Origin: an uncultured Actinomycetes bacterium
GTDB lineage: Bacteria > Actinomycetota > Thermoleophilia > Gaiellales > JAICJC01
NCBI GenBank assembly: GCA_963825325.1
Contig: CAWGSU010000003.1
Location: 192,895-256,894 of the forward strand
Reading direction: 5' to 3'
Length of the DNA stretch: 64,000 nt
Both the position numbers and the translations under genes were made by a program. Numbering within the stretch: position 1 is the first letter of the stretch; each line of letters opens with the position of its first letter. The notes below the pieces were generated by a model. The model was not told where the DNA came from. It saw only the letters and a list, made by a program, of their open reading frames with translations, and made no database searches. Shown piece after piece: positions 1-64,000 of this stretch.

Positions 1-222
1 ATGTCTGTCCGCGAGATCGCGGAGAGACTCTGCCTGTCGACCAACACCGTCCACACGCACGTTCGACGGATCTACTCCAAGCTCGGGGTGCACACCCGCG
101 AAGAAGCGGTCGCGTGCGCGCGCCGAGAGGGGCTGATCGATGCAAACCCCGCCTCAGACGCGGCCGGCGACCGGCGACGGATTACCCGGGCCGCCCCCGC
201 CAGCCCTCCGGCGTCACGCTGA
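1..222 (+). CDS. LuxR-family regulator, C-terminal HTH fragment (5' end lies outside the window)
   Basis: Frame open from base 1. LuxR/FixJ HTH signature REIAERLCLSTNTVHTHVRRIYSKLGV. Stop at 220-222. Confidence 0.85.
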   Translation: MSVREIAERLCLSTNTVHTHVRRIYSKLGVHTREEAVACARREGLIDANPASDAAGDRRRITRAAPASPPASR

Positions 223-403
223 CCAGTGACAGGCCGAGCGACGAGATCGCGTCGATCAACCCTGCGAGTTCGGCTTGGTCGCGGACTGTGCCGGTGATGA
301 TCGTGTTGCCGTCATGGCAGTCGAGCTCGAACGGTCGGAACACCGCGGCATAGCTGGGGCCGAGTTCGCCTTCGACGGTGACCTGGTATCGACAGGGTTG
401 CAT
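182..403 (-). CDS. small conserved hypothetical protein (~73 aa)
   Basis: ORF 182..460. The internal ATG at 403 gives MQPCRYQVTVEGELGP...DQAELAGLIDAISSLGLSLVSV, a pattern I recognise from small actinobacterial proteins. Its 3' end overlaps the convergent LuxR gene. Confidence 0.55.
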   Translation of the reverse strand: MQPCRYQVTVEGELGPSYAAVFRPFELDCHDGNTIITGTVRDQAELAGLIDAISSLGLSLVSVTPEGWRGRPG

Positions 404-622
404 CCCTATGCGCCGCCGAACACGCCGGTGTGCTTCATCGCAGCGTCCGAGACCGGACACGCCGCGAGGGCCGGCCAGACTGATGTAGCCGCTCGCTCCG
501 AGTCAAGCTGAGATGGCACAAGCCCCCTGGCCGTATCGGCGACCGGCACAACCGCCCCGAATCACCTGAATGTCGCTGGCAGTATGTCGGGATCGACGAG
601 CAACGAGGGCGCGGATCCACGC

Positions 623-697
623 AATCACCTAGGTGATTCCACCGCCGCGTCGGTGGCGCGTTGTTCCACGGCGGGTACCGGCGAATCACCTAGGTGA
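623..697. promoter_or_regulatory. two copies of a palindromic operator-like motif upstream of the DUF1269-like gene
   Basis: Perfect 16-bp palindrome AATCACCTAGGTGATT at 623-638. A 15/16 second copy follows, with perfect 12-bp palindrome TCACCTAGGTGA at 686-697; centres are 61 bp apart. The hairpin CCACCG..CGGTGG lies between them. Confidence 0.45.
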
Positions 698-786
698 ACC
701 TTGCCGCACTCGGACATCCGTGAGCGGTCGCGGCGTACGGTGCAACGGCGACGCCGTGGTGGCCTCGCAAAAGGACGGAAGGAGAT

Positions 787-1302
787 GTGATGGCATCGAA
801 CGATGACAATCCTGTTGATCTGTACATCGCTGCGTATTCCGACGCGAGCGCTGCCCAGGCTGACTGGGATGCGATCAAGCAGCTCGCCAACGAGAAGGTG
901 ATCATGGTTGACGGCTTGGTGCTTGTCAGTCGCGACGCGGACGGCAAGATCGACGTCAAGGACGATTTTCATGCCGTCGGCGGCGCGGCGACGTTGGGCG
1001 CGGCCGGTGGCCTGTTGGTGGGCTTGATCTTCCCGCCGGCGTTCCTGGCGTCGGGGGTCGTTGGGGCCGGTATTGGTGCTGGCGTCGGCGGGCTCGTCTC
1101 GCATAAGGAGAAGAAGGAGATCAAGGCTGAGGTGGCCGATGATCTTCCGCCGAACAGCTCCGGGATCGTGGCGTTGTTCGAGGAGCAGTGGACGACTGCG
1201 GTCGACCAGGCCCTGAAGGGCGCGGACGATGTCTCGAAGCACCAGGTCGACAAGAACGGCGTCGAGCAGGCAAAGGACGCCACGGCCGGCGCCACCGCCT
1301 AA
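787..1302 (+). CDS. DUF1269-like membrane protein
   Basis: 171-aa ORF. N-terminal LYIAAYSDASAAQADWDAIKQL, then a glycine-zipper TM region GLLVGLIFPP...GAGIGAGVGGLV, typical of DUF1269. Confidence 0.8.
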   Translation: MMASNDDNPVDLYIAAYSDASAAQADWDAIKQLANEKVIMVDGLVLVSRDADGKIDVKDDFHAVGGAATLGAAGGLLVGLIFPPAFLASGVVGAGIGAGVGGLVSHKEKKEIKAEVADDLPPNSSGIVALFEEQWTTAVDQALKGADDVSKHQVDKNGVEQAKDATAGATA

Positions 1303-1347
1303 ACCCACGGCGCCGGTCCCCGAGCGCCCACGAGAGGGAGATCCGAA

Positions 1348-1680
1348 ATGGCAGACCAGACACACGACACCCCCGTGCTCGATCTTCTCGCAAGCATGAC
1401 CGCGGACTCGGTCGAGGCATCCAACCTCGACGCCGAGACACTGCTGCAGGTGCGGATCGCCGCGCTCGTGGCGGTCGATGCACCGGTGGCCTCCTACCTG
1501 ATGAACCTCGGCGTGGCACGCGACCTCGACATCGGCGCCGACGAAGTCGCAGGCATTCTCGCCGCTGTCGCCCCGATCGTCGGCACCGCCCGCGTCGTTG
1601 CTGCGGCGGGCAACATCATGCAGGCGATCGGCATCGAGATCGAGATCGCCGAACTCGAAGCAGAGGCCGACCAGGAGTAA
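1348..1680 (+). CDS. carboxymuconolactone decarboxylase / AhpD-like family protein
   Basis: 110-aa ORF with RBS GAGGGAG upstream. Helical pattern LDAETLLQVRIAALVAVDAP...ILAAVAPIVGTARVV resembles the CMD/AhpD-like family. Confidence 0.65.
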   Translation: MADQTHDTPVLDLLASMTADSVEASNLDAETLLQVRIAALVAVDAPVASYLMNLGVARDLDIGADEVAGILAAVAPIVGTARVVAAAGNIMQAIGIEIEIAELEAEADQE

Positions 1681-1687
1681 TCACACA

Positions 1688-1734
1688 GGGTTTCGCCGCC
1701 CTTCGCCGAGCAGGACATGAGGGGCGGCGAACCC
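1688..1734 (+). terminator. GC-rich hairpin after the AhpD-like gene
   Basis: GGGTTTCGCCGCCC...GGGGCGGCGAACCC gives a ~13-bp stem with one bulge, starting 8 nt after the stop. There is no U-tract. Confidence 0.4.
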
Positions 1735-1780
1735 GACGTGTCTGACCCTGAGTCCGCTCTTACGTCGCGTCGTTCGATGG

Positions 1781-3466
1781 TTGGGGAGCGGCGGCGAAAC
1801 GCGGGATGGTGCACGGTCGAGAGAAGAGGACGCGGTGGCTGGTGTAGGAGAGAAAGGTGTGGTTGCGGGCGCCGGTCTGGTGTTGTTGACGCTGGCGGCC
1901 GGCCAGTTCGTGATGGCCCTGGACACGACCGTCATGAACACCGCGATCGCGACCGTCGCCAAGGACGTCGGGACGGACGTGACGGGGATCCAGACGGCGA
2001 TCACGCTCTACACGCTGGTGATGGCGTCGTTGATGATCACCGGCGGAAAGGTCGGTGAGATCCTCGGCCGCAAGCGCGCGTTTTCGATCGGGTGCGTGAT
2101 CTATGCGTGCGGGTCGCTGACCACCGCGCTGGCCCACAGCCTCACAGTGTTGATCATCGGCTGGTCATTCCTCGAAGGCTTTGGTGCGGTGTTGATCATG
2201 CCCGCGATCGTGGCGCTGGTGGCCACGAACTTCGGCAAGGCGCAGCGGCCGCGCGCGTACGGCTTGGTCGCGGCCGCGGCTGCAATCGCCGCGGCGCTCG
2301 GCCCGGTGATCGGCGGCGCATTCACCACCTATGCCTCGTGGCGGTGGGTGTTCGTTGGCGAGGTGCTGATGGTGCTCGTGATCCTGGCTCTGGCGCGGCG
2401 CGTGAACGACAGCCCCGCCCAGCCGGGAGTCAAGCTCGACCTCGTGGGCACGGGACTGTCAGCGCTGGGCCTTGGCCTGATCGTGATCGGCGTCCTCAAG
2501 TCCGGGTCGTGGGGCCTTGTCCAACCCAAGCCCGAGGCTCCCCACTGGCTGGGTCTCTCACCCGTGATCTGGCTCATCCTCGGCGGCTGTGTGGTGATGG
2601 CCCTGTTTGTGATGTGGGAGAGCCAGCGGATCAAGCGCGGCAAGAGCGCGCTGGTCGACCCCACAATGCTGCGCAATATCCAGTTGCGCGACGGGGTGGT
2701 CTCGTTCTTCTTCATGTTCCTGGTTCAGGGCGGGACGTTCTTCGTCGTACCGCTGTTCCTGTCGGTCGCGCTTGGCCTTTCGGCGATCCAGACCGGCGTC
2801 AGGTTGCTGCCACTGTCGCTGACGCTGCTGCTGTTCGCGATCGGCATCCCCAAGCTGCGACCCGACGCCTCGCCGCGACGGGTCGTCCGGCTCGGGTTCG
2901 TGGCGCTGTTCGCCGGCCTGGTGCTGCTGGTCGCGCTGCTGGACATCGGCGCCGGCCCGCAGATCGTGACCTGGCCCCTGCTGATCGCCGGCTCCGGCCT
3001 CGGCGCAATGGCGTCACAGCTCGGCAGCGTCACCGTCTCGGCGGTACCCGACGAGCAGAGCGGCGAGGTGGGCGGCCTGCAGAACACCGGCACCCAGCTG
3101 GGCGCCTCGATCGGCACCGCGCTCGCCGGCGCAATCCTCATCTCCGCGCTGACCGCGTCCTTCCTGAGCGGCATCGAGAACAACCCAGACGTCCCCAAAA
3201 GCGTCGTCTCCAAGGCACAGACCAACCTCGCCGGCGGCATCCCGTTCATGTCAAACAGCGACCTGAAAGCCGCGTTGGCGGATGCTCACGTTCCACAGGC
3301 GACCGCGGACGCGGTGGTCAAGACGGATGCGCAGAGCCGGATCGACGGCCTCCGCGCCGCGCTCTCGATCCTCGCGCTGATCGCGCTCATCGCACAACTA
3401 TTCACCCGAGGCATTCCCACGGTGCAACCCGGCGCTCAAATCGCCAGCACCTCAAAACCCACGTAG
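1781..3466 (+). CDS. MFS transporter, DHA2 (EmrB/QacA-like, 14-TMS) family
   Basis: 561-aa ORF with FVMALDTTVMNTAI and LGRKRAF motifs and many TM segments. The start is uncertain; GTG at 1859 has RBS GGAGAG. Confidence 0.9.
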   Translation: MGSGGETRDGARSREEDAVAGVGEKGVVAGAGLVLLTLAAGQFVMALDTTVMNTAIATVAKDVGTDVTGIQTAITLYTLVMASLMITGGKVGEILGRKRAFSIGCVIYACGSLTTALAHSLTVLIIGWSFLEGFGAVLIMPAIVALVATNFGKAQRPRAYGLVAAAAAIAAALGPVIGGAFTTYASWRWVFVGEVLMVLVILALARRVNDSPAQPGVKLDLVGTGLSALGLGLIVIGVLKSGSWGLVQPKPEAPHWLGLSPVIWLILGGCVVMALFVMWESQRIKRGKSALVDPTMLRNIQLRDGVVSFFFMFLVQGGTFFVVPLFLSVALGLSAIQTGVRLLPLSLTLLLFAIGIPKLRPDASPRRVVRLGFVALFAGLVLLVALLDIGAGPQIVTWPLLIAGSGLGAMASQLGSVTVSAVPDEQSGEVGGLQNTGTQLGASIGTALAGAILISALTASFLSGIENNPDVPKSVVSKAQTNLAGGIPFMSNSDLKAALADAHVPQATADAVVKTDAQSRIDGLRAALSILALIALIAQLFTRGIPTVQPGAQIASTSKPT

Positions 3467-3573
3467 TCTGCGCCTGCGAGTGCCTCCACACGCACGACCC
3501 GGCGCTGCGTTGACAATCAGGATGACCTCCCACCGAGTGGCGTAACGTTGGTGACCGCGGGCGCGGCGAGGTA

Positions 3574-4560
3574 GTGATGAGTGATGAGCGCAGAGATCGG
3601 GAGAGAGCATCATCGAGTCCGGGCGCTGCGTGGCGTTGGGGTGTGCGCCGGTACCACGCCGCAGAGGAGCGGTTCCGGCAGGAACGAGACCGGCTCGAGC
3701 AGAAGCCGTTTTTCGGGTTCGTGCTCGCGTCGGTGCGGCGGTTCGGTGAGATCGAGGGCAAGCACCTCGCGATCGTGATCGCGATGAACCTATTCGTCGC
3801 GGGCATCCCCCTCCTGATCGTTGGCTACGCCGTGTTGGAGGCGTTCAACCCGAATCACAACTTTGGCCAGGTTCTCGTGACCATGTTCCACCTGGACGGA
3901 GGCACTGCGCACACCGTCGACAACACGTTCACAAACGCGCGATCCGGCAAAAGTGTAGCCCTTAGCATCGGCGTGATCTCCCTGCTCATCACCGGCTTTG
4001 ATATCAGCGCAACTGTCCAGGTTGCCTACGCTCGGGCCTTCAAGATGACGCCGCTCCGAGGTGTTCAGAAGTACGTGCGCGGGGCTGTGTGGTTGCTCGT
4101 GCTGCTAGTCCTCACCGGGCTCTTGCTGACCCTGCGCTACTGGGTAGCCCAGCACTCGAAGTGGGTTCTGCTCGGTGCTCTGCCGCTGTCGCTCGCGATC
4201 GAGTTTGGATTCTTCGTGCTCACGCCCCGCCTGCTCCTCGACCTGCCGTTCGCTTGGCGCGATCTCGTCCCCGGCGCCGCGGTCTGCGCTGGCGTCTCTG
4301 TTTTCGTGCACGCGTTCGTCGCGTACTCGCTGCGCAACTGGTTTGCGGAATACAGCCACGCCTACGGAGCATTCGGCATCGCGCTGGCGATCCTGGCGGC
4401 CGTGGGGATCATCGCCGCCTTCTGGGTGTGGATCGCGGCCACAATGGGCGTCTTCTGGGAACGAAAGGCTGGCTCAACAACGGTGATTGCGATGGAACAG
4501 GTATCCGCCGCACTCGGCGCACCACATGATGGCTCTCACCGGGTGACCCCAGATGAATAG
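3574..4560 (+). CDS. YihY/BrkB-family membrane protein
   Basis: 328-aa ORF. FGEIEGKHLAIVIAMNLFVAGIPLLIV followed by about 6 TM segments is typical of YihY/virulence factor BrkB. Confidence 0.7.
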   Translation: MMSDERRDRERASSSPGAAWRWGVRRYHAAEERFRQERDRLEQKPFFGFVLASVRRFGEIEGKHLAIVIAMNLFVAGIPLLIVGYAVLEAFNPNHNFGQVLVTMFHLDGGTAHTVDNTFTNARSGKSVALSIGVISLLITGFDISATVQVAYARAFKMTPLRGVQKYVRGAVWLLVLLVLTGLLLTLRYWVAQHSKWVLLGALPLSLAIEFGFFVLTPRLLLDLPFAWRDLVPGAAVCAGVSVFVHAFVAYSLRNWFAEYSHAYGAFGIALAILAAVGIIAAFWVWIAATMGVFWERKAGSTTVIAMEQVSAALGAPHDGSHRVTPDE

Positions 4561-4745
4561 GCGGCGCGCGATTGAGGCCTCGGGAACTGGGAGCTCCAGT
4601 CGGTGGATCTGAATCCGTGACGACGGCAGCGGCGATCCGCCAACGGCCACGACCCGTCCCATTAGTCACACCTACGGTGCACCCGCGAAGCCGGCCTCAA
4701 GCGCGAGACCGGCCTAGCGGGCTCCGTTTCAAACCATCGTCGCCG

Positions 4746-4955
4746 TCATGCGTGCGCTGCCGGCGCGTGCCGATCCTGGACGACATACGCGAGGATCAGC
4801 GCGAGCGGGAAGAACAGCAGGCTGAGTAGGAAGTAGCCGAGGAAGCTATGACCCTTGCGGCCGGCGACACGCGCGGGCCAGAATGCGATCGCGATCCAGA
4901 TGATGAGTCCGAGAACCCCGAACGCAAATCCAAGCACGGATGCGAGGACGAGCAT
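4746..4955 (-). CDS. small two-TM membrane protein
   Basis: 69-aa ORF MLVLASVLGFAFGVLGLIIWIAIAFWPARVAGRKGHSFLGYFLLSLLFFPLALILAYVV, with two clear hydrophobic helices. Confidence 0.6.
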   Translation of the reverse strand: MLVLASVLGFAFGVLGLIIWIAIAFWPARVAGRKGHSFLGYFLLSLLFFPLALILAYVVQDRHAPAAHA

Positions 4956-5094
4956 GGTAACCCTCCTTTGTCGCTCGCGACACTACGGCTGACTCGGGGG
5001 TGGGGCATCGGCGGATCCACCGATCCGGGTTGCGGGTTTCCCGCTTGCGGTGCCCATTCTCCTGTCGCCTAAGGATCCAGCGCCGGGCTTTCGA

Positions 5095-5637
5095 CTAACA
5101 GTCGCGGCGCGGCGAGGAGGGGTATGCCAGGAATGGAGAGCCCCCTCGGATCGCGGCGTTCAACGGCTGGATGCAGATTGCAGGGTCGCCGTCGTCGTGG
5201 GCAAAACCTGTCAGGTCGCCGACAGCGAAGGCCCTCGCTGCTGCGCGTTTGGCCGCCAGCGCCACTCCGACGGCGGGCACAAACCGGCCGTACAGGACTG
5301 GTGCGAGCGTCGTCCCGCGAACCGGTTGGGAGAGAACATCCTCAACCAGGCGCCGCAGCACCCGAATCTGCTCGTGGATCGCGCCGGCGCAGACCACGAC
5401 TGGCCTCCGTCCCTCGAAGCACTTGTCGATCCACTGCTGGTCGGCGGTTCGCACACGCGACCAGTCGGCCGCGATCGCCGAGCGAAGACCGATCACCTGC
5501 GCCACGCTCGGCGAGCGCAAACTCGGCGCCACCGAAGGAGGCATCGACGGCGAAGGCGACAGGTATCCATACGCCGTTACGACGACGATCGCCTCGACGA
5601 TGGCCCCGAACACTGCCGTTCGGATCCGCGACGGCAA
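5095..5637 (-). CDS. hypothetical protein
   Basis: 180-aa ORF. Wobble-position GC was about 85% in a 60-nt sample. Composition is more balanced than the S/T/R-rich same-phase plus ORF 5171..5746. No family recognised. Confidence 0.4.
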   Translation of the reverse strand: MPSRIRTAVFGAIVEAIVVVTAYGYLSPSPSMPPSVAPSLRSPSVAQVIGLRSAIAADWSRVRTADQQWIDKCFEGRRPVVVCAGAIHEQIRVLRRLVEDVLSQPVRGTTLAPVLYGRFVPAVGVALAAKRAAARAFAVGDLTGFAHDDGDPAICIQPLNAAIRGGSPFLAYPSSPRRDC

Positions 5638-5742
5638 ATGGGTTTTCGTCGCGGCCTACGGCTTTGTGCTCGGGGTGGTAGCCGCGGTTGCCCGCCACGT
5701 CATCGGGGTCAGGTCTGGTTGGGCGCGTCCCGGTGCGAACCG

Positions 5743-6207
5743 CTAGTCCTCGTCCTCCCAATATTCGAGCTCGGGCCCCGGGCGAGCGAAGATGATCCGC
5801 TCGCCGGCGATGCTCCGCGCGGCGATCTTGCCGGTGTCGAGGTACTCGACGATGTCCGGCGCGATCAGTGTGGAGAGCATGAGGACGCGGACGGGCGTGT
5901 CCGTGTCGTTGCGGATCTGGTGCGCGCCCTCCTTGCCGCGCGGGAACGCGACGACGTCGCCCTGGCGCAGCTGGTGCTCGCCCTCGTGCGTCCGCAGCGT
6001 CGGCTCGCCGCGGAGGACGATCGCCCATTCCTCGTTCGCGTGGTGAGTGTGGAACGGCCCCTGTTTGTTACCCGGATCGACCTCGTACATGCTCGCGCCG
6101 ATCAGCTCGGCGTCGGTGTGCGCGCCGACCCAGGCGTCCTTGAAGCGCCAGCCCTCGCGCTCTTCCGTGCGATCCCACTCGTCGGCGTTGAGATTGAAGA
6201 TCTTCAT
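5743..6207 (-). CDS. cupin domain protein
   Basis: 154 aa with cupin motifs GPFHTHHANEEWAIVLRG and GDVVAFPRGKEGAHQIRN. Confidence 0.9.
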   Translation of the reverse strand: MKIFNLNADEWDRTEEREGWRFKDAWVGAHTDAELIGASMYEVDPGNKQGPFHTHHANEEWAIVLRGEPTLRTHEGEHQLRQGDVVAFPRGKEGAHQIRNDTDTPVRVLMLSTLIAPDIVEYLDTGKIAARSIAGERIIFARPGPELEYWEDED

Positions 6208-6323
6208 GCCGCCAGCCTAGTAGCTTCGAAGCCCGGGCCGCTCGGCGGGATAGATGGCCCAAGCGCGACGACCGTGAACGGCCGCCGATCCTGGCCTTCC
6301 GCGGTCAGCGCTATGGTCGCCCC

Positions 6324-7016
6324 ATGCGGGTCGCTGCGCTCTATGACATCCACGGCAATGTGCCGGCCCTTCAGTCAGCGCTGGCCGATGTTGCCTCCGC
6401 GGGCGTTGGTGCGATCCTGGTCGGTGGCGATGTCGTCGAGGGCCCCCAGCCCGTGGAGACGCTCGACCTGCTGGAGTCGGTTGACATCCCGCTGCGATGG
6501 CTCAGAGGCAACTGTGACCGAGAACCGAGCGAGTGGGTGGCCGAGCGCCTGGGCGAGCGGCGTGTTGCATGGCTGGCCGCGCTGCCGCCGACCGACCGGA
6601 TCGACGTCCGCGGCCTGGGGCCGGTGCTCTTCTGCCACGGCTCGCCGCGCAACGACGAGGATATCGTCACGGCCGTCTCGGACCCCGACCGGGTGGCTCC
6701 GATGCTGGCCGGTGTCGAGGAGGCGATCGTCGTCTCTGGACACACCCACGTCCAGTTCGACCGGTCGGTGGCCGGCCACCGGCTGATCAACGCAGGCAGC
6801 ATCGGGATGCCCTATCAGGGCGTCGCCGGCCGCGCGTTCTGGACACTCCTCGGGCCGGGCGTCGAGCCGCGCACCAGCGCCTTCGACGCCGACGCGTTCA
6901 CGTCGATCCTGCGCTCGACCGGCTATCCCCACCCGGAGTGGTTCGAGGTCGAGACGGCCGAGGCCGCTGCGGAGGAGTACGAGCAGATGGCGCGCGAGCA
7001 AGCCGCCGGCTCGTGA
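6324..7016 (+). CDS. metallophosphoesterase
   Basis: 230 aa with MPP motifs DIHGN, GGDVV, CHGSP and SGHTH. Confidence 0.9.
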   Translation: MRVAALYDIHGNVPALQSALADVASAGVGAILVGGDVVEGPQPVETLDLLESVDIPLRWLRGNCDREPSEWVAERLGERRVAWLAALPPTDRIDVRGLGPVLFCHGSPRNDEDIVTAVSDPDRVAPMLAGVEEAIVVSGHTHVQFDRSVAGHRLINAGSIGMPYQGVAGRAFWTLLGPGVEPRTSAFDADAFTSILRSTGYPHPEWFEVETAEAAAEEYEQMAREQAAGS

Positions 7017-7038
7017 GACGTTCGACGATGTAGACCGA

Positions 7039-7120
7039 GTGTTACGCTTTGCGCCTCGCGGGGACTCCCCAAACAGCCTTCCCGGGAGCCATTTGACGGG
7101 AAGGTAGATACTGGAGTTCC
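7039..7120 (+). repeat. mosaic repeat copy 1: arm A - core - arm D
   Basis: Core CCCGGGAGCCATTTGACGGG at 7081-7100. The left arm GTGTTACGCTTTGCGCCTCGCGGGGACTCCCCAAACAGCCTT is homologous to the other A arms. The right arm AAGGTAGATACTGGAGTTCC is unique. Confidence 0.9.
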
Positions 7121-7286
7121 TCGTCGGACTAGCCGTGACGCAGATCGTCTCGGTGGGCTGTGCTGACCGTAGTTCGCATTCGACGGGCGGCGCGTGGAGT
7201 CGCTGAGGCGGGAGCGAACTGGCGTCGTGGGTGGATGGGTAACGGCCCAATCGGGGTGCCGCGGAGTGGTGTGTGAGAATGCGCCG

Positions 7287-8634
7287 ATGAAGCCTGAGAC
7301 TCGGTACGCGCTGAGCGGCGACGTCCACATCGCCTACCAGATTTCTGGTGACGGCCCGTTCGACCTCGTCTTCGTTCCCGGCTTTGTGACGCACATGGAG
7401 CTCCAGTGGAAGCTGCCGGGGTTTCGAGGAGTTTCTGGCCGACTTGGGCTCGTTCTCGCGCTTGATCCGGTTCGACAAGCGTGGAACGGGCATGTCCGAC
7501 CCGGTGGCCGGCGCGCCCAGTCTGGAGACGCGCATGGATGATGTCCGCGCGGTGATGGACACGGTGGGTTCGCGGCGCGCCGCCTTCTACGGCCTGTCGG
7601 AGGGTGCCGCGTTGAGCATCCTGTTCGCGGCGACCTACCCCGAGCGGACTGCGGCATTGGTCGTCCGCAGTTGCTCGCCCCGCACGATGTGGGCGCCGGA
7701 TTACCCATGGGGACGAAGCGAGGACGCATATCAGCGCGAGGTCGACCAGGGTCTCCAGGTCTACGGCTCAAGGTCGGAGGCTCGCGCCGCGATGCGCGAG
7801 CTTGGAATGCACGACGGGGACGAGATCGAGGCGTTCATCGACTATGTCCGCCTGGCGACAAGCCCGGGCATGCTGGAGGGTCTGTACCGCATGAACAAGG
7901 AGATCGATGTCCGCGATGTGCTTCCCGCCGTCCGCGTGCCGGCACTGGTCATGCACGGAAGCGAGGATGCCGTCGTCCCGGTCGGTGCGGGGGCATACAC
8001 CGCCCAGCGTCTCAGCTCTGCCCGGTTCGTGGAGATCGAGGGAATGGGGCACCTGGCGCTCCGGGCCGGGGGCGATCGCATCCAGCGCGAACTCGAGCAG
8101 TTCCTCACCGGCGTGTGGGAGACCGGCGGGTGGGAGGAGTCGGAATCTGACCGGATGCTCGCGACCGTCCTGTTCACCGACATCGTCGATGCCACATCGA
8201 AGGCGATCGAGCTCGGGGATCGGCGCTGGAGCGAGCTGCTCGAGCGCCATCACACCTTCATACGACGGGAACTGATTCGGTTTCGCGGGCGCGAGGTGGA
8301 CACCGCCGGAGACGGGTTCTTCGCCACCTTCGACGGTCCGGCGCGCGCAATTCGCTGCGCCCGCTCGATCGTCGACGGAATGCACCATCTCGGTCTCACC
8401 GTCCGCGCGGGCCTGCACACCGGAGAATGCGAAGTGGCAAACGGGAAGGTCTCGGGAATCGCCGTTCACACCGGCGCACGAGTGGCGGCGCAGGCACTCT
8501 CTGACGAGGTGCTCGTTTCGAGCACCGTCAAGGACCTCGTCGCCGGGTCAGGAATCACGTTCACCGAGCGGGGACTGCGTGAGCTCAAAGGCATCCCGGG
8601 CGAGTGGCGACTGTTCGCCGTCGACAACACCTGA
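7287..8634 (+). pseudogene. alpha/beta-hydrolase plus class III adenylate/guanylate cyclase fusion, interrupted by a 1-nt frameshift
   Basis: The N-terminus MKPETRYALSGDVHIAYQISGDGPFDLVFVPGFVTHMELQWKLPG is in frame 3. The continuation FEEFLADLGSFSRLIRFDKRGTGMSD is in frame 1. The switch is at CCGGGGTTT, about 7416-7424. Length 1348 = 3n+1. Cyclase motifs LFTDIVDAT and DTAGDGFFATF are present. Confidence 0.8.
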
Positions 8635-8761
8635 ATCTCTGTGTTGCAGCCTCCTTGATCGGTGGAAGCAGCCCGACCACTAGGCGAGTCCGGGCTCCGA
8701 GGTGTCGCCGCTGACGTGAACCACCGCCACGCCGGCGACTTGTTCCCAAAGGCGCCTGCGT

Positions 8762-8861
8762 CGCGGATGACGTGTCCGCGTTCCTGCAATCCCTATAACC
8801 TGGGAGCCATTTGACGGGAAGGCTGTTGGGGAGGCTCAGCGAGGTGCGAGCCGTAACGCGG
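8762..8861 (+). repeat. mosaic repeat copy 2: arm C(rc) - core - arm A(rc)
   Basis: Core variant CCTGGGAGCCATTTGACGGG at 8799-8818. The left arm ...TTCCTGCAATCCCTATAA is the reverse complement of the arm right of copy 4. The right arm AAGGCTGTTGGGG...CGTAACGCGG is the reverse complement of A. Confidence 0.9.
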
Positions 8862-9080
8862 TGGTCAGTCCGATCCCACGAGGCGTCCTTCGGGCCGGCT
8901 CGGAAGGCCGGTCCCGGCTGGAGTCACCGCCCGCGCGGCGGGTTGGCAAGCACATCGAGTCGGAGATTGCCCTGTGCGTCGCCATAGATCGCGCCCCGGA
9001 CACGTGCCTCGAAACGCCGTTAGAGTCGCGTGTTACGAGTGGGTGCCTTCGTGCCAAGCGGGCTCTCAAGGAGTGGGTGA

Positions 9081-10565
9081 ATGGCGCGGATTGTGGTGGT
9101 TGGAGGTGGAATCGGCGGCCTCAGCGTGGCGCTGCTGCTCGGTCGTGGGGGTCACCAGGTGACGGTGTGTGAGCGCGACCCGGCGCCTGCGCCGTTGAGC
9201 GCGGATGATGCGTGGACGGGGTGGCGGCGGCCGGGTACCCCGCAGGCACGGCTGGGGCATTCGTTCCTAGCGGGCTTTCGGCGGGCGTTGCGCCAGCGCC
9301 TGCCCGACGTGCTCGACGCGGTGCTGGCCGCCGGCGTGCCCGAGCTTGACATGACGATGTGGATGGCCGACGGCGTGGAGCGAGTGCCGCAGGACGCCGA
9401 GCTCTTCATCGTGCGAGCGCGGCGACCGGTTGTGGAGGCCGTGCTTCGACGGGCAGCGGAGGCGGAGCCGACCGTGCAGGTACGAGCTGGATGCCGTGTG
9501 CAAGGCCTGCTGGCCGATCCGCCACGGCCACGCGACGTTCCTCGGGTTACCGGCGTCGCCACCTCGCGTGGGGCGATCACCGCCGATGTCGTGGTTGTGT
9601 CCGGCGGCCGCTCGGTGCCGGTCGCGCGCTGGTTCCAAGCGATCGGAGCGACCACTCCAAACGAGCAGTCGGAAAGCTGTGGATCGGCGTGCTACACCCG
9701 CTACTTCCGGACGCTTGCCGCAGACGATGACGACGCGCGGATCGATACCGGTCCGACAATCCACCGCGACCCCGGCTACCTCCTCTACGAGGTATGGGGT
9801 GCCGACAATCACACCTTCGCATGCGAGATTGCAGTCCCCGTCTCCGACCAACCGCTGAAACAACTGCGCGACGAGGCAACCTGGATGGCGGCCGCAGCGG
9901 CGATGCCCGAGTGGCAGGAATGGATCGACCCGGAGCGTTCCCAGCCGATCACTCCCGGGGTGGACGTGATGGGCAACGAGCGCAACACCCTGCGACGATT
10001 CGTCGAGGACGATCGGCCATTGGCGCTGGGAGTGCACGTGATCGGCGATGCCCGCTGCCAGACCGACTCGCTGTACGCGTGGGGGTGCGGCAACGCGCTG
10101 ATGGCAGCGGCGGCAGTGTCCGACGCGATCACCGAGCACGCCACCGATGCCGAGGCTCAGGCGCTCTCCCTCGCCGCTGCCGTGGACGAGGAACTGGAAG
10201 GACGCTACGCGTACTCAGTCGCAAGGAATCGCGCCCGCGACCGTGTCCTTCGAGCCGAACCGCGCTGGGACACGATGAACACGGGCATCGGACTCATCGA
10301 CGGCGTGCTCCTCCCCGCCGCAGACCACGACGCGGAGGTCTACCGCGCCGTTTACCGGTGGGACTTACAGCTCGACCCAGCCGCCAACCTCGAACTGAAC
10401 GCGGCGGTGATCGAACGGGCACGAAAAACCGTTGGAGACCCCACCGAGCCCCCGCTCGACACCGAGGGCATACCCACCCGCGACCAATTACTGGAAGCGA
10501 TCGTCGGGAGCCCGGGATCCCGCCGGCGAACAGTGAGTCTGGGCCCTTTGTCGAGCGGCAACTGA
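9081..10565 (+). CDS. FAD-dependent oxidoreductase
   Basis: 494 aa with N-terminal dinucleotide-binding motif IVVVGGGIGGLSVALLLGRGGHQVTVCE. Confidence 0.85.
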   Translation: MARIVVVGGGIGGLSVALLLGRGGHQVTVCERDPAPAPLSADDAWTGWRRPGTPQARLGHSFLAGFRRALRQRLPDVLDAVLAAGVPELDMTMWMADGVERVPQDAELFIVRARRPVVEAVLRRAAEAEPTVQVRAGCRVQGLLADPPRPRDVPRVTGVATSRGAITADVVVVSGGRSVPVARWFQAIGATTPNEQSESCGSACYTRYFRTLAADDDDARIDTGPTIHRDPGYLLYEVWGADNHTFACEIAVPVSDQPLKQLRDEATWMAAAAAMPEWQEWIDPERSQPITPGVDVMGNERNTLRRFVEDDRPLALGVHVIGDARCQTDSLYAWGCGNALMAAAAVSDAITEHATDAEAQALSLAAAVDEELEGRYAYSVARNRARDRVLRAEPRWDTMNTGIGLIDGVLLPAADHDAEVYRAVYRWDLQLDPAANLELNAAVIERARKTVGDPTEPPLDTEGIPTRDQLLEAIVGSPGSRRRTVSLGPLSSGN

Positions 10566-10582
10566 CCGAGTCGCCGGTGGCG

Positions 10583-10630
10583 CCCGGGAAGGCTGTTGGG
10601 ACATCCCGCGAGGTGCGGGTCGTAACGCGG
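10583..10630 (+). repeat. mosaic repeat copy 3 (partial): CCCGGG + arm A(rc)
   Basis: CCCGGG is joined directly to AAGGCTGTTGGGACATCCCGCGAGGTGCGGGTCGTAACGCGG. The core segment AGCCATTTGACGGG is missing. Confidence 0.8.
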
Positions 10631-10744
10631 CCCTGCGGTAGCGAGATGTTGGGCACCTGAAACGTTCCGCGCCGCTGAAGCACCGTAGAGAGGGCGAACA
10701 CGAGGGCGGCGAGAGTGCGAGGACGCCGGCTATGTCCGCTCACA

Positions 10745-11031
10745 GCCGACGGCCCGCCGATGCCCTGCCGGTCGGCGGTGTCGGCGTGGTCGAGGTCCGG
10801 CGAGTCGCGGAAGATCTCGTCGACGGTCGCGTCTGGGCGGGCGAGTTCGTCGGCGACGGCGGCCTGGTGCTGCGGGAGCACCTCGTCGTTGAGCTCTTCG
10901 AGCATCGCGCGCAGTCGGCGGTTGACCTGGATGGCGGTCGCGCCGTACTCGCGGATCTTGGTTACGCCGAGTGCGAGGGAGTCGGCCCAGCGACGAGTGT
11001 GGATGACGACGTGTCCGGCCTGCGAGAGCCG
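10745..11031 (-). pseudogene. 3' remnant of a DUF2254-family gene
   Basis: Minus frame reads RLSQAGHVVIHTRRWADSLALGVTKIREYGATAIQVNRRLRAMLEELNDEV...ADRQGIGG, resembling a DUF2254 C-terminus. An in-frame TGA at 11032-11034 cuts off everything upstream, and there is no N-terminal part. Confidence 0.5.
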
Positions 11032-11036
11032 TCAGC

Positions 11037-11055
11037 CCTGGGAGCATCTCATAGG
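11037..11055 (+). repeat. possible degenerate core copy
   Basis: CCTGGGAGCATCTCATAGG against CCTGGGAGCCATTTGACGG: the first 9 nt are identical and about 15/19 match overall with one gap. It sits exactly at the truncation point of the DUF2254 remnant. Confidence 0.3.
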
Positions 11056-11115
11056 CGAGCCGCAGTCCGGTAGCTGGGTCAACTCCAGACTGTCGCCCAG
11101 GCGGGCGGTACCGGT

Positions 11116-11152
11116 GCGGGGCGCCACGGGTTGGGTACCGATGGCGCCCCGC
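11116..11152 (-). terminator. hairpin downstream of the alkaline-phosphatase-family gene
   Basis: 11-bp perfect stem GCGGGGCGCCA / TGGCGCCCCGC with a 15-nt loop, 15 nt beyond the stop at 11167. Confidence 0.45.
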
Positions 11153-11166
11153 GTTGGAGTGGGCCG

Positions 11167-13032
11167 TCAGCGCAGGCCTGGAAGGACTCGCGTTCCCTCC
11201 TGCTGGACGGCCTGTAGCGAGCCCGGATCGAGGCCGAGGAGCTGCAGGATTGTCGGCGCGACTTGGGTCGTAGTTACCCATTGGTCCGAGGCGCCACGGT
11301 GCACGGTCCCGGGCGCGTAGACGAGGATCGGCACGTCGCGGTCGCCTGGGTTGTCGCCGCCGTGCTCGGCGATCTTCGTGCCGGTGGTGTAGACGACGCC
11401 GACCTGGACACGGCCGAACACGTCCGGATGGCGCGGATCCGAGTACGGAACGCCGAAGAAGTGAGCGGCCTCCTCACCGGCGTAGATCCGCGCCAGGCCG
11501 GAGTGCGCGACCTGCTCGGTGCCGCGGTTCACGCCGTCGTTGTTGTAGAGCACCGCCGTCGCGCTGTGGTGCCACAGGTAGTGCTTGACGAAGTCGGCCG
11601 CGCGCTGCGTCTTGACGGACAGGTAGCTCTGCCACAGGTCGTCGTCGGTGCCGGCAACGATCAGCGGCGTGATCGTGCCTCCGCTCAGCCCGTTCGTGCA
11701 ATAGGTCGTCGGGTCGGGCATCGCTTTCGGGTTCTGCTGCTCGCACCAGGCCTCGTTGATCGCGCTGATGATCGGCCCGTCGTCGATCCGCTTCAGCAGC
11801 AACGGATTCTGCGGCGACTGACCATGCTTGGCCGTCACGATGATCGCCGTGGAGGACGCGAGGCCGTTTCGGCGGATCGTGTCGACCATCCGCCGAAGTT
11901 GCGCGTTGACGTAGTGCAGCGCGCCGGCCAGCAGCGGACGCGGGGTCGTCGTTCCGGGGTAGTAGCCGGCGAGCTCAGTCGGCCCCACCGTGTACGTGCC
12001 ATCCGCGTTCCTGGTGATGGTGCCAGGTGAGTCGACCTTCTCGGCGACCGACACGGCCTGGAAGTTCATCCCCAGGATCGCCGGCACACCAACCTTATGG
12101 CGGCCGCTGTGGTCGTAGCCGTCAATCTCGTTGATGACCGCCTGCACCTTGTAGCGGTCGTACTGCTTGGTAGCAGCGTCGATATGGGCCCAGTCGTCGT
12201 CCTGCGGATACGGAACGCCATTGGGCTCGACCGCCTGTGAGTCGATCTCCGGGGCGAACAGGTCGTCGATGCTGTAGCCACCCGACCCCGGACCGTTGAA
12301 CGACGAGTAGACCGCGTGCTTGTCAGACCAGGCCGTCCGCATGCCGGCGTGGTGGATGACCTGGAAGATCGTGTTCACCTTCAGGTAGTCCCACGGCATG
12401 ATCGGCTGACAGGTCGCCGGATCGACCGGGTAGGTCGCCGGGTTCAGGCCCGACTGCGGATGTGGGGTCAGGTTCATGATCGCGCCCGGGTTCGTGTCAA
12501 GGCCGTTCGGGTAGAGCGAGCCGCCCTCGTCGAAGGACGGGAACGTGTTGCCGCTACCGTTGTTGAGCAGGTCAGGTACGGCGTTGAGAATGTCGTCCGG
12601 CGAGTCGTAGATCACGTTGCCGCCCGGGACCGGACCCGAACAGCCGGTGGTGCCAGGCGGAAAGACTCTGTGGCTGTACTCCACGTCGTAGTAGACGCCG
12701 GTCGCGCGCGGATCACCGCCGGTCATCAACGCGGTGCCACCCGGGTCCGAGTCGGAGGGATCGGACGTGTGCGCGTTACTGAACTCCGTCCCACCGTGGA
12801 CCAGCTTGGCCAGTTCCGAGTTCGGGTGGTGTGCCACGTACCACTCGAGGTCGGACTGGTGCATCCCATCCACGGAGATCAACAGGACGTGCTTGACCCC
12901 ATGCTCGGCCCGCCCTTCGTGTTTTGCGGACGGCCGCACACCGGCGGAGGCCGATCCCGCCGCCAGAATCCCGAGCACGGCGACGCAGGCAACCGCGCCC
13001 GCACTACGACGCAACCTCAACATTTCGCGCAC
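11167..13032 (-). CDS. secreted alkaline phosphatase superfamily protein (nucleotide pyrophosphatase/phosphodiesterase-like)
   Basis: 621 aa. Signal peptide ...VAVLGILAAGSASA. Metal and nucleophile region HVLLISVDGMHQSD and SDPSDSDPGGTALMTGG. Confidence 0.88.
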   Translation of the reverse strand: MREMLRLRRSAGAVACVAVLGILAAGSASAGVRPSAKHEGRAEHGVKHVLLISVDGMHQSDLEWYVAHHPNSELAKLVHGGTEFSNAHTSDPSDSDPGGTALMTGGDPRATGVYYDVEYSHRVFPPGTTGCSGPVPGGNVIYDSPDDILNAVPDLLNNGSGNTFPSFDEGGSLYPNGLDTNPGAIMNLTPHPQSGLNPATYPVDPATCQPIMPWDYLKVNTIFQVIHHAGMRTAWSDKHAVYSSFNGPGSGGYSIDDLFAPEIDSQAVEPNGVPYPQDDDWAHIDAATKQYDRYKVQAVINEIDGYDHSGRHKVGVPAILGMNFQAVSVAEKVDSPGTITRNADGTYTVGPTELAGYYPGTTTPRPLLAGALHYVNAQLRRMVDTIRRNGLASSTAIIVTAKHGQSPQNPLLLKRIDDGPIISAINEAWCEQQNPKAMPDPTTYCTNGLSGGTITPLIVAGTDDDLWQSYLSVKTQRAADFVKHYLWHHSATAVLYNNDGVNRGTEQVAHSGLARIYAGEEAAHFFGVPYSDPRHPDVFGRVQVGVVYTTGTKIAEHGGDNPGDRDVPILVYAPGTVHRGASDQWVTTTQVAPTILQLLGLDPGSLQAVQQEGTRVLPGLR

Positions 13033-13583
13033 CCCTCCCGACGAAGACCCTGCCGCGCCGCATCCTCATTGCTCCACCGCGGCGCAGGGGTGAAAGAACG
13101 GTGAGCAGGCGGTGAGAATTCGGAAAAGCGGGGGCGGACCGCTGCCTGGGCGCCATGGCCGTCGTGTGCCGCTTGCTGGGCGGCGAGGAGGTGGCTGTCG
13201 GCGGCGAGCGGTTGGCTGCCGATGTCCTCGTAGACTCGCGCGGCGTCCGGGTAGTTCGCCTCGGCGGTGAGGAGTAGCGCGTCGCGCCAGCGGCACGCCG
13301 GAGGCAGGAGCAGCGCCGCCTGGCGGATGTCGTCGTGTCGGTCTGTCTGGGCGAGGATGAGGCTGAGCTCACAGAGTTCGGGAGCGTTGCTCGTTTGGCC
13401 ACCAGTCTGGCGCCGACGGGTGAGAAAGCGCGTGTCTTACTCGGCGCTCAGCCGAGCGTCGGGACTCAGTCGGCGGTACTGCAAGCTGAATCGCGACCGA
13501 GTGCGTGCCGCATCCGGTCCACGGGCCCAGGTTCACGTAGTCAGGGCACTCTATTGGTAATGCAGTGGCACGTCGCCGCGCCT

Positions 13584-14666
13584 TCATCGAACGTCGACGT
13601 AGATGACCTCGATGGCGTTATTCCCGTAGCCCAGCCTGTTCCAGATCGGGACTTCGGGTTGGACATTCCCGGCGGCATCGGTGGCGCGGGCGCGGAGGCT
13701 CTTTCGCCCGGGCTCCGTGGGTTCCCATTCGAACGACCAGTTCTGCCACTGGTACGGGCCTTTCGGTGTCTCCACGTGTGCCGGCAGCCATTCTGACTCG
13801 CCGGTGAGGCTGATGTCCACGTTCGTGACCGGACCGGTGCCCGACCATGCCTTGCCGCGAACCACGTATTTCCCCCCGCCGCCGATCACGGCGCCTTCGC
13901 GGGGGTCGGTAATGCGCGCGCGGGGCCGCATCACTGTCACGCGCTCGGCTGGGCGGTCTGCCCACTGGTACATGTAGTGCCCGGTTTCGAACTCGCCGAT
14001 GAACGGTTTGGTGACCACCTCGATGTGCTTGAGCCACTTGACGGAGGCGACGCCGTACCAGTGCGGCACGACCAGCCGAAACGGAGCTCCGTGGTCGGGG
14101 TTGAGCGGTTCGCCGTTCATCTCGTAGGCGATCATGATCTCGGCCGAAGGGTCGGCTGCGTGCACGAGGGTCAATGACCGCTCGAACGAGAGGTCTGAGG
14201 CATCGATGTCTTTGAGCACGGGGTTCAGGATGTATGACCCGTGGTCGACGCCGGCGAAAAGCACTTCGACGCCGGTGTCGAGCGGCGCCGCCCGTTCGAG
14301 CACCTCGTGGAGCAGCGCTCCCTTCCAACGTGCGGTGGAGACGGCGTAGTCGCCCCACGGCTCGCCGGCGGGGAGTGGGCGCATCGCGAGTCGTCCGTTA
14401 CCCGCGCATTCGAGGGTGACGACCCGCTCGATCGAGCGAATCGCTTTTAACTCGTCGAGACTGAGTGCGTAGGGATGGCCGACCGCTCCGCCGATCTCGA
14501 GCAGGCCGTCGTGGTCGGGGACTGGGAAGTTGCTGCGAACGTAGTGCAGCTCAGTCGGGGTGATGTCGGTCTCGAGCGCCTCGGGCGGCGCCTCGGCGTT
14601 GAACGGCTGGCCGTGGATCATCGTCAGTGCCGCGCGTTCGCGTTCCAGATCGTCTGCTAGAGCCAC
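13584..14666 (-). CDS. molybdopterin-dependent oxidoreductase, sulfite-oxidase family
   Basis: 360 aa with HYVRSNFPVP, TLECAGNGR and APFRLVVPHWYGVASVKWL, typical of the sulfite oxidase Moco and dimerisation domains. Confidence 0.9.
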   Translation of the reverse strand: MALADDLERERAALTMIHGQPFNAEAPPEALETDITPTELHYVRSNFPVPDHDGLLEIGGAVGHPYALSLDELKAIRSIERVVTLECAGNGRLAMRPLPAGEPWGDYAVSTARWKGALLHEVLERAAPLDTGVEVLFAGVDHGSYILNPVLKDIDASDLSFERSLTLVHAADPSAEIMIAYEMNGEPLNPDHGAPFRLVVPHWYGVASVKWLKHIEVVTKPFIGEFETGHYMYQWADRPAERVTVMRPRARITDPREGAVIGGGGKYVVRGKAWSGTGPVTNVDISLTGESEWLPAHVETPKGPYQWQNWSFEWEPTEPGRKSLRARATDAAGNVQPEVPIWNRLGYGNNAIEVIYVDVR

Positions 14667-14698
14667 AATAGGTCTCCTCGGTTCAAGCGGTGTGCGGG

Positions 14699-15562
14699 TT
14701 AGAAGTCAGGGTCTTGGAAGGTCGGGTCTCTGTCCTCGTTGAATGCACCGATGCCTTCGACCCGGTCGGGGTGTACGGCCGAGCGCCAGTGGGCTTCCAT
14801 CATGATCGAGATCGCCTGCTCGGTGGGCTGGCCTTGGCCCAGGTGAACTGCTCGTTTCACTGCCTGTGCTGCGGTTGGCGAGTTGCTGGCGATCTTCTCG
14901 GCGATCCGCTGCGCCGCCGTCGCGAGTTCGGCCTGCGGGTGGAGCTCGTTCACCATGCCCAGGCGATGGGCTTCCTCGGCAGTGATCGGATCACCCGTCA
15001 AGAGCATCTGCATCGCCTTCCCCGGCGGAAGCACCCGGGGCAGGAACACCGGGGAGCCGCCTCCCGCCGAGAGGCCGATCATGGCTTCCGGCTGGCCAAA
15101 CGTTGCGTTGTCCGAGGCGATGATGAAGTCGGTGCTCTGTGCGATCTCCGACCCGCCGCCGTAGGCGATGCCGTTGACGGCGGCAAAGATCGGCGTTCGC
15201 AGCTCACGCAGCGTGTACAGGGTGCGGTCGAAGGCCTGACGTTGCCGAAGCCAGTCCTCCTTGGTCATGCTGTGGCGCTCGCGGAGATCGCTCCCGACGG
15301 AGAAGGCGCGATCGCCCGCACCGGTGATCACCGCCACCCGCACGGCGGTCTGTACCCCGATGGTCTCCAGTACCTCAGTCAGACGAGCACCCATCGCGGT
15401 TGTGATGGCGTTGTCGGGCGGTCGGTTCAGAGTGATCAGAGCGATTGCCCCGTCGGCGAGGTAGGTGAGCAGGACAGGGTCCTCGGGTTCATCTCCGCTG
15501 GCGAGTGGGGGGCTGAAGTCCAGACTCTTCCAGCGGTCGGTATGTGGTGATCTTGGTGCCAC
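14699..15562 (-). CDS. enoyl-CoA hydratase/isomerase (crotonase) family protein
   Basis: Crotonase pattern ITGAGDRAFSVGSDL...FAAVNGIAYGGGSEIA. GTG start at 15562 follows RBS AGGAGA, 9 nt after the stop of the upstream gene. The longer ORF to 15778 would overlap that gene. Confidence 0.88.
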   Translation of the reverse strand: MAPRSPHTDRWKSLDFSPPLASGDEPEDPVLLTYLADGAIALITLNRPPDNAITTAMGARLTEVLETIGVQTAVRVAVITGAGDRAFSVGSDLRERHSMTKEDWLRQRQAFDRTLYTLRELRTPIFAAVNGIAYGGGSEIAQSTDFIIASDNATFGQPEAMIGLSAGGGSPVFLPRVLPPGKAMQMLLTGDPITAEEAHRLGMVNELHPQAELATAAQRIAEKIASNSPTAAQAVKRAVHLGQGQPTEQAISIMMEAHWRSAVHPDRVEGIGAFNEDRDPTFQDPDF

Positions 15563-15570
15563 GCGGTCTC

Positions 15571-16911
15571 CTAAGTCTCGAGTTCGCCGAGCCAGCGCAG
15601 GGCGCGCAGGCCGGGTGCAAAGCAGTACTCGCCGCCCCGCGTGACGACGAATGGCGGAACGTCCTGAAGCCGACGTCTGATCGGCCGTCTCGGTATCGTG
15701 AAGGCCGTACTGGAGGTCTGGCCGACGAGCGGATCGGCCTCTTTTGGCGCGCCGATGAAGATCCCGTCGTTCAGCCACTGGGTCTTCACGAACTCGAACT
15801 GGCGCTTCAGGTGCGACCCGGCAAACACGAAGATGATGCCTCGATCCTGGCCGTCGTCTTCGAGTACGCCGTCGGGCAGCATCGGGCCGTAGCTCGTGCC
15901 CCGTCGGATCATGTGGTGCAGACGAACGTCCACGCCGCCGTCGTCATCGAAGGAGTCTCGCGGGTTGGCCCGACGTGCGTGGGATCCGGCCGGGCATTTG
16001 AACCCGCGTGGATCATCGCCGTAAAGGAACGCATTGTTTCGAGTGCCATCTGCGCCAAGCTCGGGATCATCGCGATCGGGAGAGACCGTCAGCGGTGCAC
16101 CGCTTTGCCAGCGCCCCACCATCTTCGCGCCGAGCAGGGCCTCGTCCTCACGCGATGCGGCCTTTTCACGAAGGTAGCGGCGATATGCCGCGACGCGAGT
16201 ATGGAGCTTTCGAAAAACGATGTAGGTGCCGTTTTGTCCCAGCACCGCGGGAGTGGGCATCGGCGGCGGCGAGCCGGACTCGTCCGGATAACCGAGGATG
16301 AACTCGCCGGGCTTGATCGGCCGCTGCAGCGGATTCGTCGACGGGATGCCGCTGCCCTCAATCGCTGGCTGGCCGATCCCGTCCTTGAAGCCGAACGACG
16401 TTCGCCCCGTCGGCAGTTGGTAGCACTCCTGCCGCCAGATCACCTCGACGCCCGGCAACTGTTCCTGGGCACTGCGGGCACGCTCAGCCATCGTCTCAAG
16501 GCGCTCCGCGCTGGCGGAGAGCACCGCGACTGCCACGTGCACGTCCGGCGTTCCCAACGGTGGCTCCCAGTGCTCCGGCGCACTCCGACCGACGTCGCCC
16601 AGCTCGGCTGCTCGCGCTGCCATGCCTTGGCGGAACTCAGGTACGAAGCTCTCGAGCGAGTCTCGGGGGACACCGAGCGCTTTGAGGCCGTTATAGGTGA
16701 AGGCGACCGTGATCCATGCCTCGGCAGCCGGATCGGGGGTCGCTCGGGCCGAGCCGATAAGTGGTAGTAGCCGCCGCACCAGTTCGCGCCCCGCCGCGCG
16801 GTCATCGATCCGGAGCAATAGGTGGGTGCCGACGTAAGGTGAGGGGCGTGGATGAAGCGCACCGCCCTGGATGTCGTCCAACTCGAGCTGGATCGCGGCT
16901 GCGGTGCTCAT
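15571..16911 (-). CDS. Dyp-type peroxidase
   Basis: 446 aa with LDDIQG, FGFKDGIGQP, GTYIVFRKL and SHARRANPRD...MIRRGTSYGP, characteristic of DyP. Confidence 0.9.
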   Translation of the reverse strand: MSTAAAIQLELDDIQGGALHPRPSPYVGTHLLLRIDDRAAGRELVRRLLPLIGSARATPDPAAEAWITVAFTYNGLKALGVPRDSLESFVPEFRQGMAARAAELGDVGRSAPEHWEPPLGTPDVHVAVAVLSASAERLETMAERARSAQEQLPGVEVIWRQECYQLPTGRTSFGFKDGIGQPAIEGSGIPSTNPLQRPIKPGEFILGYPDESGSPPPMPTPAVLGQNGTYIVFRKLHTRVAAYRRYLREKAASREDEALLGAKMVGRWQSGAPLTVSPDRDDPELGADGTRNNAFLYGDDPRGFKCPAGSHARRANPRDSFDDDGGVDVRLHHMIRRGTSYGPMLPDGVLEDDGQDRGIIFVFAGSHLKRQFEFVKTQWLNDGIFIGAPKEADPLVGQTSSTAFTIPRRPIRRRLQDVPPFVVTRGGEYCFAPGLRALRWLGELET

Positions 16912-16926
16912 CCTCGCAGGCCCACG

Positions 16927-18051
16927 TTAGTGGTGCTCCGGCTTATCCGGAGGATTCGGGTTTGGCCGGGCTACGTACGGGAACGTCTCGGTCGCCGGCC
17001 TAGACGCCGTATCGACCCCATCGCGGATGACAGGACCGTTCCCAGCATTGATCAGCAGCGTGAAAATCGTGTCCATCACGTCATCGTTCAATGCCCGTCC
17101 GCCGCACGTCGAATGAGGCCGGCCGGCGATCAATGCTTGCTCGATCTCAAGGTAGGAACCTTGCGCGGCATACGGCTTGGTCACATCAGTAACGAGGTAG
17201 TCAGCCAAGGCGAGCTCGGTCAGTGGATGCGTATCGTCGTGATATGTCCAGTCCGCCTTGCCATCGAGGCCATCCCAGAAACGCAGATTCGCGTTCAACC
17301 GAGCTCGATAAGCACCGACGTAGCCATCCGCGAGGTGAAAGCCGTCCTCCATGTTGTAGATGTCGCGGATCTCGAGGTCGCGGTTGACCTGGTCGAACTG
17401 CTTCGGCGCGAGCAGCAGGTTCTTCACCTCGGGCCGACCGACGCGCTCGATGCGGACGTTCAACCTGCCGCGCGTTAGCGTCTCCGAGACGTGCCCGACG
17501 AGCTCGACTCCCGGCAGGTACCTTGCGCAGTCGATCTCGAGCACGATGCTCAGCACGTTCTTGCCATCCATGTAGATCGACCCGGGGTCGGTGAACGCGA
17601 TCTTCCCAGTGGCGATCGTTTTCAGCGCGGCCGGGGCGTCCATGATGAACGGATCCCACCGCACCCCGGCGAAGGCCCGAATACCGTGGGCGGTGCCGCC
17701 GTGCTCATCGCCGGCGACAAAGTCAACGGTGTCCCCGCTCGGCGTATGGCACGTGCCCTCCTGCGGCTCGGTGCCCCCCGGGTCGGAGAAAACGACGTCA
17801 AACACCAGCTCAGGGGAGTCGTGGACGTCGTACGGCGACTGGCCGCTCGCGGCCTCGACCACGTGTACCTCACGCAGCCGGAAGCGGTAGATCAGCCCGT
17901 CGGAGAGTCGCGCAGTCGCCGGCGCGAAGGGAAGGGTGTTTTGCACCAGCACCAGATGACCAGGCCGCTCCGGACTAGGGAACGCGTACACATCGGTGAT
18001 GTCCGCGATCGGATCGGCGAGCGCGCGTGGCCCCGAAATGTGATCAGACAT
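16927..18051 (-). CDS. DUF4331 domain protein
   Basis: 374 aa. N-terminal SDHISGPRALADPIADITDVYAFPSP matches the DUF4331 signature. Confidence 0.85.
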   Translation of the reverse strand: MSDHISGPRALADPIADITDVYAFPSPERPGHLVLVQNTLPFAPATARLSDGLIYRFRLREVHVVEAASGQSPYDVHDSPELVFDVVFSDPGGTEPQEGTCHTPSGDTVDFVAGDEHGGTAHGIRAFAGVRWDPFIMDAPAALKTIATGKIAFTDPGSIYMDGKNVLSIVLEIDCARYLPGVELVGHVSETLTRGRLNVRIERVGRPEVKNLLLAPKQFDQVNRDLEIRDIYNMEDGFHLADGYVGAYRARLNANLRFWDGLDGKADWTYHDDTHPLTELALADYLVTDVTKPYAAQGSYLEIEQALIAGRPHSTCGGRALNDDVMDTIFTLLINAGNGPVIRDGVDTASRPATETFPYVARPNPNPPDKPEHH

Positions 18052-18071
18052 ATGCCTTTTCCCTCTGCCGG

Positions 18072-18623
18072 TTAGTCGGCCGCCTCGTCGAGCAGTGGTG
18101 CCAGCACAGGGCTCTGAAGCGCGGCCTCGGCGCCCGGATCGTCCAGCACCTGCTGGAACGCCTCGCTGACGCGTTGGGCCTTGCGAATCTCCTTGACGGT
18201 GCCGCCGTAGTTTCGCGCATAGGCCGCGGCAGTAACCTGCGCGCCCAGCACGAAGTTCTTCACTGCCTGGAGATCGGGAAGCCCACCGTAGCCCTCGACG
18301 TGCTGGAAGACCTCGTCGAACAGCCTAAGCGTCGGGCCCGACGTGAAGAAGTCGTCCATATACGCGTCCCACGGGCCGTCGAAGCTCGTCGCGAACAACA
18401 AGCGGGTGTCATCGTCGAAGAGCACGAACCTGGCCTCGTGGATCGTCGCGACAGCCATATGGTGCTCGCCGGGTCGGTATCCAGGCTCGTCTTGCAGCGA
18501 CCGCAGCGCCGCTCGAATCTGCTTGCCGTGTCCGGGCCTCACAACAAAAAACAGGCTGAACTCGCTGGTCAGACCCGAACTCACACCGGGCCGCGATTCT
18601 CCACCTTCCACTGAACCTGACAT
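18072..18623 (-). CDS. conserved hypothetical protein co-clustered with DUF4331 and DyP
   Basis: ATG at 18623 after RBS GGGGAGGGTGG. Motif ATIHEARFVLFDDDTRLLFATSFDGPWDAYMDDF. The stop lies 20 nt before the DUF4331 start. Confidence 0.7.
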   Translation of the reverse strand: MSGSVEGGESRPGVSSGLTSEFSLFFVVRPGHGKQIRAALRSLQDEPGYRPGEHHMAVATIHEARFVLFDDDTRLLFATSFDGPWDAYMDDFFTSGPTLRLFDEVFQHVEGYGGLPDLQAVKNFVLGAQVTAAAYARNYGGTVKEIRKAQRVSEAFQQVLDDPGAEAALQSPVLAPLLDEAAD

Positions 18624-18893
18624 CCACCCTCCCCAATCGGTTCGGCACAAACGGTCGCGTTCCGCGCTGCGATCTTAGAGGGTTGCCACTAGCCAAGCGC
18701 CGTCCGCGCCGGTGGCACTGTGACGACCCAGACCCGATCGACACCACGGTTGACTCGCAAGAGCTGCTCGCGCGGATCGGGCGGTGCTCGGGCGCGTCTC
18801 CGGCAGCCGCGATCGCGGGGTGATCCGCCGCGGCGAGTTGCGGTGAACCTGCCCTCCTGCTAGGTGACGGGCGGCGGGAATGGGTCGAGGCTG

Positions 18894-19235
18894 TTAGGTC
18901 CTGGCGCTGTGGCCGGGCCTGGCGGCGTGCCTGACTGCTAGCTGGGCTACGAGTTCTTCTCGCTCGTGGCGGAGGGACTGCAGCATTCGCCGAGCGGCGG
19001 TGAGCCGAGTCGCGATCTCTTCAGTCTCGTGCCGGTGGGGTGCGAGAAGCGCGCGCTTGTCCATCGACCGACGGTACACCTCGCTCGAGGCTGATCGTTC
19101 ACCTGGCTCGTCGAACGTGTCGGGTTCACCGCTTGTTTTCTGAATCGTGTCCACCCATTCACTGTCCGGGAAAGGCCCGCCCCTTAGAGTGCCCCTCGGT
19201 AAGGCTCCTGGGAGCAGACGAGGAGGTCCAAGCAT
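18894..19235 (-). CDS. hypothetical small protein (start uncertain)
   Basis: 113-aa ORF. The C-terminal half MDKRALLAPHRHETEEIATRLTAARRMLQSLRHEREELVAQL looks helical or coiled. An alternative ATG is at 19064. It lies in a degraded accessory patch. Confidence 0.3.
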   Translation of the reverse strand: MLGPPRLLPGALPRGTLRGGPFPDSEWVDTIQKTSGEPDTFDEPGERSASSEVYRRSMDKRALLAPHRHETEEIATRLTAARRMLQSLRHEREELVAQLAVRHAARPGHSART

Positions 19236-19476
19236 GGATCGCGGTCATCTTCAGCGAACCGAGGATGCGAAGCGGCGGGCGAATGAGTGGATGTGGGAGG
19301 GCGTGTCCGCGGGTGGCGGCGAGCATTCGGTGCCATTTCTGTGTGAATGCGGAGGTATTGAGTGCCATGCGACGGTGTGGCTCACGCCGCGCGAGTACGT
19401 GGCGTGTCGAGCTGCGGCCGAGGAGGGCTCGGTCGCGGCGCCCGAGCACAGTCGCCGGCTGATGGTGGTCAGTTGA
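19234..19476 (+). CDS. small cysteine-motif protein
   Basis: ATG at 19234 after RBS GAGGAGG. Product MDRGHLQRTEDAKRRANEW...FLCECGGIECHATVWLTPREY, a CxC-x4-C pattern seen in small actinobacterial hypotheticals. Confidence 0.6.
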   Translation: MDRGHLQRTEDAKRRANEWMWEGVSAGGGEHSVPFLCECGGIECHATVWLTPREYVACRAAAEEGSVAAPEHSRRLMVVS

Positions 19477-19800
19477 CGCGCCTGGTTCCACGCAGCGTGC
19501 TCTTGCGGTTAACTGTGAGCGAGTCCGGCGGGGCGGCAGGCCGGCATAGAGAACCGGCTGATCGTAAGGGGCGAGTATACGATGACGCACCGCCGCAGAT
19601 CGTTGTCGTTCGTGCTCGTACGACCGGACGTTCACCAAGCGACGAACGGCATAGATCATGTCACCTGCGGTTCCCTTCATGATCTCGCGGCGCCGCCACG
19701 GGATGCAGAGTTGGCCGCGGACGCGCTGGTGGTGCGCGAGGTGACTTGGTGTGTCGGAGCCGGCTGACGCGGCCCGGGCGCCGCTCGACATGCTGCGCGT

Positions 19801-20400
19801 GTGATGAGCCGGATCCGGAGCCGCCGGGCACGTAGTCGTCGGGTCAACCCGACCAGAGCGCCAGCAGGTAGCCGAAACCGCGCGCACCAGGCTCCCAAGC
19901 CGCCGGCACTGGCTCACAAATGCGGCGACTGCGGACGAGAGATTCTGGCTGGTCAGCGACGCTGCGCGGACTGCCACGCCACCGCGAACACCGCCAGACT
20001 TCGGGAGCACCAAGCCGCCACCACCCTCCGGCGAAGGAATACTGGGGAGCACCCCTCCGCACGCGTCGAGGTCCGAGCGCGCGTCGCCAGCGCGCAACGC
20101 GCCCACGGGGAGGCTCGTCGCGAAGAGAGTGCTTCGGGATTCACCGGTCGGCCATCCGAATTCCGCCGTCTGATCCTCCCGAAACTCCAAGCCGTCACCC
20201 CTTCGCGTCTCGCCCGAGCGACCGGACTCTCCCCCGGCTACGCAGCCCAGATCAGGAACGGTACTCGCACCCCACACCCGCGCCACTGGGCAGCACTCCA
20301 CCTCGCAGGACTGCAGGCCAACGAAGAGGCACCGGGCAGGGGTAGCGCCGGATCACGACCACCTCGCCTGCCACGCGAAGGTCCCCATCCGTCCGGTTAG
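19801..20400 (+). CDS. hypothetical protein with zinc-ribbon and HTH-like regions
   Basis: 199 aa with CGDCGREILAGQRRCADC and FRRLILPKLQAVTPSRLARATGLSPGYAAQIRNGTRTPHPRHW. I recall this motif pair from actinobacterial hypothetical proteins. Confidence 0.55.
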   Translation: MMSRIRSRRARSRRVNPTRAPAGSRNRAHQAPKPPALAHKCGDCGREILAGQRRCADCHATANTARLREHQAATTLRRRNTGEHPSARVEVRARVASAQRAHGEARREESASGFTGRPSEFRRLILPKLQAVTPSRLARATGLSPGYAAQIRNGTRTPHPRHWAALHLAGLQANEEAPGRGSAGSRPPRLPREGPHPSG

Positions 20401-20426
20401 GGAGAGAAGGAATTAGACCGGCCGTC

Positions 20427-21347
20427 TCAGGAAAGGAAGCGGTGGATGGCTTCGTTGGCGTTGTCCTGAAACGACGGGTTGGCCAGATCGGGGAAGATGT
20501 CCGCTTGGTTGACCAGGGGACCCTTGAGCGTGTTGGCCGCGCTGGCGTAGAACTCGCCGCTGGACAGGGTCGGGTCGGTGACGCCGTCGACGAGCCGCTT
20601 CGCTCCCACGTCGAGTTTGTGGGCGAGACCTAGGGCGGGCATGACGTACTTGGCGGCTACCCGCATCGGTAGGGGAAGGTCGTTGGGGGCTTGGGTGCCG
20701 GTGGTGTTGCCGGGGCTCACGGTGATGAATCGGCGGTCGGGGTGTTGGCGGGCCAGGTAGGCCATCCAGAGGGCCCCGATGTACTTGGTCTGGCCGAACG
20801 CGAGGTTGAAGTCAGCTTTTCTGCTGGCGAAGTAGCTGCCGTCGATGACGGTGGCGAGTTCATCGGCTGAGGTTGAGACGAAGGATGGCCCTTTCATCCG
20901 CAACTTCGGAACTCCGCGGACTGCTTCACTTCCGGCGAGGACCGCAACCTCGCCAAGCCGGTCATGGGCCAGGAGCCCTTCGAGGAGGACGACGTGGCCA
21001 AGGACGTTCGTCGCGAACACGGTGGTGACCCCGTCAGCGGTCAAGTCCATCGTCTTCGGGCCAATGACGCCGGCGTTCATGACCAGCGCGTCGAGGGATC
21101 CGTCGATGGCCGCCAGGCCGGCGCGGACGGAACCCAGATCGGCAACGTCCATGAGAACGATGTCGAAGATCTTCCGGCCGGTCTCCGCTTCGAGGTCGGC
21201 CTTCGCCGTTCTCGCCCGCTCTTGGTTCCGGCACGCCAGGTAGATGCGGGCGATCTCGGGACGTGATGCCAGTTGCCGGGCCACCTCCTTGCCGATCCCG
21301 ACGTTGGCGCCCGTGATCAACACGGTCTTTCCTGGGAGTGTGCTCAT
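20427..21347 (-). CDS. short-chain dehydrogenase/reductase (SDR)
   Basis: ATG at 21347 after RBS GAGGGA. Product MSTLPGKTVLITGANVGIGKEVARQL...NAGV. The upstream part of ORF 20427..21650 is R-rich noise. Confidence 0.9.
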   Translation of the reverse strand: MSTLPGKTVLITGANVGIGKEVARQLASRPEIARIYLACRNQERARTAKADLEAETGRKIFDIVLMDVADLGSVRAGLAAIDGSLDALVMNAGVIGPKTMDLTADGVTTVFATNVLGHVVLLEGLLAHDRLGEVAVLAGSEAVRGVPKLRMKGPSFVSTSADELATVIDGSYFASRKADFNLAFGQTKYIGALWMAYLARQHPDRRFITVSPGNTTGTQAPNDLPLPMRVAAKYVMPALGLAHKLDVGAKRLVDGVTDPTLSSGEFYASAANTLKGPLVNQADIFPDLANPSFQDNANEAIHRFLS

Positions 21348-21508
21348 CAGACTTTCCCTCTCATCTTTCTTGGGCCTGGCCCGCACAGCGGCCTTTTGCT
21401 TTCCCGGCCGTTGCAGCCACAAGGCTGTTCTTGACTGGAATGATTGATCCACTATGCCAAATATCATATGGTATGTCAAAGCCATTTTCAGCGGTATACT
21501 TTCCGCGG
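21348..21508. promoter_or_regulatory. divergent SDR/TetR intergenic region with an AT-rich imperfect palindrome
   Basis: Local AT-rich patch CCAAATATCATATGGTATGTCAAAGCCATTTTCAGCGGTATACT, including TATCATATGGTA (10/12 palindromic), between divergent starts at 21347 and 21509. Confidence 0.4.
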
Positions 21509-22147
21509 ATGTCCTCAAGCAGCTCTGGTCGGCCGCGGTTGACGCGCAAGGGCGCCGCCACGCGCGCGCGGATCGTCGACGCCGCGGCAGAGCTGATCTT
21601 TCAGCAGGGCGTTGCCCACACGACGATCGAGGAAGTGCGCGACGGCGCACACGTGAGCAGCTCGCAGCTCTACCACTACTTCGAGGACAAGCCGGCGCTC
21701 GTCCGGGCAGTCATCGAGCGCCAGGCCGACACGATGATCGCCACGCAGGAGCGGTTTGACCTCAGCAGCCTCGACGGCCTGCGGGAGTGGCGCGATTTCG
21801 TTGTCGATCACGCCCGCACCATGGGCGGCCGCTTCGGTTGCCCGATCGGCTCTCTCGGTGCCGCGCTGGCCGAGACGGAGCCCGAAGGTAGGGCAGTGGT
21901 TGCGGCGTCCTTCAAACGCTGGGAGGCCAGCATCATGGCTGGTTTTCTGCGGATGCACGCGCTTGGCCGACTCGAGCCGGAGGCCGACCCGCGCCAGCTC
22001 GCGCTGGCCACGCTTGCCGCACTTGAGGGCGGCCTCTTGCTCGCTCAGATCCAGCGCGACTCCGAACCGCTCGCGGCCGCGCTCGACGCGATGCTCACGC
22101 TCATCGCCACCCTCAGGAGCACCACGAGCACGTCGCTCAACCGCTGA
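21509..22147 (+). CDS. TetR-family transcriptional regulator
   Basis: ATG at 21509. Product MSSSSSGRPRLTRKGAATRARIVDAAAELIFQQGVAHTTIEEVRDGAHVSSSQLYHYF, a TetR HTH. Confidence 0.9.
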   Translation: MSSSSSGRPRLTRKGAATRARIVDAAAELIFQQGVAHTTIEEVRDGAHVSSSQLYHYFEDKPALVRAVIERQADTMIATQERFDLSSLDGLREWRDFVVDHARTMGGRFGCPIGSLGAALAETEPEGRAVVAASFKRWEASIMAGFLRMHALGRLEPEADPRQLALATLAALEGGLLLAQIQRDSEPLAAALDAMLTLIATLRSTTSTSLNR

Positions 22148-22279
22148 GCGGCACCGATGCCCTAGGGGAAGCCGTCGCTGAGCGCGTGGTGCGAGATCCT
22201 CTGTGTAATGGATTACTTACGCCATTTCTGTTACAGTCTGCCCTGGAATAATGGATTGTGTTTTCCAACTGTGAAGGGG

Positions 22280-22920
22280 ATGTCGACAATGGATCTGCAG
22301 GACAAACGGGTTTGATCACCGGTGGCACGTCCGGGATGGGGATTGCCACCGCGCAGGCGCAGTTCATCGCCGCGGATTTCTCGGAGTTCTCCGAGGTGGG
22401 GCGTGTCGCCGAGGCGGCAGGCGAAATCGATGTCCTTCTCAACCTTGCCGGCGTTGCCGTCATGGGAGCGACGACTGACACCGACGAGACGGCGTTCGAC
22501 GGTCTGTTCCAGATCAACGTCAAGGCGCCGTTCTTCCTCGTTGCCGCGCTCGCCCCGAAGATCGCTGCCCGCGGTGGCGGGTCGATCATCAACGTCTCAA
22601 CGATGGTCGCGAGCTACGGCCAGCCAGGCTTGGCTGCCTACGGAGCCTCGCGCGTGGCGATCGAGCTGCTGACAAAGGCGTGGGCCGCCGAATACGGGCC
22701 GCAGAACGTCCGGGTTAACGCGGTCGCTCCCGGTCCGACGTTGACCCCGACACTGGAGCCGCGGTTGGCGATGGCCCAGGAGTTTGCCAAGCAGATTCCA
22801 CTCGGCCGGGTCGCTGACGTGCGCGAGCTGTCTGACGTCATCACGTTCCTCGCGACCCCGGCGGCCGGCGACATCACCGGCGCGATCATCCACGTCGACG
22901 GCGGCCGCACCGCGGTCTGA
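22280..22920 (+). pseudogene. SDR-family gene with a 5' frameshift and an internal deletion of the cofactor-binding region
   Basis: RBS AAGGGGA plus ATG 22280/22289 encodes (MST)MDLQDKRV then a stop. The SDR body TGLITGGTSGMG... continues in the +1 frame from about 22306 (GACAAACGG). GIATAQAQFIAADFSE lacks the roughly 35 aa normally between the glycine motif and the D-x-S/T strand. Length 632 = 3n-1. Confidence 0.6.
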
Positions 22921-22976
22921 GAGAGACGCGATGGTCCTGGTCACCACTCCCCGCGAGCGGACTTCCCAGGGGCGGA

Positions 22977-23174
22977 TTAGAGGATCTTGAAGAGCATCTT
23001 GACGCCCGTGCGGAGGTTCCGTTGGCGAGCCAGAACCGCGACCGTGATTAGCCCTCCCAAGACGATGGGCACGAAAGAGCGTGCTTCGTCTTTGAGCGCA
23101 TCGAGGTCTGTCGCCAGCGCTTGCCGCTCAGCCGCGATCTCCAACCGGATCTCCTCGACCGGGCGCTCAGGCAT
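22977..23174 (-). CDS. small membrane-anchored protein (DUF3618-like)
   Basis: 65 aa with helical N-terminus EEIRLEIAAERQALATDLDALKDEA and a C-terminal TM segment. It overlaps the upstream gene stop by 8 nt. Confidence 0.6.
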   Translation of the reverse strand: MPERPVEEIRLEIAAERQALATDLDALKDEARSFVPIVLGGLITVAVLARQRNLRTGVKMLFKIL

Positions 23175-23535
23175 GGTCCTGAAGCGTCTTCACGGTTCGC
23201 TGCGCCTCGTCGGCGACGGCCCACGGCACCGTGGCCTTCTTCGCGAAACGCTTCGCCAGTAGTCCTGCGATCGCAGCCACCAAGAGCACTCCGCCCGCAA
23301 CGATCAGCAACGAGAGCCACACCGAGAAGGTGGTGCTCAGCGCCGCTGCCGCGGCGCCGAGGGCGAACAGCACCGCGTAGGCGATGAGCACGACCGCCGC
23401 CAGTCCGAGCGCGCCGGCGACTCCGACCGCGCCGGCTTTCCGCTTCGCCTCGAGCTGAGCAAGCTCGACGTTGAGTTGGGCTAACGACCTCAGCCGAGTC
23501 TGCACCCGCCTCGCTTGGGAGACGATCCCGAACAT
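23167..23535 (-). CDS. phage-holin-family / Holin-X-like membrane protein
   Basis: ATG at 23535. Product MFGIVSQARRVQTRLRSLAQLNVELAQLEAKRK followed by two TM segments. An earlier GTG is possible. Confidence 0.65.
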   Translation of the reverse strand: MFGIVSQARRVQTRLRSLAQLNVELAQLEAKRKAGAVGVAGALGLAAVVLIAYAVLFALGAAAAALSTTFSVWLSLLIVAGGVLLVAAIAGLLAKRFAKKATVPWAVADEAQRTVKTLQDHA

Positions 23536-23653
23536 CTCGGCAGCGAGCGTAGCAGGCTGGCCGACGCTCAGCCGTTTCGGGCAGCGCCCGTCCCGAACCT
23601 GACGTTCGGTACCATTGACGGCTCTGCGGTTGACGAGAACTGAGGAGGCAGTC

Positions 23654-23971
23654 ATGAAGACGTTGCTCGCTGTGCTTGTCGGGGTGCTTGCGGCGATCGG
23701 TGCCGCCGTCGTCGCTCTCGTGTTCTTGCGGAAGAAGCCGGACTCGTGGGGCCCGGCGGTGAGTTCCGCTCGAGACACGGCCACCTCGTGGGGGAAGTCC
23801 GCGGCCGACGGGGCGAGCCAGGCCGCCGACAAGGTTGCGGCCACCGCTGCTGATGCCACCGATGCGGCGAGCAAAGCCGCCGACAAGGTTGCGGCCACCG
23901 CCGAGGGTGCGACCGATGCGGCATCCACAGTCGCCGATCAGGCGAAGAGCATGGTGCGCAAGGGCACCTGA
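23654..23971 (+). CDS. membrane-anchored alanine-rich repeat protein (YtxH-like)
   Basis: RBS GAGGAGG plus ATG 23654. Product has an MKTLLAVLVGVLAAIGAAVVALVFL anchor, then two 18-aa repeats AADKVAATA(A/E)(D/G)ATDAAS. Confidence 0.7.
   Translation: MKTLLAVLVGVLAAIGAAVVALVFLRKKPDSWGPAVSSARDTATSWGKSAADGASQAADKVAATAADATDAASKAADKVAATAEGATDAASTVADQAKSMVRKGT
23822..23901 (+). repeat. in-frame 54-bp tandem duplication inside the YtxH-like gene
   Basis: GCCGCCGACAAGGTTGCGGCCACCGC occurs at 23822-23847 and again at 23876-23901. Confidence 0.7.
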
Positions 23972-24070
23972 CCGAGTCGGTCTGCACGGGCGCCGTGGCG
24001 GCCTGCGTGGAAAACGATAGGGACCTGCTGCCGTTACCCTCAGCCTGCTCGACAGCCAGACAATCCGGTC

Positions 24071-24162
24071 GTGCGGCGTTTCGCCCTCTCTATCTACTCT
24101 CCCGGGAGCCATTTGACGGGTTATAGGGATTGCAGGAAGTCGGACACGGGGGGCATCCCGAC
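24071..24162 (+). repeat. mosaic repeat copy 4: arm B(rc) - core - arm C
   Basis: Core at 24101-24120. The left arm GTGCGGCGTTTCGCCCTCTCTATCTACTCT is a 30/30 reverse complement of 27676-27705. The right arm is TTATAGGGATTGCAGGAA plus hairpin GTCGG..CCGAC. Confidence 0.9.
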
Positions 24163-24314
24163 GTGGCGACGCGGCTAGGGTACGCCTCCGGTTCCACGCC
24201 GTCGAGGGCGGCGGCGACGACGATGGCGTCGCCCGCTTCCACCCGATCGGCAGCCCGCCACGTTCCGAGCAGCCGCTCGGGATCCCCGCCCGCAGGGCCA
24301 GCGGGTTAGCGACC

Positions 24315-25520
24315 TCAGTCGTGCGGCGGCGATTGTTCGACGGCGTCCTCGCGTCGGGGGAGGCGGACGCTGATATCGAGGCCACCCGTGGGCATGGCGG
24401 TTGCTTCTACCGTGCCGCCGTGTACCGCGGCGATTGATGAGACGAGGGTGAGACCGAGTCCGAAGCCGTCGTGGCGAGTGCGGTCATCGAGGCGGGTGAA
24501 CGGCAGGAACAGCCGGTCGACTTGATCGGGTGGTACGAGCGGGCCGGTGTTGGCGACTCGCACCACGGACGCGCCGTTGTCGGTTCCGGTCGAAATCGTG
24601 ACAGTGCCGCCCGCGATGTTGTAGCGCTCGGCGTTCGAGAGGAGGTTGGCGACGAGCCGTTCGAGCAGGACTCCGTCGCCGGTCACGGGAGCTTCATGGA
24701 GTGCAGTGGTCGTCGTGATCCCGTTTGCGGTACGTCCCTCGAGTGCGTCTTCGGAAACCGCGGCGAGATCCAGCGGTTCGGTGAGGGTACGCGCCTGGTC
24801 GTTGCGTGCGAGTACCAGCAGTGCCTCGATGAGCCGCTCGGAGTGACCGACCGCCTGGCGGACCTCGGCGGCCATCGACACCAGTTCGTCGCGCGCTGGC
24901 TCGGGCTTGGCGAGGACGACGTCGATGGCCGTGCGCATCACGGTCAGTGGCGTTCGGAGCTCGTGGCTCGCGTTGGCGATGAACTGCCGCTGGCTGGTGA
25001 AGGCGCGGTCGAGGCGTTCGAGCATCGTGTCGAAGGTGTCGGCGAGCTCACGCAGCTCGTCGCGCGGTCCCTCGAGAGCGATGCGCTGGGACAGATCTTG
25101 CTCGCTTGCCGCGCGAGCAGCTGCTGTCAGCTGGTGGACCGGGCGAAGGATGCGTCCGGCCACGATCCAGCCCACAACCACGGCGAGCGCGATGACTCCG
25201 GTCAGGGTGAGGAGCGAGTACGTCAGGAGGTGGGTGAGCGTCGTGCTGCGCTGAGCGGCGGCGCCGGCCCGGACACCGTTCGCGTACACGTCGCCGCACT
25301 TCTGCAGAACGCTGGAGCTGACACCACCACGGTGCGACGCGGCTTGCAGGCACCTCTCAAGCGCTGGTCGGATCGCGGTCGGGATCGTCGTCGGAGTCGC
25401 CCGGTTCAAAGTGTGCGCGACCAGCAGGTAGGTGATCAGTACCAGCGCGGCGCCGCCCACCGCGAACAGCGACGTATAGACCAGCGTCAGTCGCGACCGG
25501 GCGCTGAGCGGGCGACTCAC
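24315..25520 (-). CDS. sensor histidine kinase
   Basis: 401 aa with two N-terminal TM segments, H-box FIANASHELRTPLTV, and ATPase boxes NLLSNAERYN and GFGLGLTLV. Confidence 0.9.
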   Translation of the reverse strand: MSRPLSARSRLTLVYTSLFAVGGAALVLITYLLVAHTLNRATPTTIPTAIRPALERCLQAASHRGGVSSSVLQKCGDVYANGVRAGAAAQRSTTLTHLLTYSLLTLTGVIALAVVVGWIVAGRILRPVHQLTAAARAASEQDLSQRIALEGPRDELRELADTFDTMLERLDRAFTSQRQFIANASHELRTPLTVMRTAIDVVLAKPEPARDELVSMAAEVRQAVGHSERLIEALLVLARNDQARTLTEPLDLAAVSEDALEGRTANGITTTTALHEAPVTGDGVLLERLVANLLSNAERYNIAGGTVTISTGTDNGASVVRVANTGPLVPPDQVDRLFLPFTRLDDRTRHDGFGLGLTLVSSIAAVHGGTVEATAMPTGGLDISVRLPRREDAVEQSPPHD

Positions 25521-26182
25521 AGCCGGTAGCCGACACCGACGACGGTCTCGATCAGCGGCGGCTCCCCGAGCTTCCGCCGCAAACGTGCAATCGTGACGGC
25601 GACCGTATTGCTAAATGGATCGGCGTTCTCGTCCCACACGTGTTCCAGTAGATGCTCGGCGCTGACCGGTGCGCCGTCCGCGTCGGCCAGACACTCCAGC
25701 ACGCCGAACTCCTTGCGGGTCAGGGTCAGCGGGATGCCGGCGCGGCTGGCACGGTGCCGCGCACGATCGACCACCAAGTCGCCTCTGTGCACGACCGCGG
25801 GTGAGCCGGGCCCGCGGCGCCCAAGCGCGCGGATCCGCGCGATCAACTCGTGGAAGGCGAATGGCTTGCCGAGGTAGTCGTCTGCGCCCAACTCCAATCC
25901 GTCGACCCGATCCTCGACGTCTGCGGCAGCAGTCAGCATCAGGATGCGGCTCGACAAGCCGTCGCGCACTAGACGCCGGCAGACCTGGTCGCCGTGGACG
26001 GACGGCAGGTCGCGGTCGAGCACAACCACGTCGTATTCCGTAGCCGTGGTTCTCTGCAGCGCTGCCGAGCCGTCGTAGACCACATCGACGGCGAATCCGG
26101 CGTCGCGCAGACCCTCGCCGATTCGGTTGGCCAGCGCGACGTGATCCTCCACAACGAGCACGCGCACATCCACATTCTGCAC
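25517..26182 (-). CDS. OmpR-family response regulator
   Basis: 221 aa with receiver motifs VLVVEDH and VVVLDRDLP and a winged-helix C-terminus LTRKEFGVLECLA...VGVGYRL. There is a 4-nt overlap with the kinase gene. Confidence 0.9.
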   Translation of the reverse strand: MQNVDVRVLVVEDHVALANRIGEGLRDAGFAVDVVYDGSAALQRTTATEYDVVVLDRDLPSVHGDQVCRRLVRDGLSSRILMLTAAADVEDRVDGLELGADDYLGKPFAFHELIARIRALGRRGPGSPAVVHRGDLVVDRARHRASRAGIPLTLTRKEFGVLECLADADGAPVSAEHLLEHVWDENADPFSNTVAVTIARLRRKLGEPPLIETVVGVGYRL

Positions 26183-26287
26183 TGACCCAGGTGACAGCCG
26201 CCTAACAATCGCTGTTCGGCTCCTGTCATCGTCTGGGTGCTAAACCGGACAGGCAACGCCCCGCGATGTCCATGAACGGAGCAGCCG

Positions 26288-27601
26288 ATGAATGTCAGAG
26301 CAGCGAGTTGCAACGCACGCCGATCACAGGGCGCGGAACGCGACATCCGCTTAGTGTGGGTGGAAGCGGCGCTCGCCATTGCCGCGTTGGCTGCGCTGTG
26401 CGCCGCGGTCCTGTCGGTGCCGCCTCAGGCCGCAGAGCCCGATGACGGCGCCTATCACGCATCGATCGTGGCCACAACCGAAGGGCACTTCCTGACCTTG
26501 TCGACCGCTCAGGCGGAAACCCTGGCGGGGAAGCTACGAGACAACCCGGCCGCGCCCCCGAACCAGTGGGTTGAGGTGACCAGTGGGCGGTGGATCAGCG
26601 AGAAAGACCCCGGTTACCCGTTTGTTGCGGCGCCGTTCCAGAAGTTGGGCCTTGTTCGGTTGGCGCCGCTGTTCTATGGGGCGCTGGCGTGCCTCGGGTT
26701 GTTCTTCGGCGCCCGGCGCTGGCTAGGGCGCTTCGGCGGGCCTGCAGCCGTAGGCCTGTACTGCTCCTCCGGAGCGGCGCTCGCGTTCGCCTGGCGCGAC
26801 TACATGCCGACCTTCACCGATGCATCGCTAATCGCGGCGGGTTCGGGCGCCCTGCTGTGGGCGGTGCTGGCGACCGAGGCCAGCTCTCGGCGGCGCACCT
26901 GGGTCGGCCTCGCCGGATTCCTGGCGATCGAGATCGCAACATTCGTCCGCTACACCAACATCGTGATCCTCGGCTGCGCAGTCGTGGCCGTCATCGTGGC
27001 GTGGCGGCTGCAGTCCACGAGACTGCCCCTCCGCGCGCTGTGCTGGTGGCTTGCCTCGGTGGCCGCCTTCGGCGCCGGCGTGGCCATCTTCAACGACCAG
27101 GTCTACGGCGGCCCGCTGACAAGCGGGTACCCGCCCGGAGAGGTCACGTTCAGCGCCAGCGCGATCGTGCCGAATCTGCGGATCATGCCCGCGCATCTCA
27201 TGCAGGCCATGCCGATGCTGGTGTTGGGACTGATCTCACTGGCCTGGATCATCGTGCGGTGGCTAGTGCTGCGCCGCGTCGGCGGAGAAGTCGGCGCCAC
27301 GGCTCGTCGCGATCTCTGCGTCGCCCTCCCCCTCGCAGCGTCATGGTTCGCGATCTGGGGTCTGTACTCGGCGTACACCTGGACAACCGATCCGACCAGC
27401 GTCACAGTGCAGGTCGTCAGGTTCTACCTCCCGGCGATCGGTGCGATCGCGCTGCTCGGTGCCTGGCTCGTGACCAGGATTCCCGGCCGCCCACGGCGCG
27501 TCGGCCTAACCTCAACCGCCGTCATCGCTGTGCTGTTCGGCCTCGGCGTCTGGGCGTTTCACGCCATGTACGCAGCGTTTGGCGTCCCACTGGGCGGCTA
27601 G
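26288..27601 (+). CDS. polytopic membrane protein, GT-C / family-39-like glycosyltransferase
   Basis: 437 aa with about 10 TM segments. The N-terminal loop SEKDPGYPFVAAPFQKLG resembles ArnT/PMT-type enzymes. The start is uncertain. Confidence 0.6.
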   Translation: MNVRAASCNARRSQGAERDIRLVWVEAALAIAALAALCAAVLSVPPQAAEPDDGAYHASIVATTEGHFLTLSTAQAETLAGKLRDNPAAPPNQWVEVTSGRWISEKDPGYPFVAAPFQKLGLVRLAPLFYGALACLGLFFGARRWLGRFGGPAAVGLYCSSGAALAFAWRDYMPTFTDASLIAAGSGALLWAVLATEASSRRRTWVGLAGFLAIEIATFVRYTNIVILGCAVVAVIVAWRLQSTRLPLRALCWWLASVAAFGAGVAIFNDQVYGGPLTSGYPPGEVTFSASAIVPNLRIMPAHLMQAMPMLVLGLISLAWIIVRWLVLRRVGGEVGATARRDLCVALPLAASWFAIWGLYSAYTWTTDPTSVTVQVVRFYLPAIGAIALLGAWLVTRIPGRPRRVGLTSTAVIAVLFGLGVWAFHAMYAAFGVPLGG

Positions 27602-27614
27602 GCAAGCCGGAGCT

Positions 27615-27705
27615 GCGTTACGGTCCACACCTCTTCCAAGCCTCCCAACAGCCTTCCCGGGAGCCATTTGACGGGAGAGTAGATAGAGAGGGCGAAACGC
27701 CGCAC
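27615..27705 (+). repeat. mosaic repeat copy 5: arm A - core - arm B
   Basis: Core at 27656-27675. The left arm is GCGTTACGG...CCTCCCAACAGCCTT. The right arm is AGAGTAGATAGAGAGGGCGAAACGCCGCAC. Confidence 0.9.
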
Positions 27706-27766
27706 GTCTCGCGGGGCGCGGGTTACACGTACGGCGAGTGATCGACGAGGCCGAGCCCGTCGGGCA

Positions 27767-28873
27767 CTAGCCGCAGAAGTCGGCGATGACGCATTCGAGG
27801 GCGCCCACGCAGCGGTCGAGCTGATCGAGGTCGACCCACTCCACCGCTGCGTGGGCGCCCTCGCCGCCGGGCCCGAAGATGACGGTGGGAATGCCGGCAG
27901 CGGAGAAGATGGCGCTGTCGGCCCAGCCGATACCGCCGGTCACGGGCGCCTCCTGGCCGAGCGCTCGGCGAGCAGCCGCCACGATCGGAGCGTCCGCGGC
28001 AACCTCGAACGGCTCGCGCACGAGCGTGGTGTGCAGCGTGGCGTCGGCGTCGCCAAGCAGGGCGGTCAGCTCCGCTTCGACGATCTCGATCGTCTCGCCG
28101 GGGAGAGTGCGCCGCTCGAGTTGGAGGCGGCACGACTCGGGATAGGTCGAGAGCTCGCGGCCGCCGTCGATGATGGACGCGTGGATCGAGCCCGGGCCGA
28201 GCAGCGGATGGCCCGAGCGCCCGATCAGCTCGGCCGCGAAGCGGTCGAGCTCGACCAGGACCGGGCCCATGCGAGCAATGGCATCGACGCCGTCCTCGGG
28301 CCGCGACCCGTGCGCGGCTCGGCCGCGGACGACGATCTCGTGCCAGGTGAAGCCCTTGTGCGCGATCGCGACGGTTATCTCGGCGCCGGTGGGCTCGGTG
28401 ACGATCGCGGCGTCGGCCCGCACCGACTCGGCGACGGCCTGGGCGCCGACCGAGGCGAACTCCTCGTCGCAGACGGCGGCAACGATGACGTCGCCCGCAA
28501 CGCCCCGCTCGGCGGCGTTGGCGGCAGCCACCATGATGGCGGCCAGGCCGGCCTTCATGTCGTACGCGCCGCGGCCGTAGAGGCGGTTTCCCTTGACCCG
28601 CGGCGAGAAGGGGTCGGCCATTCCGTCGACGCCAACGACATCCATGTGAGCGTACAGGAGCAGCGGGCGGCCGCCGCCCTTCCCCCGCGTCCGGGCGACG
28701 ACGTTGGGCCGGCCAGGCTCGACGTCGGCAATGTCGACATCGAGGCCGCGCTCGGACAGCCAGCCGCCGACGAACCGGGCGATCTCGCCTTCCCCCGCGC
28801 CGCCCGGGACGAGGCTGGGGTTGATCGAGTCGATGGCGACGAGGTCGGCCAGTAGCGCCCGGGCATCCTCCAC
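27767..28873 (-). CDS. M20-family metallopeptidase (ArgE/DapE/acetylornithine deacetylase-like)
   Basis: 368 aa with LLLYAHMDVVGV, CDEEFASVG, and a dimerisation-domain insertion. Confidence 0.9.
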   Translation of the reverse strand: MEDARALLADLVAIDSINPSLVPGGAGEGEIARFVGGWLSERGLDVDIADVEPGRPNVVARTRGKGGGRPLLLYAHMDVVGVDGMADPFSPRVKGNRLYGRGAYDMKAGLAAIMVAAANAAERGVAGDVIVAAVCDEEFASVGAQAVAESVRADAAIVTEPTGAEITVAIAHKGFTWHEIVVRGRAAHGSRPEDGVDAIARMGPVLVELDRFAAELIGRSGHPLLGPGSIHASIIDGGRELSTYPESCRLQLERRTLPGETIEIVEAELTALLGDADATLHTTLVREPFEVAADAPIVAAARRALGQEAPVTGGIGWADSAIFSAAGIPTVIFGPGGEGAHAAVEWVDLDQLDRCVGALECVIADFCG

Positions 28874-29206
28874 GCGGTCACCCTACCAACTGGGCTTCGG
28901 CCGCGGAATGAGCGAAACGCACACAACCGAGGCGAGGATTGGAGTCAAACACCATCCGGTCCACCGTGCGACAGGCGTGACGGGGGTGTGACGTCTAGCC
29001 CGCGTTCGCGGCGGCGAGACACCATACGGGGGCAGACTGACGCCGCACCCCGCACGGATGGGATATCCACCCCGCGCCGCCCGCTCTGCAGGCAGGCCGA
29101 AACCGCCGGTAGGCGGCTTCCGCTTGCCGCTCGGTCAGTGAGGCGACGTGATCGGCACAAGCTCTCAGAATGATGGGCGGGGTGCCCGAGGGTTCGTGCG
29201 TGGCGC

Positions 29207-29253
29207 AGTGCGGCGTTTCGCCCTCTCTATCTACTCTCCCGGGAGCCATTTGA
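29207..29253 (+). repeat. mosaic repeat copy 6: arm B(rc) - core (first 17 nt only)
   Basis: GTGCGGCGTTTCGCCCTCTCTATCTACTCT plus CCCGGGAGCCATTTGAC, then unique sequence TCCGTCCGACCC leading into the lexA promoter. Confidence 0.9.
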
Positions 29254-29284
29254 CTCCGTCCGACCCACCTGGCACACTGTGACC

Positions 29285-29298
29285 CGAACACATGTTCG
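29285..29298. promoter_or_regulatory. LexA operator (SOS box)
   Basis: CGAACACATGTTCG is a perfect palindrome matching the Gram-positive/actinobacterial CGAAC-N4-GTTCG consensus, 18 nt upstream of the lexA ATG. Confidence 0.8.
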
Positions 29299-29315
29299 AC
29301 CCCAGGAGGGTGGCG

Positions 29316-29951
29316 ATGGATCTGTCCCAGCGGCAGAAGGAGATTCTCGAGTTCGTGAACACCCACGTCGATGCCCACGGGTATCCACCGACGGTGCGTG
29401 AGATCGGCCAGGCGGTCGGGCTCACCTCGCCGTCAACGGTGCACGCGCACCTCGCGAAGCTTGAGGCGGCGGGCCTGATCCGGCGCGACGCCACCAAGCC
29501 ACGCGCGCTCGAGGTGATCGAGGGCGGCCGTTCCCGGCGCGGCCCTGCGCCCGCACCTGTCCCCGCCGCCCCCGTCGGCGCGACCGTCCTGCCGCTCATC
29601 GGCCAGGTCGCCGCCGGCTCTCCGGTCGTCGCCGAGGATCAGATCGAGGAGTACCTGCCGCTGCCCGACCAGTTCTGCGGCAACGCCGACTACGTGCTCG
29701 CCGTGCGTGGCGACAGCATGATCAACGCTGGCATCCTCGACGGCGACTACGTCGTCGTGCGCAAGCAATCCGAGGCCAGGAACGGCGAGATCGTCGTCGC
29801 CCTCGTCGGCGACGAGGACGCGACGGTGAAGCGCTTCTTCCGCGAGAACGGGCGCGTGCGCCTGCAGCCGGAGAACGATGCGCTCGAGCCGATGTACCCC
29901 GACCAGGTGGCCATCCTGGGCAGCGTCCAGGCGGTGTTCCGCAGGCTATGA
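29316..29951 (+). CDS. lexA: LexA repressor
   Basis: RBS AGGAGGG plus ATG 29316. Product MDLSQRQKEILEFV...GYPPTVREIGQAVGLTSPSTVHAHLAKLE. Cleavage and peptidase region VRGDSMINAGI...VKRF. The earlier ATG at 29292 lies inside the SOS box. Confidence 0.95.
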   Translation: MDLSQRQKEILEFVNTHVDAHGYPPTVREIGQAVGLTSPSTVHAHLAKLEAAGLIRRDATKPRALEVIEGGRSRRGPAPAPVPAAPVGATVLPLIGQVAAGSPVVAEDQIEEYLPLPDQFCGNADYVLAVRGDSMINAGILDGDYVVVRKQSEARNGEIVVALVGDEDATVKRFFRENGRVRLQPENDALEPMYPDQVAILGSVQAVFRRL

Positions 29952-30190
29952 CCACGGCGCTGACTCGCTCCGGCCCCGGCGGCCAGATGCTCGAGGACGT
30001 CATCCTGGCGGCGCTGGCCGCAGGGCGCGTCCGCCAGGCGGGCCGGCGCCCGGCCTGCCCGGTCTGCGGCGAGGCCATGTGGGCGTTCGACCGCGGGGCC
30101 GACGCTGCCGAGCTCTGCTGCAGCGGCTGCGGGTCGAGGCTGTGGGACGAGTCTGCGGTGGACGAGCGGGAGCTGCGCCTCACCGCCTGA
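29948..30190 (+). CDS. small zinc-ribbon protein downstream of lexA
   Basis: 80 aa with an ATGA overlap with the lexA stop. Two CxxC pairs: CPVCGEAMW...CCSGCGSRLW. Confidence 0.55.
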   Translation: MTTALTRSGPGGQMLEDVILAALAAGRVRQAGRRPACPVCGEAMWAFDRGADAAELCCSGCGSRLWDESAVDERELRLTA

Positions 30191-30250
30191 CGCGGCGCCC
30201 GGTCGCCGGTACCACCCGGCCCGGCGCCGGCCGGCTGCGACAATCGTTGT

Positions 30251-31342
30251 GTGCGCCTCACCCGCCGCCAGATGCTCCTGTCGGGGTCGATGCTGCTCGC
30301 CGGGGCCTGTACCCGGCCCGGGAGCGAGACGGCTCCACAGCGATTCGGCTCGCGGCTGTCCGGGCCGAACGTGCAGGTGCTCGACCGCCGCCTCGTGCTC
30401 GCGTTGCCGCCGGGCGACGTGGCGCCCACCACGATCTCGTCGTTCACGAGCGAGCTCGGTGTCAAGGTCACCGTCGTCCCCGGCCGGCTCGACACGGTCA
30501 CCGACGTCGGCCGGTCGGACGTCGCGCTGATCGACGACGTGACGCTCGCCGGCCTCATCCAGGCCAACCTCGTCGAGAAAATCGACCGCAGCCTGGTCTC
30601 GAACGCGAAGCTCCTCCTGCCGCCGTTCGACAACCCGTCCTACGACCACGGCGGCCGCCACAGCGTGCCGAAGGATTACGTCACCGTCGGCTTCGCCGTC
30701 TCGACGCTCGACGTCCCCGTGCCACCGTCGACCTGGAGCGGGTTCTTCCACCTCTCCGCGACCTTCCCCGGGCGCGTCTCGGTCCCGCCCGACCGCGACG
30801 TGGTGATCGGTGCCGCGCTGACCGCAGCGGGTCACGACTGGAACTCGTCCTCGAGCTCCGACATGGCCGACGCCGCCGACATCCTGCTCCCGTTGCGCGA
30901 GGATCTCGTGATCGGCGGGTCGATGGTGCGCCGCAGGCTCGGGCCGCCCATCGTGGCGGCGCTCTGCTACGGCGTGGGCTTCGTGACTCCGCCGCCCGGC
31001 GTCCGCTTCGTGGTGCCGCGCGACGGCACCCTGGCCCGCGCGCGCTGCTACTGCATCCCGCCGTTTGCACCCGACCCTGTCTCGGCCCACGCCTGGCTGA
31101 ACCACACGCTCGACCCCGCCGTCGCCGCCGCCGAGACGCGCTACACCCACCGGGCGACGCCGGTCGGGCCCGCCCTGTATCAGCTGCCAACCTCACTGCT
31201 CGCCAACGAGGCCGTCTTCCCGCCGGCGCTTCCCCCCGTGCCACTCTCGTTCACCGCCGTCAGCCCGGCAGGCGCCCAGCTGCGCGCCGACCTGTGGCAG
31301 GAGCTCACCTCCACCAGGCGGCGTCGGCTCGCGCCACGGTAG
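30251..31342 (+). CDS. ABC-transporter substrate-binding lipoprotein (polyamine/PotD-like)
   Basis: 363 aa. Signal MRLTRRQMLLSGSMLLAGAC. Pattern DVALIDDVTLAGLIQANLVEKID...SVPKDYVTVGFAV. Confidence 0.7.
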   Translation: MRLTRRQMLLSGSMLLAGACTRPGSETAPQRFGSRLSGPNVQVLDRRLVLALPPGDVAPTTISSFTSELGVKVTVVPGRLDTVTDVGRSDVALIDDVTLAGLIQANLVEKIDRSLVSNAKLLLPPFDNPSYDHGGRHSVPKDYVTVGFAVSTLDVPVPPSTWSGFFHLSATFPGRVSVPPDRDVVIGAALTAAGHDWNSSSSSDMADAADILLPLREDLVIGGSMVRRRLGPPIVAALCYGVGFVTPPPGVRFVVPRDGTLARARCYCIPPFAPDPVSAHAWLNHTLDPAVAAAETRYTHRATPVGPALYQLPTSLLANEAVFPPALPPVPLSFTAVSPAGAQLRADLWQELTSTRRRRLAPR

Positions 31343-31349
31343 ACTCATA

Positions 31350-31698
31350 TCGCCGATCGGACAGTCGCGACGCCCTCGGGCGCCGAGGAAAGTCGGGACA
31401 CCGCAGGGCAAGGGTGCCGGGTAACGCCCGGACGGGGAAACCCGATGGAAAGCGCAACAGAGAGCAGACCGCCGACCGGCGTCCCTCGCGGACGTCGCGG
31501 CAAGGGTGAAACGGTGGTGCAAGAGACCACCAGCGCCCGCGGAGACGCGGGCGGCTAGGCAAGCCCCACCCGGTGCAACGCCAAACGGAGCGATGACGCG
31601 GCCCGCCGAGCTCCAGGTAGGCGGCACGAGCCGGCCGGCAACGGCAGGCGTAGATGGATGACTGTCCCCGACAGAATCCCGCTTAGAGATCGGCTAAA
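31350..31698 (+). ncRNA. rnpB: RNase P RNA, bacterial type A
   Basis: Universal blocks GAGGAAAGTC, AGGGTGCCGGGTAACGCCCGG, GCAACAGAGAGCAGACCGCC, AAGGGTGAAACGGTGGTGCAAGAGACCACC and TAGATGGATGACTGTCCCCGACAGAATCCCGCTTA. P1 pairing GCCGATC/GATCGGC. Confidence 0.95.
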
Positions 31699-31699
31699 G

Positions 31700-31727
31700 G
31701 AAAGCCCTGCAAATGCGGGGCTTTCCC
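31700..31727 (+). terminator. hairpin immediately after rnpB
   Basis: GGAAAGCCCTGC-AAAT-GCGGGGCTTTCC gives a 12-bp stem with one G-U pair. There is no U-tract. Confidence 0.45.
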
Positions 31728-31822
31728 ATTCAAGGAGTGGGGCTGGCGCCGACCGTCACGGCCGTGTCGGCGCGGAAGCCTGGCGAACTTGTTCGTAACG
31801 AACGTGTTCGTTAGCATGCAGT

Positions 31823-32539
31823 ATGGACGCGCCGCCGCCGACCCGCCCCTTGAGCCGTCGCGAGCGGCCGGCGAAGCCCGCGCTGACGCGCGGGGGCATC
31901 GTTGACGCGGCGTTGCGGCTGATGGAGAGCGAGGGCCTGGGGCGCGTGACAATGCGCCGGCTCGCGGAGGAGCTCGATACGGGGCCCGCGTCGCTGTATG
32001 TGTACGTGCGTGACGCCGCCGAGCTGCACGGCGCGATCCTGGACCGACTGCTGGGTGAGGCCGTCCGTCCGGCGAGAGCGCGGAGCTGGGCGACGAGGAT
32101 CGAGCGGACGCTGCTCGCCTATGGCGCGATCCTGTTTGCGCATCCCGGTCTTGCGCGTTCGATGTTCGCTCGCAGACCGAGCGGCCCTCACTACCTCGAC
32201 CTCGTCGAGAGCCTGCTTGCCGACATGGCTGCCGGCGGAGTTGCGCCGGAGCGCGCTGCCTGGGGCGTCGACGTTCTCCTGCAGCTGATCTCGGCAACCG
32301 CGGCGGAGCAGGTGACTCGAAACGACTCGCTGGAGGCTCCGGCCGAGGAGCAACGCGAGCGCGACGCCCTCCAGGCGGCGCCGGAGCGCTTCCCTCACGT
32401 TCACGCCGTGGCCGACGAGCTCGTGTCCGGGAGCGGCCGGGAACGCCTGAGCTGGGCGATCCAGGCGCTCCTGGCCGGCATCGCCGCCACTCCGCGGGCC
32501 GGCTCGTCGAGCAGCAGCACGAGTCCAGGACGAGCGTGA
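31823..32539 (+). CDS. TetR-family transcriptional regulator
   Basis: 238 aa with HTH IVDAALRLMESEGLGRVTMRRLAEELDTGPASLYVYV. Confidence 0.9.
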   Translation: MDAPPPTRPLSRRERPAKPALTRGGIVDAALRLMESEGLGRVTMRRLAEELDTGPASLYVYVRDAAELHGAILDRLLGEAVRPARARSWATRIERTLLAYGAILFAHPGLARSMFARRPSGPHYLDLVESLLADMAAGGVAPERAAWGVDVLLQLISATAAEQVTRNDSLEAPAEEQRERDALQAAPERFPHVHAVADELVSGSGRERLSWAIQALLAGIAATPRAGSSSSSTSPGRA

Positions 32540-34005
32540 GCGCCACAGCTGCGCCGCGCACGTACGGATCTTTACGGGCGGCGTGGATTCCGCTGGCTGC
32601 GCTCTGCATGGCGTTTTTCGTCGAGATGGTCGATAACTCGCTGCTGTCGATTGCACTACCCACCATCGGCCGCGATCTCGGCGCCGGGACGACCGCGCTG
32701 CAGTGGGTCACCGGGGCGTACTCGCTGACCTTCGGCGGCCTCTTGCTCACCGCTGGATCGATTGCCGACCGGTTCGGGCGCCGCCGCGTACTGCTGGCCG
32801 GACTCGCGGTGTTCGGACTGCTCAGCCTCAGCGTCATCGCCGTCACCACCGCAGGCGAGCTGATAGCCCTACGGGCCGCGCTCGGCATGGCCGCTGCGGC
32901 GACGGCGCCCATCACCAACTCGCTGGTGTTCCGACTCTTCGATGATGACGAGCCACGCATGCGCGCCATCACCGTGATGATCGTCGTCGGCATGTCCGGC
33001 TTCATCCTCGGGCCGCTGCTCGGCGGCACCGCGCTGGCCCACGTGCAATGGCAGTGGCTGCTGGTCGTGAATGCCCCGATCGCCCTGGTCGCGTGTGTCG
33101 GCGTCCGCCTCGGAGTGTCGGCCGACCGGCCCGAGGACCTGACCCGCGACGTGCTCGACCTGCGGGGCGCCGTGTTGAGCATCGCCACGATCGGCCTCGC
33201 CTGCTGGTCGTTGACCAGCGGCGTGCTGTACGGCTGGGCCTCCGTGCTCACGTTGGGGTCGATCGTCGGCGCCGTCCTGGCCGGCGTCGCGTTCGTCGGT
33301 CACGAGCGCAGCAGCGCGGCCCCGATGCTGGACCTCGGCGTCTTCTCCAACGGCACCATCCGTGGCGCGGCCGTCGCCCAGGTAGGGACGTCCATCGCCA
33401 TGGCCAGCGTCATGTTCGGGCTGATCCTCCACTTCCAGTACGCCTATGGATGGAGCCCGTTGAAGGCCGGGCTGGCCAATCTGCCGATCATCGTCACGAT
33501 GCTCGCCGCCTCGCCGTTCTCCGAGTGGCTCGTGCGCCGGTTCGGCCACCGCATCGCCTGCCTGGTGGGAGCGATCTTCCTGGCCGGCGCTCTCGCCGGG
33601 CTCTCGTGGGCCGTCTATCACGGGTACGCCGCCATCGCCGTCTGCATGGTGCTGCTGTCCGTCGGACTGCGCACCGTCATGACGATCTGCGCAGTCGCAC
33701 TCATCGGCGCGATGCCGGGCAACCGCACCTCCATCGGCGCCGCGCTCAACGACACCGCCCAGGAGGTCGGAACCAGCGTCGGCACCGCCGTGATCGGGAC
33801 CGCGATCGCCGCGCTCGTGACGACCCGGCTCCCTGCGGGCACCTGGAGCAACGACCTTGTCGAGTCGTTCTTTCACGGCGAACGCATCACCTACGGTGTG
33901 CTCGCGATCGTGGTTGGCCTCATCGCCGGGTGGGGTGCTCTGACACTGACCGACTCGCGCTCCACCGAGGAAGCCCCCTCCATCGACGTGGCGATCGCCG
34001 CCTAG
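32536..34005 (+). CDS. MFS transporter, DHA2 family
   Basis: 489 aa with a GTGA overlap with the TetR stop. Motifs FFVEMVDNSLLSIALPTI and DRFGRRRVL, about 14 TM segments. Confidence 0.9.
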   Translation: MSATAAPRTYGSLRAAWIPLAALCMAFFVEMVDNSLLSIALPTIGRDLGAGTTALQWVTGAYSLTFGGLLLTAGSIADRFGRRRVLLAGLAVFGLLSLSVIAVTTAGELIALRAALGMAAAATAPITNSLVFRLFDDDEPRMRAITVMIVVGMSGFILGPLLGGTALAHVQWQWLLVVNAPIALVACVGVRLGVSADRPEDLTRDVLDLRGAVLSIATIGLACWSLTSGVLYGWASVLTLGSIVGAVLAGVAFVGHERSSAAPMLDLGVFSNGTIRGAAVAQVGTSIAMASVMFGLILHFQYAYGWSPLKAGLANLPIIVTMLAASPFSEWLVRRFGHRIACLVGAIFLAGALAGLSWAVYHGYAAIAVCMVLLSVGLRTVMTICAVALIGAMPGNRTSIGAALNDTAQEVGTSVGTAVIGTAIAALVTTRLPAGTWSNDLVESFFHGERITYGVLAIVVGLIAGWGALTLTDSRSTEEAPSIDVAIAA

Positions 34006-34655
34006 GAAGCAGCGGTTGCGTCGTTGGTCTGGAAGATTTCACGGAGAATGGAGCGTTCGATGAGGCGTGCCCATTCCTCGGATGTCCAGCCGCGTTCGAT
34101 GACGATCGTTCGGTAGAGGTCGGGGCCGAGGAGCACGAAGAGGACGTCGGCGGCGCGTTGGGGTGTGAGGTCGGGCCGAATAGGGGTCTTGCGCGAGAGC
34201 GCGCCGACGAGGTCGAGCATTCCCTGCAATCTGAGGTCCTCGCTGCGGCGCCAGAGCTGGCCGGCGGGCTCGTGGGCGACGGCGTGATAGGCCGGCACCA
34301 TCGGTGCGACTCGCGCGAGGATCGTCGCGGTGCCCGTGACGATGCCGCGAACGGCGGCGGCGATGTCGGGCTGTTCCATCGCCTGTGTGTGCCAGGTCTG
34401 CAGCGGGGGCGGGAGTGTCTCGTCGCCGAGCACTGCGCGTTCGTGGATCGCCTGCACCAGCTCGTCCTTGGTGTGGAAGGTGAAGTAGACGGTCTGCACG
34501 GCGACCCCGGCGCGCGTCGCGATGGCCGCCATCGTCGTCGCTCGGAACCCGAACTCGCAGAAGAGGTCGTAGGCGGCGTCGAGTATGCGTGCGCGCGTGC
34601 GTGCCGCCTGTTCGCGCCGCGTCGGCCGTGCCTCCGCCTTGACGTCATCCACCAT
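34002..34655 (-). CDS. TetR-family transcriptional regulator
   Basis: ATG at 34655. Product MVDDVKAEARPTRREQAARTRARILDAAYDLFCEFGFRATTMAAIATRAGVAVQTVYFTF. The longer GTG start at 34679 would lie inside the operator. Confidence 0.9.
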   Translation of the reverse strand: MVDDVKAEARPTRREQAARTRARILDAAYDLFCEFGFRATTMAAIATRAGVAVQTVYFTFHTKDELVQAIHERAVLGDETLPPPLQTWHTQAMEQPDIAAAVRGIVTGTATILARVAPMVPAYHAVAHEPAGQLWRRSEDLRLQGMLDLVGALSRKTPIRPDLTPQRAADVLFVLLGPDLYRTIVIERGWTSEEWARLIERSILREIFQTNDATAAS

Positions 34656-34674
34656 GGCGATTATATTAGCGGCT

Positions 34675-34698
34675 CTCACTAGTGAGTCTCACTAGTGA
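34675..34698. promoter_or_regulatory. tandem palindromic operator between the divergent TetR and membrane-protein genes
   Basis: Perfect 12-bp palindrome CTCACTAGTGAG at 34675-34686, followed by TCACTAGTGA at 34689-34698. TATATT lies just upstream. Confidence 0.55.
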
Positions 34699-34741
34699 AC
34701 TAGTCTAGCGAGATCCAATCCGACGCGAGGGGAGCAGTTCA

Positions 34742-35453
34742 ATGGCGCATGCCCACACCGAGTCGATCGTGCAGCGCGGCCGATCCATCCCCGCGGGCCT
34801 GGCCGACCGCATCGGAGCGGGCTGCGGGTTGGCATTCGTCGCGCTGGCGAGCGCCTCTGCGGCGCTCGCGGGAACGCCGCCCGACTTCAACGCAGGTCCG
34901 GCACACGATCAGGTCATATCTCACCAGCAACACAGATCGGCTCGGAGCAAGCACCGCGCTCTTCGGGCTCGCGACCCTCGCGATCATCGGATTCTTCGCG
35001 CTCGTCCATCGCCGGATTCGCGTCGCCGAGAAGGAAGACGGCGTGCTCAGCGCCGCATTTGAGCTCGCCTCCGCGACCGTCGTCGTGGCCGCAGTCCTTG
35101 CGACTGTCATCCAGGCCGCGCTCGTCCAGCACATCAGCGCCACCGGCGACGGCTCCACGCTGCAGGCCGCCTACGTCATCTGGATGCTGGTCTTCCACAC
35201 CGCGCCGTCGATGGGAATGGCGGTCGCGCTTGTGTGCGCGGCCATCGCCGTCGTCCGGTTCTGTGCCTTCCCACGTTGGCTGGCGGTGCTCGCCCTCGCC
35301 TCGGCTGGGCTTTCGGTGGTCGACGACGCGGCCGACCTCACGACGTCGGGATCGAGCCTCGGCCCACTCGGCCTGGTTGCCTTCGTCCTGGCCCTCACCT
35401 GGATCGTCGGCACATCCTGCGTCGTGCTCCTCCGTCGATCGGACGAGGTGTAA
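34742..35453 (+). pseudogene. DUF4386-like membrane protein gene with a 1-nt frameshift
   Basis: The N-terminus MAHAHTESIVQRGRSIPAGLADRIGAGCGLAFVALASASAALAGTPPDFNAGPAH is in frame 2. The continuation IRSYLTSNTDRLGASTALFGLATLAIIGFF... is in frame 3 and runs to 35453. The switch is near 34890-34908. Length 712 = 3n+1. Confidence 0.65.
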
Positions 35454-35501
35454 GCACCGCTTGTCCGACACGGCTCCGGGCGCCGCATAGAATCGGCCGG
35501 G

Positions 35502-37127
35502 ATGGCAGCTCGGGCCGATCACCAGCCGGTGCGCCTGGCCGAACTGGTGGCCGCCCTCTCTCTGGGCATCGATCTCGGGTTCGGCCAGCCGATGGAGCAT
35601 GTCCTGCGGCAGTGCCTGATCGCGCTGCGGGTGGCCGAGCGGATCGGGCTGGACGAGTCCGACCGGGCCGTCGTCTACTACACGGCCCTGATGGTCAGCG
35701 TCGGGTGTCACACCGACGCCCACGAGCAGGCCAAGTGGTTCGGCGACGACATCGCCTTGAAGTCGCTCAAGTACGACCCTGGCCCCGGCCCTCGGGCAGC
35801 CGCGGCCAGCATGCGCATGCTCGGCTCCGGCTCCTCGCCCCTGCACCGCTTCCGCGTCGGTCTCGAGTTTGCGCTGTCCGGCCGCCGCGAGGTGGACGGC
35901 ATGATCCGAAACCATGCTGCCCTCGCCGTCTCGATGGCCGAGCAGCTCGGGCTGGCCGACGCCGTACAGGAGGCGGTCGGGTGCGCGTACGAGCAATGGG
36001 ACGGGCGCGGCTGGCCCGGCGAGCGAGCCGGGACAGACGTCCCACTGGCGGCGCGCCTCACCGGCCTCGCCGACTTCGTCGAGGTGGCCCACCGCATGGG
36101 CGGACTCGACGCCGCGCGGCAGCTGGCGCGCCGCCGCAGCGGAGGGCAGTTCGACCCGGCGCTGGCCGCGGTGATCTGCGACGAGGGCGACATGATCCTT
36201 GCGGGGCTCGACGCCGTCGGCACATGGGACGCGGTGATCGACGCCGAGCCGGCGCTCGCGGTGGCGCTGAACTCCGACCAGTTCGAAGGGGCGCTACGGG
36301 CGGTCGCGAACTTCGTCGACCTCAAGTCGCCCTACAGCCTGGGACACGCCGGCGCGGTGGCCGACCTTGCCGCCGACGCCGGGCGGCGCCAGGGTCTCTC
36401 CGAGCACGAGGTCGCCGTGGTCCGGCGCGCGGGGCTGGTGCACGGCCTCGGCCGGCTGGGCATCTCCAACGCGATCTGGGACAAGCCCGGGGCGCTCGGC
36501 GCCGGCGAGTGGGAGCGGGTGCGCACGCACCCGTATCTCACCGAGCGGATGCTGCACCAGTCGCAGTCGCTTCAGCCGCTCGGAGCGATTGCCGTGCAGC
36601 TGCGGGAGCGGCTGGACGGCTCGGGCTACCCGCGCGGCCTCTCCGGCACCGCCATCTCGCGGCCGGCGCGGCTGCTGGGCGCCGCCGACGCCTACCAGGC
36701 GATGCGCGAGCCGCGCCCGTACCGGCCGCCGCTGCCCCCCGATCTGGCGGCTGCAGAGCTGCGCGGCGAGGTGCGAGCCGGCCGGCTCGACCCCGACGCG
36801 GTCGAGACCGTGCTGGCTGCGGCCGGCCACCGGATCGCCGGCCGTCGCAGCGGGCCGGCCGGACTCACGCCGCGCGAGATCGAGGTGCTGCGGCTGCTCG
36901 CGCGCGGCCTCTCCAACAAGCAGATCGCCGCGCAGCTCGTGGTCACACCCAAGACCGTGGGCAACCACGCCGAGCACATCTACGCCAAGATCGGCGCTCG
37001 GAACCGCGCCGCGGCGGGCCTCTATGCGATGCAGCACGGACTGCTTCCGGAGGAGCAACCCGCGCCTGACGCCGACGGCGAGAAGATGAGGCAAACGCCT
37101 CATGCCGCCCGGGTCGCCGATTCCTAG
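35502..37127 (+). CDS. HD/HD-GYP-like domain protein fused to a LuxR-type HTH
   Basis: 541 aa. The second domain aligns to HD-GYP but reads LVHGLGRLGIS and QLRERLDGSGYPRGL. C-terminal LTPREIEVLRLLARGLSNKQIAAQLVVTPKTVGNHAEHIYAKIG. Confidence 0.88.
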   Translation: MAARADHQPVRLAELVAALSLGIDLGFGQPMEHVLRQCLIALRVAERIGLDESDRAVVYYTALMVSVGCHTDAHEQAKWFGDDIALKSLKYDPGPGPRAAAASMRMLGSGSSPLHRFRVGLEFALSGRREVDGMIRNHAALAVSMAEQLGLADAVQEAVGCAYEQWDGRGWPGERAGTDVPLAARLTGLADFVEVAHRMGGLDAARQLARRRSGGQFDPALAAVICDEGDMILAGLDAVGTWDAVIDAEPALAVALNSDQFEGALRAVANFVDLKSPYSLGHAGAVADLAADAGRRQGLSEHEVAVVRRAGLVHGLGRLGISNAIWDKPGALGAGEWERVRTHPYLTERMLHQSQSLQPLGAIAVQLRERLDGSGYPRGLSGTAISRPARLLGAADAYQAMREPRPYRPPLPPDLAAAELRGEVRAGRLDPDAVETVLAAAGHRIAGRRSGPAGLTPREIEVLRLLARGLSNKQIAAQLVVTPKTVGNHAEHIYAKIGARNRAAAGLYAMQHGLLPEEQPAPDADGEKMRQTPHAARVADS

Positions 37128-37159
37128 ACTGGGTTTCAGTCCAGCCAAAGGAGAGCGAG

Positions 37160-37549
37160 ATGCTGAAGGTGTCACGGCAGAGCGCGGAACACGTCGAGGA
37201 GCACGGCCCGGTCGAGGACCGCCACCAGGACGGCGACGGCTACACCATCAACTTCCTCAGGTTCGGGGCGGACGTCGACGGGTCACCGCTGCTCAAAGGG
37301 CTACCCGGCGACCAGTGCCAGTGCCCGCACTGGGGCTACGTGATCGCGGGCAGGATGACCTACACGGCTGACGGCGCCGAGCACGTCGTCGAGGCGGGAG
37401 ACGCCTTCTACCTGCCGCCCGGGCACAGCCCGGCGGCCGAGGCCGGCACCGAGTTCGTTCAGTTCAGCCCGACCGAGCCGCTGAACGAGGTGGCGCGCCA
37501 CATGACCGCGAACGCCCAGCGCCTGATGGGCGCGAACGCCCCCGAGTAA
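37160..37549 (+). CDS. cupin domain protein
   Basis: 129 aa with CPHWGYVIAGRMTY and GDAFYLPPGH. Confidence 0.85.
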   Translation: MLKVSRQSAEHVEEHGPVEDRHQDGDGYTINFLRFGADVDGSPLLKGLPGDQCQCPHWGYVIAGRMTYTADGAEHVVEAGDAFYLPPGHSPAAEAGTEFVQFSPTEPLNEVARHMTANAQRLMGANAPE

Positions 37550-37573
37550 CCCGCGGGCCTATGTTTCCGCGGA

Positions 37574-38614
37574 GTGCCCACCTCCGCGAAGACATTCGGT
37601 CGCAAGGCCGTCGGGCCGGTGGTCGGCGTTGCGATCGTCGTCGGGATCTTCGCGGCGGTCATCCCGAGCTTCGCCGACTACCGGACGGTGTGGCACGCGA
37701 TGACGAACCTGCACCGGGGCGACTGGGCGCTCATCACCGTCTGCATCGTCCTCAATCTGGCCACGGGCGGCGTGCCGTGGATGGCGGCCGTCCCCGGGCT
37801 CTCGTTCAAGCGGGCGACGCTCCTGACGCAGACCTCGACGCTCGTGACGACGGTGCTGCCGATGGGGGAGGCGATCGGGTTCGCGACCCAGATCGCGATG
37901 CTGCGCAAGTGGCGCTTCACGCCGCATGCGGTCTCGGCCGGCTTCGTGCTCGTCGCCGTGTGGAACCAGGGGATCACGATCCTCATCCCGGTCGGCGCGA
38001 TCGCCGTGATCGGCGCCGGCCACGCGAATCCGCTGTATCTGATCGTGAGCGTGATCGCAGCCGTGGTGCTCGTCGTGGTCATCGCCACGGCCGTGGTGGC
38101 GTTTCGCCGCCCCGAGCAGGCCATGCGGATCGGCGACTGGTGCGGGCGCGTCGCATCGCGGGCGCTGGCCGTGATCCACCGGCCGCCGCGGGTCGGGTGG
38201 GGCGAGCGGCTCGTCACCATGCGGTCGGAGACGATCGACGTCGCATCGCGGCGCTGGCCGCTGCTCACCGTCGCCACGATCGCGAACCAGATCACGGTCT
38301 TCGGCGTCTTCCTGGCCTGCATCTACGCGACGGGGGTGACCGGCATCTCGTTCTTCGAGGCGCTCGCAGCCTGGGCGTTCGCGCGGCTCATCGGCTCGAC
38401 CGCGATCACCCCCGGCGGCCTCGGCCTGCAGGAGCTCGGCCTGACCGGCGCCCTCGTCGCCTTCGGCGGGAACACCGACCAGGTCGTCGCCGCTGCGCTG
38501 CTCTTCCGCGTGCTCACCTTCGTGCCCACGGTGGTCGTCGGCTCGATCTGCGCGCTGATCTGGCGGCGCGAGGAGCGCCGCGACGCGGCCGCGGCGGATG
38601 CGCAGCCGGCCTGA
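37574..38614 (+). CDS. flippase-like (lysylphosphatidylglycerol-synthase TM region, UPF0104) membrane protein
   Basis: 346 aa, polytopic, with LNLATGGVPWMAAV and GGLGLQELGLTGALV patterns. Confidence 0.8.
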   Translation: MPTSAKTFGRKAVGPVVGVAIVVGIFAAVIPSFADYRTVWHAMTNLHRGDWALITVCIVLNLATGGVPWMAAVPGLSFKRATLLTQTSTLVTTVLPMGEAIGFATQIAMLRKWRFTPHAVSAGFVLVAVWNQGITILIPVGAIAVIGAGHANPLYLIVSVIAAVVLVVVIATAVVAFRRPEQAMRIGDWCGRVASRALAVIHRPPRVGWGERLVTMRSETIDVASRRWPLLTVATIANQITVFGVFLACIYATGVTGISFFEALAAWAFARLIGSTAITPGGLGLQELGLTGALVAFGGNTDQVVAAALLFRVLTFVPTVVVGSICALIWRREERRDAAAADAQPA

Positions 38615-38659
38615 AGGAGCCGTCCGCCGTCTTTGTGATGTGCGAAACTCGGCACGCCA

Positions 38660-39586
38660 ATGATCGACTGGCTCGAGCAGCTCTGGGACACCCTCACCGC
38701 CGTCTCGGTGCCGTTGCTCATCCTCGCCCTGTCGCTGCAGACGTCGCAGACGGTGCTGGTCGGGCTGGCCTGGCGCAACATCCTGCGCTCGGCGTATCCC
38801 GAGGGCGATGTGCGCTTCCGGCCGATCCTCGGCTACTACGCGGGCGGCGTCGGCTTGAACGCGATCCTGCCCGCCTCGGCGGGAACGGTGGCGATGCTCG
38901 GCCTCTTCCGGGCCTCGATCCCCGGCTCGACGGTTGCGGGCGTCGTGGGCGCGACGGTCGTGCAGAACATCTTCTTCGGGATCATGGCGGCGTTCGTCTA
39001 CCTGTGGCTCTTCCTCAGCGCGGCCGGCTCGTTCGACGTGAAGCTGGGCTGGTTCGACGAGCACGCGGTGGCGTCGATCATCGTCGTCGTTGCGGGCACC
39101 CTCCTGATCACGATGGTCGTGAAGATCCTGTGGCGCAGGTTCAAGACGACCTGGGAGAACGCGAAGGAGGGCGGGACGATCGTCCGCCAGCCGCGCGCGT
39201 TCCTGACCCAGGTCGTGGCCGTCGAGGCGCTCTCCTACGTCGCGCGGATGGGCGTGAACGCCACCTACATGTACGCGTTCGACATCCCCGTGTCGGTCAC
39301 GAACATCTTCCTGATCGTCGCGGCGTCGTCGATCTCCTCGACGGTGGCGATCGCGCCCGGCGCCGTCGGCACCCAGACGGCGCTCGCGCAGGTCGTGCTG
39401 GCGCCGGTCGCGTCCCCGGCGGCGATCACGACCTACTCGGTCGGCCAGGCGATCGTCACGACCGCGTGGAGCGCGTTTTTCGGCCTGACGATGCTCGCCC
39501 GCACGATCGGGTGGAAGGACACACGCAAGCTGATCCACTTCCGCAAGCAGAAGGACGAGGAAGCCGCGCCGGCGACCGAGGGGTGA
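38660..39586 (+). CDS. flippase-like (UPF0104) membrane protein, second paralog
   Basis: 308 aa, polytopic, with LGYYAGGVGLNAILPASAGTV and IAPGAVGTQTAL. Confidence 0.8.
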   Translation: MIDWLEQLWDTLTAVSVPLLILALSLQTSQTVLVGLAWRNILRSAYPEGDVRFRPILGYYAGGVGLNAILPASAGTVAMLGLFRASIPGSTVAGVVGATVVQNIFFGIMAAFVYLWLFLSAAGSFDVKLGWFDEHAVASIIVVVAGTLLITMVVKILWRRFKTTWENAKEGGTIVRQPRAFLTQVVAVEALSYVARMGVNATYMYAFDIPVSVTNIFLIVAASSISSTVAIAPGAVGTQTALAQVVLAPVASPAAITTYSVGQAIVTTAWSAFFGLTMLARTIGWKDTRKLIHFRKQKDEEAAPATEG

Positions 39587-39592
39587 CCCGCC

Positions 39593-41302
39593 TCAGCGGC
39601 CCTTCGGGCAGGGCTCGAAGAGCGCCCCGTCGAGGTTGTCGCTCAGCCTCATCGCCGAGAAGCCGTTCAGGCCGGCGTAGACGCTGCGGCAGTAGGCGGC
39701 GTAGCTGTGCCGGCCGGTGCACGCCTGCCCCGGACGGCAGACGAATCCATCCTGCCGGTACTCGGTCTCGCCGACCCACTTGCCGGTCGGCTGCCTGGCG
39801 GTGCGATCGGCGCTGAAGTCGTCCCAGCCGCACGGGGTCGCCCCGGCCAGGCCGGAGCAGGTGATCCCGTAGGCGCTCGTACCGCGGAGCTGCGCCGAGA
39901 AGCATTGCGAGAAGACGTAGCACTCCTCGACCACCGCGCCGTCCGCGTAGCCGCGACCCCACCAGCTGAGCAGAGGCGAGTTCTTCCACAGCACCGTCAT
40001 CCCGTGCCGGTGGACGGCGTTGTCGGCGAAGGCGAGGAAGTTCTGCCAGTCGCCCGGCGTCAGGTGGAACCCCGAGGTCGACGGCGGGTCGAAGCTGTCG
40101 ATGTCGTCGAACTCGACGGCGTCGAAGCCCTTGGCCGCGCACATGCGGATGCGCGACTCGAGCATCGGCACGAGCGCGTGCAGCGCGCGCACGTCGATCC
40201 AGCGCTCCTGCGGGAACCCGAAGTAGACGTTGCCGAGCGTCCGCGCCGGGAAGGCGCCGCCGCCGGGACTCGCGTCGGGCCGGTAGTCCTCCCACGCCAG
40301 GTCGATGTAGCAGAACGTGCGTGGGTGGGGCAGCGTCGCCGCCTGCCACGAGGTGTGGACCGCGCGCACCTCGGCGGCCGTCGTCAGGAAGCCGTCGATG
40401 TCGTAGATGTCGACGGCGCGCGCGCCGGTGCGCTCGAGCGGCGCCACCCGGCCGATCTGCCAGTCCCACCGCATCGGGTGGCCGGTGCGGTCGAGGTGGG
40501 GCGGATACCAGCACGCCTGCCTCGGCCGGGCGATGCACGCCCGCGGCGCCGGCAGCGGCACCACCCGCCAGCGGAACGACCGCGTCGTCGCGCCGGCGGC
40601 GTTTGCGACGCGCACCTGGACACGGTGTCGTCCGAGGGCGAGCCGGCCGGTCGCAAAGACGCCGCCTGCGGGAAGCGCCGCCCACGGGCGGCCGTCGAGG
40701 CGGAAGCGGGCGACGGGCGTGCCGTCGGCCGGGTTGAAGTGCGGGGCGGCGACCTGGAACCGCTCGCTGTCGGAACCGGTGCGGCGCTCGGGCAGGCCGT
40801 TCATGAACGCCGTCGCGGGCGCGCGCCCGGCCGGATAGGCCGCGACAGCCCGCAGGGTGGTGCGGGTGCGCGACGCGCGCAGGACGTGGAACGTGAACGT
40901 CGCCGGGTCGGTCTCGATCACCTCGGCCGCCGTCTCGGTCACGCGCAGGTAGCGGCCGGTGTCGGCGTGGCCGGCGACGTAGCGGCGGGCGGCAAACGGC
41001 GTCGCCGTGGTGTCGGCCGCGCGTGTGCACGGGCCGGCCGGCGCGGTGCACGCCTGCCAGGTGGTCGCGACCTCGAAGCTCAGGAGCCGCGCGCCGCGTG
41101 GCAGCGGCGCCACCCGCCAGTGCAGGCCGCGCGCGGCGACGGTGCCGCCGTCGCGCAGGTTGCCGGTGACCCGCAGCACGCCGCTTGCGACCGGCGGCGC
41201 GATCCGCGCTGCCGCCGCATGTGCGGTCGCGGCGGCGGTGCCGCCCGCCGTCGCGGGCACCGCGGCCAGGAGCGCGAGTGCGGCAAGGCCGGCGCGCCTC
41301 AT
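39593..41302 (-). CDS. secreted GH114-family endo-alpha-1,4-polygalactosaminidase-like protein with an N-terminal beta-rich region
   Basis: ATG at 41302 (RBS GGAGGG, ATGA overlap with the upstream stop). Signal MRRAGLAALALLAAVPATAGG. GH114 pattern WDWQIG...VDIYDIDGF...FCYIDLAWEDYRPD...ERWIDVR...KGFDAVEFDDIDS...VLWKN. Confidence 0.8.
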   Translation of the reverse strand: MRRAGLAALALLAAVPATAGGTAAATAHAAAARIAPPVASGVLRVTGNLRDGGTVAARGLHWRVAPLPRGARLLSFEVATTWQACTAPAGPCTRAADTTATPFAARRYVAGHADTGRYLRVTETAAEVIETDPATFTFHVLRASRTRTTLRAVAAYPAGRAPATAFMNGLPERRTGSDSERFQVAAPHFNPADGTPVARFRLDGRPWAALPAGGVFATGRLALGRHRVQVRVANAAGATTRSFRWRVVPLPAPRACIARPRQACWYPPHLDRTGHPMRWDWQIGRVAPLERTGARAVDIYDIDGFLTTAAEVRAVHTSWQAATLPHPRTFCYIDLAWEDYRPDASPGGGAFPARTLGNVYFGFPQERWIDVRALHALVPMLESRIRMCAAKGFDAVEFDDIDSFDPPSTSGFHLTPGDWQNFLAFADNAVHRHGMTVLWKNSPLLSWWGRGYADGAVVEECYVFSQCFSAQLRGTSAYGITCSGLAGATPCGWDDFSADRTARQPTGKWVGETEYRQDGFVCRPGQACTGRHSYAAYCRSVYAGLNGFSAMRLSDNLDGALFEPCPKGR

Positions 41303-42588
41303 CGGATGCCCTCCGGCAGCGCGTCGCCGTGGGCGGCGATCATCGCGTCCACCATGACCGCGATGGCCTCGGGCGAGAGCGTGCCCGCCGCATTCGGGTC
41401 GAGCAGCGCGGCGTGGTGGACGTGCTCGCGGCTGCCCTCGAGCGCGGCCCGCACGGTCAGCTCGCACACGTTCAGGAAGGTGCGGTTGAGCGCGGCCAGC
41501 TGCGGCGGCAGCGCCCCGACGACGGTCGGCTGCACGCCGTTTCCATCGACGAGGCACGGCACCTCAACGCACGCGCCCTCGGGCAGGTTCGTGATCAGCC
41601 CGCTGTTGCGCACGTTTCCGTAGATCACGCGCGGCTCGCCCGTCACCATCGAGTGCACGATCAGCGAGGCGTACTCGAGGCTGCGCTCGATCTCGAGCTC
41701 GTCGCCCTCGGCGAGCGCCCGCCGCTGCTCCTCGTACAGCTCCAGGTTCTCCTCGCTGCGGCGCACGTACTCGTCGACCGGCACCCGGAACTGCTCGATC
41801 ATCCCGTCGTCGCGCATGAACCACGGCACGTATTCGGCCGAGTGCTCGCTCGACTCCGTCGGGAAGTACCCGAACCGGCGGTAGAGCTCGACGCGCACGC
41901 GCCGGCGCAGACCGGGATCGCGCGCGATCGCCTCGTCGAGCAGCGGATACAGGTCGGCGCCGTCGCGCTCGAAGCGCAGGATCCAGGCCTGGTGGTTCAC
42001 GCCCGCGCCGAGGTAGTCGACCTCCTCGTAGGGAACGCCGACGAGCTCGGCGAGGCCGCGGGTCGTCCACTGCACCGAGTGGCACAGCCCGACGACCTTC
42101 TGGATCGGGCTGCCGGCGTAGGTCGCCCAGCACAGCATCGCCATCGGGTTCGTGTAGTTCAGGAGCCACGCGTCGGGGCACACCTCGGCCATGTCGCGCG
42201 CGATCGCGAGCATCACCGGGATCGTGCGCAGCGAGCGGAAGATGCCGCCGATCCCGAGCGTGTCGCCGATCGTCTGGCGCAGGCCGTGCTGCTTCGGCAC
42301 CTCGAAGTCGATCAGGGTCGCGGCGTGGCCGCCGACCTGGATCATGTTGACCACGTGGTCGCAGCCTGCCAGGGCCGCGCGCCGGTCGAGGTGGGCCTCG
42401 AAGGTGGCGCGGGCGCCGACCGCGGTGTTCGTCCACCGCGCCATCGCCTCGGCGGTGGCCAGGCGCTCGGCGTCGATGTCGTGCAGGGCGATGGTGGAGT
42501 CGGCGAGCTCGGGGAAGCTGAGCAGGTCGCCGAGCAGGTTGCGGGTGAACTCGACGCTGCCGGCGCCGACGAATGCGATGCGTGTCAT
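41299..42588 (-). CDS. GH4-family NAD-dependent glycosidase (alpha-galactosidase/alpha-glucosidase-like)
   Basis: ATG at 42588. Product MTRIAFVGAGSVEFTRNLL...NYTNPMAMLCWA...CHSVQ. Confidence 0.88.
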   Translation of the reverse strand: MTRIAFVGAGSVEFTRNLLGDLLSFPELADSTIALHDIDAERLATAEAMARWTNTAVGARATFEAHLDRRAALAGCDHVVNMIQVGGHAATLIDFEVPKQHGLRQTIGDTLGIGGIFRSLRTIPVMLAIARDMAEVCPDAWLLNYTNPMAMLCWATYAGSPIQKVVGLCHSVQWTTRGLAELVGVPYEEVDYLGAGVNHQAWILRFERDGADLYPLLDEAIARDPGLRRRVRVELYRRFGYFPTESSEHSAEYVPWFMRDDGMIEQFRVPVDEYVRRSEENLELYEEQRRALAEGDELEIERSLEYASLIVHSMVTGEPRVIYGNVRNSGLITNLPEGACVEVPCLVDGNGVQPTVVGALPPQLAALNRTFLNVCELTVRAALEGSREHVHHAALLDPNAAGTLSPEAIAVMVDAMIAAHGDALPEGIR

Positions 42589-42626
42589 GAGCGAAAGTGT
42601 TTCATATCTGATAGAAACGATCAAGA

Positions 42627-43493
42627 ATGTTCACCACCGCCGAGCAACGGGCGCTCGATCAGCTCACCACTGCCGAAGGGCGTTTGGCCGTCCTCGCGGC
42701 CGATCAGCGCACCAAGCTCGTGGCCGCGCGCGAGGCTGCGGCGCTCCCCGCCGACCTGGGCGTCCTGCGCGAGTTCAAGCTCGACCTCGTGCGTGCGCTC
42801 GCCGCCGACGCGCCGGCCGTGCTGCTCGATCCCGAGATCGCGCTCCCCCACGTGCTCGACGAGCGCGCGTTCCCGGGCCGCAGCGGCCTGCTCGTCTCGC
42901 TCGAGCGAAGCGGTGCGGTGCGCACGCCGGAGGGGCTGCGCCGGGCCGTGCTGCTGCCCGACGTCGGCGCCGCAGGGGTGCGCCGTCTGGGCGGGACGGG
43001 GGCGAAGCTGCTCGTGCGCCTGCGCGCCGACCGTGAGGACGCAGACGGCGAGAACGGGCGCGTGATCCGAGCGGCGGCCGCCGACTGTGCCGCGCACGAC
43101 CTGCTGCTGGTCGTCGAGGTGCTGGTCTACCGCCTGGACGATGAGGACGAGAGCGCCTTCCGCGCCCGCCGCGCCGAGCTGATCCGCGACGGGGCGCAGC
43201 TCGCGCTCGCCTGTGGTACGCGCTACCTGAAGCTCGAGTACCCCGGCAGCGGCGCGGCCTGCGCCGGGCTGACGACGGCGCTGGACGCGCCCTGGGCGCT
43301 GCTCTCGGCGGGCGTCGACCACGAGACGTTCATCGGCCAGCTGCGCGAGGCCCTGGCCGGCGGCGCCGCCGGCTTCATCGCCGGCCGCTCGATCTGGAAG
43401 GAGTCCGTCACGATGGACGCCGAGGCGCGGCGCGCGTTCCTGGGTGGCGAGGCGAAGCGGCGGCTCGCCGAGCTGCTCGCGCTCGTAGGCTAG
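42627..43493 (+). CDS. class I tagatose-1,6-bisphosphate aldolase-like (LacD/DeoC family)
   Basis: 288 aa with LAADQRTKL, GAKLLVRLRAD, YLKLEYPGS and FIAGRSIWKE. Confidence 0.75.
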   Translation: MFTTAEQRALDQLTTAEGRLAVLAADQRTKLVAAREAAALPADLGVLREFKLDLVRALAADAPAVLLDPEIALPHVLDERAFPGRSGLLVSLERSGAVRTPEGLRRAVLLPDVGAAGVRRLGGTGAKLLVRLRADREDADGENGRVIRAAAADCAAHDLLLVVEVLVYRLDDEDESAFRARRAELIRDGAQLALACGTRYLKLEYPGSGAACAGLTTALDAPWALLSAGVDHETFIGQLREALAGGAAGFIAGRSIWKESVTMDAEARRAFLGGEAKRRLAELLALVG

Positions 43494-43497
43494 GCAG

Positions 43498-44394
43498 ATG
43501 CCTGACGGCGCCCTGTTCGACCTGCTGGTGGTGGGGGACTGCAACCCGGATCTGCTGCTCTGCGGCGGCGACGTCGTGCCGGAGTTCGGGCAGCGCGAGA
43601 AGCTCGTCGAGACGGGCGCGCTCGTGATCGGCGGCTCGGCGGCCATCGCCGCCTGCGGAGCGGCCCGCCTCGGCCTGCGCACCGCGTTCGTGGGCGTCGT
43701 CGGCGACGATCTGCTCGGCAGGTTCATGCTCGACGCGCTCGCCGCGCGCGGCGTCGACGTCTCGGGCTGCGTCACCGACCCGGCGCTCGCCACGGGCATC
43801 ACGGTGGCGCTCGTGCGCGGCGACGACCGGGCGATCCTGACCGCGCCCGGCGCGATCCCGGCCCTGACGGCCGACCAGGTCGACGCCGGCCTGCTGCGCT
43901 CGGCCCGGCACCTGCACATCGCGAGCTACCACCTGCTCGACGGCCTGCGGCCGGGCCTGCCCGGGCTCGTCGCCGCCGCCCACGCCGCCCGGGTGACGGT
44001 GTCGCTCGATCCGCAGGGCGACCCCGGCGGCGGCGACCCGGCCGCGCTCGCCCGGCTCGCCCACGAGGTCGACGTCCTGTTCGTGAACGAGCAGGAGGAC
44101 GCCGGTCTCGACACCCGTGGCTGCCCGCTGGTCGTCGTCAAGCGCGGCGCGAACGGCGCGCTGGCGCGCTGGGCCACAGGAGTCGTGGAGCAGGCGGCGA
44201 TCCCGGTGCGCGCCGTCGACGCGACCGGCGCCGGCGACAGCTTCGACGCCGGCTTCCTGTCGGCGTGGCTCGGCGGCCAGCCGCTCACCGCGGCGCTCGC
44301 GCTCGGGTGCGCGTGCGGGGCGCTCTCGACGCTCGCGCTCGGGGGCACCGCGGCGCAGCCCACGCTCGCCGCGGCCCGGGCGGCGCTTTCGTGA
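43498..44394 (+). CDS. PfkB-family carbohydrate kinase
   Basis: 298 aa with DLLVVGDCNPDL and the anion-hole motif VDATGAGDSFDAGFL. Confidence 0.85.
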   Translation: MPDGALFDLLVVGDCNPDLLLCGGDVVPEFGQREKLVETGALVIGGSAAIAACGAARLGLRTAFVGVVGDDLLGRFMLDALAARGVDVSGCVTDPALATGITVALVRGDDRAILTAPGAIPALTADQVDAGLLRSARHLHIASYHLLDGLRPGLPGLVAAAHAARVTVSLDPQGDPGGGDPAALARLAHEVDVLFVNEQEDAGLDTRGCPLVVVKRGANGALARWATGVVEQAAIPVRAVDATGAGDSFDAGFLSAWLGGQPLTAALALGCACGALSTLALGGTAAQPTLAAARAALS

Positions 44395-45293
44395 TCCTGT
44401 GCGTCGCCGCGAACCCCTCGATCGACCGCCTGTTCACAGTCGACCGACTCGTGCTGGGCGAGATCCACCGGCCGGCCGAGTTCGTGCAGCTCGCGGGCGG
44501 CAAGGGCCTGAACGTGGCTCGGGCCGCGGCCGCGCTCGGCGGCGACGCCGAGGCGGTGGCGCTGCTTGGCGGCCACGCCGGCCGCTGGATCGCCGAGGAG
44601 CTCGCGGCCGAGGGCATCCGCCTGCACGTCGCCTGGGCGGCCGCCGAGACGCGCTCGTCGCTGTCGGTCGCGGGCGCGCTCGAGGGGTTGACCGAATTCT
44701 ACGAGCACGGCTTCCCGGTCGAGCCCGACGACTGGGCCGGCTTCGCCCGGCTCGTGGCCGACCTCGCGCCGCGGGCGCGGTGGATGACGCTCTCCGGGTC
44801 GCTTCCGTCCGGTGCGCCCGATGACGGCTACGTCGGACTCGTCGGGCTCGCGCGGGCCGCCTTCGACAGCCGCGCCGACGGACTCGAGGCGGGGGCCGCG
44901 GTCGTCAAGCTGAACGAGCACGAGGCGGCCGAGGTGACCGGCCTCGCGACGGCCGATACGGCGGCGGCGCTCGCCGCCGCCCGGGCGCTGCGCGAGCGGT
45001 CGGGGGCGACGGCGGTGGTGACCCGCGGCACAGAGGGGGCGATCATGGTGACGGCCGCCGGCGAGCAACTCGAGGGCCGCCTCGCCGCCCGCGGCTCCTA
45101 CCCCGTGGGGAGCGGCGACGCGTTCCTGGCCGGTCTGGTCGTCGCGCTCGACCGCGGCGCCGGCTGGGCCGATGCCCTGCGCGCGGCGCTCGGCGCCGGG
45201 GCGGCGAACGCCGAGCAGCCGGGGGCGGGGAGGCTCGAGCGTGCCCGTGCCGAGCGGCTCGCCGAGCTCGCGACGGTGCGCCAACTGCCCTGA
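44391..45293 (+). CDS. PfkB-family kinase of the 1-phosphofructokinase / tagatose-6-phosphate kinase type
   Basis: GTG at 44391 (GTGA overlap). Product VILCVAANPSIDRLFTV...AGGKGLNVARA...PVGSGDAFLAGL. Confidence 0.8.
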   Translation: MILCVAANPSIDRLFTVDRLVLGEIHRPAEFVQLAGGKGLNVARAAAALGGDAEAVALLGGHAGRWIAEELAAEGIRLHVAWAAAETRSSLSVAGALEGLTEFYEHGFPVEPDDWAGFARLVADLAPRARWMTLSGSLPSGAPDDGYVGLVGLARAAFDSRADGLEAGAAVVKLNEHEAAEVTGLATADTAAALAAARALRERSGATAVVTRGTEGAIMVTAAGEQLEGRLAARGSYPVGSGDAFLAGLVVALDRGAGWADALRAALGAGAANAEQPGAGRLERARAERLAELATVRQLP

Positions 45294-45300
45294 GCCGGCC

Positions 45301-46317
<1,017 letters not shown>

Positions 46318-46325
46318 GGTCCCCT

Positions 46326-47147
46326 TTATCCCTTGACGCCCGTGGCTGCGAGCGACTGCACGAACCAGCGCTGGGCGACGATGAACACGATCAGCATCGG
46401 TGCGAGCGCCATCACGTTGCCGGCCATGAGCAGGTTCCACTTGGTGATGTGGGCGCCCTGGAACGAGGCCAGGCCGAGCTGCACGGTGCTCTGATCGGTG
46501 GACGTGATCACGATCAGCGGCCACAGGAAGTCGTTCCACGTCCACAGGAACGTGACGATCCCGAGCGTCGCAAGCGCCGGCAGCGAGAGCGGAATCACGA
46601 TCCGGAAGAGCACGCCCAGACGCGAGCAGCCGTCGATGCGGGCCGCCTCCTCGAGCTCGATCGGAAGCGTGCGGAAGAACTGGCGCAGCAGGAAGATGCC
46701 AAATGGCGTGACCAGGTTCGGCGCGATCAGCGCTCCCAGCGAGTCGACGAGCCCGAGCTTCTGCACGATCAGGAACGTCGGGATCATGATCACCTGGAAC
46801 GGCACCATGAGCGTCGCGAGCAGCGCGATGAACAGAAGCTCGCGCCCGAAGAAGCGCAGCCGCGCGAAGGCGTAGCCGGCCAGGCTGCAGAACAGCAGGT
46901 TCCCGGCGACGGCCGACCCGGTCACGATCAGGCTGTTCACGAAGAAGCGGCCGAAGGGCGCCGCGTTCCACGCGTCCGGGTAGTTGTGCCAGTCGAGCGC
47001 CGATGGGATGAGGGTCGGCGGGAAGTGGCGCGTCTGGTCGAGCGTCTGCAGCGACGTCACGAGCATCCACGCGAGCGGCAGGAGCATCAGCGCCGACAGG
47101 GGCACGAGAGCCAGGTGGCGGGGGCTGAAGGGGAGCCGCAGCCTCAC
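46326..47147 (-). CDS. carbohydrate ABC transporter permease (MalG-like)
   Basis: GTG at 47147 (GTGA overlap). EAA loop EEAARIDGCSRLGVLFRIVIPL, 6 TM segments. Confidence 0.88.
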   Translation of the reverse strand: MRLRLPFSPRHLALVPLSALMLLPLAWMLVTSLQTLDQTRHFPPTLIPSALDWHNYPDAWNAAPFGRFFVNSLIVTGSAVAGNLLFCSLAGYAFARLRFFGRELLFIALLATLMVPFQVIMIPTFLIVQKLGLVDSLGALIAPNLVTPFGIFLLRQFFRTLPIELEEAARIDGCSRLGVLFRIVIPLSLPALATLGIVTFLWTWNDFLWPLIVITSTDQSTVQLGLASFQGAHITKWNLLMAGNVMALAPMLIVFIVAQRWFVQSLAATGVKG

Positions 47148-48034
47148 GAGGAGTAGTGCACCCGGCGGTTGCCGATCCAGAGCTGGATGATCGCGAACAC
47201 GAGCGTGGCCAGGAAGAGCACGTAGGCGATCGCTGCGGCGTAGCCGGCGTGGAAGAGCTCGAACGCCTGGCTGTAGATCTCGTACACGATCACCGTCGTC
47301 GCCTGCAGCGGCCCTCCGCGAGTGGTCACGTAGATCTCGTCGAACACCTGCAGCGCGTTGATCGTCGACCAGACGATCAGAAAGAGCGTCGCCGGCGAGA
47401 GCAGCGGCAGCGTCACGCAGCGGAACGTCGCGAAGCGGCCGGCGCCGTCGAGCTGCGCCGCCTCGATCACGTCGCGCGGGATGCCCTGCAGGGCGGCCAG
47501 GTAGATGATCACGTCGAAGCCGAGCCAGCCCCACACGGTCATCGCGACGATCGCGTACAGGGCCTGGTCGGGATCGGTGAAGAAGCCGTACGGGCCCATC
47601 CCGACCTTGCCGAGCAGGTAGTTGGCGATGCCGTAGGTAGGCTCGAGCAGCCAGTTGAAGATGATCCCCGTCGCCACCGTCGAGGTCGCCACCGGCACGA
47701 ACACCGAGGTGCGGTAGAAGCGCGAGAAGCGGATCGGGGCGTGCAGCAGCAGTGCAACGCCGAGCGCACCTCCGACCGAGAGCGGCACGAACAGCGCCGT
47801 GTAGACGAGCGTCCGCCGCACCGAGGCACGGAACACCGGGTCGTGGGCGAGCTCGCGGTAGTTCGCGAGGCCAACCCACGACGGTGCCGAGAGCAGGTCG
47901 TTGTGCTGGAACGAGAGCACGAGCGACCACCCGATCGGCACGAGGCCGAAGGCGGCGATCAGGACCGTGGCCGGCAGCACGAACAGCCAGCCGGCCACGT
48001 GGTCGGAGTGCAGGATGCGGCGGCCGCGCCTCAC
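47144..48034 (-). CDS. carbohydrate ABC transporter permease (MalF-like)
   Basis: GTG at 48034 (GTGA overlap with the binding-protein stop). EAA loop IEAAQLDGAGRFATFRCVTLPLL. Confidence 0.88.
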   Translation of the reverse strand: MRRGRRILHSDHVAGWLFVLPATVLIAAFGLVPIGWSLVLSFQHNDLLSAPSWVGLANYRELAHDPVFRASVRRTLVYTALFVPLSVGGALGVALLLHAPIRFSRFYRTSVFVPVATSTVATGIIFNWLLEPTYGIANYLLGKVGMGPYGFFTDPDQALYAIVAMTVWGWLGFDVIIYLAALQGIPRDVIEAAQLDGAGRFATFRCVTLPLLSPATLFLIVWSTINALQVFDEIYVTTRGGPLQATTVIVYEIYSQAFELFHAGYAAAIAYVLFLATLVFAIIQLWIGNRRVHYSS

Positions 48035-49305
48035 CCGCCGGTGGCCAGCACCTGGTTCACCTGGGCCGCCGCCTGGTCGAGCGCCTGTTGCGGCTGGGCC
48101 TTGCCGAGCAGCACCGCCTGGATCGCCTGCCCCATCGCCTGCGAGATCTCGCTGTAGGAGCCGAGCACCGGCCGCGCCTGCACGGCGTTGTGCAGGTTCT
48201 GGACGAACGTGGCGATGCCCTTGTACTTCTTCACGTAGGCCTGGAAGGACGGCTGCTTCACCTGCGATGCGCGGATCGGCAGGTCGCCGGTGGCAAGCGA
48301 CCACTGCGCCGCCTGGGCGGGCGACGTGAACCATTTCAGGAACGTCCACGACGCCTGGGTGCGGGCGGAGCCGTTGTCGAGCATGACCCACTGGTCGGGG
48401 CCGGAGATCGTCTGGTGGTTCAGATCGCCGGGCAGGATCTGCACGCCGTAGTCGACGTTCGGGAACTGGGACAGGTCCCACGGCCCCGTGAAGAGCATGC
48501 CGATCTTGCCGGAGTTGAACAGGTTGGCGTAGTTCTGGTTGCCGCTGTCGAGGTACACCGAGTGGTCGACGGTCGCCATCTGCTGGAGCAGCGTCGCCGC
48601 CTTCACTCCCGCCGGCGAGTTGAACGCCGCATGCTTCTGGTCGGGCGTGAGGATCGATCCGCCCGCCTGCCACAGGAGCGCGTCGAAACGCCACACCGTG
48701 TCCTCGCTCGCGTCGTTCACGTACGCCCACCCGAACTGCTTGGCGGCGGGGTTCGTGAGCTTCTTCGCGGCGGCGCGGAGGTCGTCCCACGTCCAGTTCG
48801 CAGTCGGATAGGGGATGTGCGCCTGGTTGAAGAGCTTCTTGTTGTAGACCAGGGCCAGGTTGTCGACGAGGGCGGGGACGCCGATGATCTTGTCGCCGAC
48901 GGTGACCGCCTTGCGCTCGGCCGGCCAGAAATCGTTCCAGTGGATCGACGGATCCGACTTGATGAGCGGCGCCAGGTTGACCGCCTTCGGCGTGCGGGCC
49001 ACGTTCGCGGCCCACGAGCCGTACAGGTAGACGATGTCGGGGTAGTGGCCGCCGCGCAGCGCCGTCAGCACCTTCTCGAGCGCGTAGTCGGAGTTGCCGT
49101 AGTTCTGGACGGTGATGTGGATCTTGGAGTGCGTGGCGTTGAACCGCGCGGCCGCGGCCGTCATCGCCTTGCCCTCGGTGTCGACGTAGCCGTGCCAGAG
49201 GGTGATGTTCACGACGCCGCCGCTCGACGACGAGCCGGATCCGCCGCAGCCGGTTACGGCGAGCGTGGCGGCGAATGCCGTGGCAATGAGGAGCAGGCGT
49301 CTCAT
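48031..49305 (-). CDS. sugar ABC transporter substrate-binding lipoprotein
   Basis: 424 aa. Lipobox LAVTGCGG. Family-1 solute-binding pattern ITLWHGY...GVPALVDNLALVYNKKLF. Confidence 0.9.
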   Translation of the reverse strand: MRRLLLIATAFAATLAVTGCGGSGSSSSGGVVNITLWHGYVDTEGKAMTAAAARFNATHSKIHITVQNYGNSDYALEKVLTALRGGHYPDIVYLYGSWAANVARTPKAVNLAPLIKSDPSIHWNDFWPAERKAVTVGDKIIGVPALVDNLALVYNKKLFNQAHIPYPTANWTWDDLRAAAKKLTNPAAKQFGWAYVNDASEDTVWRFDALLWQAGGSILTPDQKHAAFNSPAGVKAATLLQQMATVDHSVYLDSGNQNYANLFNSGKIGMLFTGPWDLSQFPNVDYGVQILPGDLNHQTISGPDQWVMLDNGSARTQASWTFLKWFTSPAQAAQWSLATGDLPIRASQVKQPSFQAYVKKYKGIATFVQNLHNAVQARPVLGSYSEISQAMGQAIQAVLLGKAQPQQALDQAAAQVNQVLATGG

Positions 49306-50186
49306 GTGAGCACCACCGATCGTGTGAGGTTGCGGGGAGTGTCGGGGTCGAAGCCGCGCGCGACGGCAAGCGCAAGCGCGAGGCGGTGGCAGAGCACGAG
49401 CGTGGCCAGCGGCTCCGCGTCAGGCTCGTGCAGGTGGGCGCCGGTCGCGCCGATATCGGCGGCGAGCGCCGGGTCGATCGGGCCGAACGGGACGACGAGC
49501 GTGCGCGCATCGGCGGTCGCGATCGGGCCGTGGCGGTACTCCATGGCCGGGTAGGACTCGGTCCATGCACGGGCCGCCTCGCGCAGCTTGAGCGCGCCCT
49601 CGGCGGCGAGCCCGACCGTCCAGCCGCTGCCGAGGAAGTGGAAGCGCTCGAACGCGGCCGGGTCGAGCGGCAGTGGGCCGGCCAGCACGCGCTCGGCGGC
49701 GGCGGCGGCCGGCGCCGTGTCGATGCCGAGCGCCGCGAGCAGCACGACCAGGGCCGTCGTTGCAAAGCGGGTCTGGACGACCGAGTGCTCGTCGGCGAAG
49801 GGCAGCGCCACCGTGTGCTTGGCGGCGCGGGCCAGCGGGCTCTCGGGGACAGCGGTCAGGAGCGTCGTGCGGGTGTGCCCGTCGAGCGCCGTGACCGCCT
49901 GCAGCACCTCGGTCGTCGTGCCCGAGCGCGAGATCGCAAGCACGGCGTCGTAGCGGCGGCCGGATGGGAACTCCGACGCCGGGAAGGCGTCGGTCTCGCC
50001 GTGCCCCGCCGCCTCGCGCGACCGCGCATAGGCCTGGGCGATGTAGAGCGACGTGCCGCAGCCGAGCACGGCGATGCGGCCGCCGTTCTGGGGCAGGGCG
50101 TCGAGCCCCGGAAGCTGCGCCGCCCGCCTCCACAGCGCCGGCTGGCTGGTCAGCTCCTGCTCGATTGCGCTCATATCGGGCGACAT
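49302..50186 (-). CDS. SIS-domain sugar-phosphate isomerase/deaminase (AgaS-like)
   Basis: 294 aa with IAVLGCGTSLYIAQAYA and AISRSGTTTEV. There is a 4-nt overlap with the binding-protein gene. Confidence 0.8.
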   Translation of the reverse strand: MSPDMSAIEQELTSQPALWRRAAQLPGLDALPQNGGRIAVLGCGTSLYIAQAYARSREAAGHGETDAFPASEFPSGRRYDAVLAISRSGTTTEVLQAVTALDGHTRTTLLTAVPESPLARAAKHTVALPFADEHSVVQTRFATTALVVLLAALGIDTAPAAAAAERVLAGPLPLDPAAFERFHFLGSGWTVGLAAEGALKLREAARAWTESYPAMEYRHGPIATADARTLVVPFGPIDPALAADIGATGAHLHEPDAEPLATLVLCHRLALALAVARGFDPDTPRNLTRSVVLT

Positions 50187-50248
50187 TACGCCACAAACGC
50201 ACAGAAATCAACGGTTTGCGGACGTTTGCTGCCGGTAGGATGGGCGCG

Positions 50249-51007
50249 ATGCGCCAGTCCGACCGCTTCAACCACATCATCAAGCAGCTCTCGGTGCAGG
50301 GATCGGTCGCCGTCGGCGACCTCGTCGACGACATGGACGTGTCGGCGGCCACCATCCGCCGCGACCTCGCCCTGCTCGAGCAGCAGCGCCTGCTCGCGCG
50401 CACCCACGGCGGCGCGGTGGCGCACGGCGTGCTCTACGAGCTGCCGCTGCGCTATCGCAGCGCCGACCGCCGCGACCAGAAGACGCGCATCGCCCGCGCC
50501 GCCGCCGCGCGCGTCCCCGACGGCGCCGCGATCGGCATGACGGGCGGCACGACCACCACCGAGGTGGCCCGTGTGCTCTCGGAGCGGCGGCGTTTGACCG
50601 TGGTGACGAACTCGCTCAGCATCGCCTCCGAGCTCGCGGTGCGCCCGAACCTGAAGCTGGTCGTCACGGGCGGGGTCGCCCGCCCGGAGTCCTACGAGCT
50701 GGTCGGACCGCTGGCCGAGAGCGCGCTCGCCTCGCTCAACCTCGACCTGGTGCTCGTCGGCGTCGACGGGATCTCGGTGGACGAGGGCTTCACGACCCAC
50801 CACGAGGTTGAGGCGCACACGAACTACGCCCTGATCGAGCGGGCGCGGCGCGTGATCGTCGTCGCCGACAGCTCCAAGCTCGGCCAGGTCGCGTTCGCGC
50901 GCATCTGCCGCGTCGATCAGGTCCACGAGCTGATCTCCGACACGGGCGCCGCGCCCGCCGAGGCCGAGGCGATCCGCGCCGCGGGAGTAGAGGTCACGCT
51001 GGTCTGA
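50249..51007 (+). CDS. DeoR-family transcriptional regulator
   Basis: ATG at 50249. Product MRQSDRFNHIIKQLSVQGSVAVGDLVDDMDVSAATIRRDLALLEQQRLLARTHGGA, plus a DeoR C-terminal sensor domain. Confidence 0.9.
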   Translation: MRQSDRFNHIIKQLSVQGSVAVGDLVDDMDVSAATIRRDLALLEQQRLLARTHGGAVAHGVLYELPLRYRSADRRDQKTRIARAAAARVPDGAAIGMTGGTTTTEVARVLSERRRLTVVTNSLSIASELAVRPNLKLVVTGGVARPESYELVGPLAESALASLNLDLVLVGVDGISVDEGFTTHHEVEAHTNYALIERARRVIVVADSSKLGQVAFARICRVDQVHELISDTGAAPAEAEAIRAAGVEVTLV

Positions 51008-51687
51008 CGCCGCCGCCCGCGAGAAGTTGGGCGCAGGCCGCCTCGCCGAACCACTCCTCGTAGGCCGCGGGCGTCCAGCCACGGTCGCGCACGAGCAGCA
51101 GCCAGACATCGGGGTGGTTGAGCGTCCACAAGATGTCCGCCGCTCGGGCGACGTCGAGGCCGGGCCGGAGCGCGCCCTTCGCGTCGAGCCGGCGCACGAT
51201 CTCGGCCTGGTTTTCGTGGAACTGCGACTGGATGCGGCCCCACAGCGCCGCGATCTCGGGCTCGAGCGGCGCGGCGCTTCGGATCACGCCCATCACGGCG
51301 CCGGCGCGCTCCTTGACCGCGCGCGAGTTGCGGGCGTTCAGGCGCAGCTGCCGCATCGGGTCGGGCTCGGCGAGCACCTCGCGGTACCAGTCGCGGTCGT
51401 GCACGGCGACGCCGTCGTCGGCGCCGCGCAGGAGCTGGTTCCAAAGGGCGGTCAGCAGGCCGCTCTTGGTTGCGAAGGCGACGTAGACCGTCTTCAGCGC
51501 GACGCCTGCATCGGCGGCGATCGTCGCCATCGTCGTTGCCGCATACCCGTCGCGTTCGAGCAGCCGCTGGGCCGATGCCAGGATCAGCCGCCGGGTCGCG
51601 GCCGCCTGCTGACGCCGCCGCGGCGACTCGTACCGGCGACTGGATTTGACGGGCTCGGCGATTTTGGTAGTCTAGTCGAGACTTCAT
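50994..51687 (-). pseudogene. TetR-family regulator gene with a 1-nt frameshift near its 5' end
   Basis: The HTH RRLILASAQRLLERDGYAATTMATIAADAGVALKTVYVAF has no in-frame start after the TAG at 51672-51674. ATG 51687 (MKSRLDYQ) is in the adjacent frame. Removing one base of the TTTT run at 51662-51665 joins them. Length 694 = 3n+1. Confidence 0.6.
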
Positions 51688-51729
51688 TACTCGTAACGAG
51701 CAATGAATATGACGAAAGGGAGTCTCAGG

Positions 51730-52602
51730 ATGAGCACCAGCAGCATCATCGAGCGGTCGGACGACGATCTCCGCGCCCATCTGCACGGCATGTGGTCGGG
51801 CGTGGCGTGGGCGTGGGCGGCGAACGCCGCGTTCGTCGACGCCCGCGGCGAGCGGGTCACCGAGCGGATGCTCGCGCTCGCGCAGCCCCGGACGGGCGAG
51901 CGGGTGCTCGAGCTCGCGTGCGGCGCCGGCGGACCGGGCCTTCAGGCCGCGGCGATGGTCGGCCTGGAGGGCGAGGTGGTGCTCTCCGACGTGTCCATCG
52001 AGATGACGTCCATCGCCTCGGCGAGAGCGGCTGCGCTCGGCCTGCACAACGCGACCGGCCGTGCGCTCGACCTCGAGGACATCGACGAGCCCGACGCGGC
52101 CTACGACGTCGTGCTCTGCCGGGAGGGACTCATGCTCGTGCCCGATCCGGCCCGCGCCGCCCGCGAGATCCACCGCGTCGTTCGGCCCGGTGGGCGCGTC
52201 GTCGCGACCGTCTGGGGCCCGCGGGCCGCAAACCCGTGGCTCGGCATCGTCTTCGACGTCGTCAGCGAGCAGCTCGGCACGCCGACGCCGCCGCCCGGCA
52301 TCCCGCATCCGTTCTCGCTCGCCGATGCCGGCGAGCTCGCAGGCGTGCTCCGCGGTGCGGGGTGGGCCGATGTCGGGGTCAGCGAGCTCGAGACGCCCTA
52401 CCACGCCGACACGGTCGACGAGTGGTGGCAGCGCACGGCGGCCCTCGCCGGGCCACTCGCGCAGCGGCTTGCGGCACTGCCCGCGCCGGCGGCCAGCGCA
52501 CTTCGGGCCCGCGCGGCCGCGGCGATCGCCGCCTATGAGACGCCGGCGGGCCTCGACATCCCCGGCATGAGCCTGGTGGCTTCGGCCCGGCGGCCCGGCT
52601 GA
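51730..52602 (+). CDS. class I SAM-dependent methyltransferase
   Basis: Motif I VLELACGAGG and post-I VVLSDVS. ATG 51730 follows RBS AAAGGGAG. An alternative ATG is at 51703. Confidence 0.88.
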   Translation: MSTSSIIERSDDDLRAHLHGMWSGVAWAWAANAAFVDARGERVTERMLALAQPRTGERVLELACGAGGPGLQAAAMVGLEGEVVLSDVSIEMTSIASARAAALGLHNATGRALDLEDIDEPDAAYDVVLCREGLMLVPDPARAAREIHRVVRPGGRVVATVWGPRAANPWLGIVFDVVSEQLGTPTPPPGIPHPFSLADAGELAGVLRGAGWADVGVSELETPYHADTVDEWWQRTAALAGPLAQRLAALPAPAASALRARAAAAIAAYETPAGLDIPGMSLVASARRPG

Positions 52603-52639
52603 CGGCGCCGTTCGGCGAGAGGCTGATCGTGAACGCGCT

Positions 52640-53344
52640 CTACCGCGTTCTGGCCTGACCGCCCCGGGCGCGCGCGAGGGCCACTCCGACGCCCGTCACC
52701 CACACGAGCAGGAGCGGGAGCGAGACCCACGCGGCGAGGGCGGGGCCGCTCAGCAGGAGCAGGTAGCCGACGCCTGAAATCGCGATCGCGACGGCGAGGG
52801 CCAGCGACTCGTAGGCGAGCCAGCGGGGCAGCGGCGGGTGCCCGGCCCGCAGGAGCGCGAACGCCGCGAGGGCGACCGCGGCGAGCAGGAGCATCTTGAC
52901 GCCGTCGAGGCGGTTGATCGCGTCGAACACAGTCACCGCCGGGCCGGTGCGGCGGTCGGGAATGAGGCGGCCGGCCAGGTACAGGCCGAGCACGCACTGC
53001 ACGATCGAGATCGCTGCGGCGGCGAGGCCGCATGCGAGCAGCGCCTGGCTGGGCCGGTGGCCGCCGGCCGCCCGGGCAAGCGCCCACACGACCACCAGAA
53101 GCGCGATCGCGGGCACGCCCTCGGTGAGCACGTACTGGGCTGTCGCGACGCCGCGGTGCCCGGCGTAGGTGGACACGAGGTCGGCTCCCGACGAGTGCAC
53201 GTCGGCCGACGACGAGAAGATCGCGAGGCCGACGGCCCACGAGATCGAGTAGAGGATGCCGGCCAGGGCCGGGGTGGCCAGAATCCAGTGATGTCCCGAC
53301 CGTGCCACCCGCCCCGCCGCGGCGCTGTCCCCCCGCGTGGCCAT
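52640..53344 (-). CDS. DUF4386-like polytopic membrane protein
   Basis: 234 aa with about 6 TM segments. Its organisation is similar to 34742..35453. Confidence 0.75.
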   Translation of the reverse strand: MATRGDSAAAGRVARSGHHWILATPALAGILYSISWAVGLAIFSSSADVHSSGADLVSTYAGHRGVATAQYVLTEGVPAIALLVVVWALARAAGGHRPSQALLACGLAAAAISIVQCVLGLYLAGRLIPDRRTGPAVTVFDAINRLDGVKMLLLAAVALAAFALLRAGHPPLPRWLAYESLALAVAIAISGVGYLLLLSGPALAAWVSLPLLLVWVTGVGVALARARGGQARTR

Positions 53345-53353
53345 GGGGTGCGT

Positions 53354-53761
53354 CTACCCGGGATGATCCGGGCGGAAACCTGCTGCCACAAGCGCGGCCG
53401 CCGCCTGGTCGGCATCGGCCCGCGTGGGCGCGCGGCGGGTGGCCAGCGGCCGGCCGAGCGGGTCGAGCAGCTCCACGTCGTAGCCGCGGCCGATGCGGCG
53501 GCGCACGCGCGCCCACGGCCGCGGCCCGTCCGCCGCGAGGTGCTCGAGGCCACCCGATCGCGCCAGCTTGAGCAGCGGATTGACCCCGCCCAGGAGCTCG
53601 TCGCCGATCGTGATCTGGGGCATCGAGCGCACGCGCCCGTACCTGCCCGGAAGCTCCGCGAGCGGCCGCGTCGCGTAGTCGATCCCGAAGCGGTCGAGGA
53701 TGGCCCTGGCCTGGGTGCAGGCGGGGCAGGTCGAGCCGTAGATGACGACCGCGTGGGCCAT
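53354..53761 (-). CDS. glutaredoxin-like protein with a C-terminal extension
   Basis: ATG at 53761. Product MAHAVVIYGSTCPACTQARAILDRFGIDY...MPQITIGDELLGG, with a CPAC active site. Confidence 0.8.
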   Translation of the reverse strand: MAHAVVIYGSTCPACTQARAILDRFGIDYATRPLAELPGRYGRVRSMPQITIGDELLGGVNPLLKLARSGGLEHLAADGPRPWARVRRRIGRGYDVELLDPLGRPLATRRAPTRADADQAAAALVAAGFRPDHPG

Positions 53762-53800
53762 GGCGTCCTCCCCCGGAGCGTACCTGTACGCTGGCCCATC

Positions 53801-54676
53801 ATGATCACCGAGCACCTGCGCACCCTGCGCCTCACCGAGCACCTGATCGGGTTCTACGACGGCCGCATCTCCGGGCAGGTGTTCGCGGACGGGCCGAACT
53901 GGGTGGACGACGGCGCGCTCGAGCTCGGCGTCTGCAGCTACGCCCTCGTCGACGGCTCCGAGGCGCTCATCTACGACACGCACATCTCGGTGCCGCACGC
54001 CGCGGCCGTGCGGGCCGAGGTCGAGCGGCTCGGCGCCACGCGCATCACGGTCGTCCTGAGCCACTCGCACCTCGACCACATCGCCGGCACCGAGGCGTTC
54101 GCCGGCTGCGAGATCGTCGCGAACGCCCTGACCGCCGAGCGGCTGCAGCGCGACCGGGCCGCGATCGAGGCGGGCACGCACAGCGGGCCGCCTGCGATCG
54201 CCCCGCTCGTCATGCCCACGAGGACGTTCGAGGGCCGCACGCACCTCGAGGTCGGCGTGATCGGCGTCGACCTCGTCCAGTTCGACATTCACAGCGCCGA
54301 CGGGACGGTGCTTCACATCCCGGACGAGGGGCTGCTCCTCGCCGGCGACACGCTCGAGGACACGGTCACCTACGTCTCCGAGCCCGAGGGGCTCGCGGCG
54401 CACCTGGCCGAGCTCGAGCGGATGCGCGGCCTTGCGATCGACCGCATCTACCCCAACCACGGGAGCGCCGAGATCATCGCGGCCGGCGGATACGACGGGC
54501 ACCTGATCACGGCCACCGAGCAGTACGTCGGAGAGCTCCTGCGCCACGCCCGCGAGCCGCGGCCGGGCGACGACGACCTGCGCACCTTCATCGCCGGGCC
54601 GCTCGAGGCGGGGTGGGTGAGCTACTTCGCGCCATACCAGCGCGTGCACGAGTCAAACCTCGCCGCCGTCAGCTGA
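53801..54676 (+). CDS. MBL-fold metallo-hydrolase
   Basis: ATG at 53801. Motifs VVLSHSHLDHIAG and LLLAGDTLED. Confidence 0.88.
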   Translation: MITEHLRTLRLTEHLIGFYDGRISGQVFADGPNWVDDGALELGVCSYALVDGSEALIYDTHISVPHAAAVRAEVERLGATRITVVLSHSHLDHIAGTEAFAGCEIVANALTAERLQRDRAAIEAGTHSGPPAIAPLVMPTRTFEGRTHLEVGVIGVDLVQFDIHSADGTVLHIPDEGLLLAGDTLEDTVTYVSEPEGLAAHLAELERMRGLAIDRIYPNHGSAEIIAAGGYDGHLITATEQYVGELLRHAREPRPGDDDLRTFIAGPLEAGWVSYFAPYQRVHESNLAAVS

Positions 54677-55433
54677 TGACGGTGCCGACGAGGCGGCCGA
54701 TCCCGTAGGTCACGGCGGCGGCGCCGAGTCCGAAGAGCAGCTGGCGCACGCCTGAGCGCAGCGGCGAGCGCCCGGTCAGCGTGGTCACGATCACGCCGAG
54801 CAGGAAGAGCACGAGCGCGCTCAGGATCACGCTTGCGACCAGGGCGGGTGTCCGCGCGGTCACGATGAACGGGATGATCGGCACGGCGGCGCCGATGCAG
54901 AACATCGCAAACGACGAGCCGGCCGCCTTCCACGGTGAGCCGCCCAGGTCGTCGGGGTTGATGCCGAGCTCCTCGCGCGCCATCACGCCGAGCGCCACCG
55001 ACCGGTCGGCGATCACGCTCTCGGCCAGCCGGCGGGCGCCCTCCGGCTCGAGGCCGCGCTGGGTGTAGAGCGCCGCGAGCTCGGCGGCCTCGTCGCCGGG
55101 GAAGCGCTTCAGCTCCTCCGCCTCGACCCGCAGCTCGCGCTCGTAGAGCTCCCGCGAGGTCTGCACCGAGATCCACTCGCCCATCGCCATCGCACACGAG
55201 CCCGCCGCGAGCCCGGCGAAGCCGGTGATGAGGATCGTGCGGGCCGCGAGCGAGGCGCCGGCGACCCCCGCGACCAGGCTCAGGTTCGAGACCAGCCCGT
55301 CGTTGGCGCCGAGCACCGCCGCGCGCACCGTGTTGCCTGCCACGGAGCGGTGGCTGGCCTGGAGGGCGGCCCAGGTCGGCATCGCGCCGGGCGGCTCGGC
55401 GTCGCTCACATGCGGGTCGGGGGTGGAGGTCAC
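54669..55433 (-). CDS. VIT1/CCC1-family iron/manganese transporter
   Basis: 254 aa with AAVLGANDGLVSNLSLVAGVAGA, a cytoplasmic helical insert, and C-terminal TM segments. Confidence 0.88.
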   Translation of the reverse strand: MTSTPDPHVSDAEPPGAMPTWAALQASHRSVAGNTVRAAVLGANDGLVSNLSLVAGVAGASLAARTILITGFAGLAAGSCAMAMGEWISVQTSRELYERELRVEAEELKRFPGDEAAELAALYTQRGLEPEGARRLAESVIADRSVALGVMAREELGINPDDLGGSPWKAAGSSFAMFCIGAAVPIIPFIVTARTPALVASVILSALVLFLLGVIVTTLTGRSPLRSGVRQLLFGLGAAAVTYGIGRLVGTVIS

Positions 55434-55623
55434 AGCGGTTGCTGCGAGTGTAGTCGTGGAGCGGCATTCGGCCGCCTGATGCCGTTGTGATCTCAGGGTC
55501 TACCTGACAGTGAGAGATGCGGTCGGGGCGGCGCTCTCTTCGCGGTGCAGCACGACCTCGTGGCGGACAACGGCGAGCCCGGCTGAGAGAATACGGGCCC
55601 GTCATCGGCAAGGAGCGTCAAAT

Positions 55624-55797
55624 ATGCAGCTGCCCACCGACCGCCCCGTCACCGTTCGCTTCACCGACGGCAAGGAGCTGGCCGTGACGGTGAAGGAGTC
55701 CGACGCGCTCGGCGTGCTGGCGGCGTCGGCCGAGGGCCAGGCGCGCACGATCGTGATCCCGTGGAGCGCGATCAACCAGATCATCTGGCAGAGCTGA
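55624..55797 (+). CDS. small hypothetical protein (57 aa)
   Basis: RBS AAGGAG plus ATG 55624. Product MQLPTDRPVTVRFTDGKELAVTVKESDALGVLAASAEGQARTIVIPWSAINQIIWQS. Confidence 0.6.
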   Translation: MQLPTDRPVTVRFTDGKELAVTVKESDALGVLAASAEGQARTIVIPWSAINQIIWQS

Positions 55798-55804
55798 CGG
55801 CGCG

Positions 55805-56713
55805 TCAGCTCGTGGCGAGCGCCTCGGCAGCGCCGAGCACGGCCACGGCGTCGTCCGCGGTGGCCGCGTCTGCGGCCGTGCCCGCCGACACGCGCGCGGC
55901 GAACGCGCGCGCCTGGGCCCGCAGAGCCCGTTCGAACGCCGCGTCGCCCTCGTCGCCCCAGAGCACCGGCACGCGCTCGTAGCCGGCGGTGCCGAAGACC
56001 TCGACCCAGACGCAGTCGCCGTGGGGGAAGCTCTGGCCGAGCGAGACGAGGGCCGCGGTGCCGCCCGAGAGCGACCCGAGCAGCTGCAGCCCTTCAGGGC
56101 CGTCCCCGCGCGGCGGCTGGGCGGCGCGGGCGAACGGGCCGAGCTCCTGCCCGGTGAGCCAGCGCAGCTGGTCGAGCTCGTGCACGCCCATGTCGATCGC
56201 GATGCCACCGCTCGTACCCCGGAACCCCGGCGCGGGCGGAGCCGCGTCCCACTGGTAGCACCCGACGAGCGTGAGCTCGCCAAGCGTTCCCGCTCGGATG
56301 CGCGCGCGCAGGTCGCGCAGCTCGGGCACGAAGCGGCGCCAGTAGCCGATCTGGAGCACGCACCCGGCCGCGTCCGCCGCCGCGGCGGCCGCGCGCGCAT
56401 CGGCCGAGGTCGTGCCGCAGGGCTTCTCGCACAGCATGGACAGGCCGCGCTCGGCGCACTGCTGGACGATCTGCAGGTGCAACGTCGAGGGCGCGGCAAT
56501 GAGCGCGGCCTCGACGCCGCCGTGGCGCAGCGCGTCGTCCAGGTCGGCGAATGCCGGCGTCTGCGGGGCGCCGGCGAGCGCGGCCGAGCGGGCGGCCTCG
56601 GACGGGTCGACGATCGCGGTGACCCGCACCGCTAGCTCGTCGGCGAGCGCCCGCAGGTGGGTCGCGCCCATGCGGCCGGCACCAACGATCACGACGCCGA
56701 TCGGCGTGCTCAT
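55805..56713 (-). CDS. Gfo/Idh/MocA-family oxidoreductase
   Basis: 302 aa with N-terminal Rossmann IGVVIVGAGRMG and LCEKPC. Confidence 0.9.
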   Translation of the reverse strand: MSTPIGVVIVGAGRMGATHLRALADELAVRVTAIVDPSEAARSAALAGAPQTPAFADLDDALRHGGVEAALIAAPSTLHLQIVQQCAERGLSMLCEKPCGTTSADARAAAAAADAAGCVLQIGYWRRFVPELRDLRARIRAGTLGELTLVGCYQWDAAPPAPGFRGTSGGIAIDMGVHELDQLRWLTGQELGPFARAAQPPRGDGPEGLQLLGSLSGGTAALVSLGQSFPHGDCVWVEVFGTAGYERVPVLWGDEGDAAFERALRAQARAFAARVSAGTAADAATADDAVAVLGAAEALATS

Positions 56714-56769
56714 GCCAGGGTGGGTGTCGGCTGCGCGGCCACGACGCTGACCCTACCTGCTCACCGGTT

Positions 56770-58527
56770 ATGATCCGGGGAATGAGATTCCCGGCAGGTG
56801 GAATCGCACGGCGGAGTGTGGGGGCGGCGGCGGTGGCGGGAGCGGTGTCGCTCGTGCTGGCCGCGCTTGCCTCCGGCGCGGCGAACCTGATCGCAAATGG
56901 CACCTTCGAGGGCTCCGGGGCCGGGTCGCTGACCGGCTGGGGCGGCAGCAACGGCACGCTCTCGCTGGTAGCCGGAAACGGCGGCGGCCACGCCGCGCGC
57001 GTGAAGGCCTCGAGCACCTCGCAGGTGTACGTCTACACCACCACCAAGCCCGTGAAGTCGACCGTCAAGGGCACGCCGTACCAGGTGAACGGGGTCGTGC
57101 GCAGCGACGCGGCCGGCCAGAGCGTGTGCCTGAAGCTGAAGGAGCTGCCGTCCGGGAGCTCGACCGCGGTCGGCACGGCCCAGACCTGCGTGACGACGAC
57201 GACGGCCTGGCAGCCGTTCCCGACGGTGTCCTACACGACCGTCGGCACGGGCGACTCGCTGACCGTGAACGCCGTCGAGGCCTCCCCCCAGTCCGGCGCG
57301 ACCTACGACATCGACGACATGAGCCTGGCCACCGGCACCGGGTCGTCCGACACGGCTGCACCGAGCGTGCCGGCGGGGGTCGCCGCGGCCGCCGACGGGC
57401 CGAACTCGGTGTCAGTGCAGTGGTCGGCGTCGCAGGACAATGTGGGAGTCGCGGGCTACGACGTCTTCCGCAACGGCGCCAGGGTGGGGACCGTGACCGG
57501 CACCGCCTTCGCCGACACGAGCGCGCAGCCGGCGACGACCTACAGCTACACCGTCGACGCGTTCGACGCCGCGCACAACACCTCGGCGCAATCGTCCCCG
57601 TCACCGGCCGCGACGGTCACCACCCCCGCGGCTCCCGCCGGGGTCTGCGGCTCGCTGGCGGGGTCGTTCAACCCCGCGAATCCGCCCACCTACACCCACG
57701 TCGTCGTGATCATGGACGAGAACCTGAGCTACAACGGCTGGTTCGGCTCGGCGGCCGCGCCGTACTCGAACGGGCTGGCCTCCCAATGCGCGCTCGCGAC
57801 CAACGCGGTCGGCGCCACCCACCCGTCGCAGCCCAACTACCTCGCGCCGCTGAGCGGCGTGCTCCAGGTCTGGAACGGGGCCGCGCAGCACACCTCGGCC
57901 GACAACCTGCTGCACCAGCTCGGCGCCGCCGGCAAGTCCTGGGCCGCGCTCGAGGAGAGCATGGGGAGCGCCTGCTCGGGGACGACGTCGGGCAACTACA
58001 AGACCGGCCACAACCCGGCGGTCTGGTTCACTGACCTGGCTGCGGGCGGCGACGGCTCGTGCGCGAGAAACGACGTCGGCTTCAGCCTCGCCGGGTTCAA
58101 CCCGACCGCCCTCGCGACGTTCACCTGGATCACGCCGAACCTGTGCAACGACATGCACTGGCAGGCCGGCTGCCCCGGCTCGAACGCCACTCGCGTTCAG
58201 AGCGGCGACACGTGGCTCTCGCAGCTTCTGCCGCAGGTCTTCGCCTCGGCGGACTACCAGGCCGGCAAGACGCTCGTGCTGCTCACGTGGGACGAGGGCA
58301 ACGAGTCGTCAACGAGCGGTATCGACTGCACGACCCAGGCGAACATCGACTCGAGCGGCTGTCACGTCGGCCTGGTTGCGGCGAGCGCCTACATCACCCC
58401 CGGCACGCGCGACGCCACCCGCTACTCCCCGTACTCGGCGCTCGCAGCGATCGAGACGATGGAGGGCCTGCCGCTGCTCGGCCGCGCGCAGACGGCGACG
58501 CCGCTCGGCCCGGCGATGGGCTTCTAG
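56770..58527 (+). CDS. secreted multidomain protein: CBM-like + fibronectin type III + phosphoesterase-family domain
   Basis: Signal peptide, then NLIANGTFEGSG...YDIDDMSL, then FN3 PNSVSVQWSASQDNVGVAGYDVFRNG...YSYTVDAFDAAHN, then VVVIMDENLSY...HPSQPNYL...TGHNPAVWF...TWITPNLCNDMH...LLTWDEG. Confidence 0.85.
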   Translation: MIRGMRFPAGGIARRSVGAAAVAGAVSLVLAALASGAANLIANGTFEGSGAGSLTGWGGSNGTLSLVAGNGGGHAARVKASSTSQVYVYTTTKPVKSTVKGTPYQVNGVVRSDAAGQSVCLKLKELPSGSSTAVGTAQTCVTTTTAWQPFPTVSYTTVGTGDSLTVNAVEASPQSGATYDIDDMSLATGTGSSDTAAPSVPAGVAAAADGPNSVSVQWSASQDNVGVAGYDVFRNGARVGTVTGTAFADTSAQPATTYSYTVDAFDAAHNTSAQSSPSPAATVTTPAAPAGVCGSLAGSFNPANPPTYTHVVVIMDENLSYNGWFGSAAAPYSNGLASQCALATNAVGATHPSQPNYLAPLSGVLQVWNGAAQHTSADNLLHQLGAAGKSWAALEESMGSACSGTTSGNYKTGHNPAVWFTDLAAGGDGSCARNDVGFSLAGFNPTALATFTWITPNLCNDMHWQAGCPGSNATRVQSGDTWLSQLLPQVFASADYQAGKTLVLLTWDEGNESSTSGIDCTTQANIDSSGCHVGLVAASAYITPGTRDATRYSPYSALAAIETMEGLPLLGRAQTATPLGPAMGF

Positions 58528-58578
58528 CCCCACCGGCGGCGGGACTGTCCCCGGGTGTCAGGCAGTAGCGTCCCCTGA

Positions 58579-59364
58579 GTGTTCCTGTTCCCGTGGTATG
58601 CGGCGCTCTGCGCCGCCCAGGGCGTGCTCGTGGCGATCCCGGCCGTCGGGCGCGAGACGGGGCGCAGGCACACGCTGCTCGCGCTCGCCGGCCCGGCCGC
58701 GGCGATGGTCGTCGGCGTCGGGCTCGTGCGCGTGCTGGGCGGCTCCGGTGCGAGCTTCCTCGCCTACCTCGGCACGATCGCGACACCCGCCCTCGCCGCG
58801 GCGCTCGGACGGGTCGCCAACTGGCGCTTCCCCTACCTGACGGTCGCCGCGGCGGCCGTGCTCTACGTGATCGCCTGGCAGGCCGACGGCCACACCGCCG
58901 AGGTCGCGGAGCTGCTCCTGATCGGCGGCGCCTGCCTCGCCATCGCGGGCGTCGTCGGGCCGATCACCCCCGCCCGGTACCTCGCGCTCGGCCTCGTCGT
59001 GCTGATCGCGGTCGACGTGTACCTGGTTTGGGGCACGACCGAGGTGAGGTCGACGACGCAGGCCCTGCAGCAGACCGCCCTCCCGCATGTCGGCGTCACC
59101 TCTGCGCCCTCCAAGCCGCTGCCCGCGCTGCAACAGGTCGACCTCGGCAACTCGAGCATGGGCTGGCTCGACTTCCTCGCCCCGGCGCTGCTCGGCGCGG
59201 TCGTCGGCCGCTGCACGCGGCGGCGCGTGCTCGCCGCGGTCGTCGTGGCCGTCGCCGCGCTCGCGTGGGGGTTCCTGCTCGAGTTCACCTCCCAGCTCCC
59301 GGCCACCGTCCCGGTCCTGGCGGGCCTGGCCGTCTCCTGGCCGGCCTGGTGGCGGCGCGCGTGA
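58579..59364 (+). CDS. polytopic membrane protein with presenilin/SPP-like motif order
   Basis: 261 aa with about 8 TM segments. It has an intramembrane D (LIAVDVYLVWG), then MGWLDFLAPALLG, then QLPATVPVL. Confidence 0.75.
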   Translation: MFLFPWYAALCAAQGVLVAIPAVGRETGRRHTLLALAGPAAAMVVGVGLVRVLGGSGASFLAYLGTIATPALAAALGRVANWRFPYLTVAAAAVLYVIAWQADGHTAEVAELLLIGGACLAIAGVVGPITPARYLALGLVVLIAVDVYLVWGTTEVRSTTQALQQTALPHVGVTSAPSKPLPALQQVDLGNSSMGWLDFLAPALLGAVVGRCTRRRVLAAVVVAVAALAWGFLLEFTSQLPATVPVLAGLAVSWPAWWRRA

Positions 59365-59560
59365 GGTAGCGCTCGAGCTCGCGCATTCCGGCGCGTACGT
59401 ACCGGCGCTCGGCCCGCCTGCGCTGCCACCGCGTCCAGCGCGGCGGCACGACGGCCGAGCCGACGCACAGGATCGCGGCGACGGCCGCCGCGGCTGCCGC
59501 TGCCATCAGGCCGATGTCGAACGCCCGGCCGTACGCGTAGAGCGACTGCAGCGACTGCAT
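59285..59560 (-). CDS. possible small membrane protein (91 aa)
   Basis: ATG at 59560 just after the stop of the MBL gene. Product MQSLQSLYAYGRAFDIGLMAAAAAAAVAAILCVGSAVV...; its 3' end overlaps the convergent gene by 80 nt. Confidence 0.35.
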   Translation of the reverse strand: MQSLQSLYAYGRAFDIGLMAAAAAAAVAAILCVGSAVVPPRWTRWQRRRAERRYVRAGMRELERYLTRAATRPARRRPGPPGPGRWPGAGR

Positions 59561-59577
59561 CACCGCGCCGTCCTCGC

Positions 59578-60252
59578 TCAGCTCCCCGCCGCCGGCGGCG
59601 CCATGTGCAGCACGCCGGTCGACCCGATGCCGTCCTGCTCGATCGCATGCTCCGGGCCGGTCGGCGTGATGTGCTCGAACAGCGCGAGAAACGCGTCTGC
59701 CGGCTCGAGGAAGTCGATCGCGTCGGTGCGGTAGTGCATCGGCACGACCCAGCGCGGGTCGAGCGCCCGCGTGATCGCCGCCGCCTGGGTGGCGTCGATC
59801 GTCGGCCCTCCGCCGACCGGCACGATCAGCAGGTCGACCGCCCCGATGGCCGCGCGCTGCTCGGGCCGCAGGCCGGTCTGGCCGAAGTCGCCGAAATGGC
59901 ATACGCGCACGCCGTCGAGCGTGAACACGAAGATCGTGTTCGGGCCGCGGGCCGTGCCCGCCTGGTCGTCGTGCTCCGAGGCGATCGCGACCACCTCGCC
60001 GACGGGCGTCTCGAACCGGCCCGCCGTCGAGCGCACGATCTGCGGCGCGCCGGTGATCGCCTCGACGGCGTTGTGGTCGATGTGCTCGTGCGTGACGAGC
60101 AGCAGGTCGGCGGCGTGCACCGGCACCGGCGGGTACTCGAACCGGCGCCGGCCCTGCATCAGGGCGCCCAGGTCGCCGAACGGGTCGATGGCGACGGTCT
60201 GCTCGGCGCCGGTGAGGGTGTAGGCGGACTGGCCGTGCCAGCGGATCTTCAT
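59578..60252 (-). CDS. MBL-fold metal-dependent hydrolase (UPF0173-like)
   Basis: RBS GGAGGA plus ATG 60252. Product MKIRWHGQSAYTLTG...LLLVTHEHIDHN. Confidence 0.9.
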   Translation of the reverse strand: MKIRWHGQSAYTLTGAEQTVAIDPFGDLGALMQGRRRFEYPPVPVHAADLLLVTHEHIDHNAVEAITGAPQIVRSTAGRFETPVGEVVAIASEHDDQAGTARGPNTIFVFTLDGVRVCHFGDFGQTGLRPEQRAAIGAVDLLIVPVGGGPTIDATQAAAITRALDPRWVVPMHYRTDAIDFLEPADAFLALFEHITPTGPEHAIEQDGIGSTGVLHMAPPAAGS

Positions 60253-60373
60253 CGCGCTCCTCCCGCGGGGTTCCCCCGCCGGCCGTTTCTCACGTGCGCT
60301 AGAGATTATCACGTCTGATTGGGGGTGGGAGGGGTCTGGCAGGCATGTCCTCCCCCTGCTATCTTCCGTAAAG

Positions 60374-60850
60374 GTGAGTATGACTCCCGAAGATCAGGCT
60401 GCCCCCGCCGCCGTGGCCCCGTTTCGCATCGGCGAGCTTGCCCGGCGGGTGGGCGCGACGCCTCGCACCGTGCGCTACTACGAGGAGCTCGGCCTGCTGC
60501 CCGCCCGCGGTCGCCCCGAGGGCACGCACCGGCTGTACGACCACGAGGACGAGGCGCGCCTGGCCGACCTGATCCGGGTGCGCGACCTGCTCGGCCTCTC
60601 GCTTGCCGAGCTGGCCGACTGGATGGACGCCGAGTCGGCCCGCGCCGTCCTGCGCGAGCGCTGGCACGGCTCGCCCGCGCCGGCGGTCGACGACCGCGCG
60701 CGCATCCTGACCGAGGCGCTGCGCCACGTCGAGACCCAGGTCGCCCTGGTGCGGTCGCGGCGCGCCGCCCTGGAGCAGCTCGAGGACGAGCTGCTCGAGA
60801 AGCGCCGCCAGATCCGGGCGCTGCGCGACGAGTTCGAGGAGCAGGTGTGA
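60374..60850 (+). CDS. MerR-family transcriptional regulator
   Basis: 158 aa with FRIGELARRVGATPRTVRYYEELGLL and a C-terminal coiled coil. Confidence 0.9.
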   Translation: MSMTPEDQAAPAAVAPFRIGELARRVGATPRTVRYYEELGLLPARGRPEGTHRLYDHEDEARLADLIRVRDLLGLSLAELADWMDAESARAVLRERWHGSPAPAVDDRARILTEALRHVETQVALVRSRRAALEQLEDELLEKRRQIRALRDEFEEQV

Positions 60851-62586
60851 ACCCGCAGGCGCCGCCTTCGCCGCGGTACAAGTGGATCGCGCTCTCGAAC
60901 ACGACGCTCGGCATTCTGATGGCGACGATCAACTCCTCGATCGTGTTGATCGCCCTGCCGGACATCTTCCGCGGCATCGATCTGAACCCGCTCGGCGCCG
61001 GCAACTCGAGCTACCTGCTGTGGATGATCATGGGCTTCCTGGTGGCGACCGCGGTGCTCGTCGTCAGCTTCGGCCGGGTGGGGGACATCTACGGCCGCGT
61101 GCGCATGTTCACGCTCGGCTTCGCGATCTTCACCGTCTTCTCGGTGCTCCTGTCGGTGACGTGGATGCACGGCGGGGCGGGCGCGCTCTGGATGATCGTG
61201 ATGCGCGTCGGCCAGGGCGTCGGCGGCGCCTTCCTGTTTGCGAACTCCTCGGCCATCCTCACCGACGCCTTCCCGCACAACCAGCGCGGGCTCGCGCTCG
61301 GCGTGAACACCGTCGCCGGCATCGCCGGGTCGTTCATCGGCCTCGTGCTGGGCGGCGTGCTCGGGCCGGTGTCATGGCGGCTCGTGTTCCTCGTCTCGGT
61401 GCCGGTGGGACTCTTCGGCACGCTGTGGTCGTGGCGCAAGCTGGTCGATCTCGGAGTGCGCCAGCCGGCCAAGATCGACTGGTGGGGCAACGTGACGTTC
61501 GCCGCCGGCCTGATCGCGATCCTCGTCGGGATCACCTACGGCATCCAGCCCTACGGCGGGCACACGATGGGGTGGACCTCGCCGAAGGTGCTCGGCTGCA
61601 TGGGCGGGGGCCTGCTGCTGCTCGCCATCTTCGCCGTGATCGAGACGCGTATCGCGGATCCGATGTTCCGGCTCGGCCTGTTCCGCATCCGCGCCTTCAC
61701 GGCCGGCAACATCGCCACCCTGCTGGCCTCGCTCGGCCGCGGCGGGCTCATGTTCATGCTGATCATGTGGCTGCAGGGCATCTGGCTGCCGCTGCACGGC
61801 TACAGCTTCGCGCAGACGCCGCTCTGGGCCGGCATCTACATGCTGCCGCTGACCGTCGGCTTCCTGATCGCCGGGCCGGCGTCGGGATACCTCTCTGACC
61901 ACTTCGGCGCACGTCCGTTCGCGACCGGCGGCATGCTGGTTGCGGCGCTCTCCTTCTTCCTGCTCGAGCTCCTGCCGGTGAACTTCGACTACGTGTGGTT
62001 CAGCCTGCTGCTGCTGATGGTCGGACTGGGGATGGGGCTGTTCGCCTCGCCGAACCAGGCGGGGATCATGAACAGCCTGCCGCCGAACCGGCGCGGCGCC
62101 GGCGCCGGCATGGCCACGACGTTTCAGAACTCGGCCCTCGTGCTCTCGATCGGGATCTTCTTCTCGCTGATGATCCTCGGCCTCGCGAGCACGCTCCCCG
62201 GGACACTCGACCACGGGCTTGTCGCCCAGGGGGTGCCGCACGCCGACGCTGCGCGCATCTCACACCTGCCGCCGGTCGGGCTCCTGTTCGCCTCGTTCCT
62301 CGGCTACAACCCGATGCAGCAGCTGCTCGGGCCGGTGCTGCCGCACGTCTCGCACGCGCACGCCTCCTACCTGACGGGGCGCACGTTCTTCCCGCAGCTG
62401 ATGAGCAAGCCGTTCCAGAACGGGCTGCACGAGGCGTTCGACTTCGCGATCGCCGCGTGCCTGGTCGCGGCCGGCGCCTCGTGGCTGCGGGGCGGCAAGT
62501 ACGTGCACGGGCTCGACGAGCCGGAGACGCTGCCGGTCGTCGAGTCGATGGAGGGCGAGATGGCCCTCGCCACCGACGGTGACTAG
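60847..62586 (+). CDS. MFS transporter, DHA2 family
   Basis: GTG at 60847 (GTGA overlap with the merR-like stop). Product VNPQAPPSPRYKWIALSNTTLGILMATINSSIVLIALPDI, about 14 TM segments. Confidence 0.9.
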   Translation: MNPQAPPSPRYKWIALSNTTLGILMATINSSIVLIALPDIFRGIDLNPLGAGNSSYLLWMIMGFLVATAVLVVSFGRVGDIYGRVRMFTLGFAIFTVFSVLLSVTWMHGGAGALWMIVMRVGQGVGGAFLFANSSAILTDAFPHNQRGLALGVNTVAGIAGSFIGLVLGGVLGPVSWRLVFLVSVPVGLFGTLWSWRKLVDLGVRQPAKIDWWGNVTFAAGLIAILVGITYGIQPYGGHTMGWTSPKVLGCMGGGLLLLAIFAVIETRIADPMFRLGLFRIRAFTAGNIATLLASLGRGGLMFMLIMWLQGIWLPLHGYSFAQTPLWAGIYMLPLTVGFLIAGPASGYLSDHFGARPFATGGMLVAALSFFLLELLPVNFDYVWFSLLLLMVGLGMGLFASPNQAGIMNSLPPNRRGAGAGMATTFQNSALVLSIGIFFSLMILGLASTLPGTLDHGLVAQGVPHADAARISHLPPVGLLFASFLGYNPMQQLLGPVLPHVSHAHASYLTGRTFFPQLMSKPFQNGLHEAFDFAIAACLVAAGASWLRGGKYVHGLDEPETLPVVESMEGEMALATDGD

Positions 62587-62587
62587 A

Positions 62588-62609
62588 GGCACAGGAACAG
62601 GGCTGTGCC
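62588..62609 (+). terminator. short hairpin after the MFS gene
   Basis: GGCACAG-GAACAGGG-CTGTGCC starts 2 nt after the stop. The stem is only 7 bp. Confidence 0.35.
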
Positions 62610-62636
62610 GGGTCGATCCGGCCGTATCATGGAGGC

Positions 62637-63671
62637 GTGGACGACACGCAGCGGCGGGCAGCCGATCCCGAGTTCGCGCGCGCGGTCGCGGCGCTCGGCG
62701 CGGCTGACCGGGTCGTCGTCGCCACCCACGAGAACCCCGACGGCGACGCGATCGGATCGCTGACCGCGGCTGCGGCCGGCCTGCGCCAGCTCGGCAAGGA
62801 GGTGCGCGCGTACCTCGAGCCGTGCTCGTCGGTCCCGAGCGAGCTGCGCCTGCTCGACGTGTCCGGGCTCGAGCGGCACCTCGACCCGGGCGAGCTGGGG
62901 CAATGGACGCTGCTCGCCGTCGACTGCGCCACGATGCGCCGGCTGGGGCGCGGCCACGCGGCGGTGGTCGCAGCGGCGGGGCAGGTGATCGACGTCGACC
63001 ACCACTACGACAACACCCGCTTCGGCGACGTCAACGTGATCGACGGCTCCGCCTCGTCGACCGCCGAGATCCTGCTCGACCTGCTCGAGGCGCTCGGGGT
63101 CGCGCTCACCCCGGAGATCGCGCAGGCGCTCTACGTCGCCCTGGTCACCGACACCGGTCGGTTCCAGCAGCGCACCACCGGGCCGAACGCGTTGCGGATG
63201 GCGGCCCGCCTGGTCGACGCCGGCGTCGACATCCAGCAGGTCTACCGGCGCGTCTTCGAGACCGTCCCCCTGCGCAAGCTGCAGCTGCTCGGCCGCGTGA
63301 TCGACCACCTCGTCCTGTACGAGCACGGCAGGGTGGCGATCTCGCACGTCGAGAGGGGCGAGTTCCTCCGCCTGGGTGCGGCCGAGTCGGACACCGAGGG
63401 CCTGGTCGACCACCTGCGCGCGATCCGGGGGGTCGAGGTGGCCGCGCTGATCCGCGAGCCGCCGTTCGACGCCGATGGCGTCGCGCCGCCCAACCGCGTG
63501 TCGCTGCGCTCGCGCGGCGGCATCGACGTCTCGGAGATCGCCCGCAAGACCGGCGGCGGCGGGCACAAGCAGGCGGCCGGGTTCTCGCATGGCGGTGACC
63601 TGCGCTCGATCCACCGCTTCATCGCCGCCGAGGCGGCCGTGCGGCTGCCGCAGGTGGGGTCGGCCGCGTAG
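62637..63671 (+). CDS. DHH-family phosphoesterase (NrnA-like oligoribonuclease/pAp phosphatase)
   Basis: 344 aa with HENPDGDAIGS, DVDHH, DTGRF and GGGHKQAAG. Confidence 0.9.
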   Translation: MDDTQRRAADPEFARAVAALGAADRVVVATHENPDGDAIGSLTAAAAGLRQLGKEVRAYLEPCSSVPSELRLLDVSGLERHLDPGELGQWTLLAVDCATMRRLGRGHAAVVAAAGQVIDVDHHYDNTRFGDVNVIDGSASSTAEILLDLLEALGVALTPEIAQALYVALVTDTGRFQQRTTGPNALRMAARLVDAGVDIQQVYRRVFETVPLRKLQLLGRVIDHLVLYEHGRVAISHVERGEFLRLGAAESDTEGLVDHLRAIRGVEVAALIREPPFDADGVAPPNRVSLRSRGGIDVSEIARKTGGGGHKQAAGFSHGGDLRSIHRFIAAEAAVRLPQVGSAA

Positions 63672-63776
63672 CCGTGGAGGCCGCCGCGCCCGAGCCGGCG
63701 GCGGGCAAACGTCGCGGCCGCCGCGCTCGGCCGGTTCGCGATCCTGTGATCCACCGCCGCTGCCGCGGCACAGCCC

Positions 63777-64000
63777 TCAGTCAGACACCGATTCCGGCAG
63801 CCCGAACCGGGCGAATAGCGCCGGGCTGATGAAGCCGGTCACGTCGGCGATGCGATCGCCGCGCAGCGTGAGCACGTCGAGCACCGCGGCGACGTAGTGC
63901 CCGCGCTCGGCGTCCCACATGTAGCAGCCCACGGCGAGCTGGCCGCTCGCCCGCGCCGGGAGGTGGCGCCACCGCTGCGGGAGCACGTGCTCCGTGTGGA
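63777..64000 (-). CDS. C-terminal part of an ECF-type sigma factor with an NTF2/SnoaL-like extension (5' end outside the window)
   Basis: The frame stays open to the window edge. ...HLPARASGQLAVGCYMWDAERGHYVAAVLDVLTLRGDRIADVTGF matches the C-terminal domain of SigJ/SigG-type sigma factors. Confidence 0.6.
   Translation of the reverse strand, partial: HTEHVLPQRWRHLPARASGQLAVGCYMWDAERGHYVAAVLDVLTLRGDRIADVTGFISPALFARFGLPESVSD

Follow-up and report, generated by a model that had tools for sequence, protein, structure and literature searches.

A tandem array of putative non-autonomous gene cassettes upstream of lexA in a Gaiellales-like actinobacterium

Results

The stretch of DNA analyzed here (the window; 64,000 nt) comes from a Gaiellales-like actinobacterium and contains an array of at least four cassettes arranged in tandem between positions 7098 and 29240. 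As judged from its sequence, the target for insertion into this array is a single 14-bp site (N9 followed by TTGAC) that overlaps the predicted −35 box of lexA. The reading that we prefer, at a probability of roughly 0.5, is that the array consists of non-autonomous cassettes with a casposon-like anatomy, which would generate a 14-bp target duplication through an enzyme supplied from elsewhere. That figure is a joint one and extends to the proposal that the lexA-proximal segment (27673-29240) is a mobile gene cassette in which an intact M20 peptidase gene is accompanied by its own promoter. What was seen directly comprises the repeats, the array, the occurrence of the cassette at other loci, and sites in relatives that are empty or occupied differently.

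The M20 peptidase segment and its repeats

An initial annotation of this DNA had described the M20 segment as bounded by perfect 30-bp inverted ends and by direct core repeats measuring 20 nt (left) and 17 nt (right). Both kinds of repeat are real, but their lengths required revision. The inverted repeat, which is indeed perfect, is complementary at 34 of 34 positions (27672-27705 and 29208-29241), and the direct repeat, TCCCGGGAGCCATTTGAC, is identical at 18 of 18 (27655-27672 and 29237-29254), with a functional portion of 14 nt that reads N9TTGAC. Thirty-three nucleotides of the inverted repeat constitute arm B, found in three exact copies in the window as opposed to 0 expected from shuffled sequences; the 18-nt core was found in five copies (four exact and one with two mismatches) against an expectation of 0.03. 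Neither repeat is due to chance. Reading along the + strand, the cassette is preceded by its left direct repeat (core copy 4; 27659-27672), starts with arm B (27673-27705) and finishes with arm b (29208-29240), the exact reverse complement of 27673-27705. The 34-bp inverted repeat, together with the 14-nt core and its 18-nt stretch of identity, corresponds to casposon-type ends with a duplication of ~14-15 bp.

The M20 peptidase gene (27767-28873, − strand) encodes a 368-aa protein with matches to Pfam Peptidase_M20 (1.4e-34) and M20_dimer; no recorded protein identical to it was found. As originally proposed, it is the sole convincing gene between the repeats, and Pfam scans of the segment found no mobilising enzyme. 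The conserved M20 unit (27710-29016, − strand) consists of this gene, a 143-bp promoter region and a ~55-bp remnant of a convergent neighboring gene (27710-27766), and it matches loci L013, L014, L033 and L034 at 93%, 88.5%, 97% and 94%, respectively. A 191-bp non-coding spacer (29017-29207) separates the unit from arm b and had no blastn match in L013 or L014. By eye, short stretches of it resemble the corresponding spacers of L033 (373 bp) and L034 (30 bp).

Perfect inverted repeats around 1.5 kb, and an M20 gene whose orientation differs between genomes, could also denote an invertible segment, i.e., a switch that flips M20 relative to lexA. We consider this very improbable, as no invertase was found and the direct cores, the other four sites, the empty sites and the cassettes with unlike ends would all be left unexplained. 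Moreover, the segment includes the M20 promoter region, and flipping would therefore alter little. A history of inversions only was also rejected, since it predicts mixed core orientations, which were not observed.

Organization of the cassette array

The 14-nt core, GGGAGCCATTTGAC, is present in five identical copies in the window (starting at 7084, 8802, 24104, 27659 and 29241), all of them on the + strand, and these delimit four cassettes of 1.7, 15.3, 3.5 and 1.6 kb. The remaining core sites among these five, as well as the third copy of arm B at 24071-24103, had been missed in the initial annotation. Each cassette starts with GGG and finishes with CCC, and the end sequences, which are 31-45 nt long, form a small mosaic family (A, B, C and D). 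With K denoting the core and U the lexA leader, the order of the array is a*-K-[D..c]-K-[A..b]-K-[C..a]-K-[B..b]-K-U, and all arms and cores are given below as they lie on the + strand.

The leftmost site, S1, is found 3′ of a Metallophos gene and consists of an a-type left arm (a*; 7039-7083), which is 75% complementary to the A-type arm at 10586, core copy 1 (GGGAGCCATTTGAC; 7084-7097) and arm D (7098-7141), the tips of which are A-like (GGGAAGG...CCGTGACGC) while the middle is B-like (GTAGATA). Cassette 1 (D..c; 1.7 kb; 7098-8801) begins with arm D and carries an alpha/beta-hydrolase plus nucleotide-cyclase gene (7444-8634, + strand). The right end of cassette 1, arm c (8771-8801), is 93% complementary to 24119-24148 and serves as the left arm of site S2, where it is followed by core copy 2 (8802-8815) and by arm A (8816-8859), the latter 76% complementary to 27615-27659. 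Cassette 2 (A..b; 15.3 kb; 8816-24103) starts at this arm and contains ~12 metabolic genes on both strands. Because it retains internal arm remnants, namely an orphan A-type arm (10586-10629) without a TTGAC core on its left and a B-like remnant (10686-10698), cassette 2 is probably a fusion of older cassettes. At site S3, the left arm b (24071-24103), which is the third, exact copy of B in reverse complement, is followed by core copy 3 (24104-24117) and arm C (24118-24149), and this b-core-C junction recurs in L018 and L034. Arm C starts cassette 3 (C..a; 3.5 kb; 24118-27658), which encodes a histidine kinase, a response regulator and a 437-aa protein without a Pfam match. Its right end, arm a (27615-27658), is the left arm of site S4 and is 91% identical to the arm that precedes lexA in L015.

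Core copy 5 (29241-29254) closes the array. Its TTGAC (29250-29254) coincides with the predicted −35 element of the lexA promoter (TTGACT, 29250-29255), which is followed by a 17-nt spacer and a −10-like CACACT (29273-29278). The conserved leader U (29255-29315) includes an SOS box, CGAACACATGTTCG (29285-29298), upstream of lexA (29316-29951). Since the target overlaps the −35 box, each insertion would replace the DNA upstream of the lexA promoter.

The layout of the array can be read as a simple series of insertions, each at the core closest to lexA. In that inferred order the M20 cassette is probably the newest unit, given its lexA-proximal position and its two ends that are identical at 34 of 34 positions. 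Identical ends are not obligatory, since the pairs A/b, C/a, D/c and A/c are found in other cassettes. No fully palindromic, stand-alone copy of an arm was seen. Arms were seen in the island only (7-29.3 kb) and in none of the other 42 kb of the window; GC content is 65-68% in the array region and 70-77% on the right-hand side of lexA. Neither Rfam nor tRNA scans gave a match at the core sites; the sole match in the window was an RNase P RNA.

Empty and alternatively occupied sites in relatives

Twelve relatives, L035 among them, have a comparable lexA region, and in each of these homology to the window begins at the TTGAC of the last core (29250) and, in the eight relative loci that reach that far, continues rightward to ~31730. 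To the left of the last core, only the arms match the window. At this point some relatives have the predicted empty site and others have different cassettes. The initial annotation had anticipated an empty site in which arm A and the core are joined directly to the lexA upstream sequence, and this is the arrangement in L015 (LexA 97% identical), which has arm a, the 14-nt core and the lexA upstream sequence without the M20 segment. The same layout was found in L020, L023, L026 and L032, whereas L025 and L029-31 have no arm at the core before lexA. It had also been considered that relatives might carry the peptidase gene here without inverted ends, or that the ends might be stand-alone repeats; in fact, M20 was found at the lexA position in no relative, and arms only at cassette boundaries. 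A MITE with arm-core-arm as its mobile unit was rejected, since the core is present without arms in the empty sites of L025 and L029-31. An IS481-like element (L030, 1101-2156) beside the L029/L030 site, the sole IS observed in any island, was likewise set aside on account of its unrelated ends and CTAG flanks.

Comparison of 25 sites from 19 loci showed that the core is 14 nt long in all, has TTGAC at positions 10-14 in all, and is preceded by ...CCC and followed on the right by GGG... or by the lexA leader. Contigs with identical LexA and the identical core TCGGTCGCCTTGAC differ in their left arm, which is a in L020 and L023, c in L028 and absent from L025; N9 thus belongs to the target and not to the cassette. 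Conversely, the same b arm was found on five different cores in five genomes, and cores are identical within a genome (5 of 5 in the window and 2 of 2 in L019, where a cassette lies between two identical 14-nt cores), exactly as a target duplication predicts. The cores flanking the L018 cassette differ (CGGCGCTCCTTGAC vs. GCCCGCTCCTTGAC) and those of L017 differ more; all cores in L017, L018 and L019 are in direct orientation. Unlike cores beside a cassette, as in L018 and L017, arise more easily from a crossover within the core than from a duplication, unless the cores diverged later. Arms are 80-95% conserved between genomes next to 9 nt that vary freely, which argues for selection on the arms. 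Scans with the core pattern across genome and metagenome collections yielded 12 singleton matches, mostly coincidences within coding sequences, among which L004 and L008 may be related. No site with these arms was found in IMG/VR viral contigs or PLSDB plasmids.

Alternatively, there may be no dedicated machinery at all: the arms would be REP-like dispersed repeats, the region upstream of lexA a hot spot for general or illegitimate recombination, and the inverted ends of M20 a by-product. The arm families that recur in all genomes number only three or four, and b plus the core makes a 47-nt exact direct repeat (24071-24117 and 29208-29254), a length that would suffice for homologous deletion. 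There are also decayed orphan arms, and the islands of the window (20436-22149) and L032 (700-2398) have in common homologous genes without arms at the edges of the block. All 25 sites, however, are precise to the nucleotide and always read arm, 14 nt, arm, and a core identity of 14-18 nt is too short for RecA-type exchange between differently armed sites. The confinement of the arms to the island and their conservation also argue against passive repeats, and we regard this explanation as unlikely.

Many short-read contigs end exactly at arms (L016, L020-L028), implying that the locus is hard to assemble and polymorphic in populations. Such breaks might also signal an assembly artefact, in which strain variants with different pre-lexA islands were wrongly joined via the repeats. 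To produce the junctions a-K-B, b-K-C and c-K-A, however, the reads or k-mers would have to span just the 14-18-nt core, and equivalent internal junctions were found independently on megabase contigs (L018, L019) and on L034, which makes an artefact the least probable of the explanations considered, with hardly any likelihood left to it.

The M20 unit at other loci

The initial annotation had suggested a search for the same cassette at other core sites, and the M20 unit was in fact found with a B-type arm at three other loci (L013, L033 and L034). There it adjoins cores that differ from that of the window, for a total of four different cores. Relative to the core, M20 is forward in two genomes and reverse in two, L013 and L033 being opposite to the window and L034. 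Both orientations are expected if an element with symmetric ends inserts. Each of L013, L033 and L034 retains, or has within its contig, just one of the two ends, and no case was found of a complete cassette, with both ends and both duplications, at a second locus. An HNH protein that adjoins arm C in L034 was examined as a mobility enzyme and looks like cargo.

Discussion

Mechanism of insertion

Under the duplication model, a linear or excised cassette would be integrated by an enzyme encoded elsewhere in the genome. The cuts that this trans-acting enzyme makes in the target would be staggered by 14 nt, and repair would yield the 14-bp duplication. Each insertion would duplicate N9+TTGAC and leave a single core between neighboring cassettes, and the lexA promoter would thereby retain its −35 box. 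The interchangeable 31-45-bp ends, inverted at the two sides, would act like the terminal inverted repeats of a transposon, and the presence of the same end variant on both sides of the M20 cassette would be happenstance. As no recombinase or transposase was found, the staggered cut is inferred, and so are the order of cassette arrival and the trans-acting enzyme. Pfam searches of all plausible ORFs in the first 37 kb of the window (0-37 kb) revealed no transposase, Cas1, PolB or recombinase, nor did precomputed annotations of the relatives' flanks. Duplications of 14 bp are unusual for bacterial transposases.

A possible but less probable explanation is conservative site-specific recombination, in which circular forms of the cassettes, each with a single site made up of right end, core and left end, would cross over within the 14-nt core by means of a tyrosine recombinase of the host or one encoded at a distance. 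On this view, integrase-less elements with att repeats would have accreted to form the array, in a way similar in concept to CIMEs, tycheposon arrays or integron and pdif cassettes. A short direct core in a single orientation at every junction has the look of attL/attR, and the invariant TTGAC could be the overlap region; cores that are the same within and different between genomes fit the requirement for overlap identity. The L018 cores, moreover, share only their right-hand 11 nt, as a crossover within CGCTCCTTGAC would give. The circular M20 junction (b-core-B), predicted in the initial annotation to be palindromic, was computed to be a perfect dyad (−46 kcal/mol, z = −15.9), like two half-sites. 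Tyrosine recombinase cores are 6-8 bp long and serine recombinases cross over at 2 bp, whereas the inverted arms here lie 14 non-symmetric bp apart, and the arm families share little sequence near the core. Furthermore, N9 follows the recipient, yet a 93-97% identical cassette sits on four cores, which would need recombination between heterologous cores. The cassette also takes either orientation with respect to a core that is itself asymmetric, the circular sites of most cassettes would be non-palindromic, and no integrase was found in the 12 lexA-linked islands examined.

Several more specific candidates were rejected. Palindromic sites (a-A, b-B, c-C) with reciprocal recombination formally fit S2-S4, but 0 of 25 sites are palindromic and unlike ends are common. 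With a large serine integrase, the array junctions would be of the P-P′ type, and large serine integrases do not recombine such sites. IS200/IS605-type insertion 3′ of a pentanucleotide (the invariant TTGAC) disagrees with a duplicated N9 that goes with the target. Inspection by eye revealed no resemblance to a dif/Xer site.

Comparison with known mobile elements

Among the options named in the initial annotation, the best fit is a non-autonomous transposon that makes a long target duplication, whereas the likeness to integrons and pdif modules does not hold as family membership because the junctions, once integrated, form no hairpins and the cores are all direct. Casposons, which are self-synthesizing Cas1-solo transposons, have terminal inverted repeats of variable sequence and length (25-602 nt) and 14-15-bp duplications with conserved terminal positions and a variable middle; the inverted repeats overlap the duplication, tandem copies are separated by the shared duplication alone, and the target consists of the duplicated segment plus adjacent sequence (PMC4046053, PMC4779613, PMC5137440). 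The cassettes described here resemble them in having inverted ends that overlap a 14-bp duplication, site-specific insertion beside a conserved sequence, and tandem sharing: four cassettes have single cores between them, and the same point is used in 12 relatives. In contrast, casposons encode Cas1 and a family B DNA polymerase, neither of which was found in the cassettes or in the 37 kb examined, and they target a tRNA or EF-2 gene and not a promoter −35 region. The cargo here is ordinary (metabolic, regulatory and defence-type), and the two ends of a cassette can be different variants.

As in integrons, the cassettes form an ordered, one-orientation array of promoter-proximal, enzyme-less units at one chromosomal site, with ends that would form a hairpin once circular and with a link to SOS, here through their position at the lexA promoter. 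Unlike in integrons, the would-be halves of the hairpin lie at opposite ends of a cassette, and complementary arms are 1.5-19 kb apart. Integron cassettes carry attC, an imperfect hairpin (R″-L″...L′-R′), at their 3′ ends; tested for attC-like hairpins, S1-S4 folded no better than shuffled sequences (z = −1.15, −0.90, +1.13 and +0.57, respectively). RYYYAAC and GTTRRRY boxes, with the G|TT boundary typical of integron cassettes, are absent from the 25 sites, which read ...CCC, N9TTGAC, GGG.... No intI, attI or Pc was found, and ORFs at 0-37 kb and the annotated flanks of the relatives' lexA loci had no integrase domain. The cassettes also differ from those of integrons in reaching 15 kb, with their own promoters and genes on both strands. 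To our knowledge, integrons are reported to be absent from Actinobacteria.

The pdif sites are 28 bp long (11-6-11; XerC-6 bp-XerD), and the two that flank a module are mutually inverted. As far as the account in 10.1101/2022.12.17.520857 goes, pdif/xrs modules are XerCD-dependent units of Acinetobacter plasmids, and they share with the present cassettes small size, lack of a recombinase, inverted short sites and distribution between replicons. The cores here differ in being asymmetric, 14 nt long and all direct, with arms of 31-45 nt and no likeness to the dif consensus. Mobile insertion cassettes and MITE-like elements likewise have a passenger gene between terminal inverted repeats, a flanking duplication and no transposase inside, and DDE transposases of the IS1202 family can give duplications of 15-17 or 27-28 bp. 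Target specificity and tandem arrays such as those found here would be unusual for such elements, and an autonomous IS or partner with matching ends was found neither in the window nor in the other loci examined.

CIMEs and tandem integrative elements bring integrase-less cargo with att direct repeats to a single site, where they accrete into a variable island; the sites are usually at the 3′ ends of tRNA or other genes, and some array normally includes an element with an integrase. The att-type direct repeats at every junction recall this kind of accretion, but here the 14-nt cores lie between long inverted arms and no integrase was found in the 12 islands. The loci with enough flank (L017, L018, L019, L029, L032, L035 and the window) showed no integrase over the 2-10 kb before lexA, a span that in no array reached the far end. 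Literature searches turned up no description of this cassette system.

Implications

We tentatively propose that the array belongs to an undescribed, Gaiellales-type capture system in which cassettes of 0.1-15 kb without mobility genes would be inserted by a trans-acting integrase with a 14-nt stagger and would accumulate in arrays upstream of a −35 box. Under this less secure proposal, the integrase may be a relative of Cas1-solo or casposase proteins or a new enzyme, and the leader-proximal, ordered arrays, with the principal one at the lexA promoter, might represent a functional analogue of integrons. We know of no non-autonomous, cargo-carrying casposon derivatives in bacteria, and a literature search combining casposon with non-autonomous turned up none. 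If the enzyme is a Cas1 relative, the cassettes would be such derivatives, with a bearing on the origins of CRISPR arrays. The signature ...CCC N9TTGAC GGG... provides a means to find more cassettes and, via them, the enzyme. If confirmed, these findings would establish in Actinobacteriota a system of cassette arrays whose site architecture is a different one, i.e., split inverted ends around a duplicated 14-bp target. This would explain why one fixed point of the chromosome harbors a hypervariable island in widespread, barely cultured soil bacteria, and the replacement of DNA upstream of the SOS repressor's promoter could couple the content of the island to SOS regulation.

The M20 segment and a cassette array upstream of lexA

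The M20 peptidase gene had been described in the initial annotation as lying between inverted ends with direct repeats outside them, and both features were confirmed. The inverted repeat is perfect over 34 nt (27672-27705 and 29208-29241), and an 18-nt perfect direct repeat (TCCCGGGAGCCATTTGAC; 27655-27672 and 29237-29254) lies immediately outside it. Within the window, three copies of the arm (end sequence) and five of the core were observed, compared with 0 and 0.03 in shuffled sequence, respectively. A single intact gene is present between the repeats (27767-28873, - strand), together with 334 bp of upstream and 61 bp of downstream DNA, and encodes a 368-aa M20/ArgE-type metallopeptidase (Pfam matches: Peptidase_M20, 1.4e-34, and M20_dimer). 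The 3' part of its coding sequence holds a near-contiguous, 33-nt inverted repeat (27796-27828 and 27831-27863; 88% complementary) that is kept in the orthologue of relative L013 (11005-11035 and 11054-11084). The next gene is lexA (29316-29951), with an SOS box (CGAACACATGTTCG; 29285-29298) ahead of it and a promoter consisting of TTGACT, 17 nt and CACACT.

The 14-nt core (K; GGGAGCCATTTGAC), which consists of nine nucleotides (N9) followed by TTGAC, occurred five times in the window, always on the + strand (7084, 8802, 24104, 27659 and 29241; sites S1 to S5). To the left of each core the sequence ended in CCC (CCT at S2), and to the right of each except the last it began with GGG. Arms at these cores were 31-45 nt long, belonged to a few families (A to D; lower case, reverse complement) and were used in both orientations: a*-K-D at S1 (a*, an a-type arm), c-K-A at S2, b-K-C at S3, a-K-B at S4 and b-K-U at S5, where U is the lexA leader. 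The order of cores and arms therefore resolves 7098-29240 into four units, D to c (1.7 kb), A to b (15.3 kb), C to a (3.5 kb) and B to b (1.6 kb), the last of which carries M20 and is the one unit with the same arm variant at both ends. The cargo of the array is ordinary (hydrolases, oxidoreductases, a sulfatase-like protein, a two-component system and a holin-like protein), and a scan of all plausible ORFs in the first 37 kb of the window found no transposase, integrase, Cas1 or polymerase. GC content was 65-68% in the array region versus 70-77% right of lexA, with the step (~65-68% across 1-29000; 70-77% across 30000-64000) at the lexA boundary. Since low GC continues left past the first recognizable site (7084) to the start of the window, the island may exceed the four recognizable cassettes.

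The arm families are related as a mosaic. Arm D has both tips in common with A and its middle in common with B, the arm of relative L035 is a c/d hybrid, and conserved blocks (GGGAAGGCTGTTGGG ... GAGGTGC NNN CCGTAACGC) characterize the A family. Inside the 15.3-kb unit, an orphan A arm (10586-10629) and a B-like remnant (~10686) suggest that long units were derived by fusion of older ones. The sequence CCGGGAGCCATTTGACGGG was found exactly in two metagenomic or MAG loci, one of them from a Solirubrobacterales MAG (L008, 4712-4730; L004, 3696-3714), with weakly A-like flanks that are partly palindromic in L008; they could belong to the same site family as distant, non-Gaiellales members. Cassette sites were absent from the viral contigs and plasmids searched.

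The lexA site in related genomes

The M20 and LexA homologues assign the window to Gaiellales-like Thermoleophilia. When 64 kb of the source genome was compared with up to 21 kb per relative, a comparable lexA region was identified in 12 relatives (blastn for 11, inspection for L035). In all 12, the TTGAC that closes the last core (29250) marks the start of homology to the window. In the eight loci that are long enough, homology extends rightward to ~31730 and spans lexA, an 80-aa gene, the gene for a solute-binding protein and RNase P RNA. Left of the last core, arms were the only match. The arrangement before lexA was a-K-U in L015 (LexA 97%), L020, L023, L026 and L032, c-K-U in L019, L021 and L028, a hybrid arm in L035, and e-K-U, where e is a pyrimidine-rich flank without an arm, in L025 and L029-L031. 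L015 thus has the empty site (a-K-U) that had been predicted. An identical LexA protein was encoded in ten contigs, yet these carried different arms on an identical core (TCGGTCGCCTTGAC), and many short-read contigs stop right at the arms; the lexA locus is therefore polymorphic within populations.

The second homology limit (31702-31735), common to the eight relatives reaching that far (matching point in L016-L020 and L029), directly follows the RNase P RNA gene (31349-31701) with its terminator-like hairpin, and no arm or core was found there. The limits on both sides thus define a conserved lexA-rnpB block flanked by variable DNA left and right. A TetR-family gene (31823-32539) and an MFS transporter gene are closely preceded by two adjacent 12-bp palindromes, CGAACTTGTTCG (31784-31795) and CGAACGTGTTCG (31799-31810). 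The palindromes contain SOS-box half-sites (CGAAC/GTTCG) with a spacer of 2 nt rather than 4, and could represent either an operator for TetR or a variant form of the LexA site.

An IS481-like insertion sequence of ~1.06 kb precedes the empty lexA site by ~160 bp in L030 (1101-2156) and L029 (963-2018), with 31-nt imperfect terminal repeats, CTAG flanks and, in L029, an in-frame stop in the transposase. The ends of this element bear no relation to the cassette arms. A block of the 15.3-kb cassette (20436-22149), encoding a short-chain dehydrogenase and a TetR regulator, is 86% identical to part of an island upstream of lexA in L032 (700-2398). No recognizable arms were found at the edges of this block, implying that some exchange or retention of cargo does not involve arm sites.

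The M20 unit in other genomes

The M20 unit (29016-27710), comprising the promoter, the gene and ~55 bp of a truncated convergent neighbor, was present in four other genomes. In L013 (93% identical), a tRNA is followed by M20, 50 bp, a b arm on core GCGCCCGTTTTGAC and the promoter of an alpha/beta-hydrolase gene. In L033 (97%), an armless flank, core ATGCGATCCTTGAC and a B arm are followed by 373 bp, M20 and purB, and in L034 (94%), M20 is followed by 30 bp, b-CGGGCCGGTTTGAC-C and an HNH-nuclease gene, with the native convergent gene kept on the other side. Arms are entirely absent from L014 (88.5%). A B-type arm thus accompanies M20 in four of the five genomes, at four loci that each have a different core, with M20 facing either way relative to the core. 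The arrangement in L014 and L034 resembles an original chromosomal setting that gave rise to the short M20 cassette. No second complete copy (both ends) of any one cassette was found among the loci compared.

The HNH gene of L034 (682-1794, - strand) is the first gene of the arm-C cassette adjoining the M20 cassette and the sole nuclease gene observed in any cassette. Its 370-aa product, with an unassigned 230-aa N-terminal part and a C-terminal HNH_4 domain, looks like defense-type cargo. L013 also contains intergenic repeats of an unrelated, perfectly palindromic family (GGTGAATAACGGTGCCAGGCACCGTTATTCACC; 6290-6322 and 9632-9664, with variants at 3135-3179 and 6580-6624), one copy of which adjoins the tRNA gene upstream of M20.

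Comparison with known systems and a possible mechanism

A literature search did not find a description of such sites. The cassettes have an insertion anatomy in common with casposons, which possess variable inverted ends that overlap a 14-15-bp duplication with conserved terminal positions, a strict site preference dictated by a neighboring sequence, and tandem copies with one duplication in common (PMC4046053, PMC4779613, PMC5137440). Assignment to casposons was ruled out by the absence of Cas1 and PolB from the ORFs scanned (window 0 to 37 kb). Long duplications are also made by some IS1202-family DDE transposases. The cassettes are not those of integrons, since integrated junctions fold no better than shuffled sequence (z -1.2 to +1.1) and R boxes and, among the ORFs scanned, intI are absent; the hypothetical circular M20 junction alone folds (-46 kcal/mol). 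Direct cores and a 14-nt spacer likewise rule out pdif modules.

Each of the 25 sites, which represent 16 distinct cores, had a core of 14 nt. Positions 10-14 read TTGAC, mostly preceded by CC, and positions 1-7 varied freely between genomes. Junctions are fixed to the nucleotide. Between genomes, one arm can be found on several cores; within one population, a single core carries different arms; and all core copies match one another in the window (5/5) and in L019 (2/2; b-K-A, 2.2 kb, c-K-U). Together, these observations show that N9 comes with the recipient site. This linkage counts against the main rival, in which circular cassettes recombine conservatively within the core, as do the asymmetric 14-bp spacer, the occurrence of a cassette in two orientations and the failure to find an integrase in the scanned part of the window or in the relatives' islands at lexA. 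Recombination of circles would better account for the non-identical cores around the cassettes of L018 (b'-K-C, 291 bp, c-K-U) and L017 (e-K-C of 13 nt, 38 bp, c-K-U), and we regard it as possible but rather unlikely.

The arm and core pattern would arise most simply if an element with inverted ends inserted into a 14-bp target and duplicated it, a model to which we assign even odds. The inserting enzyme would act in trans, and the array would represent four serial insertions at the lexA-proximal core. The two identical ends of the proximal M20 cassette are taken as a sign that it arrived recently. Each insertion would regenerate the -35 box of lexA. Whatever the chemistry, the M20 segment is very probably (roughly 85%) a mobile cassette residing in an insertion hot spot.

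Follow-up and report, generated by a model that had tools for sequence, protein, structure and literature searches.

Does a block of adjacent genes at positions 39593-51007 encode a route for the breakdown of a galactosamine (GalN) polymer? The window, i.e. the whole stretch of 64,000 nucleotides that was analyzed, comes from an uncultured soil actinobacterium. In our assessment, the block is probably a self-contained locus for the catabolism of a galactosamine-rich polymer with alpha-1,4 linkages, for which fungal polygalactosamine, deacetylated galactosaminogalactan (GAG) and bacterial Pel are candidates. Support in silico comes from family membership, catalytic-residue conservation, export signals, operon structure and gene linkage, while we infer all substrate specificities, the order of glycosidic cleavage and first phosphorylation, and the regulation.

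Gene organization and conservation

The gene map was obtained by GC3 frame analysis together with Pfam and NCBIfam and comprises 11 contiguous genes, with a largest gap of no more than 75 bp. An earlier note on this DNA had counted twelve adjacent genes, a number that has to be corrected to the 11 to which its own list also sums. The gene overlaps it had described are present, namely ATGA between the GH4 and GH114 genes and GTGA both between the binding protein and permease 1 and between permeases 1 and 2. Two further overlaps were detected, ATGA between the SIS and binding-protein genes and GTGA between the kinase genes K1 and K2. On two related contigs (L081, L082), gene calling gave the same 11 genes, with sizes that agree with the refined starts of the SIS protein (290 aa), the ATPase (338 aa) and the DeoR regulator (252 aa); the neighbours outside the block differ on both sides.

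The same gene set was found again in dozens of related species-level genomes. The linkage counts cover 68 species-level genomes in which the GH114 orthologue has a flank of 9 kb or more. A GH4 gene lies beside this orthologue in 57/68 genomes, the permeases were found near it in 53-54 and the binding protein in 53, followed by DeoR (44/68), SIS (43/68), and any aldolase and a K2-type kinase (39/68 each); K1 orthologues were within the flank in 28 of the 68 loci. GH114, GH4, importer, SIS, DeoR, kinases and aldolase remain linked in four rearranged layouts, and this gene linkage is not chance. Layouts A and B carry a class I aldolase; layout C, the commonest one, has a GatY/KbaY-like enzyme of class II instead. 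In layout D (ten loci), dehydrogenase and lactonase genes accompany GH114, GH4 and the importer in place of the SIS-kinase-aldolase set, and GH114 stands alone in about ten loci.

Predicted extracellular cleavage and import, and the cytoplasmic glycosidase

The GH114 protein (39593-41302, minus strand, 569 aa) starts with a signal peptide (MRRAGLAALALLAAVPATAGG...AHA/AAA in the export-signal check), in line with its earlier description as secreted. Two basic Ig-like beta-sandwich domains follow (about aa 33-262), and then the catalytic domain, of (beta/alpha)8 type and Cys-rich in its C-terminal part. The protein contains 14 Cys, and its N-terminal Ig-like region is strongly basic (pI 11.8). 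PF03537 matched with 115.8 bits (cut-off 27), and phmmer against the PDB returned Ega3 (6oj1, E 7e-12) as the best match, FsGH114 (9ep6) with E 4e-4, and no match to GH191. D399 and E459, which are invariant across 117 homologues, align with D189 and E247, the catalytic residues (nucleophile, acid/base) of Ega3 (PMC12054363). In a Foldseek search with the AlphaFold2 model (pLDDT 87.8), Ega3 came first (E 7.5e-16, TM 0.86), then FsGH114 and then GH191. Membership of GH114, on which the earlier note had made its reading depend, is thus backed in agreement by Pfam, the nearest PDB sequences, the catalytic residues and the predicted fold. From sequence and model, we predict an endo-alpha-1,4-galactosaminidase; every characterized GH114 enzyme cuts alpha-1,4-GalN stretches (PMC12054363). 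No deacetylase gene was found within the locus, which fits the GH114 preference for deacetylated stretches.

The GH4 glycosidase (41299-42588, minus strand, 429 aa) matched PF02056 and PF11975 with about 205 bits each, and its motifs VGAGS (N-terminal), GLCH and VNH align with those of 5c3m. Neither a signal peptide nor a lipobox was found in the export-signal check, in line with the proposed cytoplasmic location of this NAD-dependent enzyme, whose gene overlaps that of GH114 by ATGA. It passed the cut-off only for the MelA-like "alpha-galactosidase" subfamily model (NF011657, 618 bits, cut-off 486). The homologues also carry the name alpha-galactosidase in the sources. We predict an exo-alpha-galactosaminidase acting on imported oligomers; given the MelA-like subfamily, the activity on GalN is something we infer, and no GalN-specific GH4 was found in the literature searched.

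All four components of the proposed CUT1-type ABC importer were recovered by Pfam and NCBIfam. The solute-binding lipoprotein (48031-49305, minus strand, 424 aa; PF01547, 136 bits) carries the lipobox LAVTGC, and its best PDB relatives are oligosaccharide binders (7bvt with 152 bits, 5f7v, 5ci5), from which alpha-linked oligosaccharides are predicted as ligands. The mature protein is basic (pI 8.8), naively unexpected for a cationic ligand. Permease 1 (47144-48034, minus strand, 296 aa; PF00528, 62 bits) is similar to UgpA, GlcT and MalF, and permease 2 (46326-47147, minus strand, 273 aa; PF00528, 67 bits) to UgpE, GlcU and MalG, both being of CUT1 type. The ATPase (45301-46317, minus strand, 338 aa) is of the MalK/UgpC/MsiK type with a TOBE domain (PF00005, 111 bits; TOBE_2 also matched; UgpC model NF008653, 446 bits, over the cut-off of 432), and its refined start is a GTG preceded by AAGGGG. 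With the signal peptide and 14 Cys of GH114, the lipobox of the binding protein and a GH4 free of export signals, the compartments fit the proposed route.

Proposed lower pathway and its control

The SIS gene (49302-50174, minus strand, 290 aa) is the first of the importer operon, and its start at 50174 is conserved in related loci, including L081 and L082. The protein matched PF01380 (56.6 bits) and the GlmS and GlmD models of NCBIfam (about 94 bits), and its nearest PDB relatives are the archaeal GlmD-type 2cb0 (E 4e-23) and 2dec. The GlmS residues K485, E488 and H504 and the sugar-phosphate loop SRSGTTTE are kept, and the Schiff-base lysine K603 of GlmS is an Arg. The name "AgaS-like" given earlier therefore holds at superfamily level but not for the AgaS family itself, which was ruled out by the TIGR02815 score (39.8 bits, cut-off 529); the protein does fall within the AgaS/GlmS-like clade on which the earlier reading also depended, in its GlmS-isomerase/GlmD part. 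The nearest characterized relatives act on GlcN-6-P, and the placement in the GlcN-6-P deaminase/GlmS-isomerase clade with catalytic residues kept indicates an amino sugar. This GlmD/GlmS-isomerase-like protein is a predicted GalN-6-P deaminase/isomerase that would yield tagatose-6-P.

Both proposed PfkB kinases were found by Pfam and NCBIfam. K1 (43498-44394, plus strand, 298 aa; PF00294, 150 bits) is of the PfkB/ribokinase type and reached no NCBIfam equivalog (best about 120 bits, with the ribose-1-P kinase and IolC N-terminal models); in the PDB, YdjH and KDG kinase come closest to it (about 70 bits). It is predicted to be a galactosamine or GalN-oligomer 6-kinase, its specificity not being assignable from sequence. 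K2 (44391-45293, plus strand, 300 aa) belongs to the 1-PFK/LacC "hexose kinase" family and is a putative tagatose-6-phosphate kinase. It gave 192 bits with TIGR03168 (cut-off 216), 175 with TIGR03828 and 96 with lacC, so that 1-phosphofructokinase outscores LacC, and the counterpart in layout C reached 288 bits with TIGR03168.

The aldolase (42627-43493, plus strand, 288 aa) is of the DeoC/LacD-type class I (PF01791, 58.5 bits), and only this superfamily level of the earlier label "LacD-like" stood. LacD proper was ruled out by TIGR01232 (43.5 bits, cut-off 432), and DUF2090/IolC-type and YihT aldolases are nearer, as the best PDB relatives show (DUF2090 aldolase 8tnf 105 bits, YihT 82, LacD 46). 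The PRK12858 model "tagatose 1,6-diphosphate aldolase" stayed below its threshold (151 bits, cut-off 184). The layout C aldolase scored about as well with class II FBP aldolase models as with GatY models. A ketohexose (tagatose) 1,6-bisphosphate aldolase forming DHAP and glyceraldehyde-3-P (GAP) is predicted. Since both a 1-PFK/LacC-type kinase and an aldolase are encoded within the locus itself, a non-glycolytic ketohexose phosphate is indicated; both match the established lower GalN/GalNAc pathway, in which AgaS is followed by LacC and then LacD/KbaY/GatY (PMC12118421).

The gene at 50249-51007 (plus strand, 252 aa) encodes the proposed DeoR-family regulator (PF08220, 56 bits; PF00455, 168 bits), which is predicted to repress the locus. 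The divergent control region that separates GH4 from the aldolase (42589-42626, 38 bp, about 35% GC) is AT-rich and contains a promoter-like element towards GH4, TCTTGATC-N17-AACACT-N7-ATG, which a simple sigma-70 consensus scan did not call. The element is conserved over layouts A, B and C, and of the 24 matches that a strict pattern for it gave over 3.25 Mb of locus sequence, 23 lie immediately upstream of GH4. The imperfect palindrome in its spacer, GTTTCA...GAAAC, is a candidate for the DeoR operator; both of the palindrome's arms are altered in layout B, for example GTTCCAC-N5-GTGGAAC in locus L006. In the SIS/DeoR divergent control region (50175-50248), a promoter-like TTGATT-N17-TAATGT, likewise not called by the consensus scan, precedes the SIS start by about 8 nt, a spacing suggestive of a near-leaderless SIS transcript. 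This arrangement is kept in layouts A and B (e.g. TTGAAT-N17-TAAAGT, TTGTCT-N17-TATCAT). A GC-rich hairpin with an 8-bp stem, GCCCTGAG-CCGGC-CTCAGGGC, was read from the sequence at 45287-45307, where it spans the stop codons at which the K2 and ATPase genes converge; it is a possible bidirectional terminator and was not called by a T-tract-based terminator scan.

Alternative explanations and proposed route

Among known systems, the actinobacterial chitosan locus csnR-K comes closest; in it, an ABC importer, a GH4 hydrolase and a kinase process GlcN oligomers from secreted chitosanases (PMC5635096; bioRxiv 10.1101/2023.09.20.558697).

The csnR-K kinase CsnK is termed a "putative oligosaccharide kinase" (PMC5635096), and K1, which lacks a monosaccharide-kinase equivalog match, may phosphorylate the imported GalN oligosaccharide before GH4, as a 6-phospho-alpha-glycosidase of the classical phospho-specific kind, releases GalN-6-P. 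Many characterized GH4 enzymes are 6-phospho-glycosidases, and the PDB relatives include 6-phospho-beta- and 6-phospho-alpha-glucosidases. However, the only subfamily passed acts on non-phosphorylated alpha-galactosides, and the residual oligomer would need phosphorylating again and again after the first cut; we regard this order as unlikely. The subfamily match and the names of its homologues would suit an ordinary alpha-galactosidase, with the locus mainly taking galactose parts of GAG, which contains alpha-1,4-galactose (PMC3213105), or melibiose/raffinose-type alpha-galactosides, and with the SIS-kinase-aldolase set forming a ketohexose pathway, of the galactose/tagatose or another type. 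The similarity of the binding protein to alpha-oligosaccharide binders is also consistent with this. Yet no GlmS/GlmD-type SIS deaminase is required for free galactose, and LacAB, the Gal-6-P isomerase that is known, is of another family. The ATGA overlap moreover ties GH4 to GH114, whose characterized members are specific for GalN stretches, and no other enzyme of the locus could split the resulting oligomers, which makes this explanation rather improbable.

A glucosamine pathway as in the chitosan locus, with the SIS protein as GlcN-6-P deaminase forming Fru-6-P and with K2 and the aldolase as locus-specific copies of phosphofructokinase and FBP aldolase, appears very unlikely. The nearest characterized SIS relatives are indeed GlcN-6-P deaminases (GlmD type, TM0813) and GlmS, fructose-phosphate kinases are the closest to K2, class II FBP aldolase and GatY models fit the layout C aldolase about equally well, and csnR-K is a precedent for joining importer, GH4 and kinase. 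Against this, chitosanase and beta-glucosaminidase are absent from the locus, sequence, catalytic residues and fold all place the secreted enzyme in GH114, and the GH4 subfamily is alpha-specific. Fru-6-P would also feed straight into glycolysis and make a kinase and an aldolase of the locus's own superfluous, yet these are kept in two non-orthologous versions. It is hardly credible that GH114 trims or releases a Pel-like or GalN-containing exopolysaccharide of the organism itself next to an unrelated sugar locus. PelA and Ega3 act in this manner and their genes sit in biosynthetic clusters (PMC12054363), the basic Ig-like region could tether the enzyme to an anionic cell surface, and GH114 occurs without the other genes in some loci; but no glycosyltransferase, deacetylase or export genes are nearby in the locus surroundings, including L081 and L082, and GH114 overlaps GH4 and stays linked to importer and catabolic genes in four gene orders.

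In the preferred reading, catabolism of a GalN-rich polymer, the secreted GH114 would cut the polymer outside the cell into short GalN oligomers, which the lipoprotein-dependent CUT1 ABC transporter would import and from which the cytoplasmic NAD-dependent GH4 would release GalN. K1 would convert GalN to GalN-6-P, and the GlmD-like SIS enzyme would deaminate and isomerize it to tagatose-6-P and ammonia. Phosphorylation by the 1-PFK/LacC-type K2 would give tagatose-1,6-bisphosphate, to be cleaved by the aldolase into DHAP and glyceraldehyde-3-P. DeoR probably keeps both divergent promoter regions repressed as long as no pathway intermediate has built up. The earlier view that this locus type is uncharacterized agrees with our literature searches, with csnR-K as a clear precedent. 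Overall, the block looks like an apparently complete and so far uncharacterized route for alpha-linked galactosamine polymers.

Gene organisation and genomic context

Based on third-position GC analysis combined with Pfam and NCBIfam searches, the locus (39593-51007) comprises eleven contiguous genes. The region has a GC content of 70-76%, and as a result of this high GC, spurious ORFs overlapping the real genes are numerous. The earlier note had counted twelve genes; its own list holds eleven, and there is no space for another one. The genes are arranged in three transcription units. The GH4 gene (41299-42588) precedes the GH114 gene (39593-41302) on the reverse strand, followed on the forward strand by the DeoC/LacD-type aldolase (42627-43493) and the two PfkB kinases K1 (43498-44394) and K2 (44391-45293). 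The third unit, again on the reverse strand, encodes the SIS-domain sugar-phosphate isomerase/deaminase (SIS protein, 49302-50174), a solute-binding lipoprotein (48031-49305), permease 1 (47144-48034), permease 2 (46326-47147) and a MalK/UgpC-type ATPase (45301-46317). The DeoR regulator gene (50249-51007, forward strand) stands alone and is divergent from the SIS operon. All four-base overlaps described previously are present, namely ATGA between GH4 and GH114 and GTGA between binding protein and permease 1 as well as between the two permeases, and two further ones connect SIS and binding protein (ATGA) and K1 and K2 (GTGA). The starts of the SIS (50174), DeoR (50249) and ATPase (46317) genes were moved according to conservation across related loci, and the resulting protein lengths equal those of independent gene calls on L081 and L082, two contigs carrying the same eleven genes. 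A GC-rich 8-bp hairpin (GCCCTGAG-CCGGC-CTCAGGGC, 45287-45307) covers both stop codons where K2 and the ATPase gene converge, only 7 bp apart.

The genes on either side show no relation to the locus: one flank holds two LPG_synthase_TM proteins, a cupin and an HD-LuxR regulator, the other a TetR regulator and a methyltransferase. The tandem LPG_synthase_TM-domain membrane proteins (37574-38614 and 38660-39586, forward strand) converge on the GH114 gene; this pair is probably not part of the locus and is shared only with the closest metagenome-assembled genome (MAG; L001). At a greater distance, a full-length bacterial class A RNase P RNA was detected at 31349-31701 (forward strand; Rfam RF00010, 235 bits), close to a lexA gene at 29292-29951 (forward strand), which places the locus in an ordinary chromosomal context. 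The GC content of the window steps at about 28 kb from 65-68% (1-28000) to 70-76% (28000-64000), with a lower third-position GC before the step as well.

Conservation, gene orders and control regions

Full-length homologues of the GH114 protein with 60-90% identity number in the hundreds, and nearly all derive from soil metagenomes and from MAGs labelled as uncultured Actinomycetes, Streptosporangiaceae, Trebonia, Gaiellales or Thermoleophilia. A scan with one genome per species revealed at least 220 genomes with a GH114 relative, of which the best 80 were examined, and linkage was counted in the 68 genomes whose sequence extends for at least 9 kb on the side in question. Within 10 kb of the GH114 gene, we found GH4 in 57/68, the permeases in 53-54/68 and the binding protein in 53/68 genomes, followed by DeoR (44/68), SIS (43/68), any aldolase (39/68), a K2-type kinase (39/68) and K1 (28/68). 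All-ORF clustering of the 80 loci yielded no further widely conserved gene, and neither a deacetylase nor a second secreted hydrolase.

The linked loci fall into four gene orders. Layout A is that of the window and recurs in L081 and L082 with completely different flanking genes, and layout B holds these genes in another order, in which the aldolase lies immediately upstream of GH114. In the most common arrangement, layout C, GH4-GH114 diverges from binding protein-permease-permease-SIS-kinase-aldolase-DeoR-K1; the kinase before the aldolase clearly belongs to the 1-PFK/LacC family (288 bits), and the aldolase is of the class II GatY/KbaY/FBA type. This linkage survives repeated rearrangement and a swap of the aldolase class, which is strong evidence that the genes work together and that an aldolase step is needed. 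In layout D, found in ten genomes (L013, L014, L019, L037, L044, L047, L056, L061, L071 and L074; e.g. L014:100-11600), binding protein-permease-permease-ATPase-GH4-GH114 form one operon neighboured by IclR, SMP30/gluconolactonase, Zn-dehydrogenase and SDR genes, without the SIS, kinase and aldolase set. This module may represent an oxidative (lactone/aldonate) route for the freed sugar. The GH4 protein of layout D is only 41% identical to that of the window. In L013, an IS605-family OrfB/TnpB gene (5151-6332, reverse strand; PF01385 and a Cas12f1-like TNB domain) separates the importer's two permease genes. In about ten loci, GH114 occurs alone.

The intergenic region between GH4 and the aldolase spans 42589-42626, measures 38 bp and has a GC content of ~35% within surroundings of 74%. 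A pattern common to layouts A, B and C precedes GH4: TCTTG(A/C)TC, a spacer of 16-18 nt and AACACT 7 bases before the start codon. Its strict form has 24 matches across the 3.25 Mb of loci, and 23 lie upstream of GH4 in this position. The spacer contains a palindrome, both arms of which vary with the layout (GTTTCA...GAAAC in A, GTTCCAC-N5-GTGGAAC in B), as would be expected of the site of a dimeric repressor. In the region between SIS and DeoR, 50175-50248, the SIS operon is preceded by a conserved TTGATT-N17-TAATGT about 8 bases from the SIS start codon. Both elements are defined by conservation across loci, since a scan with consensus promoters and terminators gave no promoter and no other relevant feature in the locus, and they suggest near-leaderless transcripts. 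A search for a motif common to both divergent control regions showed only a shared -35-like TTGAT box; thus, we do not claim a common DeoR operator.

Protein families encoded in the locus

The earlier note had assigned the product of 39593..41302 to GH114, and this placement holds: the protein matches PF03537, a domain shared by all 120 listed homologues, over aa 278-493 with 115.8 bits (cut-off 27), it is nearest to the solved fungal enzyme Ega3 in both sequence and predicted fold, and the catalytic residues are kept. Measured against the sister families GH191, GH166 and GH135, it is closer to the characterised GH114 members: a phmmer search against all PDB structures matched only Ega3 (E 7e-12) and FsGH114 (E 4e-4), a second fungal GH114 enzyme, and gave no match to solved structures of the recently split-off family GH191 (TM1410). 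Nucleophile Asp189 and acid/base Glu247 of Ega3, which have been experimentally verified (PMC12054363), align with D399 and E459, both of which are invariant in 117 homologues; the offset between the Ega3 chain and its residue numbers was deduced from the 58-residue spacing. An AlphaFold2 model based on a 117-sequence alignment reached a pLDDT of 87.8 (a model from 18 sequences reached only 52.8 and was set aside), and Foldseek ranked Ega3 first (E 7.5e-16, TM 0.86 on target), followed by FsGH114 (1e-10) and then by GH191 structures (4e-8 or weaker).

The GH114 protein carries a signal peptide. Two N-terminal Ig-like beta-sandwich domains (aa 33-262) have no Pfam match; they are strongly basic (pI 11.8; 33 K+R versus 13 D+E) and conserved in all homologues, with cell-surface anchoring or binding of an anionic partner as possibilities. 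The catalytic part (about aa 263-569) is mildly acidic (pI 5.8), with many invariant Asp/Glu and 11 Cys residues; disulfides are suggested by the 14 Cys of the protein. The characterised GH114 enzymes all cut alpha-1,4-linked galactosamine (GalN) stretches, and bacterial members are uncharacterised because soluble production, with E. coli as host, failed in the only study to attempt it (PMC12054363). We predict the window protein to be an endo-alpha-1,4-galactosaminidase. It has the Pfam domain, the predicted fold and the catalytic Asp/Glu pair in common with Ega3, FsGH114 and the Pseudomonas sp. 881 enzyme, but it is only ~22% identical to Ega3 over the barrel, and compared with the known GH114 enzymes its clade adds the tandem basic Ig-like domains and a Cys-rich C-terminal part. 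Furthermore, the Ega3 gene belongs to a biosynthetic cluster, whereas the window gene belongs to a putative catabolic one.

The GH4 protein, from a family of NAD+/Mn2+-dependent glycosidases, is full length, has both the N- and the C-terminal domain of GH4 (PF02056, 204.8 bits; PF11975, 204.6 bits) and lacks an export signal. VGAGS occupies aa 7-11; GLCH and VNH have aligned counterparts in 5c3m; we take GxGS to be the NAD-binding motif and the Cys/His motifs to form the metal site in GH4. The protein scores 617.9 bits with NF011657 (cut-off 486), a MelA-type ‘alpha-galactosidase’ model at the level of a subfamily and not an equivalog, so that galactose and GalN are both candidate substrates. 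The likeness to an alpha-galactosidase by HMM is a weak point. Homologues of this gene (41299-42588) are very numerous in soil metagenomes, and the protein is far more conserved than GH114: the top 120 GH4 homologues (P0121-P0240) are 83-89% identical, compared to 60-77% for nearly all GH114 homologues.

The CUT1 importer is complete, comprising an SBP_bac_1 binding protein with a lipobox, two BPD_transp_1 permeases and the MalK/UgpC-type ATPase with a TOBE domain. The binding protein resembles binders of alpha-linked oligosaccharides in PDB comparisons; its basic pI of 8.8 is a weak point. The regulator belongs to the DeoR family, as had been proposed, with both an N-terminal HTH_DeoR (PF08220, 56 bits) and a C-terminal DeoRC sensor domain (PF00455, 168 bits). 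AgaR of E. coli is a DeoR-family repressor.

The SIS protein had been described as AgaS-like, which may apply at the level of the superfamily or of its working but not as membership of the AgaS family (TIGR02815, 39.8 versus 529.2 bits; AgaS-like structure 3odp, only 22.7 bits). Its likeness to the GlmS-isomerase/GlmD-type enzymes is one of clade level only, its nearest relatives being GlmD (equivalog model, 93.8 bits; cut-off 580) and the isomerase domain of GlmS (91.9 bits; cut-off 418). The SRSGTTTE phosphate loop and K485, E488 and H504 of GlmS are kept, and the K603 position is occupied by Arg, which recurs in the layout A and B orthologues. We take these four GlmS residues (E. coli numbering) to be catalytic, with K603 as the Schiff-base lysine. 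The closest solved relative is GlmD of the archaeal chitin/GlcN (GlcN, glucosamine) pathway (Thermococcus, Pyrococcus; PDB 2cb0, 2dec), a single-chain double-SIS sugar-amine-6-phosphate deaminase, as is predicted for the window protein; however, in the window protein an arginine takes the place of the C-terminal lysine of GlmD and GlmS, and GalN-6-P instead of GlcN-6-P is the predicted substrate. The SIS protein may act like AgaS even though it lies outside this family. That its nearest characterised relatives act on GlcN-6-P and that the GlmS lysine K603 is missing is a further weak point. In L001, the closest genome (GH114 92% identical), the match to the SIS gene is split into three pieces that lie in different frames (L001:1027-1910), which probably reflects an indel error of a long-read MAG and not a true pseudogene.

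K1 is a generic ribokinase-like PfkB kinase in Pfam, NCBIfam and PDB comparisons, which point to no particular substrate. K2 matches PF00294 and scores 192.3 bits with the 1-PFK/LacC ‘hexose kinase’ model TIGR03168, just below its cut-off of 216.4, which the layout C counterpart exceeds (287.8 bits). For the aldolase, a LacD-like assignment stands for the superfamily (PF01791, 58.5 bits) and fails for LacD itself (TIGR01232, 43.5 versus 432 bits); PRK12858 gives 151.3 bits (cut-off 184). This class I enzyme of the DeoC/LacD superfamily is nearer to DUF2090/IolC-type and YihT structures than to LacD. To our knowledge, aldolases of all three types yield DHAP from a phosphorylated 2-ketose. That neither the aldolase nor K2 is specifically LacD or LacC is a weak point as well.

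Proposed pathway and its relation to known systems

The simplest route uses each gene once and needs nothing else; we infer all substrate assignments and regard the route as moderately probable. GH114 would cleave an alpha-1,4-GalN polymer outside the cell, the ABC system would take up GalN oligomers, and GH4 would free GalN. K1 would then convert GalN to GalN-6-P, the SIS enzyme GalN-6-P to tagatose-6-P and ammonia, K2 tagatose-6-P to tagatose-1,6-bisphosphate, and the aldolase would cleave the latter to DHAP and GAP. Three independent clues point to galactosamine: the specificity of GH114, the amino-sugar-phosphate deaminase type of the SIS protein, and the presence of a dedicated kinase and aldolase for a ketohexose phosphate, which would serve no purpose with fructose-6-P as the product. 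The lack of a deacetylase gene fits the preference of GH114 for deacetylated stretches. The interpretation given in the earlier note is supported, with the gene count and the AgaS and LacD labels corrected.

Other readings of the individual proteins were weighed against this route. Phosphorylation could come before GH4 cleavage, in which case an oligosaccharide kinase would act first and a phospho-glycosidase second, an order suggested for CsnK of the chitosan system (PMC5635096). A sulfoquinovose pathway would account for the YihT-like aldolase, a PfkB kinase, DeoR and a weak SmoF-like match of the binding protein, but there is no GH31 and no SQ isomerase, and most loci have a class II aldolase in its place. 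Fructosamine degradation (FrlB/FrlD) would leave GH114 and GH4 unexplained, and its models score low (FrlB-like structure, 23.9 bits; FrlD, 73 bits). A tagatose-utilisation cluster of the E. coli B2 type was considered as well, and its TagKinase model gives only 68 bits (cut-off 420). Confidence in the full pathway is held to a moderate level by the weak points of GH4, SIS, aldolase/K2 and binding protein, and by layout D, which shows that the GH114-GH4-importer core can pair with another, possibly oxidative, downstream module.

The closest analogue is the actinobacterial chitosan-oligosaccharide locus csnR-K of Streptomyces and Kitasatospora (csnR, csnEFG, csnH, csnK), in which secreted GH46 chitosanases supply GlcN oligomers to the CsnEFG importer, and the GH4 hydrolase CsnH and the kinase CsnK are presumed to process them (PMC5635096; bioRxiv 10.1101/2023.09.20.558697). 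By analogy, the window locus would be its alpha-galacto counterpart: both combine a secreted endo-hydrolase acting on a polycationic amino-sugar polymer, CUT1 ABC import, a cytoplasmic GH4 and kinase, and a local repressor (PMC5635096; bioRxiv 10.1101/2023.09.20.558697). CsnH and CsnE were compared by description. The csnR-K polymer is beta-1,4-GlcN and its endo-enzyme GH46 instead of GH114, its regulator and kinase are of the ROK family instead of DeoR and PfkB, and its ATPase (MsiK) is encoded elsewhere and not inside the locus; the window locus adds a deaminase, a second kinase and an aldolase, all of which csnR-K lacks. The system also offers a precedent for the putative action of GH4 on amino-sugar oligomers.

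The lower GalN/GalNAc pathway leads from GalN-6-P via tagatose-6-P and tagatose-1,6-bisphosphate to DHAP and GAP (PMC12118421). In the aga pathway of E. coli, Shewanella and streptococci, it is carried by AgaS, LacC or another Tag6P kinase and KbaY/GatY/LacD under control of AgaR. The proposed lower chemistry of the window locus is the same, carried partly by non-orthologous proteins, and class I or class II aldolases can serve in either system. However, aga uptake occurs via a PTS or a permease with AgaK instead of an ABC importer and a PfkB kinase, the deaminase is of the AgaS family and not GlmD/GlmS-like, the window locus has no AgaA deacetylase, and aga loci have no polymer-degrading GH114 or GH4 front end. 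We regard the locus as a variant within the known group of amino-sugar polymer utilisation loci. The earlier note's view that this locus type had not been characterised agrees with the open-access literature, in which we found none described for the catabolism of galactosaminogalactan (GAG), polygalactosamine or Pel, and likewise no GH114/GH4/GalN catabolic locus, GH4 galactosaminidase or PfkB GalN kinase.

Four glycoside hydrolase families cleave alpha-1,4-GalN polymers; their members are mostly bacterial, their role in bacteria is openly called unresolved, and bacterial GH114 enzymes resist characterisation (PMC12054363). For one large clade, the locus offers a testable answer, with GH114 as the front end of a nutritional pathway, and it nominates genes for three missing activities, namely an exo-alpha-galactosaminidase, a GalN kinase and a non-AgaS GalN-6-P deaminase. 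If the prediction holds, the locus could be a source of enzymes for dispersing Aspergillus GAG or Pseudomonas Pel biofilms. Tentatively, and at slightly less than even chances in our estimation, this would be the first complete bacterial route for feeding on such polymers, be it fungal galactosaminogalactan or polygalactosamine, or bacterial Pel, with a GH4 exo-alpha-galactosaminidase, a PfkB GalN (or GalN-oligomer) 6-kinase and a GlmD-like, non-AgaS GalN-6-P deaminase as new specificities. The GH114 clade is common in soil metagenomes, and at least 220 species-level genomes encode a relative. If true, the pathway would be widespread in abundant uncultured soil Actinomycetota and would point to a dedicated guild recycling fungal and bacterial biofilm matrix, and it would bear on how fungal necromass and biofilm matrix are turned over in soil.
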